A stretch of DNA of 43,407 bases from assembly GCA_944393475.1 (NCBI GenBank), contig CALYAI010000001.1:1-43407 (forward strand), read 5' to 3'. Under the pieces are notes generated by a model. It did no database searches and was not told the origin of the DNA. It worked only from the letters and a program-made list of their open reading frames with translations. A program made the position numbers and the translations under genes. The DNA comes from an uncultured Clostridia bacterium. Lineage in GTDB: Bacteria; Bacillota; Clostridia; TANB77; CAG-508. Positions 1-43,407 of the stretch are shown piece after piece (position 1 is the stretch's first letter; every line of letters starts with the position of its first letter).

Positions 1-77
<77 letters not shown>

Positions 78-78
78 G

Positions 79-107
79 GCACAGTATTTTCTACTGTGCT
101 ATTTTTT
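79..107 (+). terminator. Rho-independent terminator after the tRNA
   Basis: 8-bp stem GCACAGTA (79-86) / TACTGTGC (92-99), 5-nt loop, then T-run 102-107. Confidence 0.7.
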
Positions 108-144
108 ATGTTATAGTATCATAGAAAAAAAATTAAAAAATTAA

Positions 145-173
145 TTTACACTAAATTACATTTATGATATATT
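145..173 (+). promoter_or_regulatory. Putative sigma-A promoter for the nuclease/ATPase operon
   Basis: TTTACA (145-150), 17-nt spacer, TATATT (168-173). It overlaps the ORF-track start at 164, which argues for the ATG at 206. Confidence 0.45.
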
Positions 174-205
174 ATTCAAAACAAATGTTTACAAAGGAGG
201 AAACA

Positions 206-1270
206 ATGAAATTTGTACATATAGCTGATATGCATTTTGATAGCCCTTTTACGAACTTAGGAAGAATAGAAGGATTAGCAGATATACGTAGATTGGAACA
301 AAGGAAAGCGTTTAAAAAAGTAATTGAATATATAAGTGAGAACAATATAGATTTTTTATTTATTTCTGGAGACCTATACGAAAATGATTATGTAAGACAA
401 AGTACAATTGAATATATAAATAATTTATTTAAGACAATACCAAATACAAAAATATATATTGCTCCAGGAAATCATGATCCATATTTAATAAATTCATATT
501 ACATGAAATATAATTGGAACAAAAATGTACATATATTTAATTATAAATTAGAGAAAATAGAGATGGACGAAATAGATATATATGGATATGGATTTAGCAG
601 TTTTTATTCTGAAGGAATTAATTTAAATAATATTAATTTAAATGAAGAAAAAAATAATATATTAATAATGCATGCAGATTTAGATGCATCTAAAGAAAGT
701 GGAGAACTATATAATCCAGTGTCTACAAAGGAGCTATTAAAATTTGACTATGTAGCACTTGGACATATTCATAAACCAAAATATGATAATAAAATTGTAT
801 ACCCTGGGTCTACTATAGCATTTGGATTTGACGAACTTGGAAAACATGGCTTTATTGCAGGTGAGATAAATAATAAAGAAATAAATATTGAATTTATTCC
901 AATTGATGAAAGAGAATTTGTAGAAATTAACTTTGATATATCAGAAATAAATTCAAAAGAAGAAATGGTAGAAAATATACAAGAACTAAAATTAAATAAA
1001 AATAATTTATATAAGATAAATTTAATTGGAAAAAGAAATTTTGAAATTAATTTAATAGAAATAAATAAATTAATTCAAAATAATAATATTTTAAAAATTA
1101 AAGATAAATCTGAAATAAAATTAAATTTAGAAAAAATAAAAAATGAAAATAGTTTAAGAGGAATATATGTAAAATTATTATTAAATAAAATAGAAGAATT
1201 AAATAATGACGAAGAAAAAAATAAATATTTAAAAGCGATAGAGATTGGATTGGATTCTTTAAAAAATTAA
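206..1270 (+). CDS. Mre11/SbcD-family metallophosphoesterase (DNA repair exonuclease subunit, YhaO/SbcD-like)
   Basis: Start moved to the ATG at 206, 6 nt after AAAGGAGG. Calcineurin-like phosphoesterase motifs are in order: HIADMHFD, ISGDLYE, APGNHD, IMHADL, ALGHIHKP. Confidence 0.85.
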   Translation: MKFVHIADMHFDSPFTNLGRIEGLADIRRLEQRKAFKKVIEYISENNIDFLFISGDLYENDYVRQSTIEYINNLFKTIPNTKIYIAPGNHDPYLINSYYMKYNWNKNVHIFNYKLEKIEMDEIDIYGYGFSSFYSEGINLNNINLNEEKNNILIMHADLDASKESGELYNPVSTKELLKFDYVALGHIHKPKYDNKIVYPGSTIAFGFDELGKHGFIAGEINNKEINIEFIPIDEREFVEINFDISEINSKEEMVENIQELKLNKNNLYKINLIGKRNFEINLIEINKLIQNNNILKIKDKSEIKLNLEKIKNENSLRGIYVKLLLNKIEELNNDEEKNKYLKAIEIGLDSLKN

Positions 1271-1294
1271 TTCTAAAATACGTAGGAGGAAAAA

Positions 1295-3142
1295 TTGAAA
1301 ATAGAAAAAATACAAATAAATGGATTTGGAAAACTGGAAAATAAGGAAATAGAATTAACAGATGGAATTAATATAATCTTAGGGAGAAATGAAAGTGGTA
1401 AATCTACATTACTAAAATTTATTAATAGTATGTTATATGGTATTTCTAAAAATAAAAGAGGAAAAATTATTTCAGATCAAGAAAAATACAAACCATGGAA
1501 TACAGAACAATATTCTGGAAAAATAAAATATAAATTAGATGATAAAAAAGAATATGAAATATATCGTGATTTTAAAAATAGAGAATTAAAAATATTTAAT
1601 AATTTTGGTGATGATTTAACTCCATTATTTAATGTAGAAAAAAATAAAGAAATTCCATTTTTTTACGAACAAACAAAAATTGATGAAGATTTATTTTTAA
1701 ATAGTACAGAGATAGTCCAAAATGAAATTAAAATAGATAAAATAAATCAAAATTTAATTATACAAAAATTATCCAATTTAGCATCAACCGGTAATGACAA
1801 TACTTCTTATAAAAAAACTATGGATAAATTAAATAAAAAACAATTAGAAGAAATTGGTACGGACCGTAGCCAAGACAGACCAATAAATAAAATAATAAAT
1901 AAATTAAATAAATTAAAAAATGAAAAAAATGAATTGGAAAAATATGAAGACGAAAAATACGAAATAGAAAATAAAAATAATTTAATTAAAAATAATTTAA
2001 ATGAATTAAATAATAATTTAGAATTTTTAAATAAATTAAATAAAATAAAAAATATTTATTTAGAAGAAAAAAATAAAATAAAAATAAATAAAGAAATAAT
2101 AGAAGAATATAATAAAAAAATAAATAATTTGGAAAATGAAAAAAACAAAATAAATAATTTAAAAAATAAATTTAAAAAAATAAAAATAAATAAATATATT
2201 TTTATAGAATTAATTTTATTAATTATTTTTATTTTAATTAATTTAAAAATAAAAAACAATTTATTTTATTTATTATTTATCTTCTTATTAGTTCCGATAG
2301 TAATTTATTTTTATAAAAAAAATAAATTAAATAATAAATATAAAAAAGAAATTATTTTTAATTTAGAAAAAATAAAAAATGAAATTAATTTATTAAACGA
2401 AAATAAAAAAGAAAAAATAAATGAATTAAATAATTTAGAAAAAGAAATAGAAAATAAAATAAAAAATGAATTAATTAAAAATAATATTAATTTAATTAAT
2501 TATGAAAAAATAATTTCTAATAATGAAATAGAAGAAAAAATAAATTTAATAAAAAAGGAAATAAATGAAAATGAATTAGAAAAACATAAATTAAATTTGG
2601 ATAAAGAAAATATTTTTCCAAAAATAGATAAATTAGCAAATGTTGAAGAAGAATTAGAATATTCTTTAGAAGAATATAATGAATTAAAAAATAATAGTGA
2701 AATAATAAATATTGCAAAAGAATATTTGGAAAAAGCATATAAAGAAATGAAAGAAAATGTAACACCAAGATTTTCCGAGGAACTGTCTAATACAATATTA
2801 AAAATATCAAATGGTAAATATAATAATATAAAGGTTTTAGATAACGACATCATGGTAGAAGTAGAAAGTGGAAATTATGTTTCTGTAAGCCTTTTAAGCG
2901 TAGGAACAATTGACCAACTATATTTTGCTCTAAGAATGGCAATACTAAAAGAAATAACACAAGAAAGCTTACCAATATTCTTGGATGAATCATTTGTATT
3001 TTTTGATAAGTCTAGATTAGTAAACACTCTAGAATATTTAAAAGACGATTGCGATAATCAAATAATAATTTTTTCATGTACGGAAAGGGAAATAGAGATA
3101 TTGCAAGAGCTAGACATTGAATATAACTTAATAAGAATGTAA
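1295..3142 (+). CDS. SMC/SbcC-like AAA ATPase (YhaN-like) with a central coiled coil interrupted by two hydrophobic helices
   Basis: TTG start 5 nt after AGGAGG. Walker A is GRNESGKST. C-terminal signature-like LSVGTIDQL and Walker B PIFLDESFVFFD are present. The middle is Asn/Lys/Glu-rich heptad-like sequence. There is no CxxC hook. A hydrophobic hairpin sits at aa 301-340. Confidence 0.8.
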   Translation: MKIEKIQINGFGKLENKEIELTDGINIILGRNESGKSTLLKFINSMLYGISKNKRGKIISDQEKYKPWNTEQYSGKIKYKLDDKKEYEIYRDFKNRELKIFNNFGDDLTPLFNVEKNKEIPFFYEQTKIDEDLFLNSTEIVQNEIKIDKINQNLIIQKLSNLASTGNDNTSYKKTMDKLNKKQLEEIGTDRSQDRPINKIINKLNKLKNEKNELEKYEDEKYEIENKNNLIKNNLNELNNNLEFLNKLNKIKNIYLEEKNKIKINKEIIEEYNKKINNLENEKNKINNLKNKFKKIKINKYIFIELILLIIFILINLKIKNNLFYLLFIFLLVPIVIYFYKKNKLNNKYKKEIIFNLEKIKNEINLLNENKKEKINELNNLEKEIENKIKNELIKNNINLINYEKIISNNEIEEKINLIKKEINENELEKHKLNLDKENIFPKIDKLANVEEELEYSLEEYNELKNNSEIINIAKEYLEKAYKEMKENVTPRFSEELSNTILKISNGKYNNIKVLDNDIMVEVESGNYVSVSLLSVGTIDQLYFALRMAILKEITQESLPIFLDESFVFFDKSRLVNTLEYLKDDCDNQIIIFSCTEREIEILQELDIEYNLIRM

Positions 3143-3167
3143 ATCCTATAGAAATATAGGATTTTTT
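3142..3167 (+). terminator. Rho-independent terminator
   Basis: AATCCTATA / TATAGGATT 9-bp stem, GAAA loop, then T-run. It overlaps the stop codon of the ATPase gene. Confidence 0.75.
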
Positions 3168-3340
3168 ATCTAATAAAATTAAAGTAAAAGAATATCATTA
3201 AATTAAGACAAAATCTTGTAATTTCTACGGATATATAATAAAATAATAAACGTAAAATAACGATTATAAATACAAAAGCTAAAATAGATAATAAATATAT
3301 CACAAATTGTAAAAAACTTTTTTAATATACATTACTTAAA

Positions 3341-3368
3341 ATGACAAAAAAAGTTAATACAATATAAT
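3341..3368 (+). promoter_or_regulatory. Possible spoIIE promoter
   Basis: ATGACA, 16-nt spacer, TATAAT (3363-3368), about 40 nt upstream of the spoIIE ATG. No convincing Spo0A box (TGNCGAA) was seen. Confidence 0.3.
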
Positions 3369-3409
3369 AAAATAAGACCTATATTAAAGAAGTTATGAGG
3401 TGGTAAAGG

Positions 3410-5875
3410 ATGTTTCAAAATATTAGTGCTTCTACAGATTATATTGAAGACAGCAAAATAAACGAAAAAAATAATTTTAGAAGAAGTTTTATTAAACAGA
3501 ATTTTTCTAAACAGTCTATTTTAATTTATATACTAACATTAATGGTTTCTATGGTACAGTTTGGCAATGGCTTAGCTCCATTTGCAATAGCATTAATTGC
3601 AGCAACAGCAGCTAATAATATACCAATATTAATTCCATTTGTATTAACTTGTATAGGAACATTAATTGGATTCGGAGGAACAGGATTACTAACATATATT
3701 TTAACAAGTTTGGTGTTTATGGCTATATCAATATTTGCATTCCCTAAGGTTGATCCAGAAACTGAGCAGAAAAATTTGATGCCACATCTAATAATTGCTA
3801 CATTTATTGTACAAGTTGTTAAAATTTTATTCGGACCGGTATTAATTTATGATATATTTTCTGCAATATTATTAACAATATTAACAGGAATTTTTTATAA
3901 AATTTTTAAGAGTTCGATTTCAGTAATAAAGGATTCAAAAACAAAAAAAGCTTTTTCGATCGAAGAAGTCATTGGGACAAGTTTATTAATTGCAATTGCA
4001 GTATCTGCATTTAAGGAGCTTACAATATTCGGATATTCAATTAGAAATATTTTAAGTGTTTTAATTGTTCTAATATTGGGATGGCAAAATGGAGTTTTAG
4101 TAGGAGCAACATCTGGAGTAACAATAGGTGTAGTAATTGCTATAATTCAAAATGGTGATCCAATGCAAATTGCGGCATTTGCAATCTCTGGTATGATTGC
4201 TGGACTTTTAAACAAGATTGGTAAGATAGGAGTTATAATTGGATTTATTTTAGGAAATATAATTTTAAGTTATGCTGCTAACGGAAATGTACATTCTATT
4301 ATTATGGTACAAGAAATTTTAATTGCAGCAATTGGTTTACTTGCAATGCCAAAGAATGCAAGAATAAATATAGAAGATTTAATGCCAAATGTTAAGTATT
4401 TACCAAAAGCACCAGAAAACAGATTGGAACAAAAAGAAGATATGATATATAGATTAAACAATGTTTCTGATGCAATTTCTGAAATGGCAAATACATATAA
4501 AGAATCAGCTGTAGATGGTGAGCAATATAATAGGAACAAAGAAATATTTATAACAGAGTTAGAAAATAATATATCAAATTTAAAAGATAATGTTTTATAT
4601 GATGACTTAATTGATGATGAATCACCAATATTGGAGGATGTTTTTAAATTATTAACAGAAAAAACGGAGATTACGAAAAAAGAATTATTAAAAATATTTG
4701 AAAATCATAATAATTATATTTTAGGATTTGATGATTCAGAAATTAGTAATAGATTAGAAAATGAAATTGAAGAAATGGTAAAAGCCATAAATAATTCATA
4801 TAGAATTAGCAAAATAAATTTTATATGGAAGAAAAAAATAGAAGAAAATAAAGAAGCAATGGTAAACCAATTAGATGGTATATCAAAGACAATATCAAAT
4901 TTGGCTGAAGATATTAATAAAACAAACACAAATAAGGATAACGAAGAAGAGGAAATACTAAAGCTTTTAGAACAAAAGAAAATAGAAATTAAAGAGCTAA
5001 AAATAAATAAAGAAAAAAATGGAAAAATAGAAATAGGAATATATACAAAACCATGTGAAGACTATAGTAGCAAAAACTTAGAAATAGAAGAATGTATATC
5101 CGACAAAATAAAACAAGTAATTGCAAAGTTTTATAAACAAGAATTTGATGTTCAAATTGTTGATTGTGCAATGCAAAAAGCAAATGATATATGCTATTTT
5201 AAATATGTAAGCAAAAATAAATATAAATTACAAATAGGTCTTGCAAAAGCAAAAAAAGATGGAAGTTCAGTATCTGGAGACACCACATTAAAAATGAAAT
5301 TAGAAGATGGAAAACAAGTAATTGCAATAAGTGATGGAATGGGTTCTGGACCAAATGCAAGAAAAAGTAGCAAAATAGCAATACAAATGCTAAAAAGATT
5401 GCTTAAATCAGGATTTAACAAAGAGACATCATTGGATATGATAAATTCTAGCATGTGTTTGAATTCAGAAGATGATTCTTATGCAACACTGGATATAGCA
5501 ATATTTGATTTGTACGAAGGTAATGTAGAATTCATTAAAAATGGTGCATCACCTACGTATATAAAGAATAGAAGACATGTTGATATAATAAAAAATATTA
5601 CTCTTCCAGCAGGTATTTTAAATAATATAGAATTAAAAATTTCAGATAGGGATATGGAAGAAAATGAAATATTGGTAATGTGTAGTGATGGTATTGTTGA
5701 ATCAAATGCAGAATATGAAAATAAAGAATTATGGTTAAAATATTTATTAGAACAAATGGAGACACAGAATGTGCAAAAAATGGCTGATATTATTCTATCA
5801 GAAGCAATAGATAATAATTACGGAACACCTAAAGACGATATGACAATAATCGTATGTAAGATAGTAAAAAATTAG
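3410..5875 (+). CDS. spoIIE: Stage II sporulation protein E (SpoIIE), membrane PP2C serine phosphatase
   Basis: SD GAGGTGG precedes the start. About 10 N-terminal TM helices, a central regulatory region, and a C-terminal PP2C domain (VSGDT, IAISDGMGSGPNA, MCSDGI, DDMTIIVCKI). At 821 aa, size and architecture are typical. Confidence 0.9.
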   Translation: MFQNISASTDYIEDSKINEKNNFRRSFIKQNFSKQSILIYILTLMVSMVQFGNGLAPFAIALIAATAANNIPILIPFVLTCIGTLIGFGGTGLLTYILTSLVFMAISIFAFPKVDPETEQKNLMPHLIIATFIVQVVKILFGPVLIYDIFSAILLTILTGIFYKIFKSSISVIKDSKTKKAFSIEEVIGTSLLIAIAVSAFKELTIFGYSIRNILSVLIVLILGWQNGVLVGATSGVTIGVVIAIIQNGDPMQIAAFAISGMIAGLLNKIGKIGVIIGFILGNIILSYAANGNVHSIIMVQEILIAAIGLLAMPKNARINIEDLMPNVKYLPKAPENRLEQKEDMIYRLNNVSDAISEMANTYKESAVDGEQYNRNKEIFITELENNISNLKDNVLYDDLIDDESPILEDVFKLLTEKTEITKKELLKIFENHNNYILGFDDSEISNRLENEIEEMVKAINNSYRISKINFIWKKKIEENKEAMVNQLDGISKTISNLAEDINKTNTNKDNEEEEILKLLEQKKIEIKELKINKEKNGKIEIGIYTKPCEDYSSKNLEIEECISDKIKQVIAKFYKQEFDVQIVDCAMQKANDICYFKYVSKNKYKLQIGLAKAKKDGSSVSGDTTLKMKLEDGKQVIAISDGMGSGPNARKSSKIAIQMLKRLLKSGFNKETSLDMINSSMCLNSEDDSYATLDIAIFDLYEGNVEFIKNGASPTYIKNRRHVDIIKNITLPAGILNNIELKISDRDMEENEILVMCSDGIVESNAEYENKELWLKYLLEQMETQNVQKMADIILSEAIDNNYGTPKDDMTIIVCKIVKN

Positions 5876-5925
5876 TTGTAATTTGTATTAAGAATGTGGT
5901 ATATTGTATTTACGGAGGAAATAAT

Positions 5926-7449
5926 ATGAGTAGAGGCAAGAGGTATAATGGAGAAGCAAAATTAAATATGAAAAAAGTTCTTGCAGTTGTTGTAGCACTT
6001 TTAGTAATAGTAATGTTTGTTTTTGTTATATATAAATTAGTTTCAAATGGTAGTGGTCAGAGGATGACAAATGACTATTATTTTACATCTTTTAAAGACA
6101 ATAAATATGGAGTTATTAATAACAAAGGAGAAGAAATAATAGCACCATCCTACCAAGAATATATTGTAATTCCAAACAATAAAACAGATATATTCTTATG
6201 TACATATGATGTGGATTATACAAATAACACATATAAAACAAAAGCTTTAAATTCTAAGAACAAAGAAATATTTACAGATTATGAAAATATAGAGCCAATA
6301 GCAAATTATGATTCTAAAAACACTATTTCTTATGAGCAAAATGCTATAAAAGTTCAAAAAGATGGAAAATATGGAATGATAGATATAACTGGAAAAGAAA
6401 TTCTTCCATGCGAATATGATGAACTATATTCATTAAAAAATACGGATAATAGTATTATAGTTGTTAAAGATGGTAAAAAAGGACTAGTAGATAGTACAGG
6501 AAAGAAGATAATAGAGCCACAATATAAGGAAATTAGAGGATTGGGAACAGATTATAAATTAGGTTATGTTGTAATAACAGAAGACGATACTTACGGAATT
6601 GTGGATTGTAATAACCAACCTGTATTAGAAGCAAAATATCAAGATATAAAAAGTATTGCAGAAAATGGAATATATGCAGTAAAAGAAAACAATGATTGGG
6701 AATTAGTAAAGAAAAATGGAGAGATTCAACTAGATACAGGATTAGAAGAAGTACAAGATATATTAGGAATAAAAAACGGAAATGTTATAGTAAAAAATGC
6801 AAACAACAAAGTTGGTGTTGTTTCGACAGTTGGAGAGACAATATTAAATATGGTATATGATGATGTAAAACCAGCATTTCAAGATACATTTATAATTATG
6901 CAAAATGGTAAATATGGAGTTGCTAAAAAAGGCGACGAATTAGTATTAAATCCAACATATACTACAATGAATTATGTGGATACAGCTGACATAATAGAAG
7001 CAAGTGAAGACGGAATTACATCAAATTTATTAGATGCTAATTTAGAGACTAAGTTAACAGGAATTGTTTTAGAAATTAATACATTAAAAGGATATATTAA
7101 AATAAGACAGGACAATGAAGATAAATATTATAATTTTAAATTCGAAGAAAAATCAGAAAGAGATATAAATGCAGGAAATACACTATTCTTAGACAAAAAG
7201 GATAATAAATATGGATATGTAGACAAAAACGGAAAAGTGGTAGTTGATTACATATATGATGATGCAAAAGAGCAAAATGCGTACGGATATGCTGCTGTTC
7301 AAAAAGATGGAAAATGGGGAGCAATAAACGAAAAAGGTGAAGAAATTGTTAGCCCACAATATGATTTTACAAATAATTTAAATATAGACTTTATAGGTGA
7401 ATGGCATCTAGGAAGTATAGATTCTAATGCAGTATATTATACAAAATAA
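5926..7449 (+). CDS. Membrane-anchored WG-repeat (KWG-like) beta-propeller-type repeat protein
   Basis: Start moved to the ATG at 5926, 3 nt after the GGAGG core of an ACGGAGGAAA SD. One N-terminal TM (VLAVVVALLVIVMFVFVIY). More than 8 copies of a repeat of the form [K/D]GKYG-hID-x-G-K/E-x-hh-x-P-x-Y, for example DGKYGMIDITGKEILPCEYDEL and KDGKWGAINEKGEEIVSPQYDF. Confidence 0.8.
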   Translation: MSRGKRYNGEAKLNMKKVLAVVVALLVIVMFVFVIYKLVSNGSGQRMTNDYYFTSFKDNKYGVINNKGEEIIAPSYQEYIVIPNNKTDIFLCTYDVDYTNNTYKTKALNSKNKEIFTDYENIEPIANYDSKNTISYEQNAIKVQKDGKYGMIDITGKEILPCEYDELYSLKNTDNSIIVVKDGKKGLVDSTGKKIIEPQYKEIRGLGTDYKLGYVVITEDDTYGIVDCNNQPVLEAKYQDIKSIAENGIYAVKENNDWELVKKNGEIQLDTGLEEVQDILGIKNGNVIVKNANNKVGVVSTVGETILNMVYDDVKPAFQDTFIIMQNGKYGVAKKGDELVLNPTYTTMNYVDTADIIEASEDGITSNLLDANLETKLTGIVLEINTLKGYIKIRQDNEDKYYNFKFEEKSERDINAGNTLFLDKKDNKYGYVDKNGKVVVDYIYDDAKEQNAYGYAAVQKDGKWGAINEKGEEIVSPQYDFTNNLNIDFIGEWHLGSIDSNAVYYTK

Positions 7450-7474
7450 ATTTTAACAAAAGAGGTAGAAGTAA

Positions 7475-8710
7475 ATGGAACTAAAGACAAGGTATCAATA
7501 TACTTATTTTATATACCCTTATATAATTGAGGAAGATAGCTACGAAAAATATTTGCAAAATTTACTGCACAACGATAGATGCAAACTAAGAATCTTCGAA
7601 AAACAAAGGGATTTGGATATATATAATAAGTTTTTGCCAAAACTAAAAAGATTTATGTTTCCAACTTTTGATTTTTCAGAAGCAAAAAGAAAAAAATTTC
7701 AAGAGTTTGACGAGACTATTCAAGCCAAGATATTAGCGAAACATACTTGTGCTATATTTGAATATGACTTAAATAAAAGTATTCAAGGAAAAGCTGGCAG
7801 AGATGAAGGAATATTTTTTAGAATAGATAAGATAGAAATAATATGTTTTTCTACTGGAGAATGTTTTATTTCTATGAAAACCCTAATAGAAGATTTGGAT
7901 AAATTTGATGATGTATTAAACTTTAATTATAAATTTAAGGATATAAAATCAGAATTTATTTCTATGAAGCAATTTGATAATATAAAAATACAGGCAAATA
8001 CATTTGATACAATTCAAAAAATAACAGATTTAGTAAATGAATTAGTTAGTGATAATGAAGAAAAATTTAATATAGATACAAATAGATTTTTAACATTTTC
8101 ATATGCATGCATAGACCAAGAATATTGGAATAAAAATAGGAGCTTCGAAGAAATAAAACATCAATTTTATAAATATTCAAATGTATTACCTAGCAATTAT
8201 AATTTAAATGTAAAACTTGATAAACCAGAAAAACAAGTAGATATATTGGATAAATGGGAATTTATTAAATTCGGTTTTTCTAACCAATCAACAGTATTAT
8301 TTACATCTGGGGTAGATACATTTAACTATACGAAATTACCATTTTTATATGAAAAAGTATATATTTATATGTACATATTGCAATTATATAAGAAGTTCCA
8401 TATACAAAAATTAATAGAAGAATATAAAACAGCTACAAAAGTAAAAAGCTTAAGAAAAGAGTTTTTAAACTTTACACAAAATATATGGACACAAGAAATT
8501 ACAACTGACAATATTGGTGTAATGTTGTGCAATAGTTGGGCAAAGAAATTGGATCTAGAAAAAACATATTGGAGATTAAAAAACGAATATGATATTTTAT
8601 ACAAAGAAGCAAATATCGAGAAAACAGCAAAAAGCAATAAGATAATAATGATTGTACTAATAACTTCATTGATATTAAATATAATAAACTTTGTAATTTT
8701 GCTAAAATAG
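7475..8710 (+). CDS. Hypothetical protein with a single C-terminal TM helix (architecture reminiscent of RMD1/DUF155 or CorA-like soluble domain plus membrane tail)
   Basis: SD AGAGGT. 411 aa ORF with ordinary coding composition. C-terminal IIMIVLITSLILNIINFVILL follows long helical segments. No family motif that I can name with certainty. Confidence 0.65.
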   Translation: MELKTRYQYTYFIYPYIIEEDSYEKYLQNLLHNDRCKLRIFEKQRDLDIYNKFLPKLKRFMFPTFDFSEAKRKKFQEFDETIQAKILAKHTCAIFEYDLNKSIQGKAGRDEGIFFRIDKIEIICFSTGECFISMKTLIEDLDKFDDVLNFNYKFKDIKSEFISMKQFDNIKIQANTFDTIQKITDLVNELVSDNEEKFNIDTNRFLTFSYACIDQEYWNKNRSFEEIKHQFYKYSNVLPSNYNLNVKLDKPEKQVDILDKWEFIKFGFSNQSTVLFTSGVDTFNYTKLPFLYEKVYIYMYILQLYKKFHIQKLIEEYKTATKVKSLRKEFLNFTQNIWTQEITTDNIGVMLCNSWAKKLDLEKTYWRLKNEYDILYKEANIEKTAKSNKIIMIVLITSLILNIINFVILLK

Positions 8711-8713
8711 GAA

Positions 8714-8755
8714 AATAGGGATAAGGGGACATTCCTTAAAATCCCTATTTTTTAT
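8714..8755 (+). terminator. Rho-independent terminator ending the spoIIE-linked unit
   Basis: AATAGGGAT (8714-8722) / ATCCCTATT (8741-8749), with an inner AAGG/CCTT stem, followed by a T-run. Confidence 0.7.
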
Positions 8756-8778
8756 TATATATGGAAAGGAATAAAAGA

Positions 8779-9168
8779 ATGCAAAAGTGTGGAACAGATA
8801 TAATAGAAATATCTAGGATTAAAGATGGGATAGAGAGACTTGGGCAAGCATTTAAAAATAGAATATATACGGAGAAGGAAATTGAATATTGTGAAAGTAA
8901 AAATGTTCAAAAATATCAAAGCTATGCAGGAAGATTTGCCGCCAAAGAAGCAATTTTTAAGGCTTTATCGGATATAATAGAAGACAAATACAAAATAAAA
9001 TGGACTGATTTAGAGATAGTAAATAATAAGTCTGGTAAACCAGTTGTGCATATAAATACAAATATAATACCAAAAGAAAAAATAAAAAGTATTAATATAA
9101 GTATTTCACATTGCAAAGATTATTCAATTGCGATGTGTGTTGCAGATCTTGAATTTAACACAAAATAG
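8779..9168 (+). CDS. acpS: Holo-[acyl-carrier-protein] synthase (4'-phosphopantetheinyl transferase)
   Basis: Start moved to the ATG at 8779 (MQKCGTDIIEISRI), downstream of GGAAAGGA. Motifs GTDIIEISRI, FAAKEAIFKAL and ISISHCKDYSIAM. About 130 aa. Confidence 0.85.
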   Translation: MQKCGTDIIEISRIKDGIERLGQAFKNRIYTEKEIEYCESKNVQKYQSYAGRFAAKEAIFKALSDIIEDKYKIKWTDLEIVNNKSGKPVVHINTNIIPKEKIKSINISISHCKDYSIAMCVADLEFNTK

Positions 9169-9188
9169 AAATGAAAGAAGAGGATAAT

Positions 9189-9968
9189 ATGAAGCTGTTT
9201 GATTCACATTGTCATTTGGATGACGAGAGATTTAATGAAGATAGGGAAGAACTAATAAAAAAGCTAAAAGAAGATGGTGTTTATAAACTAGTTACAGCTG
9301 GTTATAGTTTGCAAGGAAGCAGAAATGCTGTTGAACTTTCTAAGAAATATGACTTTATATATGCAACAATAGGTATTTCACCAAATGATGTGCCAGATAC
9401 ACAAGAGGAATTAAATAGGCAAATAGAAGAGCTAAAAGTATTATATAAAAACTATAAAAAGATTGTAGCCGTAGGAGAAATTGGACTGGATTATCATTGG
9501 AATACTGATAACAAGGACATACAGAAGATGGCTTTTATAAAACAAATAGAATTAGCGAATGAACTAAATTTACCAATACAGATTCATACAAGAGAAGCTA
9601 TTATGGATACAATAGAAATATTAAAAAACAACAAAGTAAATAAATATGGGATTTTTCATTGTTGTCCATTTAATAGAGAACTTGTGAAAGAAGGAATTAA
9701 ATTGGGATTTTATATTTCTTTTGCGGGGCCAACAACATTTAAAAATGCAAAAAATGCACCGGAAATAATAAATTTAGTTCCAGAAGATAGATTTTTAGTA
9801 GAAACAGATAGTCCATATCTAGCTCCGGAACCACACAGAGGAACAAGAAATGATCCAAGAAATGTTAAATATATAATAGAAAAAATAGCAGAAGTAAAAG
9901 GGAAATCATTTGAAGAAATACAAAATTTAGCATGTGAAAACGCAAAAAGAATATTTAATATAGAATAA
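9189..9968 (+). CDS. tatD: TatD-family metal-dependent deoxyribonuclease/hydrolase
   Basis: Start moved to the ATG at 9189 after AGAGGA. Motifs FDSHCHLDD, GEIGLDYHW, IHTREA and ETDSPYLAPEPHRGTRNDP. Confidence 0.85.
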   Translation: MKLFDSHCHLDDERFNEDREELIKKLKEDGVYKLVTAGYSLQGSRNAVELSKKYDFIYATIGISPNDVPDTQEELNRQIEELKVLYKNYKKIVAVGEIGLDYHWNTDNKDIQKMAFIKQIELANELNLPIQIHTREAIMDTIEILKNNKVNKYGIFHCCPFNRELVKEGIKLGFYISFAGPTTFKNAKNAPEIINLVPEDRFLVETDSPYLAPEPHRGTRNDPRNVKYIIEKIAEVKGKSFEEIQNLACENAKRIFNIE

Positions 9969-10021
9969 AATGTGGAAAGTTTAAAAATATAAATGAGATA
10001 TCCACAAAAATAAAGACAATT

Positions 10022-10047
10022 AAAGCTTGGTATTTATACCAAGCTTT
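10022..10047. terminator. Bidirectional hairpin between convergent tatD and htpX
   Basis: AAAGCTTGGTA / TACCAAGCTTT 11-bp stem with TTTA loop, and A/T runs on both sides. Confidence 0.7.
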
Positions 10048-10058
10048 ATATTTTAAAA

Positions 10059-10943
10059 TTATTTTAATTTTCTAATAGCTTCTATTCTATCTTCTATAGA
10101 AGGGTGAGTAGAAAACCAGTTAGTAGATTTTTTTTGTTTACCCTTAAATGGAGTTACTATATACATATTTTCTGTTGAGTTATTTGCTTGTGACAATGTT
10201 GATTGATCACTATCTAATTTTGTTAAAGCAGAAATTAAAGCATCTGGATTTCTTGTAAATTCAACAGAACTTGCATCAGCCATAAATTCACGTTTTCTAG
10301 ATACAGCAAGCTTCATTAATTGGCCAAAAAAGCCTGCTAAAGCAAGTAATAGAATACTAACTAATACCATAATTCCATTAGAGCCCCTGTTATCATCATC
10401 AAATCTACTCCATAAAAAAGCTCTAGAGAAGTAGTCTGATAATATAATAACAAGTCCTACCATAACTGTTAGCACAGCAGATAGCCTAATATCATAGTTT
10501 TTAATGTGTCCCATTTCGTGTGCTATAACGCTTTCAATTTCATAATAATCTAATTTTTCTAATAATGCAGTTGTTACGCAAATTACTGAATGTTTTGGGT
10601 CTCTTCCTGTTGCAAAAGCATTTGGTTGGTCAGATTCCATAATATATAATTTAGGTTTATATTCCAATCCGGAAGAAATCATTAATGCATCAAAAATATT
10701 TAGTAATTGCTTATTTTCTTCCTCTGTTGCTGGACGCGCCTTATTAATGGAAAGGACAATTCTATCACTATAGTAATATGATCCCCAGGCAGAAGCAATC
10801 GAAACAATTAATGCAAAGACTATGGAAAAAACACCAAAATCTAAAGCATAACAAATATAATAAATAATTAAAGTAATTATTATAACATAAACAGAAATAA
10901 TAAATCCTGTTTTTATTTTATTCCTTTTAATATCTTCGTACAT
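10059..10943 (-). CDS. htpX: M48-family zinc metalloprotease HtpX
   Basis: HEMGHIKNYD (HExxH) lies between TM helices. There are four hydrophobic segments. C-terminal STHPSIEDRI. SD GAGGT. Confidence 0.85.
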   Translation of the reverse strand: MYEDIKRNKIKTGFIISVYVIIITLIIYYICYALDFGVFSIVFALIVSIASAWGSYYYSDRIVLSINKARPATEEENKQLLNIFDALMISSGLEYKPKLYIMESDQPNAFATGRDPKHSVICVTTALLEKLDYYEIESVIAHEMGHIKNYDIRLSAVLTVMVGLVIILSDYFSRAFLWSRFDDDNRGSNGIMVLVSILLLALAGFFGQLMKLAVSRKREFMADASSVEFTRNPDALISALTKLDSDQSTLSQANNSTENMYIVTPFKGKQKKSTNWFSTHPSIEDRIEAIRKLK

Positions 10944-10971
10944 TTTCTACCTCTATATATTAGTATATATT

Positions 10972-11002
10972 TAAAAAGATTTCTTTATTCAAAAAGAAAT
11001 CC
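10972..11002 (-). terminator. Hairpin and T-run after lemA (minus strand)
   Basis: The minus-strand transcript reads GATTTCTTT-loop-AAAGAAATC followed by TTTTT. Confidence 0.55.
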
Positions 11003-11012
11003 TTTTTTAAAA

Positions 11013-11564
11013 TTATTTAGAAAAATCAATTTTAACATTTTGTTTTTCTTCTTCATTTTCAACTTCAAATAATTCGCTTGGTTTAAATTTAAATAAACTT
11101 GCAATTATGTTTGAAGGAAATACTTCTAATTTTGTATTATACATTGTAACTGTATCATTATAGAATTGTCTTGAATAAGCAATTTTATTTTCTGTATTTC
11201 TTAATTCTTCTTGTAATTGTGTGAATGATGTGTTTGCTTTTAAGTCTGGATAATTTTCTGAAACAGCCATAAGAGTTTTTAGAGTTTCTGTTAATTGATT
11301 AGAAATATCAGCTTTTTGAGCAACTGTTTCTGCTGAAGCCCAAGCTGTTCTAAGTTCAGCTATCTTTTGGAATGTTTCATTTTCATAAGTCATATATCCT
11401 TTTACTGTTTCTTGTAAATTTGGAATTAAATCAAATCTTCTTTTTAATTGAACATCGATTTGACTCCAAGCATTTTGAACTCTTTGACGTAAGCTTACTA
11501 AACTGTTATACATTGCAGCAATTACTATAACAATTACAACGACAATGATTATTGCGATAACCAT
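11013..11564 (-). CDS. lemA: LemA-family membrane protein
   Basis: N-terminal TM, then [32 protein letters not shown], which is characteristic of LemA. SD AAGGAGG. Confidence 0.85.
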
Positions 11565-11724
11565 ACCTACATCTCCTCCTTTCGCTTATTTTAGCATATT
11601 ATAAAAATTTATACAATATTTTATACCAATGTAATATAAAAAATATATGAATATATTGTGAAATAATGAATATAATATAGTAAATACTGGAAGCACATAC
11701 GGATAATGGTAAATTTTAAAAAAT

Positions 11725-11753
11725 TTGACATCAACAAAAAAATATAGTATAAT
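11725..11753 (+). promoter_or_regulatory. Consensus sigma-A promoter
   Basis: TTGACA (11725-11730), exactly 17 nt, TATAAT (11748-11753). It would give a leader of about 115 nt before the ATG at 11873. Confidence 0.7.
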
Positions 11754-11872
11754 TAAACTTGCTTATGGCAAAAAACCTTTTAAAGGAAAACAACAAAAAT
11801 ATCTATGGTGGTAAATATCTGCGGATTTAAAGCTTATATTAAAACTATGGATAGTTGTTGAAGGAGGAATTT

Positions 11873-12853
11873 ATGTTAAAACAAAAAGATGATGAACAAG
11901 CATCGATATCAGTAAAAAGAATAATAGGAATTTGTTTAATATTTTTATTTATATCAGGTATTTGTGTGTTTGCAGCTAATAAACAAGTTAAAAACGTTAA
12001 AATAACACTTGCAAATGGTTGTGAAATGAACGTTGTAACTTCAAAAACAAAAGTAGCTGACATCTTAGATGAGAAACATATTATATTATTACCAGAAGAA
12101 AAAGTAACTCCTAGTGAAGATGCAACAGTAGGAGCTAATGGTAAAATAATTATATCAGAAAAATCTGCACAAGAAGAAGTTTCTGATATGGTACAAAATT
12201 CAGAAAATGAAAATAATGAAGTAAATAGCGTAGAATTAAATATAGAAACAATTGCTCAAGCCTACAATCCAATTACAGAAAAAATAATTGTAGAAGAGCA
12301 AGCTATTCCATTCGAGACAGTTACAAAAAATGTCGCAAATGGATCTAACGAGACTCAAGATAAAGTTATACAACAAGGTAAAGAAGGAAAGAAACAAGTA
12401 ACTTATAGAGTTAAATATCAAAATGATGTAGAGATAGAAAGAAAAGAAATTAGTTCAGTTGTATTAGAGGAACCAGTAGATAAAATAGTTCAAGTAAGAG
12501 CTGTAACAAACAGATCTAGTAGGGTTTCTGGAATAGTAACAACAGGAACAGTTGGTGAATATCAAGCATATGCAAGAGAAAGATGTAGTGCATATGGTTG
12601 GTCAACAAATGACTTTAATTGTTTAGTATCTTTATGGAATAAAGAAAGTAAATGGAATCCTTATGCACGCAATTCAGGATCAGGTGCTTATGGTATACCA
12701 CAAGCATTGCCTGCAAGTAAGATGGCTGCTTATGGATCAGACTACAAAACAAACTATAAGACTCAAATTAACTGGGGATTAAACTATATTAAATCAAGAT
12801 ATGGTTCACCATCTGCAGCATGGAGTCATTTTAGAACACAAGGTTGGTATTAA
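11873..12853 (+). CDS. Secreted cell-wall protein: DUF348-like plus G5 domain plus C-terminal transglycosylase-like (IsaA/Apf-type) domain
   Basis: ATG at 11873, 5 nt after AAGGAGG. Signal anchor. The G5-like segment ends in DKIVQVRAV. C-terminus reads WNKESKWNPYARNSGSGAYGIPQALPASKMA...WGLNYIKSRYGSPSAAWSHFRTQGWY. Confidence 0.75.
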   Translation: MLKQKDDEQASISVKRIIGICLIFLFISGICVFAANKQVKNVKITLANGCEMNVVTSKTKVADILDEKHIILLPEEKVTPSEDATVGANGKIIISEKSAQEEVSDMVQNSENENNEVNSVELNIETIAQAYNPITEKIIVEEQAIPFETVTKNVANGSNETQDKVIQQGKEGKKQVTYRVKYQNDVEIERKEISSVVLEEPVDKIVQVRAVTNRSSRVSGIVTTGTVGEYQAYARERCSAYGWSTNDFNCLVSLWNKESKWNPYARNSGSGAYGIPQALPASKMAAYGSDYKTNYKTQINWGLNYIKSRYGSPSAAWSHFRTQGWY

Positions 12854-12868
12854 TAAAAATTAAACATT

Positions 12869-12896
12869 GGGGGTATATTTATATACCCTCTTTTTC
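12869..12896 (+). terminator. Rho-independent terminator
   Basis: GGGGGTATA / TATACCCTC stem with a 4-nt loop, followed by TTTTT. Confidence 0.7.
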
Positions 12897-12915
12897 TATG
12901 TAAATTAGCTTTTTA

Positions 12916-12944
12916 TTGTACATGTGTTAAAAATATAGTATAAT
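12916..12944 (+). promoter_or_regulatory. Sigma-A promoter for xth
   Basis: TTGTAC, 17-nt spacer, TATAAT (12939-12944). Confidence 0.6.
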
Positions 12945-12988
12945 CCTATTGGGTTTTAAATTAAAACGAAAAAGAAGGGAGAAATTAA

Positions 12989-13756
12989 ATGAAATTAATA
13001 TCATGGAATGTTAATGGATTAAGAGCAGTTGTGAATAAAGGATTTAAAGACTTCTTTACTAGTATTGATGCAGATATATTTTCTATTCAAGAAACAAAAA
13101 TGCAAGAAAATCAATTAGAAGAAAATATATTAGATATTTTTAAAGGATATAATATGTTTTGGAATAGTGCAGAAAAAAAGGGATATTCTGGGACAGCCAT
13201 ATTTACAAAAAAGAAGCCAATAAATGTATCATATGGAATTGGGAAAGAAGAACACGATAAAGAAGGAAGAGTAATAACATTAGAATTCGAAAAATTCTAT
13301 ATGGTAAATATATATACACCAAACTCAAAAAGAGAATTAGAAAGATTGGACTATAGGCAAATATGGGAAGATGAAATTAGAAGTTATTTATCAGAATTAA
13401 AAAATAAAAAACCGGTAATTATGTGTGGAGATTTAAATGTTGCACATAAGGAAATTGATCTAAAAAATCCTAAAACAAATAGAAAAAATGCGGGATTCAC
13501 AGATGAAGAAAGAGGAAAGATGACAGAACTTTTAGATGCAGGATTTATAGATACATTTAGGTATAAATATCCAGAGCTCGAAGGTAAATATAGTTGGTGG
13601 TCATATATGTTTCATGCAAGAGAGAAAAATGCAGGATGGAGAATTGATTATTTTATAGTATCTGACGACTTAAAAAATAATATTGAAGATGCAAAAATTT
13701 TAGATAATGTATATGGCAGTGACCATTGTCCTGTAGAATTAGATATAAATATATAA
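12989..13756 (+). CDS. xth: Exodeoxyribonuclease III (AP endonuclease)
   Basis: Motifs [33 protein letters not shown] and GSDHCPV. 255 aa. Confidence 0.9.
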
Positions 13757-13769
13757 AGGGGTAAAGTAA

Positions 13770-14885
13770 ATGAAGAATAATACATGGAAAAAGTGGCTAT
13801 ATTGGTTTAGCTTTGCGGTTGCAACAATATTAGTTTTTAATATTTTTAATAATTTTGACAATTTAAAACATATTATAGGAAATTTCTTTAAAATATTAAG
13901 CCCATTTTTAGCAGGGATTTTAATTGCATATATTCTATTTATACCAACTAGGGGGTTGGAAAAACAAATAAGCAAAAGTAGATTTAAAGTTATAAAGAAA
14001 AAAGCAAGACCTCTTAGTGTCTTAATAATATATGTCTTTATTGTGATTATTTTAGCAATCGCTATGAAATTTCTTATACCAAAGGTATATAGTAGTATTA
14101 TTGAATTAATAAATAATTCACAGGGATATATAACGGAAATAATGAATAAATTTTCTGCACTACCAGAAGATTCTTTTATAAAGAAGGATTTTGTGGAGCA
14201 GGCAATATCTAGATTAAAAGAAATTGACATTATGCAAATCTTAAATTATATTTCCGGAATATTTAGTGTAGCTACAAGTTTAATAAATGTTTTTGTTGCA
14301 ATTGTTGTATCCGTATATGTCTTAGCAGAAAGAGCAAAACTTGTTAAAGCATTAAAAAGATTTGTGATGGCAGTATTTAAAACAAAAGTTGCAGACAAAA
14401 TTATAAAATATTTTAATAACTCAAACGAATACTTCTTTAAATTCCTATCTAGCCAGGTACTTGATGGAATAGTAGTTGGAACATTAGCTTCTATTGCAAT
14501 GTCAATTTTAGGTGTAAAATATGCGGTATTATTAGGATTTTTTATAGGCTTATTCAATCTTATACCATATTTTGGTGCAATATTTGCGGTTGCGATATCT
14601 GCAATAATAACTGTTGTAACTGGTGGATGGGCACAAGCAATTTGGATGTTAATAATAGTAATTATATTACAGCAAATAGATGCAAATATAATAAATCCAA
14701 AAATTATAGGAGGATCTTTAAAACTAAGTCCACTATTAGTAATATTTGCAGTTGCAGTTGGAGGAGCATATTTTGGAGTATTAGGAATGTTCTTAGGTGC
14801 ACCTATTGCAGCAATAATTAAATTAGTTTTGACAGATTTTATAGATTATAGACTGGAAAATAAGAAAAAACAAATAGAAGAATAA
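13770..14885 (+). CDS. AI-2E/PerM (UPF0118) family membrane transporter
   Basis: Seven to eight TM helices. The C-terminal half reads LIPYFGAIFA...QQIDANIINPKIIGGSLKLSPLLVIFAV..GG..FGVLGMFLGAPIAA, typical of this family. Confidence 0.8.
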   Translation: MKNNTWKKWLYWFSFAVATILVFNIFNNFDNLKHIIGNFFKILSPFLAGILIAYILFIPTRGLEKQISKSRFKVIKKKARPLSVLIIYVFIVIILAIAMKFLIPKVYSSIIELINNSQGYITEIMNKFSALPEDSFIKKDFVEQAISRLKEIDIMQILNYISGIFSVATSLINVFVAIVVSVYVLAERAKLVKALKRFVMAVFKTKVADKIIKYFNNSNEYFFKFLSSQVLDGIVVGTLASIAMSILGVKYAVLLGFFIGLFNLIPYFGAIFAVAISAIITVVTGGWAQAIWMLIIVIILQQIDANIINPKIIGGSLKLSPLLVIFAVAVGGAYFGVLGMFLGAPIAAIIKLVLTDFIDYRLENKKKQIEE

Positions 14886-14906
14886 ATATAGAAATAATTT
14901 AATGTA

Positions 14907-14936
14907 AAACAGCAGTTTCATAACTGCTGTTTTTTA
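14907..14936 (+). terminator. Rho-independent terminator
   Basis: AAACAGCAGTT / AACTGCTGTTT stem with TCAT loop, then T-run. Confidence 0.8.
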
Positions 14937-15000
14937 TAAAGAAGATAAAATCCTTAATAAAAACTTAAGAATTTACATTCTTTTTTCTTAATAAATATCG

Positions 15001-15009
15001 TGGTATAAT
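15001..15009 (+). promoter_or_regulatory. Extended -10 element (TGgTATAAT) upstream of the two-component operon
   Basis: TGGTATAAT lies 33 nt upstream of the ATG at 15042. No good -35 element. Confidence 0.4.
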
Positions 15010-15041
15010 AGCGATGAAAAGTAAAAAGAGGGGAAAATAAA

Positions 15042-15740
15042 ATGTATAATATTTTAGTTTGTGATGATGATAAAGAAATTGTTAATGCTATAGAAATTTA
15101 TCTAGAAAAAGAAGGTTACAAAATTTATAAGGCATATAACGGAAGAGAAGCTTTAGATATAATAAATACTACTGAACTACATTTAATTATCTTGGATATT
15201 ATGATGCCAGAAATTGACGGAATTGATGTTGCAAAAAAAGTAAGAGAAGGTAAATCCATTCCTATTATTATGCTTTCTGCAAAATCAGAAGATTACGATA
15301 AAATAAAAGGTTTAAATGTTGGAGCAGACGATTATGTAACAAAACCATTTAATCCAATGGAATTAATAGCAAGAGTTAATTCACAAATAAGAAGATATAC
15401 AAAATTGGGAAGTATTAATTCTAAAGAAGAAAAAGAAGATGTATATAAATCTGGAGAGTTAATTATAGATGACAGCAAAAAAGAAGTTACTGTTGATGGA
15501 AAGCAAATAAAGCTAACACCTACGGAATACAATATTTTATTATTCCTAACTAAAAACAAAGGAAAAGTATATTCCATTTCACAAATATATGAAAATGTCT
15601 GGGAAGAGGAATCATACGGAGCAGAAAATATAATTGCAGTACACATAAGACATATAAGGGAAAAAATAGAAATAAATCCGCGTGAACCAAAATATTTAAA
15701 AGTTATATGGGGAATCGGATATAAAATAGAAAATATTTAA
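15042..15740 (+). CDS. OmpR/PhoB-family response regulator
   Basis: Receiver motifs ILVCDDD, LDIMMPEIDG and LSAK. The C-terminal winged helix ends in VIWGIGYKI. Confidence 0.9.
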   Translation: MYNILVCDDDKEIVNAIEIYLEKEGYKIYKAYNGREALDIINTTELHLIILDIMMPEIDGIDVAKKVREGKSIPIIMLSAKSEDYDKIKGLNVGADDYVTKPFNPMELIARVNSQIRRYTKLGSINSKEEKEDVYKSGELIIDDSKKEVTVDGKQIKLTPTEYNILLFLTKNKGKVYSISQIYENVWEEESYGAENIIAVHIRHIREKIEINPREPKYLKVIWGIGYKIENI

Positions 15741-15756
15741 AAGGATGTGATGAAAT

Positions 15757-17811
15757 GTGGATAAGCAAATTCTAAAAAAACAAGGATTAAAACTAGCTGC
15801 ATTTATTACTTTACCAATTTTTATAATGATGATAATAATGGATTGCATAATAATTTACTATTCTGTGGCACATCCAGAAATTAAAGAAAACAAGGATTTT
15901 TATGATACGGATATGTTTATAGATTCGTATATGATCTCTGTTAAAAGTAAAGGAATGAGTCTTAAAGACGAGATTGATAATGGATATTTTATAGATGAAT
16001 ATGGTTCGACCTTTCGACTAAATGATGGCTCTAACTTAGAACCAATATATATACAAGATGGTGAATATAGGGTATATTACCAAACAAATCACAGTAAAAA
16101 GAAATTTATTTATCTATTAATAAATGAAGACACTAAGATAGCATATACAAATATTCAGCAAACTTCTAAAACCAATAGTTTGGAAAAATTAAAACAGGAG
16201 ATAACCACAAATAAAAAATATTGGTCAATATCTAATGATTCAATCGAAACAAATATAGACAGATTATCCGAAGAAAATATTGTAAGAAATAAAGAATTAC
16301 AAAACTTAAGTGAATTTTCCGTTAATAAGCAATACTATACTGCTTTTGACGAGACAGTAAATAGGTTCGATTCTGCAAGTGATATAACATTAAATAAAGT
16401 ATTATATAACGAGACGAGGGAATTATACAATTATTCATATCCTACTTTAATAGTTAGCATAATAATATTCGCAATAGAAGTTATATTTTTAATATGTAGT
16501 GTAGGATATGTAAAAGATAAAAAGGAAATATATTTAAATTGGCTAGATAAAATTCCTTTGGAACTTTTAATTTTTGGTTTTTCTCTTTTATTTGCTACGG
16601 AGATGGCAATTTTAATAATTTGCTTAAGTGTGGTAACAGTTGATGTTAATTTAAGTATGATGCTTATAATGTTAGCAGGATATTTTTCTGTATTAAGTGG
16701 ATTATGCTTGCTTGGAACATTATTAAAAAGAATTAAATCACACACATTTTTTAAAAATACAATTACATATAGATTTTTTAGATGGGTAAGAAATAAATAT
16801 AGAAATCTAAAAAGTGCAGTAACATCGGATAAAAAAATTGGAAGAAAGATAGCATTATACTTTATTGGAATAGTATTTATATCTATAACATTAGGATTAA
16901 TTTTCAAAGAATTCGGATTTTTATTAGACATAGTATTTTGGATTTGGTGTTATTATAAAATAATGAAAGAAATAGAAAAATTCAAACAGATACATGACGC
17001 AGTAGAAAAGATTTATAATGGGGATACTAAGATAAGAATAGATGTGTCATTATATACAGGTGTTTTAAAGGAGCTTTCATTATATATTAATGATATTGCT
17101 GGAGGATTTACAAATGCAGTAGAAGAAAGCTTAAAAAGTGAAAGACTAAAAACAGAACTTATAACAAATGTATCACATGATATAAAAACACCACTTACAT
17201 CAATTATAAATTATGTGGATTTATTAAAACAGGAAGATATAAAAGACGAAAAGGCAAAAGAATATATAGAAATATTGGATAATAAATCACAAAGACTAAA
17301 AAAACTAATAGAAGATTTAGTGGAAGCTTCTAAGGCTTCTTCAGGAAATATAAAAATAAATAAAGAAGTATTAAATGTTAAGGAACTACTAAATCAAATA
17401 ACCGGAGAATTTGAAGATAAATTTAATAAACGTGGTTTAAAAATTATAACTAAGTTCCCAGAAGAGGATATATATATTAAAGCTGATAACAGATATCTAT
17501 ATAGAGTATTAGAAAATGTATATAGTAATATCACAAAATATGCAGAAGAAAATACTAGAGTATATTTGGATTGTATAATTAAAGATGATGAAGTATCTAT
17601 TTATATAAAAAATATTTCTAAAGATGAATTAAATATTTCTACGGAAGAATTAATGCAAAGATTTGTTAGAGGAGATAAATCTAGAAATACCGAGGGAAGT
17701 GGATTAGGACTTTCGATAGCAAAAAGTTTGACAGAACTACAGGGTGGACAATTTAATATATATTTAGATGGAGACTTATTTAAAGTTGGAATAAAATTTA
17801 AAAAAGTATAA
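15757..17811 (+). CDS. Sensor histidine kinase with a large extracytoplasmic domain and multi-TM region
   Basis: GTG start. TM1, an outside domain of about 190 aa, then 5-6 TM helices. H-box VSHDIKTPLTSI, N-box ENVYSNITKYA, G-box GSGLGLSIAKS. Confidence 0.85.
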   Translation: MDKQILKKQGLKLAAFITLPIFIMMIIMDCIIIYYSVAHPEIKENKDFYDTDMFIDSYMISVKSKGMSLKDEIDNGYFIDEYGSTFRLNDGSNLEPIYIQDGEYRVYYQTNHSKKKFIYLLINEDTKIAYTNIQQTSKTNSLEKLKQEITTNKKYWSISNDSIETNIDRLSEENIVRNKELQNLSEFSVNKQYYTAFDETVNRFDSASDITLNKVLYNETRELYNYSYPTLIVSIIIFAIEVIFLICSVGYVKDKKEIYLNWLDKIPLELLIFGFSLLFATEMAILIICLSVVTVDVNLSMMLIMLAGYFSVLSGLCLLGTLLKRIKSHTFFKNTITYRFFRWVRNKYRNLKSAVTSDKKIGRKIALYFIGIVFISITLGLIFKEFGFLLDIVFWIWCYYKIMKEIEKFKQIHDAVEKIYNGDTKIRIDVSLYTGVLKELSLYINDIAGGFTNAVEESLKSERLKTELITNVSHDIKTPLTSIINYVDLLKQEDIKDEKAKEYIEILDNKSQRLKKLIEDLVEASKASSGNIKINKEVLNVKELLNQITGEFEDKFNKRGLKIITKFPEEDIYIKADNRYLYRVLENVYSNITKYAEENTRVYLDCIIKDDEVSIYIKNISKDELNISTEELMQRFVRGDKSRNTEGSGLGLSIAKSLTELQGGQFNIYLDGDLFKVGIKFKKV

Positions 17812-17818
17812 TATTGAG

Positions 17819-17848
17819 GCATAGGATGAAAATCCTATGCTAATTTTA
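17819..17848 (+). terminator. Hairpin terminator after the kinase gene
   Basis: GCATAGGAT / ATCCTATGC stem with GAAA loop, followed by a weak T-run. Confidence 0.6.
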
Positions 17849-17922
17849 TATTTATAATAATTTATATAATAGTATTGCGAAAATCTGTTCACTATGGTAT
17901 AAATAATAAAATAAAAAATTTA

Positions 17923-17950
17923 TTGTCTATAAAATAAATTATGATATAAT
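17923..17950 (+). promoter_or_regulatory. Putative pcrA promoter (an alternative lies at 17875-17903)
   Basis: TTGTCT, 16-nt spacer, TATAAT (17945-17950). Upstream alternative: TTGCGA, 17-nt spacer, TATAAA with a TGn extension. Confidence 0.45.
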
Positions 17951-18010
17951 TTGCAAGGAAACAAAAAAGAAAGGAGAGAGTATATCAAACAAAAGATATA
18001 CAATAAAATA

Positions 18011-20317
18011 ATGCAGGATTTATTAGAAGGATTAAATAACAAACAATATGAAGCTGTAATAAATACAGAAGGACCATGCTTAGTAATCGCAGGAGCTGGT
18101 AGTGGAAAGACAAAAGTATTAACACATAAAATAGCTTATTTAATTAATGAAAAAGATGTAAAGCCATGGAATATACTTTCAATTACATTTACAAATAAAG
18201 CAGCAAACGAAATGAAAGAAAGAGTAGAAAATTTAATAGGAAATAGTGCACAAGATATATGGATGGGAACATTTCATTCTATTTGTGTAAGAATATTAAG
18301 AAAATTTATAGATAGAATTGGATTTGATCATTCATTTGTTATATTCGATACTTCTGACCAGAGAGCTCTAATTAAAGAATGTTTAAAAGATTTACAAATT
18401 GACGATAAGATGTTTACAGACAGAAGTGTTCAATTCGAAATAAGTAATGCTAAAAATGACATGAAAGAACCTGAAGAATACGAAGCAATGGTAAAAGGTG
18501 ATTTTAGAAGAGAGAAAATAGCTACAATATATAATTTGTATCAGAAGAGGCTTAAAGAGAACAATGCGATAGACTTTGACGATATTATAAACTTCACAAT
18601 AAAAATATTTAAAGAAAATGCAGATGTATTAGATTATTATGCTAATAAATTTGAATACATATTAGTAGATGAATACCAAGATACAAATAAATCACAATTT
18701 ACTTTAATCAGATTGCTTGCAAGTATACATGGTAATATAACTGTAGTTGGGGATAACGACCAGGGAATTTATAGTTTTCGTGGAGCAGATATAACAAATA
18801 TTCTAAATTTCGAAAAAGATTTTAAAGGAACAAAAATAATAAAACTAGAACAAAACTATAGATGTACACAGAATATATTAAATGCAGCTAATTCAGTAAT
18901 AAAAAATAATGAGGTAAAATATAAAAAGAAATTATGGACCGAAAATGAAGAAGGAGTATTACCAATATTCCATACAGCTGATGATGAATATGATGAGGGA
19001 AGATATATTGTAGAACAAATAAATCACTTAAGAAGAGAAGAATATTATAAATATTCAGACTTTGCAATATTATATAGAATGAATTCACAGTCAAGAGCAA
19101 TAGAAGAGATTTTAAGAAGAGAAGATATACCATATAAAATTGTTGGTGGTTTAAAATTCTATGAAAGAAAAGAAATAAAGGATATAATTTCATATTTAAG
19201 ATTAATAAATAATCCTTCCGATAATTTAGCATTAAAAAGAATAATAAATGAACCAAAAAGAGGAATAGGAAAAACTAGCTTAGATAAAATACAAGCAATT
19301 TCAGAACAAACAGGGATACCAATGTATCAAATAATTAAAGAAGTTGACCAATATGGACTAGCTAGAGTATATAACAATGCAAAAGGATTTATAGAAATAA
19401 TAGAAGAGTTAATAAGCAAAAAAGATGAGTATACAATTACAGAATTAATTAAGCATACTCTAAAGGAAAGTGGATATACTAAGGCGCTAGAAGATGAAAA
19501 CACAATAGAAGCTGAAAACAGAATAGAAAACTTGGAAGAATTTTTAACTGTAGCAGTACAATTCGAAGAAGAAGAGGCAGATAATGATTTAAGTTCTTTC
19601 TTAGAAGGAATAACACTTTCTAGTGATATTGATGGAATGGATGATGAAGAAGAATCAGTAACATTAATGACATTACACTCTGCAAAAGGTTTGGAATTTC
19701 CAGTAGTGTTCTTAGTTGGTATGGAAGAAGGAATATTCCCGGGATATAAATCTATTGGAGAACCAAAAGAACTAGAAGAAGAAAGACGTTTATGCTATGT
19801 TGGAATTACAAGAGCTAAGAACAATTTATATTTAACATGTAGTCGACAAAGAACAATGTTTGGTTCAACTAGTTGCAATCCTGTATCTAGATTTGTAAAA
19901 GAAATACCAGAAGAAATGCTAGATGGTGCAGACGAAATTAATAGCAAAAAAGAAGACACATTTGCAAATACAAATTATGAATGGAGCTATGGAAGATACG
20001 GAAACAAAGGATATGGAAATAATAGCGAAGTAGTAAGCTATAAAATAGATACAAAGAAAACAGCTCCTGAGCCAAGTTTTGCATTTAAGTCAGCAGAAAG
20101 TTTCTTAGCTAAATTAAATAATAAGAATAAAGAAAATAATAATACGGATCTTTCAAAATTCAAAGAGGGGCAAAGAATTTACCATAAACGTTTTGGAGAA
20201 GGAAATATTAGTAAAATAGAGCCAGAAGGGGATGACCTAAAGCTAGACATACAATTTGATAAAGCAGGTCATAAACGTTTAATGGCAAAATTTGCGAATT
20301 TAGAAATAATAGAATAA
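18011..20317 (+). CDS. pcrA: ATP-dependent DNA helicase PcrA (UvrD/Rep superfamily 1)
   Basis: Motifs AGAGSGKT, VDEYQDTN, GDNDQGIYSFRGA, TLHSAKGLEFPVVF and YVGITRAK. The first ATG is at 18011 (MQDLLEGLNNKQYEAV). The true start is uncertain (see finding). Confidence 0.85.
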   Translation: MQDLLEGLNNKQYEAVINTEGPCLVIAGAGSGKTKVLTHKIAYLINEKDVKPWNILSITFTNKAANEMKERVENLIGNSAQDIWMGTFHSICVRILRKFIDRIGFDHSFVIFDTSDQRALIKECLKDLQIDDKMFTDRSVQFEISNAKNDMKEPEEYEAMVKGDFRREKIATIYNLYQKRLKENNAIDFDDIINFTIKIFKENADVLDYYANKFEYILVDEYQDTNKSQFTLIRLLASIHGNITVVGDNDQGIYSFRGADITNILNFEKDFKGTKIIKLEQNYRCTQNILNAANSVIKNNEVKYKKKLWTENEEGVLPIFHTADDEYDEGRYIVEQINHLRREEYYKYSDFAILYRMNSQSRAIEEILRREDIPYKIVGGLKFYERKEIKDIISYLRLINNPSDNLALKRIINEPKRGIGKTSLDKIQAISEQTGIPMYQIIKEVDQYGLARVYNNAKGFIEIIEELISKKDEYTITELIKHTLKESGYTKALEDENTIEAENRIENLEEFLTVAVQFEEEEADNDLSSFLEGITLSSDIDGMDDEEESVTLMTLHSAKGLEFPVVFLVGMEEGIFPGYKSIGEPKELEEERRLCYVGITRAKNNLYLTCSRQRTMFGSTSCNPVSRFVKEIPEEMLDGADEINSKKEDTFANTNYEWSYGRYGNKGYGNNSEVVSYKIDTKKTAPEPSFAFKSAESFLAKLNNKNKENNNTDLSKFKEGQRIYHKRFGEGNISKIEPEGDDLKLDIQFDKAGHKRLMAKFANLEIIE

Positions 20318-20335
20318 AGAAAATTATTATGTAGA

Positions 20336-20371
20336 AAAACGAAATGCTAATAAAAAAGCATTTCGTTTTTT
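20336..20371 (+). terminator. Rho-independent terminator
   Basis: AAAACGAAATGC / GCATTTCGTTTT 12-bp stem with a 10-nt loop, then T-run. Confidence 0.75.
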
Positions 20372-20435
20372 GCATATGTATAAAAATAAAAAAATTGTAA
20401 ATAATATATGAAGAAATATGTAAAGGAGTGATTAT

Positions 20436-20624
20436 ATGCCAAACTTAAGTCAAATAGAATTACAAAATTTAAGACATCTTATAGGAGCACACGAAACTTC
20501 ATATCAAAAATTAAATGCATATTCTTCAGAGGCAGTTGACCCACAAATTAAGCAGATATTTGCTAAATCTGCACAAGATGCATTAAATACAAAACAAAAA
20601 TTAATGAGTTTTCTAAATAATTAA
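20436..20624 (+). CDS. Small spore-coat-associated protein (partner of the CotF-like protein)
   Basis: SD AAAGGAG. 62 aa helical protein immediately upstream of a Coat-F-like gene. This two-gene pairing is common in Clostridia. Assignment rests on context and weak similarity. Confidence 0.55.
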   Translation: MPNLSQIELQNLRHLIGAHETSYQKLNAYSSEAVDPQIKQIFAKSAQDALNTKQKLMSFLNN

Positions 20625-20652
20625 AATAAGTTTGTGAAAGGAATGAAAATTT

Positions 20653-20895
20653 ATGAATGAAAAAATAATGGTAAATGATATTTTATCTGGAGTAAAGTCA
20701 AGTTTATCAACATATCAAACAGCAATAACAGAAACAGAGAATATGGAATTAAGACAAACTCTTCAACAAATAAGAAATAATGACGAGAGTTTTCAATATG
20801 AATTATTTAAGGTTGCGCAAGCAAAAGGTTATTATAAACCAGCAGCAAAAGCGACTGTAACTGAAATTGATGAAGTGAAACAATGTTTACAATAA
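20653..20895 (+). CDS. Spore coat protein F-like (Coat_F domain)
   Basis: VNDILSGVKSSLSTYQTAITETENMELRQTLQQIRNNDESFQYELFKVAQAKGYY matches the Coat F pattern as I recall it. Confidence 0.65.
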   Translation: MNEKIMVNDILSGVKSSLSTYQTAITETENMELRQTLQQIRNNDESFQYELFKVAQAKGYYKPAAKATVTEIDEVKQCLQ

Positions 20896-20913
20896 TTTTG
20901 CTTTGTAAACTGA

Positions 20914-20950
20914 AAAGGAACCATTATATAAAAAATAGTGGTTCCTTTTA
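20914..20950 (+). terminator. Rho-independent terminator
   Basis: AAAGGAACCA / TGGTTCCTTT stem with a 15-nt loop, then a short T-run. Confidence 0.6.
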
Positions 20951-21156
20951 TAATTTGTCAAATGAGCTATTGCGAAGGATTTTAAAGAATTAAGTAACAA
21001 ATAAAAATATTACAGAAATATTAACTCATATAGAAAAAAAGAGAAAACAGGAAAAAAAGAGATATAAAGCGTAAAAATATTTAAATAATGGCTAAATACA
21101 AAATTTGAAGAATAAAAACTTTTATTATATGATAGTGTCATCGCAAAGGAAAAGGA

Positions 21157-22185
21157 GTGTTAAAAATTACTAGGTCAAGAAAAGTATTAATGAATTTTAG
21201 AACTTTAATCAAGTTATTTGCAATACTCGCAATAGCGACAGCGTTAATATGGGCATTAATTGTTTTTGTATATAAACCAATATATAGTGTTACCGTAAAT
21301 GGACAATTTTTAGGATATTGCGAAGATAAAACAGAAATGCAGAATAGGATAAATGACTATATGGATAATGGTTCTGGCGAAAATGTAGCATTCGTAGAAA
21401 TAAATGATTTGCCAGAATATAAAATGTGTTTATTAAAAAAAGGAATTCAAACAAATGATGATGAAATTTTTAATAAAGTAATATCACAAGGGAAAAATTA
21501 TTATACATATTACGCATTAGCTGTAAATGGTGAAGAAAAACTATATCTAAAAAATCTTGAAGAAGCAGAAAGTGCTTTACAAGAATTAAAAGATAAAGAT
21601 AGTGCAAACAAAGACAATATAACAATAGAGGAAAAATATAATACCGAGCTTGCAACTTTGGTTGCAAAGGAAGATGCGGTTAATCAATTATATGTAGAAA
21701 AGAAACCTGTAAATGATAAAATTTTAATTGCATCAACAGCAACAAATAGAAGTACAAGCAATAGAATAAGTACTTCAACAAAAGTTTCAAAAGGAAAAGC
21801 AAATTTAGGAATTACATTAATAGAACCAATAAGTGGAATAATTACAGCAAAATATGGAGAAGTTAGTGGTGTTCGTTCAAGTTCACATACAGGACTTGAT
21901 ATAGCTGCACCAAAAGGAACATCAATCAAGGCTGCTGCCTCTGGAACAGTAGTGTTTGCTGGTAGAAAAGGAAGCTATGGCTTAATGGTAGCAATATCAC
22001 ATGGTAATGGAGTGCAAACATATTATGCACATTGTAGTAAATTATTAGTTTCTGTTGGACAAACTGTATCACAGGGAGAAGTTATTGCAAAAGTTGGAAG
22101 TACGGGTAATTCAACAGGAAATCACTTACACTTAGAAGTTAGAGTAAATGGACAAAGTTACAATCCACAAAAATATGTATATTAA
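21157..22185 (+). CDS. M23/LytM-family metallopeptidase with N-terminal membrane anchor
   Basis: GTG start 7 nt after AAGGA (an alternative ATG is at 21190). One TM. Intact catalytic motifs HTGLDIAAPKGT (HxxxD) and GNHLHLEV (HxH). Confidence 0.8.
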   Translation: MLKITRSRKVLMNFRTLIKLFAILAIATALIWALIVFVYKPIYSVTVNGQFLGYCEDKTEMQNRINDYMDNGSGENVAFVEINDLPEYKMCLLKKGIQTNDDEIFNKVISQGKNYYTYYALAVNGEEKLYLKNLEEAESALQELKDKDSANKDNITIEEKYNTELATLVAKEDAVNQLYVEKKPVNDKILIASTATNRSTSNRISTSTKVSKGKANLGITLIEPISGIITAKYGEVSGVRSSSHTGLDIAAPKGTSIKAAASGTVVFAGRKGSYGLMVAISHGNGVQTYYAHCSKLLVSVGQTVSQGEVIAKVGSTGNSTGNHLHLEVRVNGQSYNPQKYVY

Positions 22186-22190
22186 ATAAA

Positions 22191-22216
22191 AAATGGGAGC
22201 TTTAGCTCCCATTTTT
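22191..22216. terminator. Bidirectional terminator between the M23 peptidase gene and mecA
   Basis: AAATGGGAGC / GCTCCCATTT 10-bp stem with TTTA loop, and A/T runs on both sides. Confidence 0.8.
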
Positions 22217-22838
22217 AAGTATTTAAACTTTTAGAAATCGTTTTATAAAAATTATTTTTAATAATAAGATGTCCATATTCGGATAATCTACTTTTAAATA
22301 AATTAGAATTGTTTACACTCTTACCAAATTCTGTTAAGGCACATAAAAATTGTTTTATACCTATAAAATCTTTGTTTATATTTTCCATGATTAAATAATA
22401 ATTACTTTTGTATATATATAATGAGAAACTTTTTGTAAAAGTAATTAATCCAGGAATATTTTTATTTTTTAATAATAGTACAAAGTCGCATATATCATCA
22501 TATGAATTAAACTTATATATAATCGTATCCGTATTTAAATTCGCAGATTTTCTTTTTGCCATTATTGTTTTTTTCTTATATGTATTTATATCTGGTAAAG
22601 ACCTTGTTACAGTTATTATAAAATCACCATCAAAAGTAGCTAAAGCTTCAACCATTAATTTATAATCTTTAGTTTTAAAGCCAATTTGTTCTTCAGCTTC
22701 ATCTAATATATCCATAAAAAGTTTTTGGGTATCAGATGAATTAGACATAAAAGATTGGTAATCTATATCATTATCTTCTAAATCTTGAAGGTTGAGAATA
22801 ATTCTAATTTTGTCATTGCTCAATTTCTCGAATCTCAT
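22215..22838 (-). CDS. mecA: Adaptor protein MecA (ClpC adaptor)
   Basis: Start moved to the internal ATG at 22838 (MRFEKLSNDKIRIILNLQDLEDNDIDYQ), 8 nt after GGGAGGG. N-terminal pattern and length of about 207 aa are typical of MecA. Confidence 0.75.
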   Translation of the reverse strand: MRFEKLSNDKIRIILNLQDLEDNDIDYQSFMSNSSDTQKLFMDILDEAEEQIGFKTKDYKLMVEALATFDGDFIITVTRSLPDINTYKKKTIMAKRKSANLNTDTIIYKFNSYDDICDFVLLLKNKNIPGLITFTKSFSLYIYKSNYYLIMENINKDFIGIKQFLCALTEFGKSVNNSNLFKSRLSEYGHLIIKNNFYKTISKSLNT

Positions 22839-23062
22839 TATATATCCCTCCCGAAAAATTATAATTGTATGTAAGTAATTATTAGAACCTATATTCATTA
22901 TACTATATTAAAAGAATAATTAGAATCTGAAATATTTGGTAATATAGTATATTCTACTAAATTAATTTTTGTACATTTAATATAGCACAAAGGAAAATAA
23001 AAGAAAAGAAAAAAATGGAAAAAAATATACAAATTTTTATTGTGTAAATATTGTGAATAGAC

Positions 23063-23091
23063 TTGAAAAAACGATGTGAAATATATATAAT
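23063..23091 (+). promoter_or_regulatory. Sigma-A promoter of the cell-shape operon
   Basis: TTGAAA, 17-nt spacer, TATAAT (23086-23091). Confidence 0.6.
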
Positions 23092-23140
23092 GTTATGGAA
23101 TTAAATTGTTAATTTCCGTAAGGAAAAAGGGGGAACACTA

Positions 23141-23398
23141 ATGGCAACAAAAGATAAAAATATATGGATTTTAATAATATTTATTTTAGCAGGATTAGTA
23201 ATAGGTGGATTACTAGGACAACTTGCATCTGGAGTGGACTTTTTATGGTGGTTGGGCTATGGTAGTAGCTTTGGACTAGCAGAACCTCTAGTATTAGACC
23301 TAAGTATAGTAAAGCTTACTTTTGGTCTAGTAATAAATGTAAATATAGCAAGTATAATTGGAATATTATTAGGAGTATTAATATATAGAAAAATGTAA
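23141..23398 (+). CDS. DUF4321-family small membrane protein
   Basis: 85 aa with two to three TM helices. Reads ILAGLVIGGLLGQLAS...LDLSIVKLTFGL. Sits in the typical position upstream of radC-mreB in Clostridia. Confidence 0.7.
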   Translation: MATKDKNIWILIIFILAGLVIGGLLGQLASGVDFLWWLGYGSSFGLAEPLVLDLSIVKLTFGLVINVNIASIIGILLGVLIYRKM

Positions 23399-23427
23399 TT
23401 AACTGTTGGGGGCAGAAAGGATATAAG

Positions 23428-24129
23428 ATGATTATAAAAAAGCTCCCAGAGTTAGAAAGACCATATGAAAAATTAGAAATATATGGGGAAGAGAATTTAT
23501 CTAATTCAGAATTACTAGCAATTATTATAAAAACAGGATCAAAGGATAATTCTGCTTTAGATTTAGCTCAGAAAATTTTAAATCTTGGAAACGAGTGTAA
23601 TAAGAACGACATTACATTTTTAAAAGAACTTACAATACAAGAGCTAATGCAAATAAAAGGAATTGGAAAGAAAAAGGCAATACAAATTAAAGCTGTATGT
23701 GAACTTGCAAAAAGAATAGGAAAGCCAATATATGCTAAAAAAATAATAATAAGAGGAACAGAGGATGTTGCAAATTTATTTATTAAGGAATTAGCAGGAA
23801 TAAAAAGAGAAATAGCAAAATTAATTATTTTAAATAATAAAAATGCAATAATAAAAATAAAAAATATTTCTTTCGGTGGACAAAATTTTGTAATGATAGA
23901 TCCAAAAGATATTTTTACAGAAGCTATAAAAATGCAAGCACAACGAATAATACTTGTACATAATCATCCAAGTGGAGATCCAACTCCGAGTAAAGAAGAC
24001 ATTATTCTTACAAACAGAGTTAAAGATGCAGCCAACCTACTTGGAATTTCTTTTTTAGACCATGTAATAATAGGAAATAACAATTACGAAAGTGTTTTTT
24101 CAATAATGAGAAAGAAAGGATTGTTTTAA
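23428..24129 (+). CDS. radC: RadC-family JAB/MPN-domain protein (UPF0758)
   Basis: N-terminal ELLAIIIKTGSK, HhH region IKGIGKKKA, and JAMM-like motif VHNHPSGDPTPSKEDI. Confidence 0.85.
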   Translation: MIIKKLPELERPYEKLEIYGEENLSNSELLAIIIKTGSKDNSALDLAQKILNLGNECNKNDITFLKELTIQELMQIKGIGKKKAIQIKAVCELAKRIGKPIYAKKIIIRGTEDVANLFIKELAGIKREIAKLIILNNKNAIIKIKNISFGGQNFVMIDPKDIFTEAIKMQAQRIILVHNHPSGDPTPSKEDIILTNRVKDAANLLGISFLDHVIIGNNNYESVFSIMRKKGLF

Positions 24130-24130
24130 T

Positions 24131-25165
24131 ATGTTTAATTTTTTAGGACTTAAATCAAAAGATATAGGAATAGACTTGGGAACAGCTAATATTTTAGTTA
24201 CACTTAAAGGAAAGGGCATTGTTCTTAACGAGCCATCAGTTGTAGCAATAGACAGAGCCAGTGGAGAAATCTTAGCGACAGGTTATGAAGCAAAGGAAAT
24301 GTTGGGAAGAACTCCAGAAACAATAAAAGCTGTTAGACCATTAAGGGATGGAGTTATTGCAGATTTTACTGCTACGGAATTAATGCTTAAAAATATAATA
24401 AGAAAGGTTTGTAGACAAAATAATGTTGGAAAGCCAAGAATATTAGTAGGAGTTCCATCTGGAATAACAGAAGTAGAAGAAAGAGCAGTAGAAGAATCTG
24501 TTATGCAAGCAGGAGCTAAAGAAGTATATTTAATAGAAGAGCCAATGGCAGCTGCAATTGGTGCAAATTTGGATGTATCAGAACCTAGCGGAAATATAAT
24601 CGTAGATATTGGTGGTGGTACAACTGAAGTTGCTGTTGTTTCTTTAGGAGGAATAGTTATAAGCCATTCTTTAAGAATTGCTGGGGACGAATTAGACGAA
24701 GATATAATGAACTATATAAAAAGAGAATTTAATTTAGCAATTGGAGATACAACAGCAGAAGATATAAAAAAGCAAATTGGTTGTGCTTTACCTCTAATGA
24801 CAGAGATGACAATGGATGTTACAGGAAGAGATTTAAATACGGGATTACCAAGAAATATTGTTGTAACATCTAGCAATATACAAGAAGCTATAGAAAATTC
24901 TATTAACGAAATTGTAGAAACAATAAAAGCAACATTGGAAAAAACACCACCTGAGTTAGCTTCAGATATCATGGAAAAAGGAATTGTTCTTGCTGGTGGT
25001 GGAGCATTAATAAAAAATTTGGACAAGCTAATTAGCGAAAGAACAGGAATGCCAGTTTATGTAGCAGAAGATCCTTTGGATTGTGTTGTTAAAGGAACTG
25101 GAAAAACATTGGAGAACATAGAAAAACTAAGATCTGTCTTAATTAACGCGAGAAAAAGAATATAA
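24131..25165 (+). CDS. mreB: Rod-shape-determining actin homologue MreB
   Basis: Motifs DIGIDLGTANILV, RPLRDGVIADF, IVDIGGGTTEVAV and GIVLAGGGALI. Confidence 0.95.
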   Translation: MFNFLGLKSKDIGIDLGTANILVTLKGKGIVLNEPSVVAIDRASGEILATGYEAKEMLGRTPETIKAVRPLRDGVIADFTATELMLKNIIRKVCRQNNVGKPRILVGVPSGITEVEERAVEESVMQAGAKEVYLIEEPMAAAIGANLDVSEPSGNIIVDIGGGTTEVAVVSLGGIVISHSLRIAGDELDEDIMNYIKREFNLAIGDTTAEDIKKQIGCALPLMTEMTMDVTGRDLNTGLPRNIVVTSSNIQEAIENSINEIVETIKATLEKTPPELASDIMEKGIVLAGGGALIKNLDKLISERTGMPVYVAEDPLDCVVKGTGKTLENIEKLRSVLINARKRI

Positions 25166-25213
25166 TTTCTTGTATTAGTAACAGGAAATTAATTTAAAGA
25201 AAGGAAGTAAGAA

Positions 25214-26032
25214 ATGTATAAAAAGAAAAAAAACGGAGTTGTTGGAATAGTAGTTACCGTAATAGTTTTAATTTTATTAGTAATACTTTCAAATATAAAA
25301 ATAGAAAATTTAACATTTGTAGAAAATGTTTTTAGCACTATAGTTATGCCATTTCAAAATGGATTTACAATGTTAAAAAATAAAATTTCTGGAAATGATA
25401 CATTTTTTACTGATTTGGACAACTTAAAAAACGAAAATGAAGACTTAAAACAAAAAAATAGTGAATTAGAACAATCATTAAGAGAACTAGAGATAATTAA
25501 AGCAGAAAATACTACTTTAAAAGAACAAATGAATCTTAAGGAGAAATATAGCGAATATAATACTGTATCTGGATATGTTATAAATAGGGATCTTAGCAAT
25601 TATACAGGCATGGTAGTTATAAATGTTGGATCAGATGATGGTGTACAGCCTAATATGACTGTAATTGCAGATAAAGGATTGGTAGGAAATGTAGTATCTG
25701 TTACATCAAATACTGCAAAAGTTCAAACAATTGTAGATCCTGCAAGTTCAGTAAGCTGTATAATTAGTACATCAAAAGATGCCTTTATAACAAAAGGAAG
25801 CATAAATAATAGCGGAAGAGAGATTAGAGCAACATATATACCAACAGATGCGGTTTTAGTTCAAGATACCAGTGTAGAAACTTCTGGTTTGGGTGGAATT
25901 TATCCAAAAGGAATTCATGTTGGAACAATAAAAGAAGTAGTAAATACTAAAAATCCAACAGATAAATATGCAACAATAGAAACAGCAGTTGATTTTTCAA
26001 AATTAGATACTGTACTTGTAATTTTAAATTAG
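25214..26032 (+). CDS. mreC: Rod-shape-determining protein MreC
   Basis: N-terminal TM, coiled coil (LKNENEDLKQKNSELEQSLRELE), and a C-terminal beta domain (GLVGNVVSV...AKVQTIVDP). Position is after mreB. Confidence 0.85.
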   Translation: MYKKKKNGVVGIVVTVIVLILLVILSNIKIENLTFVENVFSTIVMPFQNGFTMLKNKISGNDTFFTDLDNLKNENEDLKQKNSELEQSLRELEIIKAENTTLKEQMNLKEKYSEYNTVSGYVINRDLSNYTGMVVINVGSDDGVQPNMTVIADKGLVGNVVSVTSNTAKVQTIVDPASSVSCIISTSKDAFITKGSINNSGREIRATYIPTDAVLVQDTSVETSGLGGIYPKGIHVGTIKEVVNTKNPTDKYATIETAVDFSKLDTVLVILN

Positions 26033-26047
26033 GGAGGGAGAGTTAAT

Positions 26048-26581
26048 ATGAAAAAAACAATATCGATCTTGTTAATTTTCTTAGCTTTCCTTATAATATA
26101 TTTTTTGCAAAGTAATTTTTTTAATTGGTTTAATATAGCAGGAATTATGCCAAATATGTTTGTAATACTGATTATGGTAGTTGGATTATTTGCTGGTAAA
26201 TATGCGGGCATTTCTGCAGGAGTAATAATAGGATTGCTTTTGGATATATTTATAAGCAAAAAAGTCGGAATTACAGCTATAACATTGGGGATAGTAGGAC
26301 TTATATCTGCACTATTGGATAAGAATTTTTCAAAAGACAGTAGAATAACAATTATCTTAATGGTAATTATTTTAACTCTACTTTATGAAATATTAAATTA
26401 TGCAATTAATGCAATGATGTTTTCTTATTCATTAGAAATAATAGATTTCTTTATAAAACTGGGTATAGAGACATTTTTTAATGTATTAATAACAATAATT
26501 ATTTATCCACTAATTCAAAAAGGTGGTTTTGCACTAGAAGATAATTTTAAAGAAAGTAAAATATTAACGAGATATTTTTAA
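26048..26581 (+). CDS. mreD: Rod-shape-determining protein MreD
   Basis: 177 aa polytopic membrane protein directly after mreC. Confidence 0.75.
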   Translation: MKKTISILLIFLAFLIIYFLQSNFFNWFNIAGIMPNMFVILIMVVGLFAGKYAGISAGVIIGLLLDIFISKKVGITAITLGIVGLISALLDKNFSKDSRITIILMVIILTLLYEILNYAINAMMFSYSLEIIDFFIKLGIETFFNVLITIIIYPLIQKGGFALEDNFKESKILTRYF

Positions 26582-26603
26582 TAGTAGGATTGGAAGTGAT
26601 TAA

Positions 26604-28688
26604 TTGAGCAAGAAACCAAATATAAGATTTAGATTTAATTTTATAACGACACTTATATATATAGTTGGGATTATCCTACTATTGCAACTTTTTAATTTGC
26701 AAATTGTTCATGGTAGTGAATATAGGGAACAATCCAATACAAGATTAACAAGGGAAAGTACTATAAAAGCTGATAGAGGATCAATATTGGATAAATCAGG
26801 AAATACAATTGTTGGCAATACAATGGGATTCAGTGTTGACCTATATAAAACAAAAATAGATGATAAAACACTAAATCAAACAATTTTAAATGTTGTAAAT
26901 ACATTGGAACAAAATGGAGACTCATATGTAGATAATTTTATAATAAATATTAATCCTTTTGCTTTTAATGTTTCTGACGAAAAAGTAGTTAAATTCAAAG
27001 AAAAATATGATATTGATGAAAATGCTTCTGCCGAAGAATGTTTTAATATTATGAAAGAAGAATACGAAATAGAAAACACGGATGTAACAGAAGCAAGAAA
27101 AATAATGGGAATTAGATATGAAATAGACGAAGAAGGATATAGTAGTACCAAGCCTTTACAAATATCAAATAATATAAAAAGAGAAACAGCATTAATTTTT
27201 AATGAAAAATCATCAGAATTTCCAGGAATTAATGTGGTTGTAGAGCCGGTTAGAAATTACGAACAAGGAACAACAGCATCACATATTGTAGGATATACAG
27301 GAAGAATCACATCTGAAGAATTAAAAACAAGAAAAGATACATATGACCAAGATGACATAATTGGAAAAAACGGTATAGAATCTGCTTTCGAAGAATATTT
27401 AAAAGGTAAAGATGGTGTAAAACAACTCGATATGAGTGTTGATGGAACGGTACAAGAGGAATATGTAACAGAAGAAGCTGTTAAAGGAGCAGACGTTGTT
27501 TTAACAATAGACTTAAATTTACAAAAAGTTACGGAGCAGGCATTGGCAGACACAATAAACAAAATAAATAGTGGTGGATATTCACAAAGATATGAAACAA
27601 ATTCAGGGGCAGCAGTCGTAATGGAAGTAAAAACAGGAAAAATTTTAGCAATGGCTAGCTATCCAACATATAATCCTCAAGACTTTGTAGGAACAATTTC
27701 TACAGACAAGTGGAATGAATATAATAATAATCCAGATTTGCCATTAATGAATAAAACAATTCAATCTGCATATGCACCTGGTTCAATTTTTAAAATGGTA
27801 ACTGCTATTGCAGGTTTGGAAACAGGAGCTACAAATACAACGGAAAAAATTCGTGACACGGGAACATTCTATAAATACAATAGTAGTTGGCATTGTTGGC
27901 TAAAAGGCGGACATGGTTGGCTTAATATAACTGGAGCTATAGAAAAATCTTGCAACTTTTTCTTCTATACAATAGGAAGTAGAATGGATATAGATACGCT
28001 TGCAAAATACGCAAGATATTTCGGATTAGGAGTAAAAACAGGTGTTGAATTACCAAGCGAAGTTTCTGGAACAGTTGCTTCTAGGGAAGCTGCAGGAAAA
28101 AGAGGTTGGTATGCAGGAGATATGATGTCTGCAGTTATTGGACAAAGTTATAATGCGTTCACACCATTGCAAATGGCAAAATATATTAGTATGGTAGCAA
28201 ATAATGGAAATGTAGTTAATCCAACAATAGTCGAGTCTGTTATAAATGCTGATGGAACAGAAGTTCCAAAGGATGAAGTAGAAAAAACAATAAAAGAGAA
28301 ATTAGGAGTAACCGATTTAGCTACTGAGGATTTAACAATATCACAAACAAGTATAGATGTTGTAAAAGAAGGAATGAGATCTGTTACATCTGATGAATCT
28401 GGTACAGCATATAGTGTATTTAAGAATTTCCCTATTGAAGTTGGTGGTAAAACAGGTTCTGCAGAAACACAAAGTGGTGCAGGAAATGGAAAGACAAATG
28501 CATGGTTTGCTGGGTTTGCACCATTTGACGATCCAGAAATTGCAGTAGTAGTTTTCGTAGAAAATGGTGGACATGGTTGGTATACAGGAGAAACCGTTAG
28601 AAATATTATGGAACAATATTTTGGAATGAATACAACACAAGTACAAGAAGATATGACACAAGCACCTTATGTAGAAACATATAGATAG
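26604..28688 (+). CDS. mrdA: Penicillin-binding protein 2 (elongation-specific class B transpeptidase)
   Basis: TTG start. N-terminal TM. SxxK (GSIFK), SxN (KSCN) and KTG (GKTGSAE) motifs in the correct order. Confidence 0.85.
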   Translation: MSKKPNIRFRFNFITTLIYIVGIILLLQLFNLQIVHGSEYREQSNTRLTRESTIKADRGSILDKSGNTIVGNTMGFSVDLYKTKIDDKTLNQTILNVVNTLEQNGDSYVDNFIININPFAFNVSDEKVVKFKEKYDIDENASAEECFNIMKEEYEIENTDVTEARKIMGIRYEIDEEGYSSTKPLQISNNIKRETALIFNEKSSEFPGINVVVEPVRNYEQGTTASHIVGYTGRITSEELKTRKDTYDQDDIIGKNGIESAFEEYLKGKDGVKQLDMSVDGTVQEEYVTEEAVKGADVVLTIDLNLQKVTEQALADTINKINSGGYSQRYETNSGAAVVMEVKTGKILAMASYPTYNPQDFVGTISTDKWNEYNNNPDLPLMNKTIQSAYAPGSIFKMVTAIAGLETGATNTTEKIRDTGTFYKYNSSWHCWLKGGHGWLNITGAIEKSCNFFFYTIGSRMDIDTLAKYARYFGLGVKTGVELPSEVSGTVASREAAGKRGWYAGDMMSAVIGQSYNAFTPLQMAKYISMVANNGNVVNPTIVESVINADGTEVPKDEVEKTIKEKLGVTDLATEDLTISQTSIDVVKEGMRSVTSDESGTAYSVFKNFPIEVGGKTGSAETQSGAGNGKTNAWFAGFAPFDDPEIAVVVFVENGGHGWYTGETVRNIMEQYFGMNTTQVQEDMTQAPYVETYR

Positions 28689-28703
28689 AAAGGAAGTTTA
28701 ATT

Positions 28704-29324
28704 ATGGCACAATACATTACAATTAATTTAAAAAAAGACTTAATAGTAATGAAGATAAGTGAAAAAGCAACACAGGAAGATACTATAAAAAGTTTAAAGA
28801 AAAAATTACCAGAATTAAAAAAGTTATATCAGCAAGAGAAAACGCCAATATTTGTAACAGGTAGAATTTTAAAAAACAAAGAATTAAAAGAAATAGAAGA
28901 ATTAATAACTAAAAGCATAAATGTAGATGTTGAATTCGATACACCTAAAGCTTTAGGATTAAATGAAATTAGAAGAACATATAATAAAGATGTTGCAATT
29001 TCAGAAGCTAAAATACATAGGGGCTCATTAAGATCTGGCCAAAGAATAGAATATGAGGGAACGATTGTAATTTTAGGTGATGTAAATGATGGTGCAGAAG
29101 TAATAGCAGGTGATAATGTTATAATCGTTGGAAAATTAAGAGGATTAGCACATGCTGGAGCAAAAGGAAACAAGCAAGCCATCATAGCAGCATATAGAAT
29201 AGATACACATCAATTAAGAATTGCAAATATAATAAAAGAATTAGAAAAAGATGAAGAAGCATATAATGTAGCATATACATATGCATATGTTGATGAAAAT
29301 GGAAAAGAAATAATCATAGAATAA
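28704..29324 (+). CDS. minC: Septum site-determining protein MinC
   Basis: C-terminal beta-helix region reads IHRGSLRSGQRIEYEGTIVILGDVNDGAEVIAGDNVIIVGKLRGLAHAG. Confidence 0.8.
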   Translation: MAQYITINLKKDLIVMKISEKATQEDTIKSLKKKLPELKKLYQQEKTPIFVTGRILKNKELKEIEELITKSINVDVEFDTPKALGLNEIRRTYNKDVAISEAKIHRGSLRSGQRIEYEGTIVILGDVNDGAEVIAGDNVIIVGKLRGLAHAGAKGNKQAIIAAYRIDTHQLRIANIIKELEKDEEAYNVAYTYAYVDENGKEIIIE

Positions 29325-29332
29325 ATTATAAA

Positions 29333-29376
29333 AAAGAATGTACTAAAAGCTATAAACGGACAAGTACATTCTTTTT
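29333..29376. terminator. Hairpin between convergent minC and the small-ORF operon
   Basis: AAAGAATGTAC / GTACATTCTTT 11-bp stem with an unusually large 20-nt loop, then T-run. Confidence 0.5.
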
Positions 29377-29389
29377 ATATACATAAAAT

Positions 29390-29560
29390 TTAGCTAAATA
29401 ATAGTAAAAATAAACAAATTAATAATTCTTTATCCATATTATTTTCATTATATAAAATAAACATTATAAAAAGAATTATTAAATCATCTAAATACAATTC
29501 TAATCCCAATATGTGTATTATGGGAATTTCTCCATCATGGAAAACTATTAGATCATTCAT
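29390..29560 (-). CDS. Possible small hydrophobic protein (about 56 aa), translationally coupled to the upstream ORF
   Basis: The ATG at 29560 overlaps the last codons and TGA of the 120-aa ORF. Hydrophobic stretches LIILFIMFILY and LLICLFLLLFS. No recognisable family, and it could be spurious. Confidence 0.3.
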   Translation of the reverse strand: MNDLIVFHDGEIPIIHILGLELYLDDLIILFIMFILYNENNMDKELLICLFLLLFS

Positions 29561-29915
29561 TTTTATCACCATCGTTAAAATTATTAAACATTTCTAATAG
29601 AGGAGCCATGTTCATTAATTTTATGTACTGACCTAATTTTTCTTGTCTACTTTTTCTTAAAAAAGGTTTTAAAGCTAAAAGAAGATTTGTTTTGTTATCA
29701 TTTTTTGAAGAATTTATTTTACACATTATTTCTTTAATCTTTAAAACTGTATTAATATCAATGCTTTCATCGATATTATTGCAAGAATTTGTATTGTTTG
29801 TATTTTGGGAAGACTTGTCAGTATTGTTTAAATTATTTATTAAATCTTTAAATTTATCCATATCTATATTACTATTCGAGAAATTTTTTATTAAATCTGA
29901 CAAATCATCATTCAT
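29553..29915 (-). CDS. Hypothetical 120-aa protein (Asn/Asp-rich N-terminal half, conserved-looking basic C-terminal helix LLLALKPFLRKSRQEKLGQYIKLMNMAPLL)
   Basis: Longest ORF in this interval, on the strand opposite to the surrounding operons. It is followed by the shared hairpin. Confidence 0.55.
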   Translation of the reverse strand: MNDDLSDLIKNFSNSNIDMDKFKDLINNLNNTDKSSQNTNNTNSCNNIDESIDINTVLKIKEIMCKINSSKNDNKTNLLLALKPFLRKSRQEKLGQYIKLMNMAPLLEMFNNFNDGDKNE

Positions 29916-29937
29916 AAAAATACATACCTTTCTTAAA

Positions 29938-30087
29938 TTATTCTAGATTTTTCTTTAATTTGTTTATAATTTCTTCCCTATTATCTGATTTCATAATTTT
30001 ATCTGCAATTTCCATACTTTTTTGTAAATTTTCTTTATCCACAGTGGACAACAAATTCATTAATTTTTTCATATCTAAATTATCCAT
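29938..30087 (-). CDS. Hypothetical 49-aa protein (not in the supplied ORF track)
   Basis: Read by hand: MDNLDMKKLMNLLSTVDKENLQKSMEIADKIMKSDNREEIINKLKKNLE. SD GGGGTG lies 6 nt upstream of the ATG at 30087. It shares an N-[LI]-D-M-x-K motif with the next ORF. Confidence 0.45.
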   Translation of the reverse strand: MDNLDMKKLMNLLSTVDKENLQKSMEIADKIMKSDNREEIINKLKKNLE

Positions 30088-30129
30088 AAAATCACCCCTA
30101 TTAATTTATATGAACTTTGTTACAATATT

Positions 30130-30158
30130 ATATTAGCAATGTTAATAAAATGTTACAA
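30130..30158 (-). promoter_or_regulatory. Putative promoter of the small-ORF operon
   Basis: Minus strand reads TTGTAA (30158-30153), 17-nt spacer, TAATAT (30135-30130). Confidence 0.4.
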
Positions 30159-30227
30159 AAAAAACAGATAAAATAATATTACATATTTATTAAATTTACA
30201 TAAAATTCAATAAAAATTGGAAAATTG

Positions 30228-30256
30228 TTGAAAAATAGCTAGAAAGAGTGTATAAT
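30228..30256 (+). promoter_or_regulatory. Sigma-A promoter of the giant surface-protein operon
   Basis: TTGAAA (30228-30233), exactly 17 nt, TATAAT (30251-30256). The implied TSS near 30263 makes the ORF-track start at 30266 unlikely. Confidence 0.65.
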
Positions 30257-30295
30257 ATATGATATATGGGATTATTATTTTTTAAGGAGGAAAAT

Positions 30296-33200
30296 ATGAA
30301 AAAGGATGTTGTAAATAAATTCATAGCAGCACTTTTAACAGTTTGTTTACTTATGACATATGTGTCAACTTTAACAAACTCTGTTTATGCTGCATATGAA
30401 GAATTAGAAAAACAAGGAATTGTATCAAACAACAAAAATGTCGAGTTCGATGCATATTTCAAAGAAGAAGGAAATAATAAACATAGTATCGAGGCAGAGA
30501 CATCTGCTGAACAAAAATTATATGTAAAAGTAAAGGTTAAAGACATGGGGTATCTAGAAAATGCAACAATTTCAATAGATAATCCAAACTTTACAATTTC
30601 AAGAAGCTTTTCATCAGATAGCATAAAAACAATTGATTATGATAATAATCAATTCACTCTAAACCAAATAGAGAGTGGAAAAGAAGTTGAAATAGAAATT
30701 CCTGTAAACTTTGCAAGAAATGATAATATGGATTTAACATATTTTTCAAGAGAAACAAGCTTAAATTTAACAGGAAAATATTATGATGAAAATGAGAGAG
30801 AAAGAAATATTAAATCTGATATAAAAGTTAGATTAAATTGGACAGCTACACCAAAAGCAGTATTAAGCGAAGATGTAGTTAAATATGGTACATATGAAGA
30901 TAAAGTATATATGCAAACAATATTAACTAGCAATCTAGAAGGAAACTCTCTTCCAGTAGAATTTACAAAATTAAATGTTAGCGCACCTAAGATAGGAGAT
31001 AAAACACCGGAAGAAGTAAGAATTTTTGCAGATACAACAGCAACAAATGGTGGAAGCATTACAAAGGATATGTGGTCATATAATAAAGGAACAGGTATCT
31101 TAGAAATAAATGTAGAGAATAAAGAAAATAATAATCAAGTAAATTGGAGAACGGGAGCAGATAAATTCTACATTACATATATTTATGAGAAAACAGAGCT
31201 AGCACCTATAACAGTTAATTTAAATTCTACTTCAACATTAAATACATATGTTACAAATCAAGAAGTAACAGCAAGTGTTAAAAAAGATGTAAATCTTGAA
31301 GGAGAATTAAGTAATGTTGTAAGTACAGAAGTTACAGCAACACCGGAATTATATAAAGGATATATGTATGCAAATAATAAATACGAAACAGAATATTCAT
31401 CTACAATATCAGCAAATATTGCATATACAGATGCTATAGACAAAGTATCTATAGAAGAAAATAATGCAAAATTTGTATTAACAGATGGTAGTGAGATTTC
31501 AGCAGGAAGTAATATTTATTATAAAGCTATATCTCTTAGTGGTGCAAAATTTAATGAGATTTTAGGAAACGATGGTAATATTCAAATTTATGACCAAAAC
31601 GGAAATAGAATTGCTGGTATAGATAAAAATACAGCAATGGACCAAAATGGTAATATGGTAATTACAATAGATAATCAAAATGTTTCATCAATAAAAATAG
31701 AAACATCAAAACCAGTTACAGAAGGAATATTAACAATTAATTTAAATAAAGCAATCAAAGCTACAACATCTTTAAATAGAACTACAATATCAAGTATTCA
31801 AAGAATGACTACAGAAGTTTCTGGAGATATTTCATTTAAAGAAATTAAGACAGAAACTACAGAAATGAAAGAGACATCTACAAAGGCAGAATTATATATA
31901 AGCAATACAAATTTAACAACAACTGCTAAAAATGAAAATGTAGAGATAAAAGCAATATTAAAATCAAATGATTATACATGTGATTTATATAGTAATCCAA
32001 CAGTAGAAATTACATTACCTAGCGAGATAGAAACTTTAGATTTAAAATCTGTAAACCTATTATACAATGGAAATATTACAATTGAGAACTATAATGTAAC
32101 AACAGATGCTAATGGTAACAAAGTAATTAGAATTACAATGAAAGGTGAACAAACAGAATTTGTTACAGATATTAGTAAAGGTATAAATATAGTAATAAAT
32201 ACAGATATAACATTAAGTAAAACAGCAGCAAGTAGTGATAAAACAGCAACATTAAAAGTTACAAATCAAAAAGCAATGCAATATGAAAATGACGGATTTG
32301 TAACAGTTCCAATGAGTATTTATGCACCACAAGGTGTAGTACTACTAAGTAGTGTATCAAATTTTGATAGTACAAATTCAGAAGTAGTTTCTATGACAAA
32401 TAAAGAACAAGCTGGAAAAATAGAAATAAATGGAACTGCAAAAAATATTACAATGAAAGCAACAGTTGTAAATAACTATGGTAAAGATATAAAAGAGCCA
32501 AAAGTTCTAGGTAGAATTCCATTCCAAGGAAACAAGAAAACTGATGGAGAAGAATTAGGATCAACAGTGGATACAATTTTAACATCAGGAATTACTCTTT
32601 CTGGAATAGATAGTAATTTAGCTACAATCTACTATAGTGAAAATGCAGAAGCAACAGCAGACATAAATAATCCGGACAATGCTTGGACAACATCAATAAA
32701 TGATGCTACAAAGATTAGATCATATTTAGTTGTATTTACAAATTATGTAATGCCTCAAGCAACATCTTTCGATATGTCATACAATGTACAAGTACCAGAG
32801 AATTTACCACATAATGAAAATGCATTTGGTACATATACTGTATACTATAATGAAGAAGAAAATAACGAAACAATAGCAAGAGAGAGTATAGCTCCAACAG
32901 TTGGTGTATCTACAGGTAAAGGACCAGAATTATCTGCAAATATTTCTTCTAATGTTAGTACAGAAGTTTCAACAGTGGATATTATGGAATATAAAGTTAC
33001 AATAAAAAATGATGGTGAAGTAGAAGCACAAAATGCAAAAGTAACAGTTAATTTACCAGATATAGTTGACTATGCAGAACGTATAGAAGAACCAATGGGA
33101 GAAAGTTATCAGCCAAGACCTGAGCAAAGAACAATAGAACTTTCTGTTGGAAATTTAGCACCAGGCGAGAGTAAAGAAACATCTTTCACATTAAAGGCAA

Positions 33201-35089
33201 ATAAAGAGGGAACATTTAAATTAGATTTTGTTCTTTCTGCAGACAACCTAGAAAAAACAGCACAAGTATCATCACAAGAAATAAAAGTTACATTAGCAAG
33301 TTTTTATATAGAATTTACTACACCAACACAAACAAATGTAGGTGTAAATAGTGAGATAGATTACTACATAAACATTTCTAATGCAACTGATAAGAAAATA
33401 AACAATGTAAAAGCAACAATAACTTTACCAGATACAGTTGAATATGTACAAGCAACAAGAGGTGAATATGTAGGAGAAAATCCAACAGAAGAAGATGTAA
33501 GTTATGACGAAAAAGATAGAGTTGTAACATTTGATGTTGGTGATATCGAAGCAAATTCAGCTGCAGAATACACATTTGGATTAAAAGTTAAAGTTGTAAA
33601 AGATGAAGATATTAATATGCAAGTTGTAGTTACTGGTAAAGATGCAAATACACAAAAAAGTTCAGTAATTTTACATACAACAAGCGAAAACAAATTAGAT
33701 GTAACAACAGAGACAGATATTACAGAAGATTATTTACAAATAGGTGATGTTGTAACATATACAATTAAAGCTAAAAACATAAGTTCAGGACTTATTAAAA
33801 ATGTAAAAGTATCTGCAACAATACCAGAAAACTTAAAATATTTAAATACAACATATTATCTAGATGATACAGAAATATTTAATGGATATTTATTAGAAGA
33901 TAGAGTTTCTTCAGCTACTATGGACCTAGATGCAGGACAAACATTAACATTTGTAGTAAAAGCAGCAGTAAATAAATTGACTGATCCATCAAAAGAGCAA
34001 GAAGATGCAAATGTAAAAGTAGAAGTAAGTGGCGATGGAACAGAAGATTATAAAACAGATTTTAAAAACACAATAGAAAATGACAACCCAACAAATCCAG
34101 ATGGATCTAATACATATAGAATCTCAGGTACAGTATGGTATGACGAAAACAGAAATGGTACAAGGGATTCTAACGAAGAATTACTTTCTGGAATACCAGT
34201 TTCTATTGTGGATGCAGAAACAGGAAAAGCTGTTAAGAATTCAAATGGTGATGAAATTACAGCAACAACAGATGAAAAAGGCGAATATATTTTAAGTGAT
34301 TTATTGCAAGGTAAATATATAGTTAAATTTGCATATGACAATTCAAAATATGCAATAACAGAATATAGAGCACAGGGAGCTGATGAAACAGTAAACTCTG
34401 ACGCAATTAACACAACAGAAAATAATGGAACAGCAATAACTGACAACTTAGATATAACAGATTCTAGTATGAATAATATAGACTTAGGTTTAATAACAAA
34501 AGGAAACTTCGATTTATCACTTAATAAAACATTAACACAAATTCAAATGGCAGATGGAAAGACAACAAAATCAGTATCATTTGACCATGAAAAATTAGGT
34601 AAAATAGAAGTAGATGGAAAACGTATAAATAGTACAAACTTAGTAATTGAATATACAATGACAATAACAAACAATGGTAATGTAGCAGGATATGCTAAGA
34701 AGATAGTTGATTATGTTCCAGATTCATTATCATTTAGTTCAAGCTTAAATAATAACTGGTATGCTTCTGGAAATACAGTAGTATGTACAAGCTTAGAGAA
34801 TGAATTAATTAATCCAGGAGAAAGTAAAGAAGTTAAATTACTATTAACTAAGAAGATGGACGAAAATGGAACAGGAACAGTTACAAATAAAGCAGAAATA
34901 ACAGAAACATATAATGACCAAGGACTACTAGATGCAACATCAGAAAATGATGATACAAATTCTTCAGCAAATGTTATTATTGGTATAAAAACTGGTGGAC
35001 CAGTTACATATATATTATTAACTGTATCAATATTAGCAATTGTAGGATGTGGAGCATACATAATTAATAAGAAAGTATTAAAGGTTTAG
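30296..35089 (+). CDS. Giant surface protein A (1597 aa): signal peptide, long beta-rich N-terminal region, three DUF11/CARDB-like repeats, one SdrD-B/Cna-B-like module, one further DUF11-like module, C-terminal TM anchor
   Basis: ATG at 30296, 6 nt after AAGGAGG. Signal peptide ends in NSVYA/AYE. DUF11-like segments include YKVTIKNDGEVEAQNAKVTVNLPD...GNLAPGESKETSF. SdrD-B-like segment reads YRISGTVWYDENRNGTRD...DEKGEYILSDLLQGKYIVKF. Tail is IKTGGPVTYILLTVSILAIVGCGAYIINKKVLKV. Confidence 0.8.
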   Translation: MKKDVVNKFIAALLTVCLLMTYVSTLTNSVYAAYEELEKQGIVSNNKNVEFDAYFKEEGNNKHSIEAETSAEQKLYVKVKVKDMGYLENATISIDNPNFTISRSFSSDSIKTIDYDNNQFTLNQIESGKEVEIEIPVNFARNDNMDLTYFSRETSLNLTGKYYDENERERNIKSDIKVRLNWTATPKAVLSEDVVKYGTYEDKVYMQTILTSNLEGNSLPVEFTKLNVSAPKIGDKTPEEVRIFADTTATNGGSITKDMWSYNKGTGILEINVENKENNNQVNWRTGADKFYITYIYEKTELAPITVNLNSTSTLNTYVTNQEVTASVKKDVNLEGELSNVVSTEVTATPELYKGYMYANNKYETEYSSTISANIAYTDAIDKVSIEENNAKFVLTDGSEISAGSNIYYKAISLSGAKFNEILGNDGNIQIYDQNGNRIAGIDKNTAMDQNGNMVITIDNQNVSSIKIETSKPVTEGILTINLNKAIKATTSLNRTTISSIQRMTTEVSGDISFKEIKTETTEMKETSTKAELYISNTNLTTTAKNENVEIKAILKSNDYTCDLYSNPTVEITLPSEIETLDLKSVNLLYNGNITIENYNVTTDANGNKVIRITMKGEQTEFVTDISKGINIVINTDITLSKTAASSDKTATLKVTNQKAMQYENDGFVTVPMSIYAPQGVVLLSSVSNFDSTNSEVVSMTNKEQAGKIEINGTAKNITMKATVVNNYGKDIKEPKVLGRIPFQGNKKTDGEELGSTVDTILTSGITLSGIDSNLATIYYSENAEATADINNPDNAWTTSINDATKIRSYLVVFTNYVMPQATSFDMSYNVQVPENLPHNENAFGTYTVYYNEEENNETIARESIAPTVGVSTGKGPELSANISSNVSTEVSTVDIMEYKVTIKNDGEVEAQNAKVTVNLPDIVDYAERIEEPMGESYQPRPEQRTIELSVGNLAPGESKETSFTLKANKEGTFKLDFVLSADNLEKTAQVSSQEIKVTLASFYIEFTTPTQTNVGVNSEIDYYINISNATDKKINNVKATITLPDTVEYVQATRGEYVGENPTEEDVSYDEKDRVVTFDVGDIEANSAAEYTFGLKVKVVKDEDINMQVVVTGKDANTQKSSVILHTTSENKLDVTTETDITEDYLQIGDVVTYTIKAKNISSGLIKNVKVSATIPENLKYLNTTYYLDDTEIFNGYLLEDRVSSATMDLDAGQTLTFVVKAAVNKLTDPSKEQEDANVKVEVSGDGTEDYKTDFKNTIENDNPTNPDGSNTYRISGTVWYDENRNGTRDSNEELLSGIPVSIVDAETGKAVKNSNGDEITATTDEKGEYILSDLLQGKYIVKFAYDNSKYAITEYRAQGADETVNSDAINTTENNGTAITDNLDITDSSMNNIDLGLITKGNFDLSLNKTLTQIQMADGKTTKSVSFDHEKLGKIEVDGKRINSTNLVIEYTMTITNNGNVAGYAKKIVDYVPDSLSFSSSLNNNWYASGNTVVCTSLENELINPGESKEVKLLLTKKMDENGTGTVTNKAEITETYNDQGLLDATSENDDTNSSANVIIGIKTGGPVTYILLTVSILAIVGCGAYIINKKVLKV

Positions 35090-35106
35090 AAAGGGGGATG
35101 GAAGAT

Positions 35107-38100
35107 ATGAAGAAATACAAAGTATTAAGTATAATAATAATAGCAATACTTTTACCAATGATAGCAATTTTAGCATATTTTGCACCAATATCAGAAGCTA
35201 GTTCATTTTCATATTCATATTCATCACTTGGTTCACCTCCTTTTGTAACCAACATAGATGGTAAACCAACTGAAGTATATTGTTCTAATGCAGGTGGTGC
35301 CCTATGGTCTAGCTTTGGTACATTTACATTCTATAGCCAAGAGACACATACAATGGAACCAGGTTTAGCATATGCTTTAAGACAATGTTGTAGTATATAC
35401 TCTAGACAGAACTTAATTTGGATGTCAAATATATCTAATAATACGATATATCCTGTATGGAAAACAGATTATGAAGATGCTAGAGCACAATATAATAAAA
35501 TAGCCGGATTTAACAAGTATTATGAAGGTTTACAACAACATGGAACAGAAATAAAATTCCAAGATTCAGAAGCTCAATTACAAAGCTCAGAAAATGGTGT
35601 ATTTAAATTAGGACCATTCAAATTAGACTTCTATAAGAGTAGCTATTCTGGATTATCTAAAATGTATTTACAAACAGATGATAATAGACAAATAGAAGTA
35701 ACACAAGTTAATTTTGGTGGATATACAGGAAATGTATCAGATATAGAGCCAGGAGAAGAATTCTATGTATTATTATCTGAAGAAGATGCAGGACAAGCTT
35801 CTAAAGTTAAATTAGTAGCAGAATTCCAATATGTAGAAGCAAGTGGATCTTATACATACTATAAACCAAATAAATCACAACAAACAATTCAAGGTAAAAC
35901 TGTTCAACGTTTAGTAACAATAAATTATACAGGTGGAAATAAAACAGATGACGCTGAAGGACCAGAAATTGAATTAACAATAGATTTAGCAGGTAAAGTA
36001 TTTAAAGATAATCTAGCAAATAAAGACGGAACAGAAGATGGTATCTTAAGTACTGGTGATGAAATGTTAGAAGGAATAGAAGTAACATTATTCGATAATA
36101 CAGGAGCAGAAGTAGCAAAAACAACAACAGACGAAAATGGTTACTACGAATTCTTAGACCAACCAGCATCTAAAGATTACTATGTAAGATTTAAATATAA
36201 TGGACAATTATATGAGCCAACAACTTACCAAAGAGTAAGCAAGATAATAGATTCAGCAGGAACGTTAGGACCAACAACAATAGCTGAAAGATCTTATGCT
36301 ACAGACGGTAAGAAAAACAGACAAGACTTTAATAATAAATTCACACCAGTGGATGGATCACATGTAGTTCCAGATAGAAATGATACTACAAATTCAGCAT
36401 TTGATATTTATTCATATACAGGACCAAATGGTATGGAAGAATTAAAATACTATGGAGTATCAAACTCTAAGGAAGAATTACAAAATATCAACTTTGGTAT
36501 TAAAGATAGAGAGCAATTTGATATGAACTTAAGAAAAGATTTAGTAAAGGTTGATGTAAATATTAATGGTAAATCACATTCATATGCATATCCAGGAGGA
36601 GACCAAGATCTAGAAGTTAATATAAGGGGTACAGACATACCGGATTATGAAAGAGCTATTAGATCTTCAGATTTACAATTTAAAGCAGATCAAAATTACA
36701 CAGAAGGAAATGAAGATAAATTACAAGTAATTGTAACCTATAAAATTCAATTAAGGAATCAATCAGTTGGTAAAATAACAGGATATGTAACAGATTTAGC
36801 TGATTACTATGATACATCATATGAATTTATAAGATCATATGATGAAAACGAAACAGAGATCGCTTGGGAACAATCAAGTGATGTTTCTGGAAATGATACA
36901 ACATATCATTCAATGCATACAACTGCATTATCAGAGCAAGGAATTACAGATAAAAAATGGATATTTGTAGAGTATAGAGTTACAGCAGATGCTTTAAGAT
37001 CATTATTACAAGAAGGACAATCTACTAAGGAAAATTTAGCAGAAATAGCTGGATACAGAAATACTTATACAGAAGAAAGAAAAGACCTAAATGGACAAGT
37101 AATTACTAATGCAGGAGAAAATGCAGGATTAATAGATATAGACTCAACACCAGCAAACTTAGATCCAACAAGCTCAGAAGTACAAAACTTTATAGCAGAA
37201 TCTAAGACAGATGAATATCAAAACTTAGATGGCGAAACAAAAACAAAACGTAGTATGGAAGTATTTGAAGATGATGCAGACTCTGCACCAGGATTAAAAT
37301 TAATTGTAGATGATACAAATAAGAGAAGATTAACAGGTACAGTATTTGAGGATGCAGCACTTACAGAAAAACTAGAGCAAGATAACGAAAGACTTGGTAA
37401 TGGTCTATATGAAGATGGCGAAAACTTAGTAAACCAAGTAAAAGTACAATTAATTTGTACAAATCCTAATGTAGCAGTAAAAGAAATAAGAACAAATGAA
37501 GATGGTTCTTATGAATTTACAGATTATATTCCAGGTGATTACACAGTTAAATTTATATATGGAGACTATGAATCATTAGTTGCAAAACAACCAAATGATG
37601 AAATGTATACAGGTCAAGATTATAAATCTACTATATACACAGAAGGAAATTATTCTGATTCACACTGGTATAATAACAATGCAGATACAAGAAATAATGA
37701 TGCTAAAGATGACCAAACAAGAAGAGCAGAAGTTAATAGCTATAGTGAAGACTTAAAAAATACAAATGCAACTGTATTAAATTCTACAGCTACAACTGAT
37801 GAAGCAACATTAAGAACTTTAGCGGATAAAACAAATATGAATGCAAATACAGCTCAAATGAGTATGGAAGTAGAATATGTTGGACAAGAAAATACAGAAT
37901 ATTTAGCAAAGAATATTGACCTTGGTATTATAGAAAGACCTCGTTCAGATGTATTTGTAGAGAAGAAAGTAACAAGCTTTAAGTTAAAATCTGCAGGTGA
38001 TGGACAGACAATATTTGATGCAACACAATCAGTACCAAACTTAACTTGGAAGGAAAACACAAGAAATAATAGAGGACTTGTTCAAGCAACAGTGGATAAT

Positions 38101-38799
38101 AACTTATTACATGGTGCAACAATGGAAGTAACATTCTCTATAAAAGTTATAAATACAGGTGAGACAGACTATAATGACGAAACATATTACAACACAGGTG
38201 TTATAACAGATGCAAGCAAAATAGTTACATATAAACCAGCAGTTGTAGCAGACTATATTTCTAATAATTTAGTATTTGATATTAATTCAAATACTGGATG
38301 GCAAGAAATAACAGATAAAACACAATTAACTTCTGGAAATGATCCATACATTAAAGCAATTGACGAAAATGCATTTAATGGATTACAAAAAGTTGTAGTA
38401 TCTACAGCTGATAACCCAATAATTCAATCTGATCCAATCGTTCCAGAAAAGGCAAAAGATAAAGCTGGTAAATCATCAGAGACACAAGCAGCTACAGTAT
38501 ATGTAACAAAAGTACTTGCTTCTGATGAAAACACAACAGAAGATTCACAATACGAAAATGCAGCAGAAGTTATAGAATCTATTACTACAAATGGTAGAAG
38601 AACATATAACGCACAAATAGTTTCTATCCCTGGTAACTATAATCCAGATGAACCAGACTTAGGATTATCTGAACATATCACAGTAGTACCTCCATTTGGT
38701 GCAGCTGATGTAATTAAATATGTAGTTATAGGAATAGTAGCAATTGCAGTATTAGGATTGGGAATTTTAGTAATAAAAAGAAAAGTCTTAAGAAAATAA
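35107..38799 (+). CDS. Giant surface protein B (1230 aa): signal/anchor, Cys-containing N-terminal head (candidate thioester/TQXA-like domain), two [SdrD-B-like + DUF11-like] modules, C-terminal TM anchor
   Basis: ATG at 35107, 9 nt after GGGGG. Head motifs EVYCSNAGG and SRQNLIW. SdrD-B-like segments are LAGKVFKDN...DENGYYEFLDQPASKDYYVRF and LTGTVFEDA...NEDGSYEFTDYIPGDYTVKF. IDIDSTPAN patch. Tail is VPPFGAADVIKYVVIGIVAIAVLGLGILVIKRKVLRK. Confidence 0.8.
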   Translation: MKKYKVLSIIIIAILLPMIAILAYFAPISEASSFSYSYSSLGSPPFVTNIDGKPTEVYCSNAGGALWSSFGTFTFYSQETHTMEPGLAYALRQCCSIYSRQNLIWMSNISNNTIYPVWKTDYEDARAQYNKIAGFNKYYEGLQQHGTEIKFQDSEAQLQSSENGVFKLGPFKLDFYKSSYSGLSKMYLQTDDNRQIEVTQVNFGGYTGNVSDIEPGEEFYVLLSEEDAGQASKVKLVAEFQYVEASGSYTYYKPNKSQQTIQGKTVQRLVTINYTGGNKTDDAEGPEIELTIDLAGKVFKDNLANKDGTEDGILSTGDEMLEGIEVTLFDNTGAEVAKTTTDENGYYEFLDQPASKDYYVRFKYNGQLYEPTTYQRVSKIIDSAGTLGPTTIAERSYATDGKKNRQDFNNKFTPVDGSHVVPDRNDTTNSAFDIYSYTGPNGMEELKYYGVSNSKEELQNINFGIKDREQFDMNLRKDLVKVDVNINGKSHSYAYPGGDQDLEVNIRGTDIPDYERAIRSSDLQFKADQNYTEGNEDKLQVIVTYKIQLRNQSVGKITGYVTDLADYYDTSYEFIRSYDENETEIAWEQSSDVSGNDTTYHSMHTTALSEQGITDKKWIFVEYRVTADALRSLLQEGQSTKENLAEIAGYRNTYTEERKDLNGQVITNAGENAGLIDIDSTPANLDPTSSEVQNFIAESKTDEYQNLDGETKTKRSMEVFEDDADSAPGLKLIVDDTNKRRLTGTVFEDAALTEKLEQDNERLGNGLYEDGENLVNQVKVQLICTNPNVAVKEIRTNEDGSYEFTDYIPGDYTVKFIYGDYESLVAKQPNDEMYTGQDYKSTIYTEGNYSDSHWYNNNADTRNNDAKDDQTRRAEVNSYSEDLKNTNATVLNSTATTDEATLRTLADKTNMNANTAQMSMEVEYVGQENTEYLAKNIDLGIIERPRSDVFVEKKVTSFKLKSAGDGQTIFDATQSVPNLTWKENTRNNRGLVQATVDNNLLHGATMEVTFSIKVINTGETDYNDETYYNTGVITDASKIVTYKPAVVADYISNNLVFDINSNTGWQEITDKTQLTSGNDPYIKAIDENAFNGLQKVVVSTADNPIIQSDPIVPEKAKDKAGKSSETQAATVYVTKVLASDENTTEDSQYENAAEVIESITTNGRRTYNAQIVSIPGNYNPDEPDLGLSEHITVVPPFGAADVIKYVVIGIVAIAVLGLGILVIKRKVLRK

Positions 38800-38816
38800 T
38801 AAAACTTAATAAGAAG

Positions 38817-38850
38817 AAAGGCAGATAAAAATCTGCTTTTCTTTTTTTGA
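38817..38850 (+). terminator. Rho-independent terminator ending the giant-gene operon
   Basis: GCAGAT / ATCTGC core stem extended by A-T and G-T pairs, AAAA loop, then a long T-run. Confidence 0.7.
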
Positions 38851-38936
38851 ATATTGCGAAAAAAGTCGATCGGAATATTTGGACATTTATAATATTTAAT
38901 GATAGAATATAGAAAAAAAGAAAGGGAGTAGATAAA

Positions 38937-40334
38937 ATGACATATGGAGAAGAATTAAAAGATAAGCTATTTAAGAAAAAAGTAAATGGTTGGTTTAAAA
39001 TTTCTGACGAATTAAGACAAGAGATAATGAATTATAGTCAAAGATATATGGAATTTTTAAACAATTCAAAAACTGAAAGAGAAATTGTTAAAAGCTCTGT
39101 AAAAATAGCTCAAGAACATGGTTTTAGGGATATAAACGAAGTAGAATACTTAAACCCAGGAGATAGAGTATACTATGTAAATAAAGAAAAAAGTATGTAC
39201 TTAGCAGTAATAGGAGAAAATAGATTAGAAGATGGATTAAATATTATAGGTTCACATGCAGATTCACCAAGATTGGACTTAAAACCAAATCCATTATACG
39301 AGGACCAAGAATTAGCATATTTTAAAACTCATTACTATGGAGGAATAAAGAAATACCAATGGACAACCATTCCTTTAAGTATTCATGGAGTTATTATAAA
39401 AGCAGACGGAGAAAAATTAGAAGTTAGAATTGGTGAAGATGATAATGATCCAATATTTACAGTAACAGATTTATTGCCACATCTTGCTAAAGAACAAGAA
39501 AATGCAAAATTAAGAGATGCAATAAAAGGTGAAGATCTAAACCTTTTAATAGGAAGTGAGCCTTTTGGAGAAGAAATTCCAGAAAGAGTAAAATTAAATA
39601 TCTTAAATATTTTAAATAAAAAATATGGAATTGTAGAAGATGATTTATCAAGTGCAGAATTAGAATTAGTTCCAGCATTTAAAGCTAGAACACAAGGATT
39701 TGACGAGAGCATGGTTGCAGGTTATGGACAGGATGATAAAGTATGTGTATATACATCATTAACTGCAATGATGGAATTAGGAAACATAAGTAGAACAGCA
39801 GTATGCATTATAGCTGATAAAGAAGAAATAGGTAGTATGGGAAATACAGGAATGGAATCACATGCATTTGATACATTTGTAACATATCTATTAAATAAAA
39901 GAGGAGAGAATAGGGTAAATCTATTAGAAAAAGTATTTTGTAATTCAAAGATGTTATCTGCAGATGTTGATGCATGTTTAGATCCAATATATGCAAATGT
40001 TTCTGACAAATTAAATGCAGGATTTATGGGATATGGTGTAGCATTAAATAAATATACAGGTTCTGGTGGAAAGTATTCTGCATCTGATGCAAACGCAGAA
40101 TATTTAGCAGAAGTAAAGAGAATATTTGATAGCAACAATGTTAAATATCAAATATCAGAGCTAGGGAAAGTAGATGTTGGAGGTGGAGGAACTATAGCAT
40201 ATATTCTAGCTAATAAAGGAATAGATGTTATAGACTGTGGTGTACCAATATTATGCATGCATTCACCTTATGAAGTTGCAAGTAAATACGATATTTATTC
40301 TGCATACCAAGCATATAAAGCATTCTGGAAATAA
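38937..40334 (+). CDS. M18-family aminopeptidase (aminopeptidase 1/ApeA-like)
   Basis: Motifs GSHADSPRLDLKPNP, FKTHYYGGIKKYQW, GYGQDDKVCVY, IADKEEIGS and CMHSPYE. 465 aa. Confidence 0.8.
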   Translation: MTYGEELKDKLFKKKVNGWFKISDELRQEIMNYSQRYMEFLNNSKTEREIVKSSVKIAQEHGFRDINEVEYLNPGDRVYYVNKEKSMYLAVIGENRLEDGLNIIGSHADSPRLDLKPNPLYEDQELAYFKTHYYGGIKKYQWTTIPLSIHGVIIKADGEKLEVRIGEDDNDPIFTVTDLLPHLAKEQENAKLRDAIKGEDLNLLIGSEPFGEEIPERVKLNILNILNKKYGIVEDDLSSAELELVPAFKARTQGFDESMVAGYGQDDKVCVYTSLTAMMELGNISRTAVCIIADKEEIGSMGNTGMESHAFDTFVTYLLNKRGENRVNLLEKVFCNSKMLSADVDACLDPIYANVSDKLNAGFMGYGVALNKYTGSGGKYSASDANAEYLAEVKRIFDSNNVKYQISELGKVDVGGGGTIAYILANKGIDVIDCGVPILCMHSPYEVASKYDIYSAYQAYKAFWK

Positions 40335-40337
40335 AAA

Positions 40338-40370
40338 GAAGAGGATGTTCCAAACGGAGCATCCTCTTTA
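40338..40370 (+). terminator. Hairpin after the aminopeptidase gene
   Basis: GAAGAGGATGTTCC / GGAGCATCCTCTT long stem with AAAC loop. The T-run is weak. Confidence 0.55.
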
Positions 40371-40740
40371 TGAACATTTTAATATTAAAAACCTGTCGAA
40401 CTTTGGCTATAAAAATACATTGAAAATACTAAAAAAACATGATATAAATTGGATTACCTTAGGATATTTAAATAATATAAAATATCTTAAATTTATTTTA
40501 ATATAAATAATTAAAATCTTTTTAAATTTTATCTTAGATAATGAAATACTATATAATTTCATTATTCAAATTTTTTTGAATCAGGAGAGTTAAAATCTTA
40601 CCTAATATCCTTATACAAGTTAAATAATAAATAATAGTTAATATATAGATACGAATGATAAAAAACATCCTAAGGAATACATTAATTTTTATTAAAATGT
40701 TGAACAAAAAATCAATTTTTGATAAAATGAAAGGAGCATA

Positions 40741-41655
40741 ATGAATAAAGAAAAAACAAGAGAGCTCACAGAAGATTACATATTTAAAAGAGTATTTGGG
40801 AAAAAAGGAAATGAAGACTTATTAAAAGATTTATTAGAGAGTATATTGGAAATAAAAATACAGAAAATAGAAGTAATAGTTGGACCAGAAGTAGAAAAGA
40901 TAAAACCAGAAGATAAATTAGGAGTGATAGACTTAAAAGCAACAATAAATGAAAATACCACGATAGATATAGAAATTCAAGTAAAAGATAATCATAATAT
41001 GGTAGAAAGAAGTACATTTTATATAGCGGGTCTATACCATACCGGACTAAAATCAGGAGAAGTATATGAAGAAAATAATAAAGTAATAGGAATAAATATA
41101 TTAATGTTTAATATATTTGAGTGGGAAAAGTTTCATTCAAAAGGAATATTAAAAGAAGATGAGCTTAATAAAATAATGACGGATAAAATTGAATTACACT
41201 TTTTGGAATTACCTAAAATAATAAATAATAAAAAAGAAGGAAGTAAAAGATTAAGACAATGGTTAGAATTTATTTATAATAAAAGAAAGGAGGAAATTGC
41301 ATTGGCAGTAAAAGAAAATGCTAAAATAGCAAAAGCAAAAGAAGAGTACGAATGTTTAACGGGAGACGAAACAGTTCAAAGATTGGCATTCTTGAGAGAA
41401 AAATGGGAAAGAGACCATAAGTCAGAGTTATTGTGGGAAAAAAGAGAAGCACAAAAGGAAGGCAGGGAAATAGGAGAAAAGATAGGAAAGAAGATAGGGG
41501 AGAAGATCGGGAAGAAGATAGGAAAAGAATTAGAAAGAAAAAATATAATTAAAGAAATGATAAAAAAACAAATTACAGATGAATTAATTATAGGGATAAC
41601 AAAAATTACAGAAGAGGAATTGGCGAAAATAAAAGAAGAGATGAAAGAAGAATAA
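40741..41655 (+). CDS. Rpn-family recombination-promoting nuclease / PD-(D/E)XK putative transposase
   Basis: N-terminal YIFKRVFGKKGNEDLLKDLLESIL. Nuclease core reads GVIDLKATINENTTIDIEIQV...ERSTFYIAGLY. C-terminal helical tail ITDELIIGITKITEEELAKI. Standalone gene with its own SD and hairpin. Confidence 0.75.
   Translation: MNKEKTRELTEDYIFKRVFGKKGNEDLLKDLLESILEIKIQKIEVIVGPEVEKIKPEDKLGVIDLKATINENTTIDIEIQVKDNHNMVERSTFYIAGLYHTGLKSGEVYEENNKVIGINILMFNIFEWEKFHSKGILKEDELNKIMTDKIELHFLELPKIINNKKEGSKRLRQWLEFIYNKRKEEIALAVKENAKIAKAKEEYECLTGDETVQRLAFLREKWERDHKSELLWEKREAQKEGREIGEKIGKKIGEKIGKKIGKELERKNIIKEMIKKQITDELIIGITKITEEELAKIKEEMKEE
41470..41529 (+). repeat. Five tandem 12-nt units encoding (I-G-E/K-K)5 inside the Rpn gene
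   Basis: Units are ATAGGAGAAAAG, ATAGGAAAGAAG, ATAGGGGAGAAG, ATCGGGAAGAAG and ATAGGAAAAGAA, all in frame, giving IGEKIGKKIGEKIGKKIGKE. Confidence 0.85.
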
Positions 41656-41668
41656 AATTATATGTAGA

Positions 41669-41690
41669 TGCTCCTAAAAACATAGGAGTA
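41669..41690 (+). terminator. Weak hairpin after the Rpn gene
   Basis: CTCCTA / TAGGAG stem with a 6-nt loop, followed by an interrupted T-run. Confidence 0.35.
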
Positions 41691-41743
41691 TTTATATTTG
41701 TATAAATAACAAACAAAGTTACTTAGAAACAAGAAAAGCGCTA

Positions 41744-41772
41744 TTGAAAAACTTGGAAAAATTGTGTATAAT
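41744..41772 (+). promoter_or_regulatory. Sigma-A promoter for prfA
   Basis: TTGAAA, 17-nt spacer, TATAAT (41767-41772). Confidence 0.6.
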
Positions 41773-41805
41773 AGTAAATAGAGTTTATTAAAAGAGGAGA
41801 TAATT

Positions 41806-42870
41806 ATGTTTCAAAAATTAGAAGCGGTAGAAAAAAGATATGATGAATTAACAAAATTAATCAGTGATCCAGATGTTATTGCTAACCATAGTGAATGGCA
41901 AAAGTATGTTAAAGAACATGCGGAAATAACAGATATAGTAGAAAAATATAAGGAATATAAAAAAGTAGAAAATGATATGCAAGAAGCTAAAGAAATGATG
42001 GAAGACAAAGAACTAAAAGATTTAGCAGAAGCAGACTATTATGAAGCAAAGGAAAAATTACCAAAATTAGAAGAAGAATTAAAGATGTTGTTAATCCCTA
42101 AGGATAAAGACGATGATAAAAATATAATCTGCGAAATAAGAGCGGGAGCTGGAGGAGAAGAAGCAGCATTATTTGCCGGAACATTATTTAGAATGTATAA
42201 TATGTATGCAGAAAGAAAACATTGGAAATTAGAAGTATTAAATGAAAATGCAACGGAACTGGGCGGATACAAGGAAATTTCTTTTATGATAACAGGAAAG
42301 GGAGTATATAGTAGATTAAAATTCGAAAGCGGAGTGCATAGAGTACAAAGAGTTCCAGATACAGAAAGTAGTGGAAGAATTCATACATCAACTGCAACAG
42401 TAGCGGTACTACCAGTTGTAGAAGATGTAGAAATAGAAATAAATCCTGCAGATATTAAAATGGAAGTTTTTAGAGCTTCTGGTGCAGGAGGACAACATGT
42501 TAATAAAACATCTTCTGCAGTTAGACTTATACACATACCAACAGGTATTGTTGCAGAATGCCAAACAGAAAGATCACAATTACAAAATAGGGAATATGCT
42601 ATGAAGCTATTACGTTCAAGACTATATGAAATAGAAAAGACAAAACAAGATAGTGAACTTGCAAACGAGAGAAAATCACAAATTGGTAGTGGAGATAGAA
42701 GTGAAAAGATAAGAACATATAATTACCCACAAGGAAGAATAACAGATCATAGAATTGGGCTTAGCATATACCAAATGGAAGATTTCCTAAATGGAAATTT
42801 AGATGGAGTAATTGATAGCTTAATTGCAGCAGATAGAGCAGAAAAGCTAAAAGGAAATGAAGAAGAATAA
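41806..42870 (+). CDS. prfA: Peptide chain release factor 1
   Basis: GGQ motif ([11 protein letters not shown]) and [17 protein letters not shown] (RF1-type PxT loop). 354 aa, with no frameshift site, as expected for RF1. Confidence 0.95.
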
Positions 42871-42923
42871 AATGATTAAGGTAACAGCAATTTAAAAATA
42901 AAAAATGAACAAACAGTAAAAAA

Positions 42924-42967
42924 GGTGGAAAACTATTAAAATAAAAAATAGTTTTCCACCTTTTTTT
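42924..42967 (+). terminator. Rho-independent terminator after prfA
   Basis: GGTGGAAAACTAT / ATAGTTTTCCACC 13-bp stem with an 11-nt loop, then T7 run. Confidence 0.85.
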
Positions 42968-43206
42968 GTATAAAAATTTTATACGGAAAGAGTAGTTCTG
43001 ACAATTTTACATATATATTTTTTCATAATGTCGAAAAATACAATTAAATGTCATATTAGGGCAAAAAATACCTGCATAAAGCTTGCGTAAAGCGATATTG
43101 AACGAGACTTTAGCCTGCCAAAAACTGCTATTTTATATAAGTAGGAAACTTGATAAAATTAACCCAATGAAAGCTAAGAATTAACTGATTTTTGGAGGGT
43201 TTAGAG

Positions 43207-43407
43207 ATGTTTAAAAAATTGAAAGGAACACAGATTAAATTTATACTAATTGCAAGCTTAATATTAGTAATACTAGCAACAGTAATTGCAGTAGTTACAA
43301 TGAATGTAAGAAGAGCTAATATGCTAAAATCAAATCCAGAACTAGCAAAAGCAATGACATATGATGAGGTAAAAGACGGGGAAGAAAACGTGGATGGAAC
43401 AGATGGA
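43207..43407 (+). CDS. 5' end of a membrane-anchored or secreted protein (partial, runs off the window)
   Basis: SD GGAGGG lies 7 nt before the ATG. MFKKLKGTQIKFILIASLILVILATVIAVV signal anchor, then an acidic region. The ORF is open to the end of the window. Confidence 0.6.
   Translation, partial: MFKKLKGTQIKFILIASLILVILATVIAVVTMNVRRANMLKSNPELAKAMTYDEVKDGEENVDGTDG

What the first reader, a model, noticed from the sequence alone, without database searches (positions are those of the whole stretch)
30228..38850. Self-contained two-gene operon encoding giant modular surface proteins, with no sortase, pilin or secretion partner nearby
A consensus promoter (TTGAAA-17-TATAAT) is followed by ORFs of 1597 and 1230 aa, separated by 17 nt, and then a hairpin with a T-run. 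Together they make about 20% of the window. Housekeeping genes flank them (minC side upstream, aminopeptidase downstream).

The two proteins share a repeated module order that is visible by eye:
- an SdrD-B/Cna-B-like unit (A: YRISGTVWYDENRNG...GEYILSDLLQGKYIVKF; B: LAGKVFKDN...GYYEFLDQPASKDYYVRF and LTGTVFEDA...GSYEFTDYIPGDYTVKF)
- a linker (NIDLGLI / NINFGIK / NIDLGII)
- a DUF11-like sandwich
- an acidic patch (SENDDTNSS in A, IDIDSTPAN...EDDADS in B)

Protein A has a long unique N-terminal region and three extra DUF11-like repeats. Protein B has a Cys-bearing head. This pairing suggests a two-component surface fibre or adhesin, with a stalk or partner plus a reactive tip, rather than two independent adhesins. 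I could not match the pairing to a named system.
Basis: partly seen in the sequence, partly recalled or inferred. Interest (0 to 1): 0.7.

Follow-up and report, generated by a model that had tools for sequence, protein, structure and literature searches.

The report
Paired giant surface adhesin genes
Two adjacent genes in an uncultured gut Clostridium encode a long stalk protein and a partner with a probable covalent-binding thioester head; the pair is inherited as one unit across dozens of related species, but it is built from known adhesin parts.

Summary
In detail: promoter, two ORFs of 1597 and 1230 aa, a 17-nt gap, a terminal hairpin, and shared SdrD-B plus DUF11-like modules.

Protein B's Cys-bearing head is a Class II-like thioester domain (TED). 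This rests on an AlphaFold model (pLDDT 86.8), four top Foldseek hits to EfmTIE86 and BaTIE TEDs, and all three TED motifs in place (C59, RQNLIW, VQRLV/Q267). Protein A is an all-beta rod: an Ig-like array, then CLIPPER/DUF11, SdrD-B and a DUF11-like sandwich.

The pairing is conserved. In 76 loci from gut Clostridia MAGs I found 79 A-then-B pairs, 74 with gaps of 24 nt or less. Some form A-B-A-B arrays, usually at the same mreBCD-pbp2-minC locus. A and B co-diverge.

Each family has its own sorting-signal-like C-terminus. A has x[IV]xTG and B has xPP[F/T]G, each followed by a TM helix and a KKKVL tail. A class B sortase sits beside the pair in three relatives, but not in this window.

Best reading: a co-transcribed, two-component fibrillar adhesin made of a thioester-tipped TIE protein and a stalk partner. 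This is a new variant of a known kind. Physical association and anchoring chemistry are inferred, not shown.

The parts
30228..30256 (+). Sigma-70-type promoter-like site, TTGAAA-17-TATAAT
   Evidence: It scores 11/12, the best site in 29300-39300. This is a consensus match only.
30296..35089 (+). Gene A, 1597 aa. Order of parts: signal peptide, Ig-like array, CLIPPER/DUF11 repeats, SdrD_B, DUF11-like sandwich, sorting-like C-terminus.
   Evidence: An AAGGAGG ribosome-binding site lies 5 nt upstream.
30296..30391 (+). A signal peptide (aa 1-32; likely cleavage VYA|A)
   Evidence: Hydrophobic N-terminus and sequence. The cleavage site is inferred.
30398..32935 (+). A N-terminal conserved region (aa 35-880): an array of Ig-like beta-sandwich domains with no Pfam family
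   Evidence: AF2 model m139608e80c10 has pLDDT 89.5 and is all beta. The top Foldseek hits are PrgB Ig-like domains (2e-20), integrin alpha chains and alpha2-macroglobulin-family proteins. No Pfam match. The region is conserved at 23-40% identity in partners of all B-family genes.
31355..31357 (+). A Lys354 (LYKGYMYAN), the only invariant lysine of the A N-terminal region
   Evidence: Invariant in alignments A3 (51 sequences) and A4 (33 sequences). It sits between a strand and a short helix in the model. Its role is unknown.
32936..34081 (+). A CLIPPER/DUF11 repeat region (aa about 881-1262)
   Evidence: Pfam PF01345 at 58.7 bits in 4 stretches, the best at aa 888-982. TIGR01451 at 49.2 bits.
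34121..34435 (+). A SdrD B-like domain (aa 1276-1380)
   Evidence: Pfam PF17210 at 54.9 bits. PDB SdrD 10ps_A at E = 2e-6.
34475..34966 (+). A membrane-proximal DUF11-like sandwich. It carries a K/D/N signature (FDLSLNK, IVDYVPD, TNKAEI) and an acidic end.
   Evidence: It aligns to both B sandwiches. Positions. The isopeptide bond is inferred, not tested.
34976..35086 (+). A C-terminal sorting-signal-like segment: GIKTGG, TM helix, INKKVLKV
   Evidence: T and G are invariant in 73 of 73 distinct A-family tails. The consensus is [SGT][IV][KRS]TG, mostly 1-8 aa before the predicted TM helix (two tails overlap its predicted start). No NCBIfam hit for the window tail.
35090..35106 (+). 17-nt intergenic spacer holding B's ribosome-binding site (AAAGGGGGA)
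   Evidence: In 74 of 79 related pairs the spacing is 24 nt or less, measured between ORFs.
35107..38799 (+). Gene B, 1230 aa. Order of parts: signal peptide, thioester-domain head, two copies of SdrD_B plus sandwich, sorting-like C-terminus.
35200..35985 (+). B thioester-domain (Class II-like TED) head, aa about 32-293. Key residues: Cys59 (35281-35283), RQNLIW 100-105 (35404-35421), VQRLV with Gln267 (35902-35916).
   Evidence: AF2 model m1164a88e392a has pLDDT 86.8 and pTM 0.80. The top 4 Foldseek hits are 6fwy and 6fwv TEDs at E = 2e-7 to 3e-6, and the next hit is at E = 0.02. C59, W105 and Q267 are invariant. Motif definitions come from PMC6194298.
36022..36264 (+). B SdrD B-like domain 1 (aa 306-386)
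   Evidence: Pfam PF17210 at 58.3 bits in 2 stretches.
36484..37284 (+). B sandwich 1, including IDIDSTPAN...EDDADS
   Evidence: Aligns to A's C-terminal sandwich. K477, D569 and N643 are conserved.
37330..37554 (+). B SdrD B-like domain 2 (aa about 742-816)
   Evidence: Second Pfam stretch. BLASTP alignment to A's SdrD_B.
37912..38637 (+). B sandwich 2, the membrane-proximal one
   Evidence: N1151 and E1154 are invariant.
38674..38796 (+). B C-terminal sorting-signal-like segment: VPPFGA, TM helix, IKRKVLRK
   Evidence: P1196, F1197 and G1198 are invariant in A1. The family consensus is [VLTI]P[PNSA][F/T/Y]G, with F in 50, T in 18 and Y in 1. TIGR01167 scores 14.8 bits against a cutoff of 15.9.
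38821..38848 (+). Terminator-like hairpin GCAGATAAAAATCTGC plus a T-run
29390..30087 (-). Three small divergent ORFs (49, 120 and 60 aa) between minC and A. They are conserved upstream of A-B pairs.
   Evidence: Homologues of the 120-aa and 60-aa ORFs occur in 41 and 34 loci. No Pfam or NCBIfam family. Any link to A-B is unproven.

Best explanation
Genes A and B form one operon that encodes a two-component fibrillar surface adhesin of an uncultured, low-GC, spore-forming gut Clostridium.

**Protein B.** B is a TIE-type adhesin. After Sec export, its N-terminal Class II-like thioester domain (Cys59-Gln267) would sit at the far end of a stalk. The stalk is two copies of an SdrD-B domain plus a CLIPPER-like sandwich. 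The thioester would react covalently with an amine on a target such as a host or microbial surface molecule.

**Protein A.** A is a rod of about 13 beta-sandwich domains: an Ig-like array, CLIPPER/DUF11 repeats, SdrD-B and a sandwich. It has no recognisable binding head and serves as the conserved partner.

**Shared base.** Both proteins end in homologous membrane-proximal modules, a family-specific short motif (A x[IV]xTG; B xPP[F/T]G), a TM helix and a KKKVL tail. They would therefore be inserted side by side. They are probably processed and wall-anchored by a class B sortase encoded elsewhere in the genome.

**Shown:** gene structure, domain content, the TED fold and motifs, conserved adjacency, co-divergence, and the C-terminal motifs.

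**Inferred:** thioester formation, physical A-B association, sortase processing, and adhesion as the role.
For: **Gene structure**
- The calls supporting the promoter, ORFs, spacer and hairpin are 1, 3-7 and 11.

**Domains**

**B head is a thioester domain**
- The model has pLDDT 86.8.
- The four best Foldseek PDB hits are Class II thioester domains, at E = 2e-7 to 3e-6. The next hit is at E = 0.02.
- Cys59 lies at the end of the third strand, RQNLIW lies on the second helix, and Gln267 precedes the last long hairpin. The Cys-Gln spacing is 208 residues, against 204 in EfmTIE86 and 188 in TIEpLS20.
- C59, W105 and Q267 are invariant in 13 sequences that fall to 19% identity.
- A profile of the head finds TED-like heads in 61 of 74 distinct B-family heads.

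**A N-terminal region**
- It is a confident all-beta Ig-like array.

**Pairing**
- There are 79 adjacent A-then-B pairs in 76 loci, and 74 have gaps of 24 nt or less. Tandem A-B-A-B arrays occur. Two apparent lone A genes turn out to be pairs cut off by the locus end.
- The pair is syntenic beside mreBCD-PBP2-minC across species whose PBP2 is only about 50% identical.
- A and B co-diverge.

**Anchoring**
- The C-terminal motifs are conserved.
- A class B sortase (TIGR03064, 179.8 bits against a cutoff of 153.75) lies directly downstream of B in L016, L021 and L026.
- Sortase homologues at 73-82% identity are abundant and sit in housekeeping contexts.
- The B motif resembles the VPPTG/VVPTG signal of Cpa, the thioester tip adhesin handled by the class B sortase Spy0129.
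- The A motif resembles the NVQTG-type signal of C. difficile SrtB substrates.
Against: - **No sequence-level match to TEDs.** Pfam finds nothing for the head, and a PDB profile search finds no TED. The Foldseek TM-scores are low (about 0.26, rmsd 13 A). The Cys-Gln distance in the model could not be measured.
- **No direct evidence of A-B contact.** Adjacency and co-divergence could reflect only co-regulation and duplication as a unit.
- **The sorting motifs are not canonical.** Most B tails carry Phe where a sortase substrate has Thr. TIGR01167 scores stay below its cutoff (13.5-14.8 against 15.9), and the window's A tail scores nothing. The shared GxG...KKKVL tail differs from the tails of the clear TPKTG substrates next to the sortases.
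- **No sortase in the window.** Its presence in this genome could not be checked.
- **A core envelope role is possible.** The locus is conserved beside cell-shape genes in every member, which would also fit a structural role rather than adhesion.
- **Many heads may be inactive.** About half of the TED-like heads in the family lack the aligned Cys and/or Gln.
Confidence: 0.6

Rival explanations
1. A and B are two independent adhesins. They are merely co-transcribed and were duplicated together. Each is anchored on its own and binds its own ligand, and they do not associate physically.
For: - Both proteins have complete export and anchoring signals of their own.
- Surface-protein genes often cluster.
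- Co-divergence is expected for any unit that duplicates together.
- About 4 solo B-like genes exist: L043, L064 and L066/L040.
Against: - The order A-then-B and the spacing of 24 nt or less hold in 74 of 79 pairs, across species whose housekeeping proteins are only about 50% identical.
- A has no recognisable binding head.
- Each family keeps its own distinct C-terminal motif through all duplications.
- Shuffled or single-gene arrangements are rare.
Confidence: 0.2
2. A and B form a covalent mini-pilus assembled by a sortase. The sortase cleaves B's xPP[T/F]G signal and joins B to a lysine of A. A's x[IV]xTG signal is then joined to the cell wall. The result is a non-polymerising fibre of tip plus base. 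The C. diphtheriae SpaC-SpaB heterodimer, cited from memory, would be a precedent.
For: - The two families keep distinct sorting-like motifs.
- B's motif matches the VPPTG/VVPTG signal of Cpa, a thioester tip adhesin that the class B sortase Spy0129 attaches to the pilus.
- A class B sortase lies next to the pair in three species.
- A has a single invariant, apparently loop-located lysine, K354.
Against: - 76 of 79 pairs have no sortase gene in the operon.
- Phe replaces the P1 Thr in most B tails.
- The adjacent sortases are accompanied by clear TPKTG substrates, which could explain their presence.
- A, at 1597 aa, is unlike known base or backbone pilins.
- No pilin motif was identified.
Confidence: 0.12
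3. The pair is a structural envelope component of this lineage, such as a fibrillar outer layer, an intercellular tether, or a sporulation or cell-shape-associated scaffold. It is not a host or environment adhesin.
For: - The pair lies at one conserved chromosomal site, between mreBCD-PBP2-minC and spoIIE, in many species.
- Each genome examined has at least one pair, and often two or more.
- Three small divergent genes are conserved alongside.
Against: - Thioester heads are known from adhesins that bind targets covalently.
- A and B evolve faster (64-79% identity) than flanking housekeeping genes (75-93%), and B heads vary. This is the pattern expected of proteins facing the environment.
- Synteny alone does not show a functional link.
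Confidence: 0.08

Closest known systems
Class II TIE proteins (BaTIE/BasC of B. anthracis, EfmTIE86, SaTIE, TIEpLS20)
   Same: - An N-terminal signal peptide is followed by a thioester domain at the tip.
- The TED layout is the same: beta-barrel, helical bundle, inserted beta-sandwich and a long hairpin.
- The [YFL]C, TQXX-phi-W and phi-Q-zeta-phi-phi motifs are present, with Cys-Gln spacing of about 190-210 residues.
- The stalk is made of Ig-like, probably isopeptide-bonded, domains.
- The C-terminus has a hydrophobic segment and a basic tail.
   Different: - Sequence methods do not detect the TED.
- The stalk is SdrD-B plus CLIPPER-like modules rather than CnaB domains.
- The C-terminal motif is VPPFG, not LPXTG.
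- B is always encoded immediately after a conserved 1600-aa partner gene. The papers I read do not describe such a partner.
S. pyogenes FCT pilus (Cpa tip adhesin, Spy0128 backbone, class B sortase Spy0129)
   Same: - A thioester-bearing tip protein has a (V)(P/V)PTG-type signal that a class B sortase recognises.
- It is encoded together with a second structural protein that carries a different signal.
   Different: - In almost all loci there is no sortase, no SipA-like chaperone and no small polymerising backbone pilin in the operon.
- The partner is a 1597-aa rod.
- Phe replaces Thr in most B motifs.
- Polymerisation is not indicated.
Fibrillar adhesins with CLIPPER (DUF11) stalks, such as Acinetobacter B9T28_05395 (PDB 9IFR)
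   Same: - A has Pfam PF01345 repeats in the middle of a long secreted protein with a sorting-type C-terminus.
- The K/D/N pattern typical of the isopeptide triad is present in the membrane-proximal sandwiches.
   Different: - A's three tandem CLIPPER repeats appear to lack the Lys/Asn pair. This comes from reading the sequence only.
- A has no recognised adhesive head.
- A works as one half of a gene pair.
C. difficile SrtB substrates ((S/P)PXTG, NVQTG)
   Same: - They come from the same class of organism and use class B sortases.
- A's [SGT][IV][KRQ]TG resembles NVQTG, and the minority B motif TPPTG/IPSTG fits (S/P)PXTG.
- Clear TPKTG substrates lie next to the related sortases.
   Different: - Most B tails have Phe at P1.
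- A and B share a conserved GxG...KKKVL tail that the TPKTG proteins lack.
- Cleavage has not been tested.
SdrD / Sdr-family B repeats of staphylococci
   Same: SdrD_B domains serve as stalk spacers (Pfam PF17210; PDB 10ps_A at E = 2e-6).
   Different: There is no A-region ligand-binding domain, no SD repeat and no LPXTG. The B domains alternate with DUF11-like sandwiches.

Membership tests
Thioester domain (TED), Class II, of TIE proteins | Bond-forming Cys in a [YFL]C-phi-zeta motif, contributed by beta-strand C | tested here: met
   VYCSN is present. C59 is invariant in 13 sequences that fall to 19% identity. It lies at the end of the third strand of the model. The phi position is Ser in the window, which is a small deviation. 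Motif definition from PMC6194298.
Thioester domain (TED), Class II, of TIE proteins | [quoted passage not shown] | tested here: met
   VQRLV is present and Q267 is invariant. The spacing is 208 residues, against 204 in EfmTIE86 and 188 in TIEpLS20. Q267 sits at the start of the last 21-residue strand, after a seven-strand beta region.
Thioester domain (TED), Class II, of TIE proteins | TQXX-phi-W motif on helix alpha2 | tested here: met
   RQNLIW is present, with T replaced by R. W105 is invariant, and Q101 is present in 9 of 11 sequences of alignment A1. The motif lies in the second helix of the model.
Thioester domain (TED), Class II, of TIE proteins | Overall fold matches solved Class II TEDs | tested here: met
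   The four top Foldseek PDB hits are 6fwy and 6fwv, at E = 2e-7 to 3e-6 with probability 1.00. The next hit is at E = 0.02. Caveat: TM-scores are about 0.26 and rmsd is 13 A, so the rigid-body superposition is poor.
Thioester domain (TED), Class II, of TIE proteins | Recognised by sequence models of the family | tested here: not met
   No Pfam hit for the head at E up to 1. No TED among the PDB hits by phmmer or by profile search.
Thioester domain (TED), Class II, of TIE proteins | An actual Cys-Gln thioester bond (17 Da mass loss, continuous density) | not testable with these tools
   This needs expressed protein.
CLIPPER / DUF11 (PF01345) | Pfam model above its gathering score | tested here: met
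   A scores 58.7 bits against a cutoff of 24.6, in 4 stretches. TIGR01451 scores 49.2 against 24. B's sandwiches are not detected by Pfam and are related only through alignment to A.
CLIPPER / DUF11 (PF01345) | Lys-Asp-Asn intramolecular isopeptide triad | tested here: inconclusive
   Conserved K/D/N residues occur in the expected order in the membrane-proximal sandwiches: A K1411/D1472/N1531, B K477/D569/N643 and B K953/D1049/N1151. The geometry was not checked. A's three tandem repeats seem to lack the Lys/Asn pair.
SdrD B-like domain (PF17210) | Pfam model above its gathering score | tested here: met
   A scores 54.9 bits and B scores 58.3 bits in two stretches, against a cutoff of 29.7.
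Sortase substrates (cell-wall sorting signal) | Tripartite C-terminus: pentapeptide motif, hydrophobic segment, basic tail | tested here: inconclusive
   The layout is present in both families, with invariant TG in A and invariant G in B. However, the motifs are non-canonical, with Phe at P1 in 50 of 69 B tails. TIGR01167 scores 13.5-14.8 bits, below its 15.9 cutoff, and nothing for the window's A tail.
Sortase substrates (cell-wall sorting signal) | A cognate sortase encoded in the genome | not testable with these tools
   The 43-kb window has none. A class B sortase is adjacent to the pair in L016, L021 and L026. Homologues at 73-82% identity are common in similar samples. The rest of this genome could not be read.
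Sortase-assembled pili | A dedicated pilus sortase in the same gene cluster | tested here: not met
   The window has none, and so do 76 of 79 pairs.
Sortase-assembled pili | A backbone pilin with a pilin-motif lysine that polymerises | not tested
   A has one invariant lysine, K354, but no YPKN-type motif was sought systematically. A is far larger than known pilins.

The most novel reading that the evidence does not exclude
The A-B cassette may be a previously undescribed class of two-protein covalent surface fibre.

- B's conserved xPP[F/T]G signal would be resolved onto a lysine of its dedicated partner A. The acceptor might be the single invariant, loop-located Lys354.
- The enzyme could be a class B sortase that tolerates Phe at P1, or an unrecognised transpeptidase.
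- A's x[IV]xTG signal would then fix the heterodimer to the wall.
- The result would be a non-polymerising mini-pilus of about 20 domains, carrying a thioester warhead.
- The cassette has multiplied into several copies per genome, which could diversify targets.
Probability: 0.12. Interest if true: 0.75.

Novelty: new variant of a known kind. Interest (0 to 1): 0.5.

Why it matters
- **Whole lineages of covalent adhesins may be hidden.** Thioester (TIE) adhesins bind targets covalently and have been studied almost only in pathogens, as single genes or as pilus tips. Here a thioester domain that sequence models miss sits in abundant, uncultured human and animal gut Clostridia.

- **The conserved partner suggests a two-component architecture.** The TED-bearing gene is always coupled to a conserved 1600-aa partner gene. 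I did not find this pairing described in the adhesin papers I read.

- **The motifs give testable handles on surface sorting.** The family-specific C-terminal motifs, and especially PPFG where PPTG is expected, allow direct tests of how these organisms sort surface proteins and of the limits of class B sortase specificity.

- **Practical use for annotation.** The A N-terminal region and the B head could be turned into new profile models to annotate hundreds of 'hypothetical' giant proteins in gut metagenomes.

Tried and rejected
- **Sequence searches of A and B against PDB chains.** These found only SdrD and chance hits. A profile of the B family against the PDB again found only SdrD and NOMO.

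- **tblastn of A and B against plasmids.** No match. A link to a conjugative element of the TIEpLS20 type is therefore not supported.

- **Pfam and NCBIfam on the B head, the A N-terminal halves and the three small divergent ORFs.** Nothing significant.

- **My first guess for the bond-forming Gln.** I first took Cys59 to pair with the Gln of RQNLIW, 42 residues away. I rejected this after reading the TED motif definitions. That Gln belongs to the non-bonding TQXX-phi-W motif, and the bonding partner is Q267.

- **Structure prediction using homologues taken from loci.** I rebuilt the alignment from protein-search hits instead.

- **A recurrent accessory gene next to the pairs.** I looked for a sortase, exosortase, glycosyltransferase or chaperone. 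Clustering the flanking ORFs gave only syntenic housekeeping genes. Sortases turned up in just 5 loci.

- **Proving that the window's genome has a sortase.** I could only show that related class B sortases are common and sit in housekeeping contexts.

- **The first homologue search.** It was saturated by one sister species at about 79% identity. Diversity came from the representatives search and the genome scan.

- **Rfam and tRNA scans.** These found only a tRNA-Arg at the start of the window.

Full report
**1.

The window has about 27% GC. It carries spoIIE, mreBCD, a PBP2 and minC, so it comes from a spore-forming Clostridium-like organism.

- **Promoter.** TTGAAA-17-TATAAT lies at 30228-30256. 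It is the best-scoring promoter-like site in 29.3-39.3 kb. Such sites are not enriched overall in this AT-rich DNA.
- **Gene A.** It most likely starts at the ATG at 30296, after AAGGAGG, and encodes 1597 aa.
- **Gene B.** It most likely starts at the ATG at 35107, after AAAGGGGGA, and encodes 1230 aa. The gap from A's stop to B's ATG is 17 nt.
- **Terminator.** A hairpin at 38821-38836 is followed by a T-run.
- **Domains.** Pfam finds DUF11 in four stretches plus SdrD_B in A, and two SdrD_B domains in B.
- **Shared module.** A's C-terminal module (SdrD_B plus sandwich) aligns with each of B's two modules at 21-22% identity, with E = 3e-6 and 3e-5.
- **Anchors.** Each protein has only an N-terminal signal sequence and one C-terminal hydrophobic helix. 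Neither has LPXTG.
- **Neighbours.** The 43-kb window holds no sortase, pilin or secretion gene.

**2. Protein B has a thioester-domain head**

A search of 1.84 billion representative proteins showed how the family is built. About 3000 representatives share B's stalk (523 at E ≤ 1e-30). Only about nine share its first 250 residues.

Aligning those nine showed invariant C59, W105 and Q267 in the head.

An AlphaFold model of residues 29-302 was confident, with pLDDT 86.8 and pTM 0.80. Its four best Foldseek matches in the PDB are the Class II thioester domains of E. faecium TIE86 and B. anthracis BaTIE, at E = 2e-7 to 3e-6. The next hit is at E = 0.02.

The published definition of TEDs names three motifs (PMC6194298). 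All three are present, on the expected structural elements:

| TED motif | In protein B | Position in the model |
|---|---|---|
| [YFL]C-phi-zeta | VYCSN (C59) | third strand |
| TQXX-phi-W | RQNLIW (W105) | second helix |
| phi-Q-zeta-phi-phi | VQRLV (Q267) | just before the final long hairpin, after an inserted beta-sandwich |

The Cys-Gln spacing is 208 residues. It is 204 in EfmTIE86 and 188 in TIEpLS20.

There are caveats. Sequence methods do not see this domain. The TM-scores are low. I could not measure the Cys-Gln distance in the model.

A profile built from this head finds TED-like heads in 61 of 74 distinct B-family heads. The aligned Cys is present in 40 of them, the Gln in 35, and both in 29.

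The two stalk sandwiches of B and the last sandwich of A carry conserved Lys, Asp and Asn residues in the order expected for a CLIPPER-type isopeptide triad. That bond is an inference.

**3. Protein A is a rod with no recognisable head**

Residues 35-880 have no Pfam family. A model built with 33 homologues is confident (pLDDT 89.5) and entirely beta.

Its Foldseek hits are generic strings of Ig-like domains: PrgB Ig-like domains, integrin alpha chains and alpha2-macroglobulin-family proteins.

After this array come the CLIPPER/DUF11 repeats, one SdrD_B domain and one sandwich. Only one lysine is invariant in the N-terminal region. It is K354, in a loop.

**4. The pairing is conserved, which is the main result**

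A sister species has the same mreC-mreD-PBP2-minC / A / B / M18-aminopeptidase arrangement, with B 79% identical.

A scan of one genome per species returned 386 relatives. I kept 73 loci, all from uncultured gut Clostridia MAGs such as CAG:354, CAG:567, CAG:245 and Ca. Merdicola.

I classified every long ORF in these loci by BLASTP against segments of A and B:

- There are 79 cases where an A-family gene immediately precedes a B-family gene on the same strand.
- In 74 of these the gap is 24 nt or less.
- Most lone B genes are cut off by a contig end. About four solo B-like genes remain (L043, L064, L066/L040).
- Two apparent lone A genes are followed, after a short gap (18 nt in L050), by a long ORF that runs off the locus.
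- Pairs also occur as tandem A-B-A-B arrays (L027, L032, L038, L045, L047, L059).
- Genomes of the window's genus carry a second pair elsewhere, for example L004 and L018 in UMGS1570.

The pairs usually lie between minC and spoIIE, with three small divergent ORFs next to minC. This holds even in species whose PBP2 is only about 50% identical to the window's.

A and B co-diverge. Spearman correlation is 0.41, no permutation out of 200 reached it, and nearest-neighbour concordance is 35 of 70. Both evolve faster (64-79% identity) than the flanking housekeeping genes (75-93%).

**5. The C-termini and how the proteins may be anchored**

Each family keeps its own short motif just before the TM helix:

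- **A family:** [SGT][IV][KRS]TG, with T and G invariant in 73 of 73 distinct tails.
- **B family:** [VLTI]P[PNSA][F/T/Y]G, with Phe in 50, Thr in 18 and Tyr in 1.
- **Both families:** the tail ends in GxG...(I/F)IKKKVL.

The minority B motifs (TPPTG, IPSTG, VPNTG) fit the class B sortase signals of C. difficile, (S/P)PXTG. A's motif resembles NVQTG, the alternative C. difficile signal. VPPFG and VVPFG differ by one residue from the VPPTG and VVPTG signals of Cpa. Cpa is the thioester tip adhesin that the class B sortase Spy0129 handles.

In three related species (L016, L021, L026) a class B sortase lies directly after B. It scores 179.8 bits on TIGR03064, above the 153.75 cutoff. It is followed by an LRR protein ending in TPKTG.

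Close homologues of that sortase are abundant. They sit in housekeeping contexts next to another TPKTG protein.

Several points weigh against simple sortase anchoring:

- Phe at P1 in most B tails.
- LPXTG-anchor model scores just below the cutoff, at 13.5-14.8 against 15.9 bits.
- A conserved KKKVL tail that the clear TPKTG substrates lack.

Whether this genome has a sortase could not be checked.

**6. Interpretation**

The best-supported reading is a co-transcribed two-component fibrillar adhesin. B carries a thioester warhead. A is a conserved stalk partner. Their homologous membrane-proximal modules and anchors would place them side by side.

The rivals are:

- independent adhesins that are only co-regulated;
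- a sortase-linked covalent heterodimer (mini-pilus);
- a structural envelope component.

None of these is excluded. All are separable by the experiments listed under next steps.

**7. Comparison with what is known, and novelty**

Every domain belongs to a known kind: TIE and thioester adhesins, CLIPPER/DUF11 and SdrD_B stalks, and sortase-type sorting signals.

Three things are not described in the papers I could search and read:

- the obligate, conserved A-then-B cassette;
- its multiplication within genomes;
- the PPFG variant of the signal.

I therefore rate it a new variant of a known kind, of moderate interest.

Noticed in passing
window 28704-30087: minC is not followed by minD or minE. 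Instead, three small minus-strand ORFs (60, 120 and 49 aa; the 60-aa one is hydrophobic) lie between minC and gene A. Homologues of the 120-aa and 60-aa ORFs occur in 41 and 34 related loci. None matches a Pfam or NCBIfam family.
   Followed up: partly
L016:15062-17126 (also L021, L026): In three species whose A-B pair is 64-68% identical to the window's, a class B sortase follows B directly. After it comes a 376-aa leucine-rich-repeat protein ending in TPKTG plus an LPXTG-type anchor. These lie between B and the M18 aminopeptidase. The window and its 79% sister lack both genes at this site.
   Followed up: yes
window 40741-41655: A PD-(D/E)XK family transposase gene (PF12784) sits between the M18 aminopeptidase and prfA. 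The sister species has prfA directly after the aminopeptidase (L001), so this looks like a recent insertion.
   Followed up: partly
L001:19928-22069: The sister species has a further 713-aa surface protein with SpaA and CLIPPER domains about 6 kb downstream of the pair. Its C-terminal part resembles A's (34% identity). The equivalent region lies beyond the end of the window.
   Followed up: no
L052:21441-23166 (also L051:20861-21253): About 8 kb downstream of an A-B pair lies a short class C/D-like sortase ORF (in both L051 and L052). In L052 a pilin-like protein follows it, with a weak TQXA-domain hit and a SpaH/EbpB-type major pilin hit. This would be a conventional sortase pilus locus in the same genome.
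   Followed up: partly
window 1295-3142: A 615-aa AAA_23/SMC-like ATPase gene follows a calcineurin-like phosphoesterase gene, an SbcCD-like arrangement. It lies in a stretch of only 14-18% GC, far below the window mean of 27%.
   Followed up: no
L018, L019, L020, L022-L025, L027, L028, L030, L037: Genomes of the window's genus carry a second, paralogous A-B pair at another locus. B is 1300-2090 aa there, and its stalk is about 50% identical to the window's. Its heads either match only the beta-sandwich part of the TED profile or do not match at all.
   Followed up: partly
window 1-77: A tRNA-Arg (ACG) gene lies at the very start of the window. It is the only Rfam or ARAGORN hit in the 43 kb.
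   Followed up: yes
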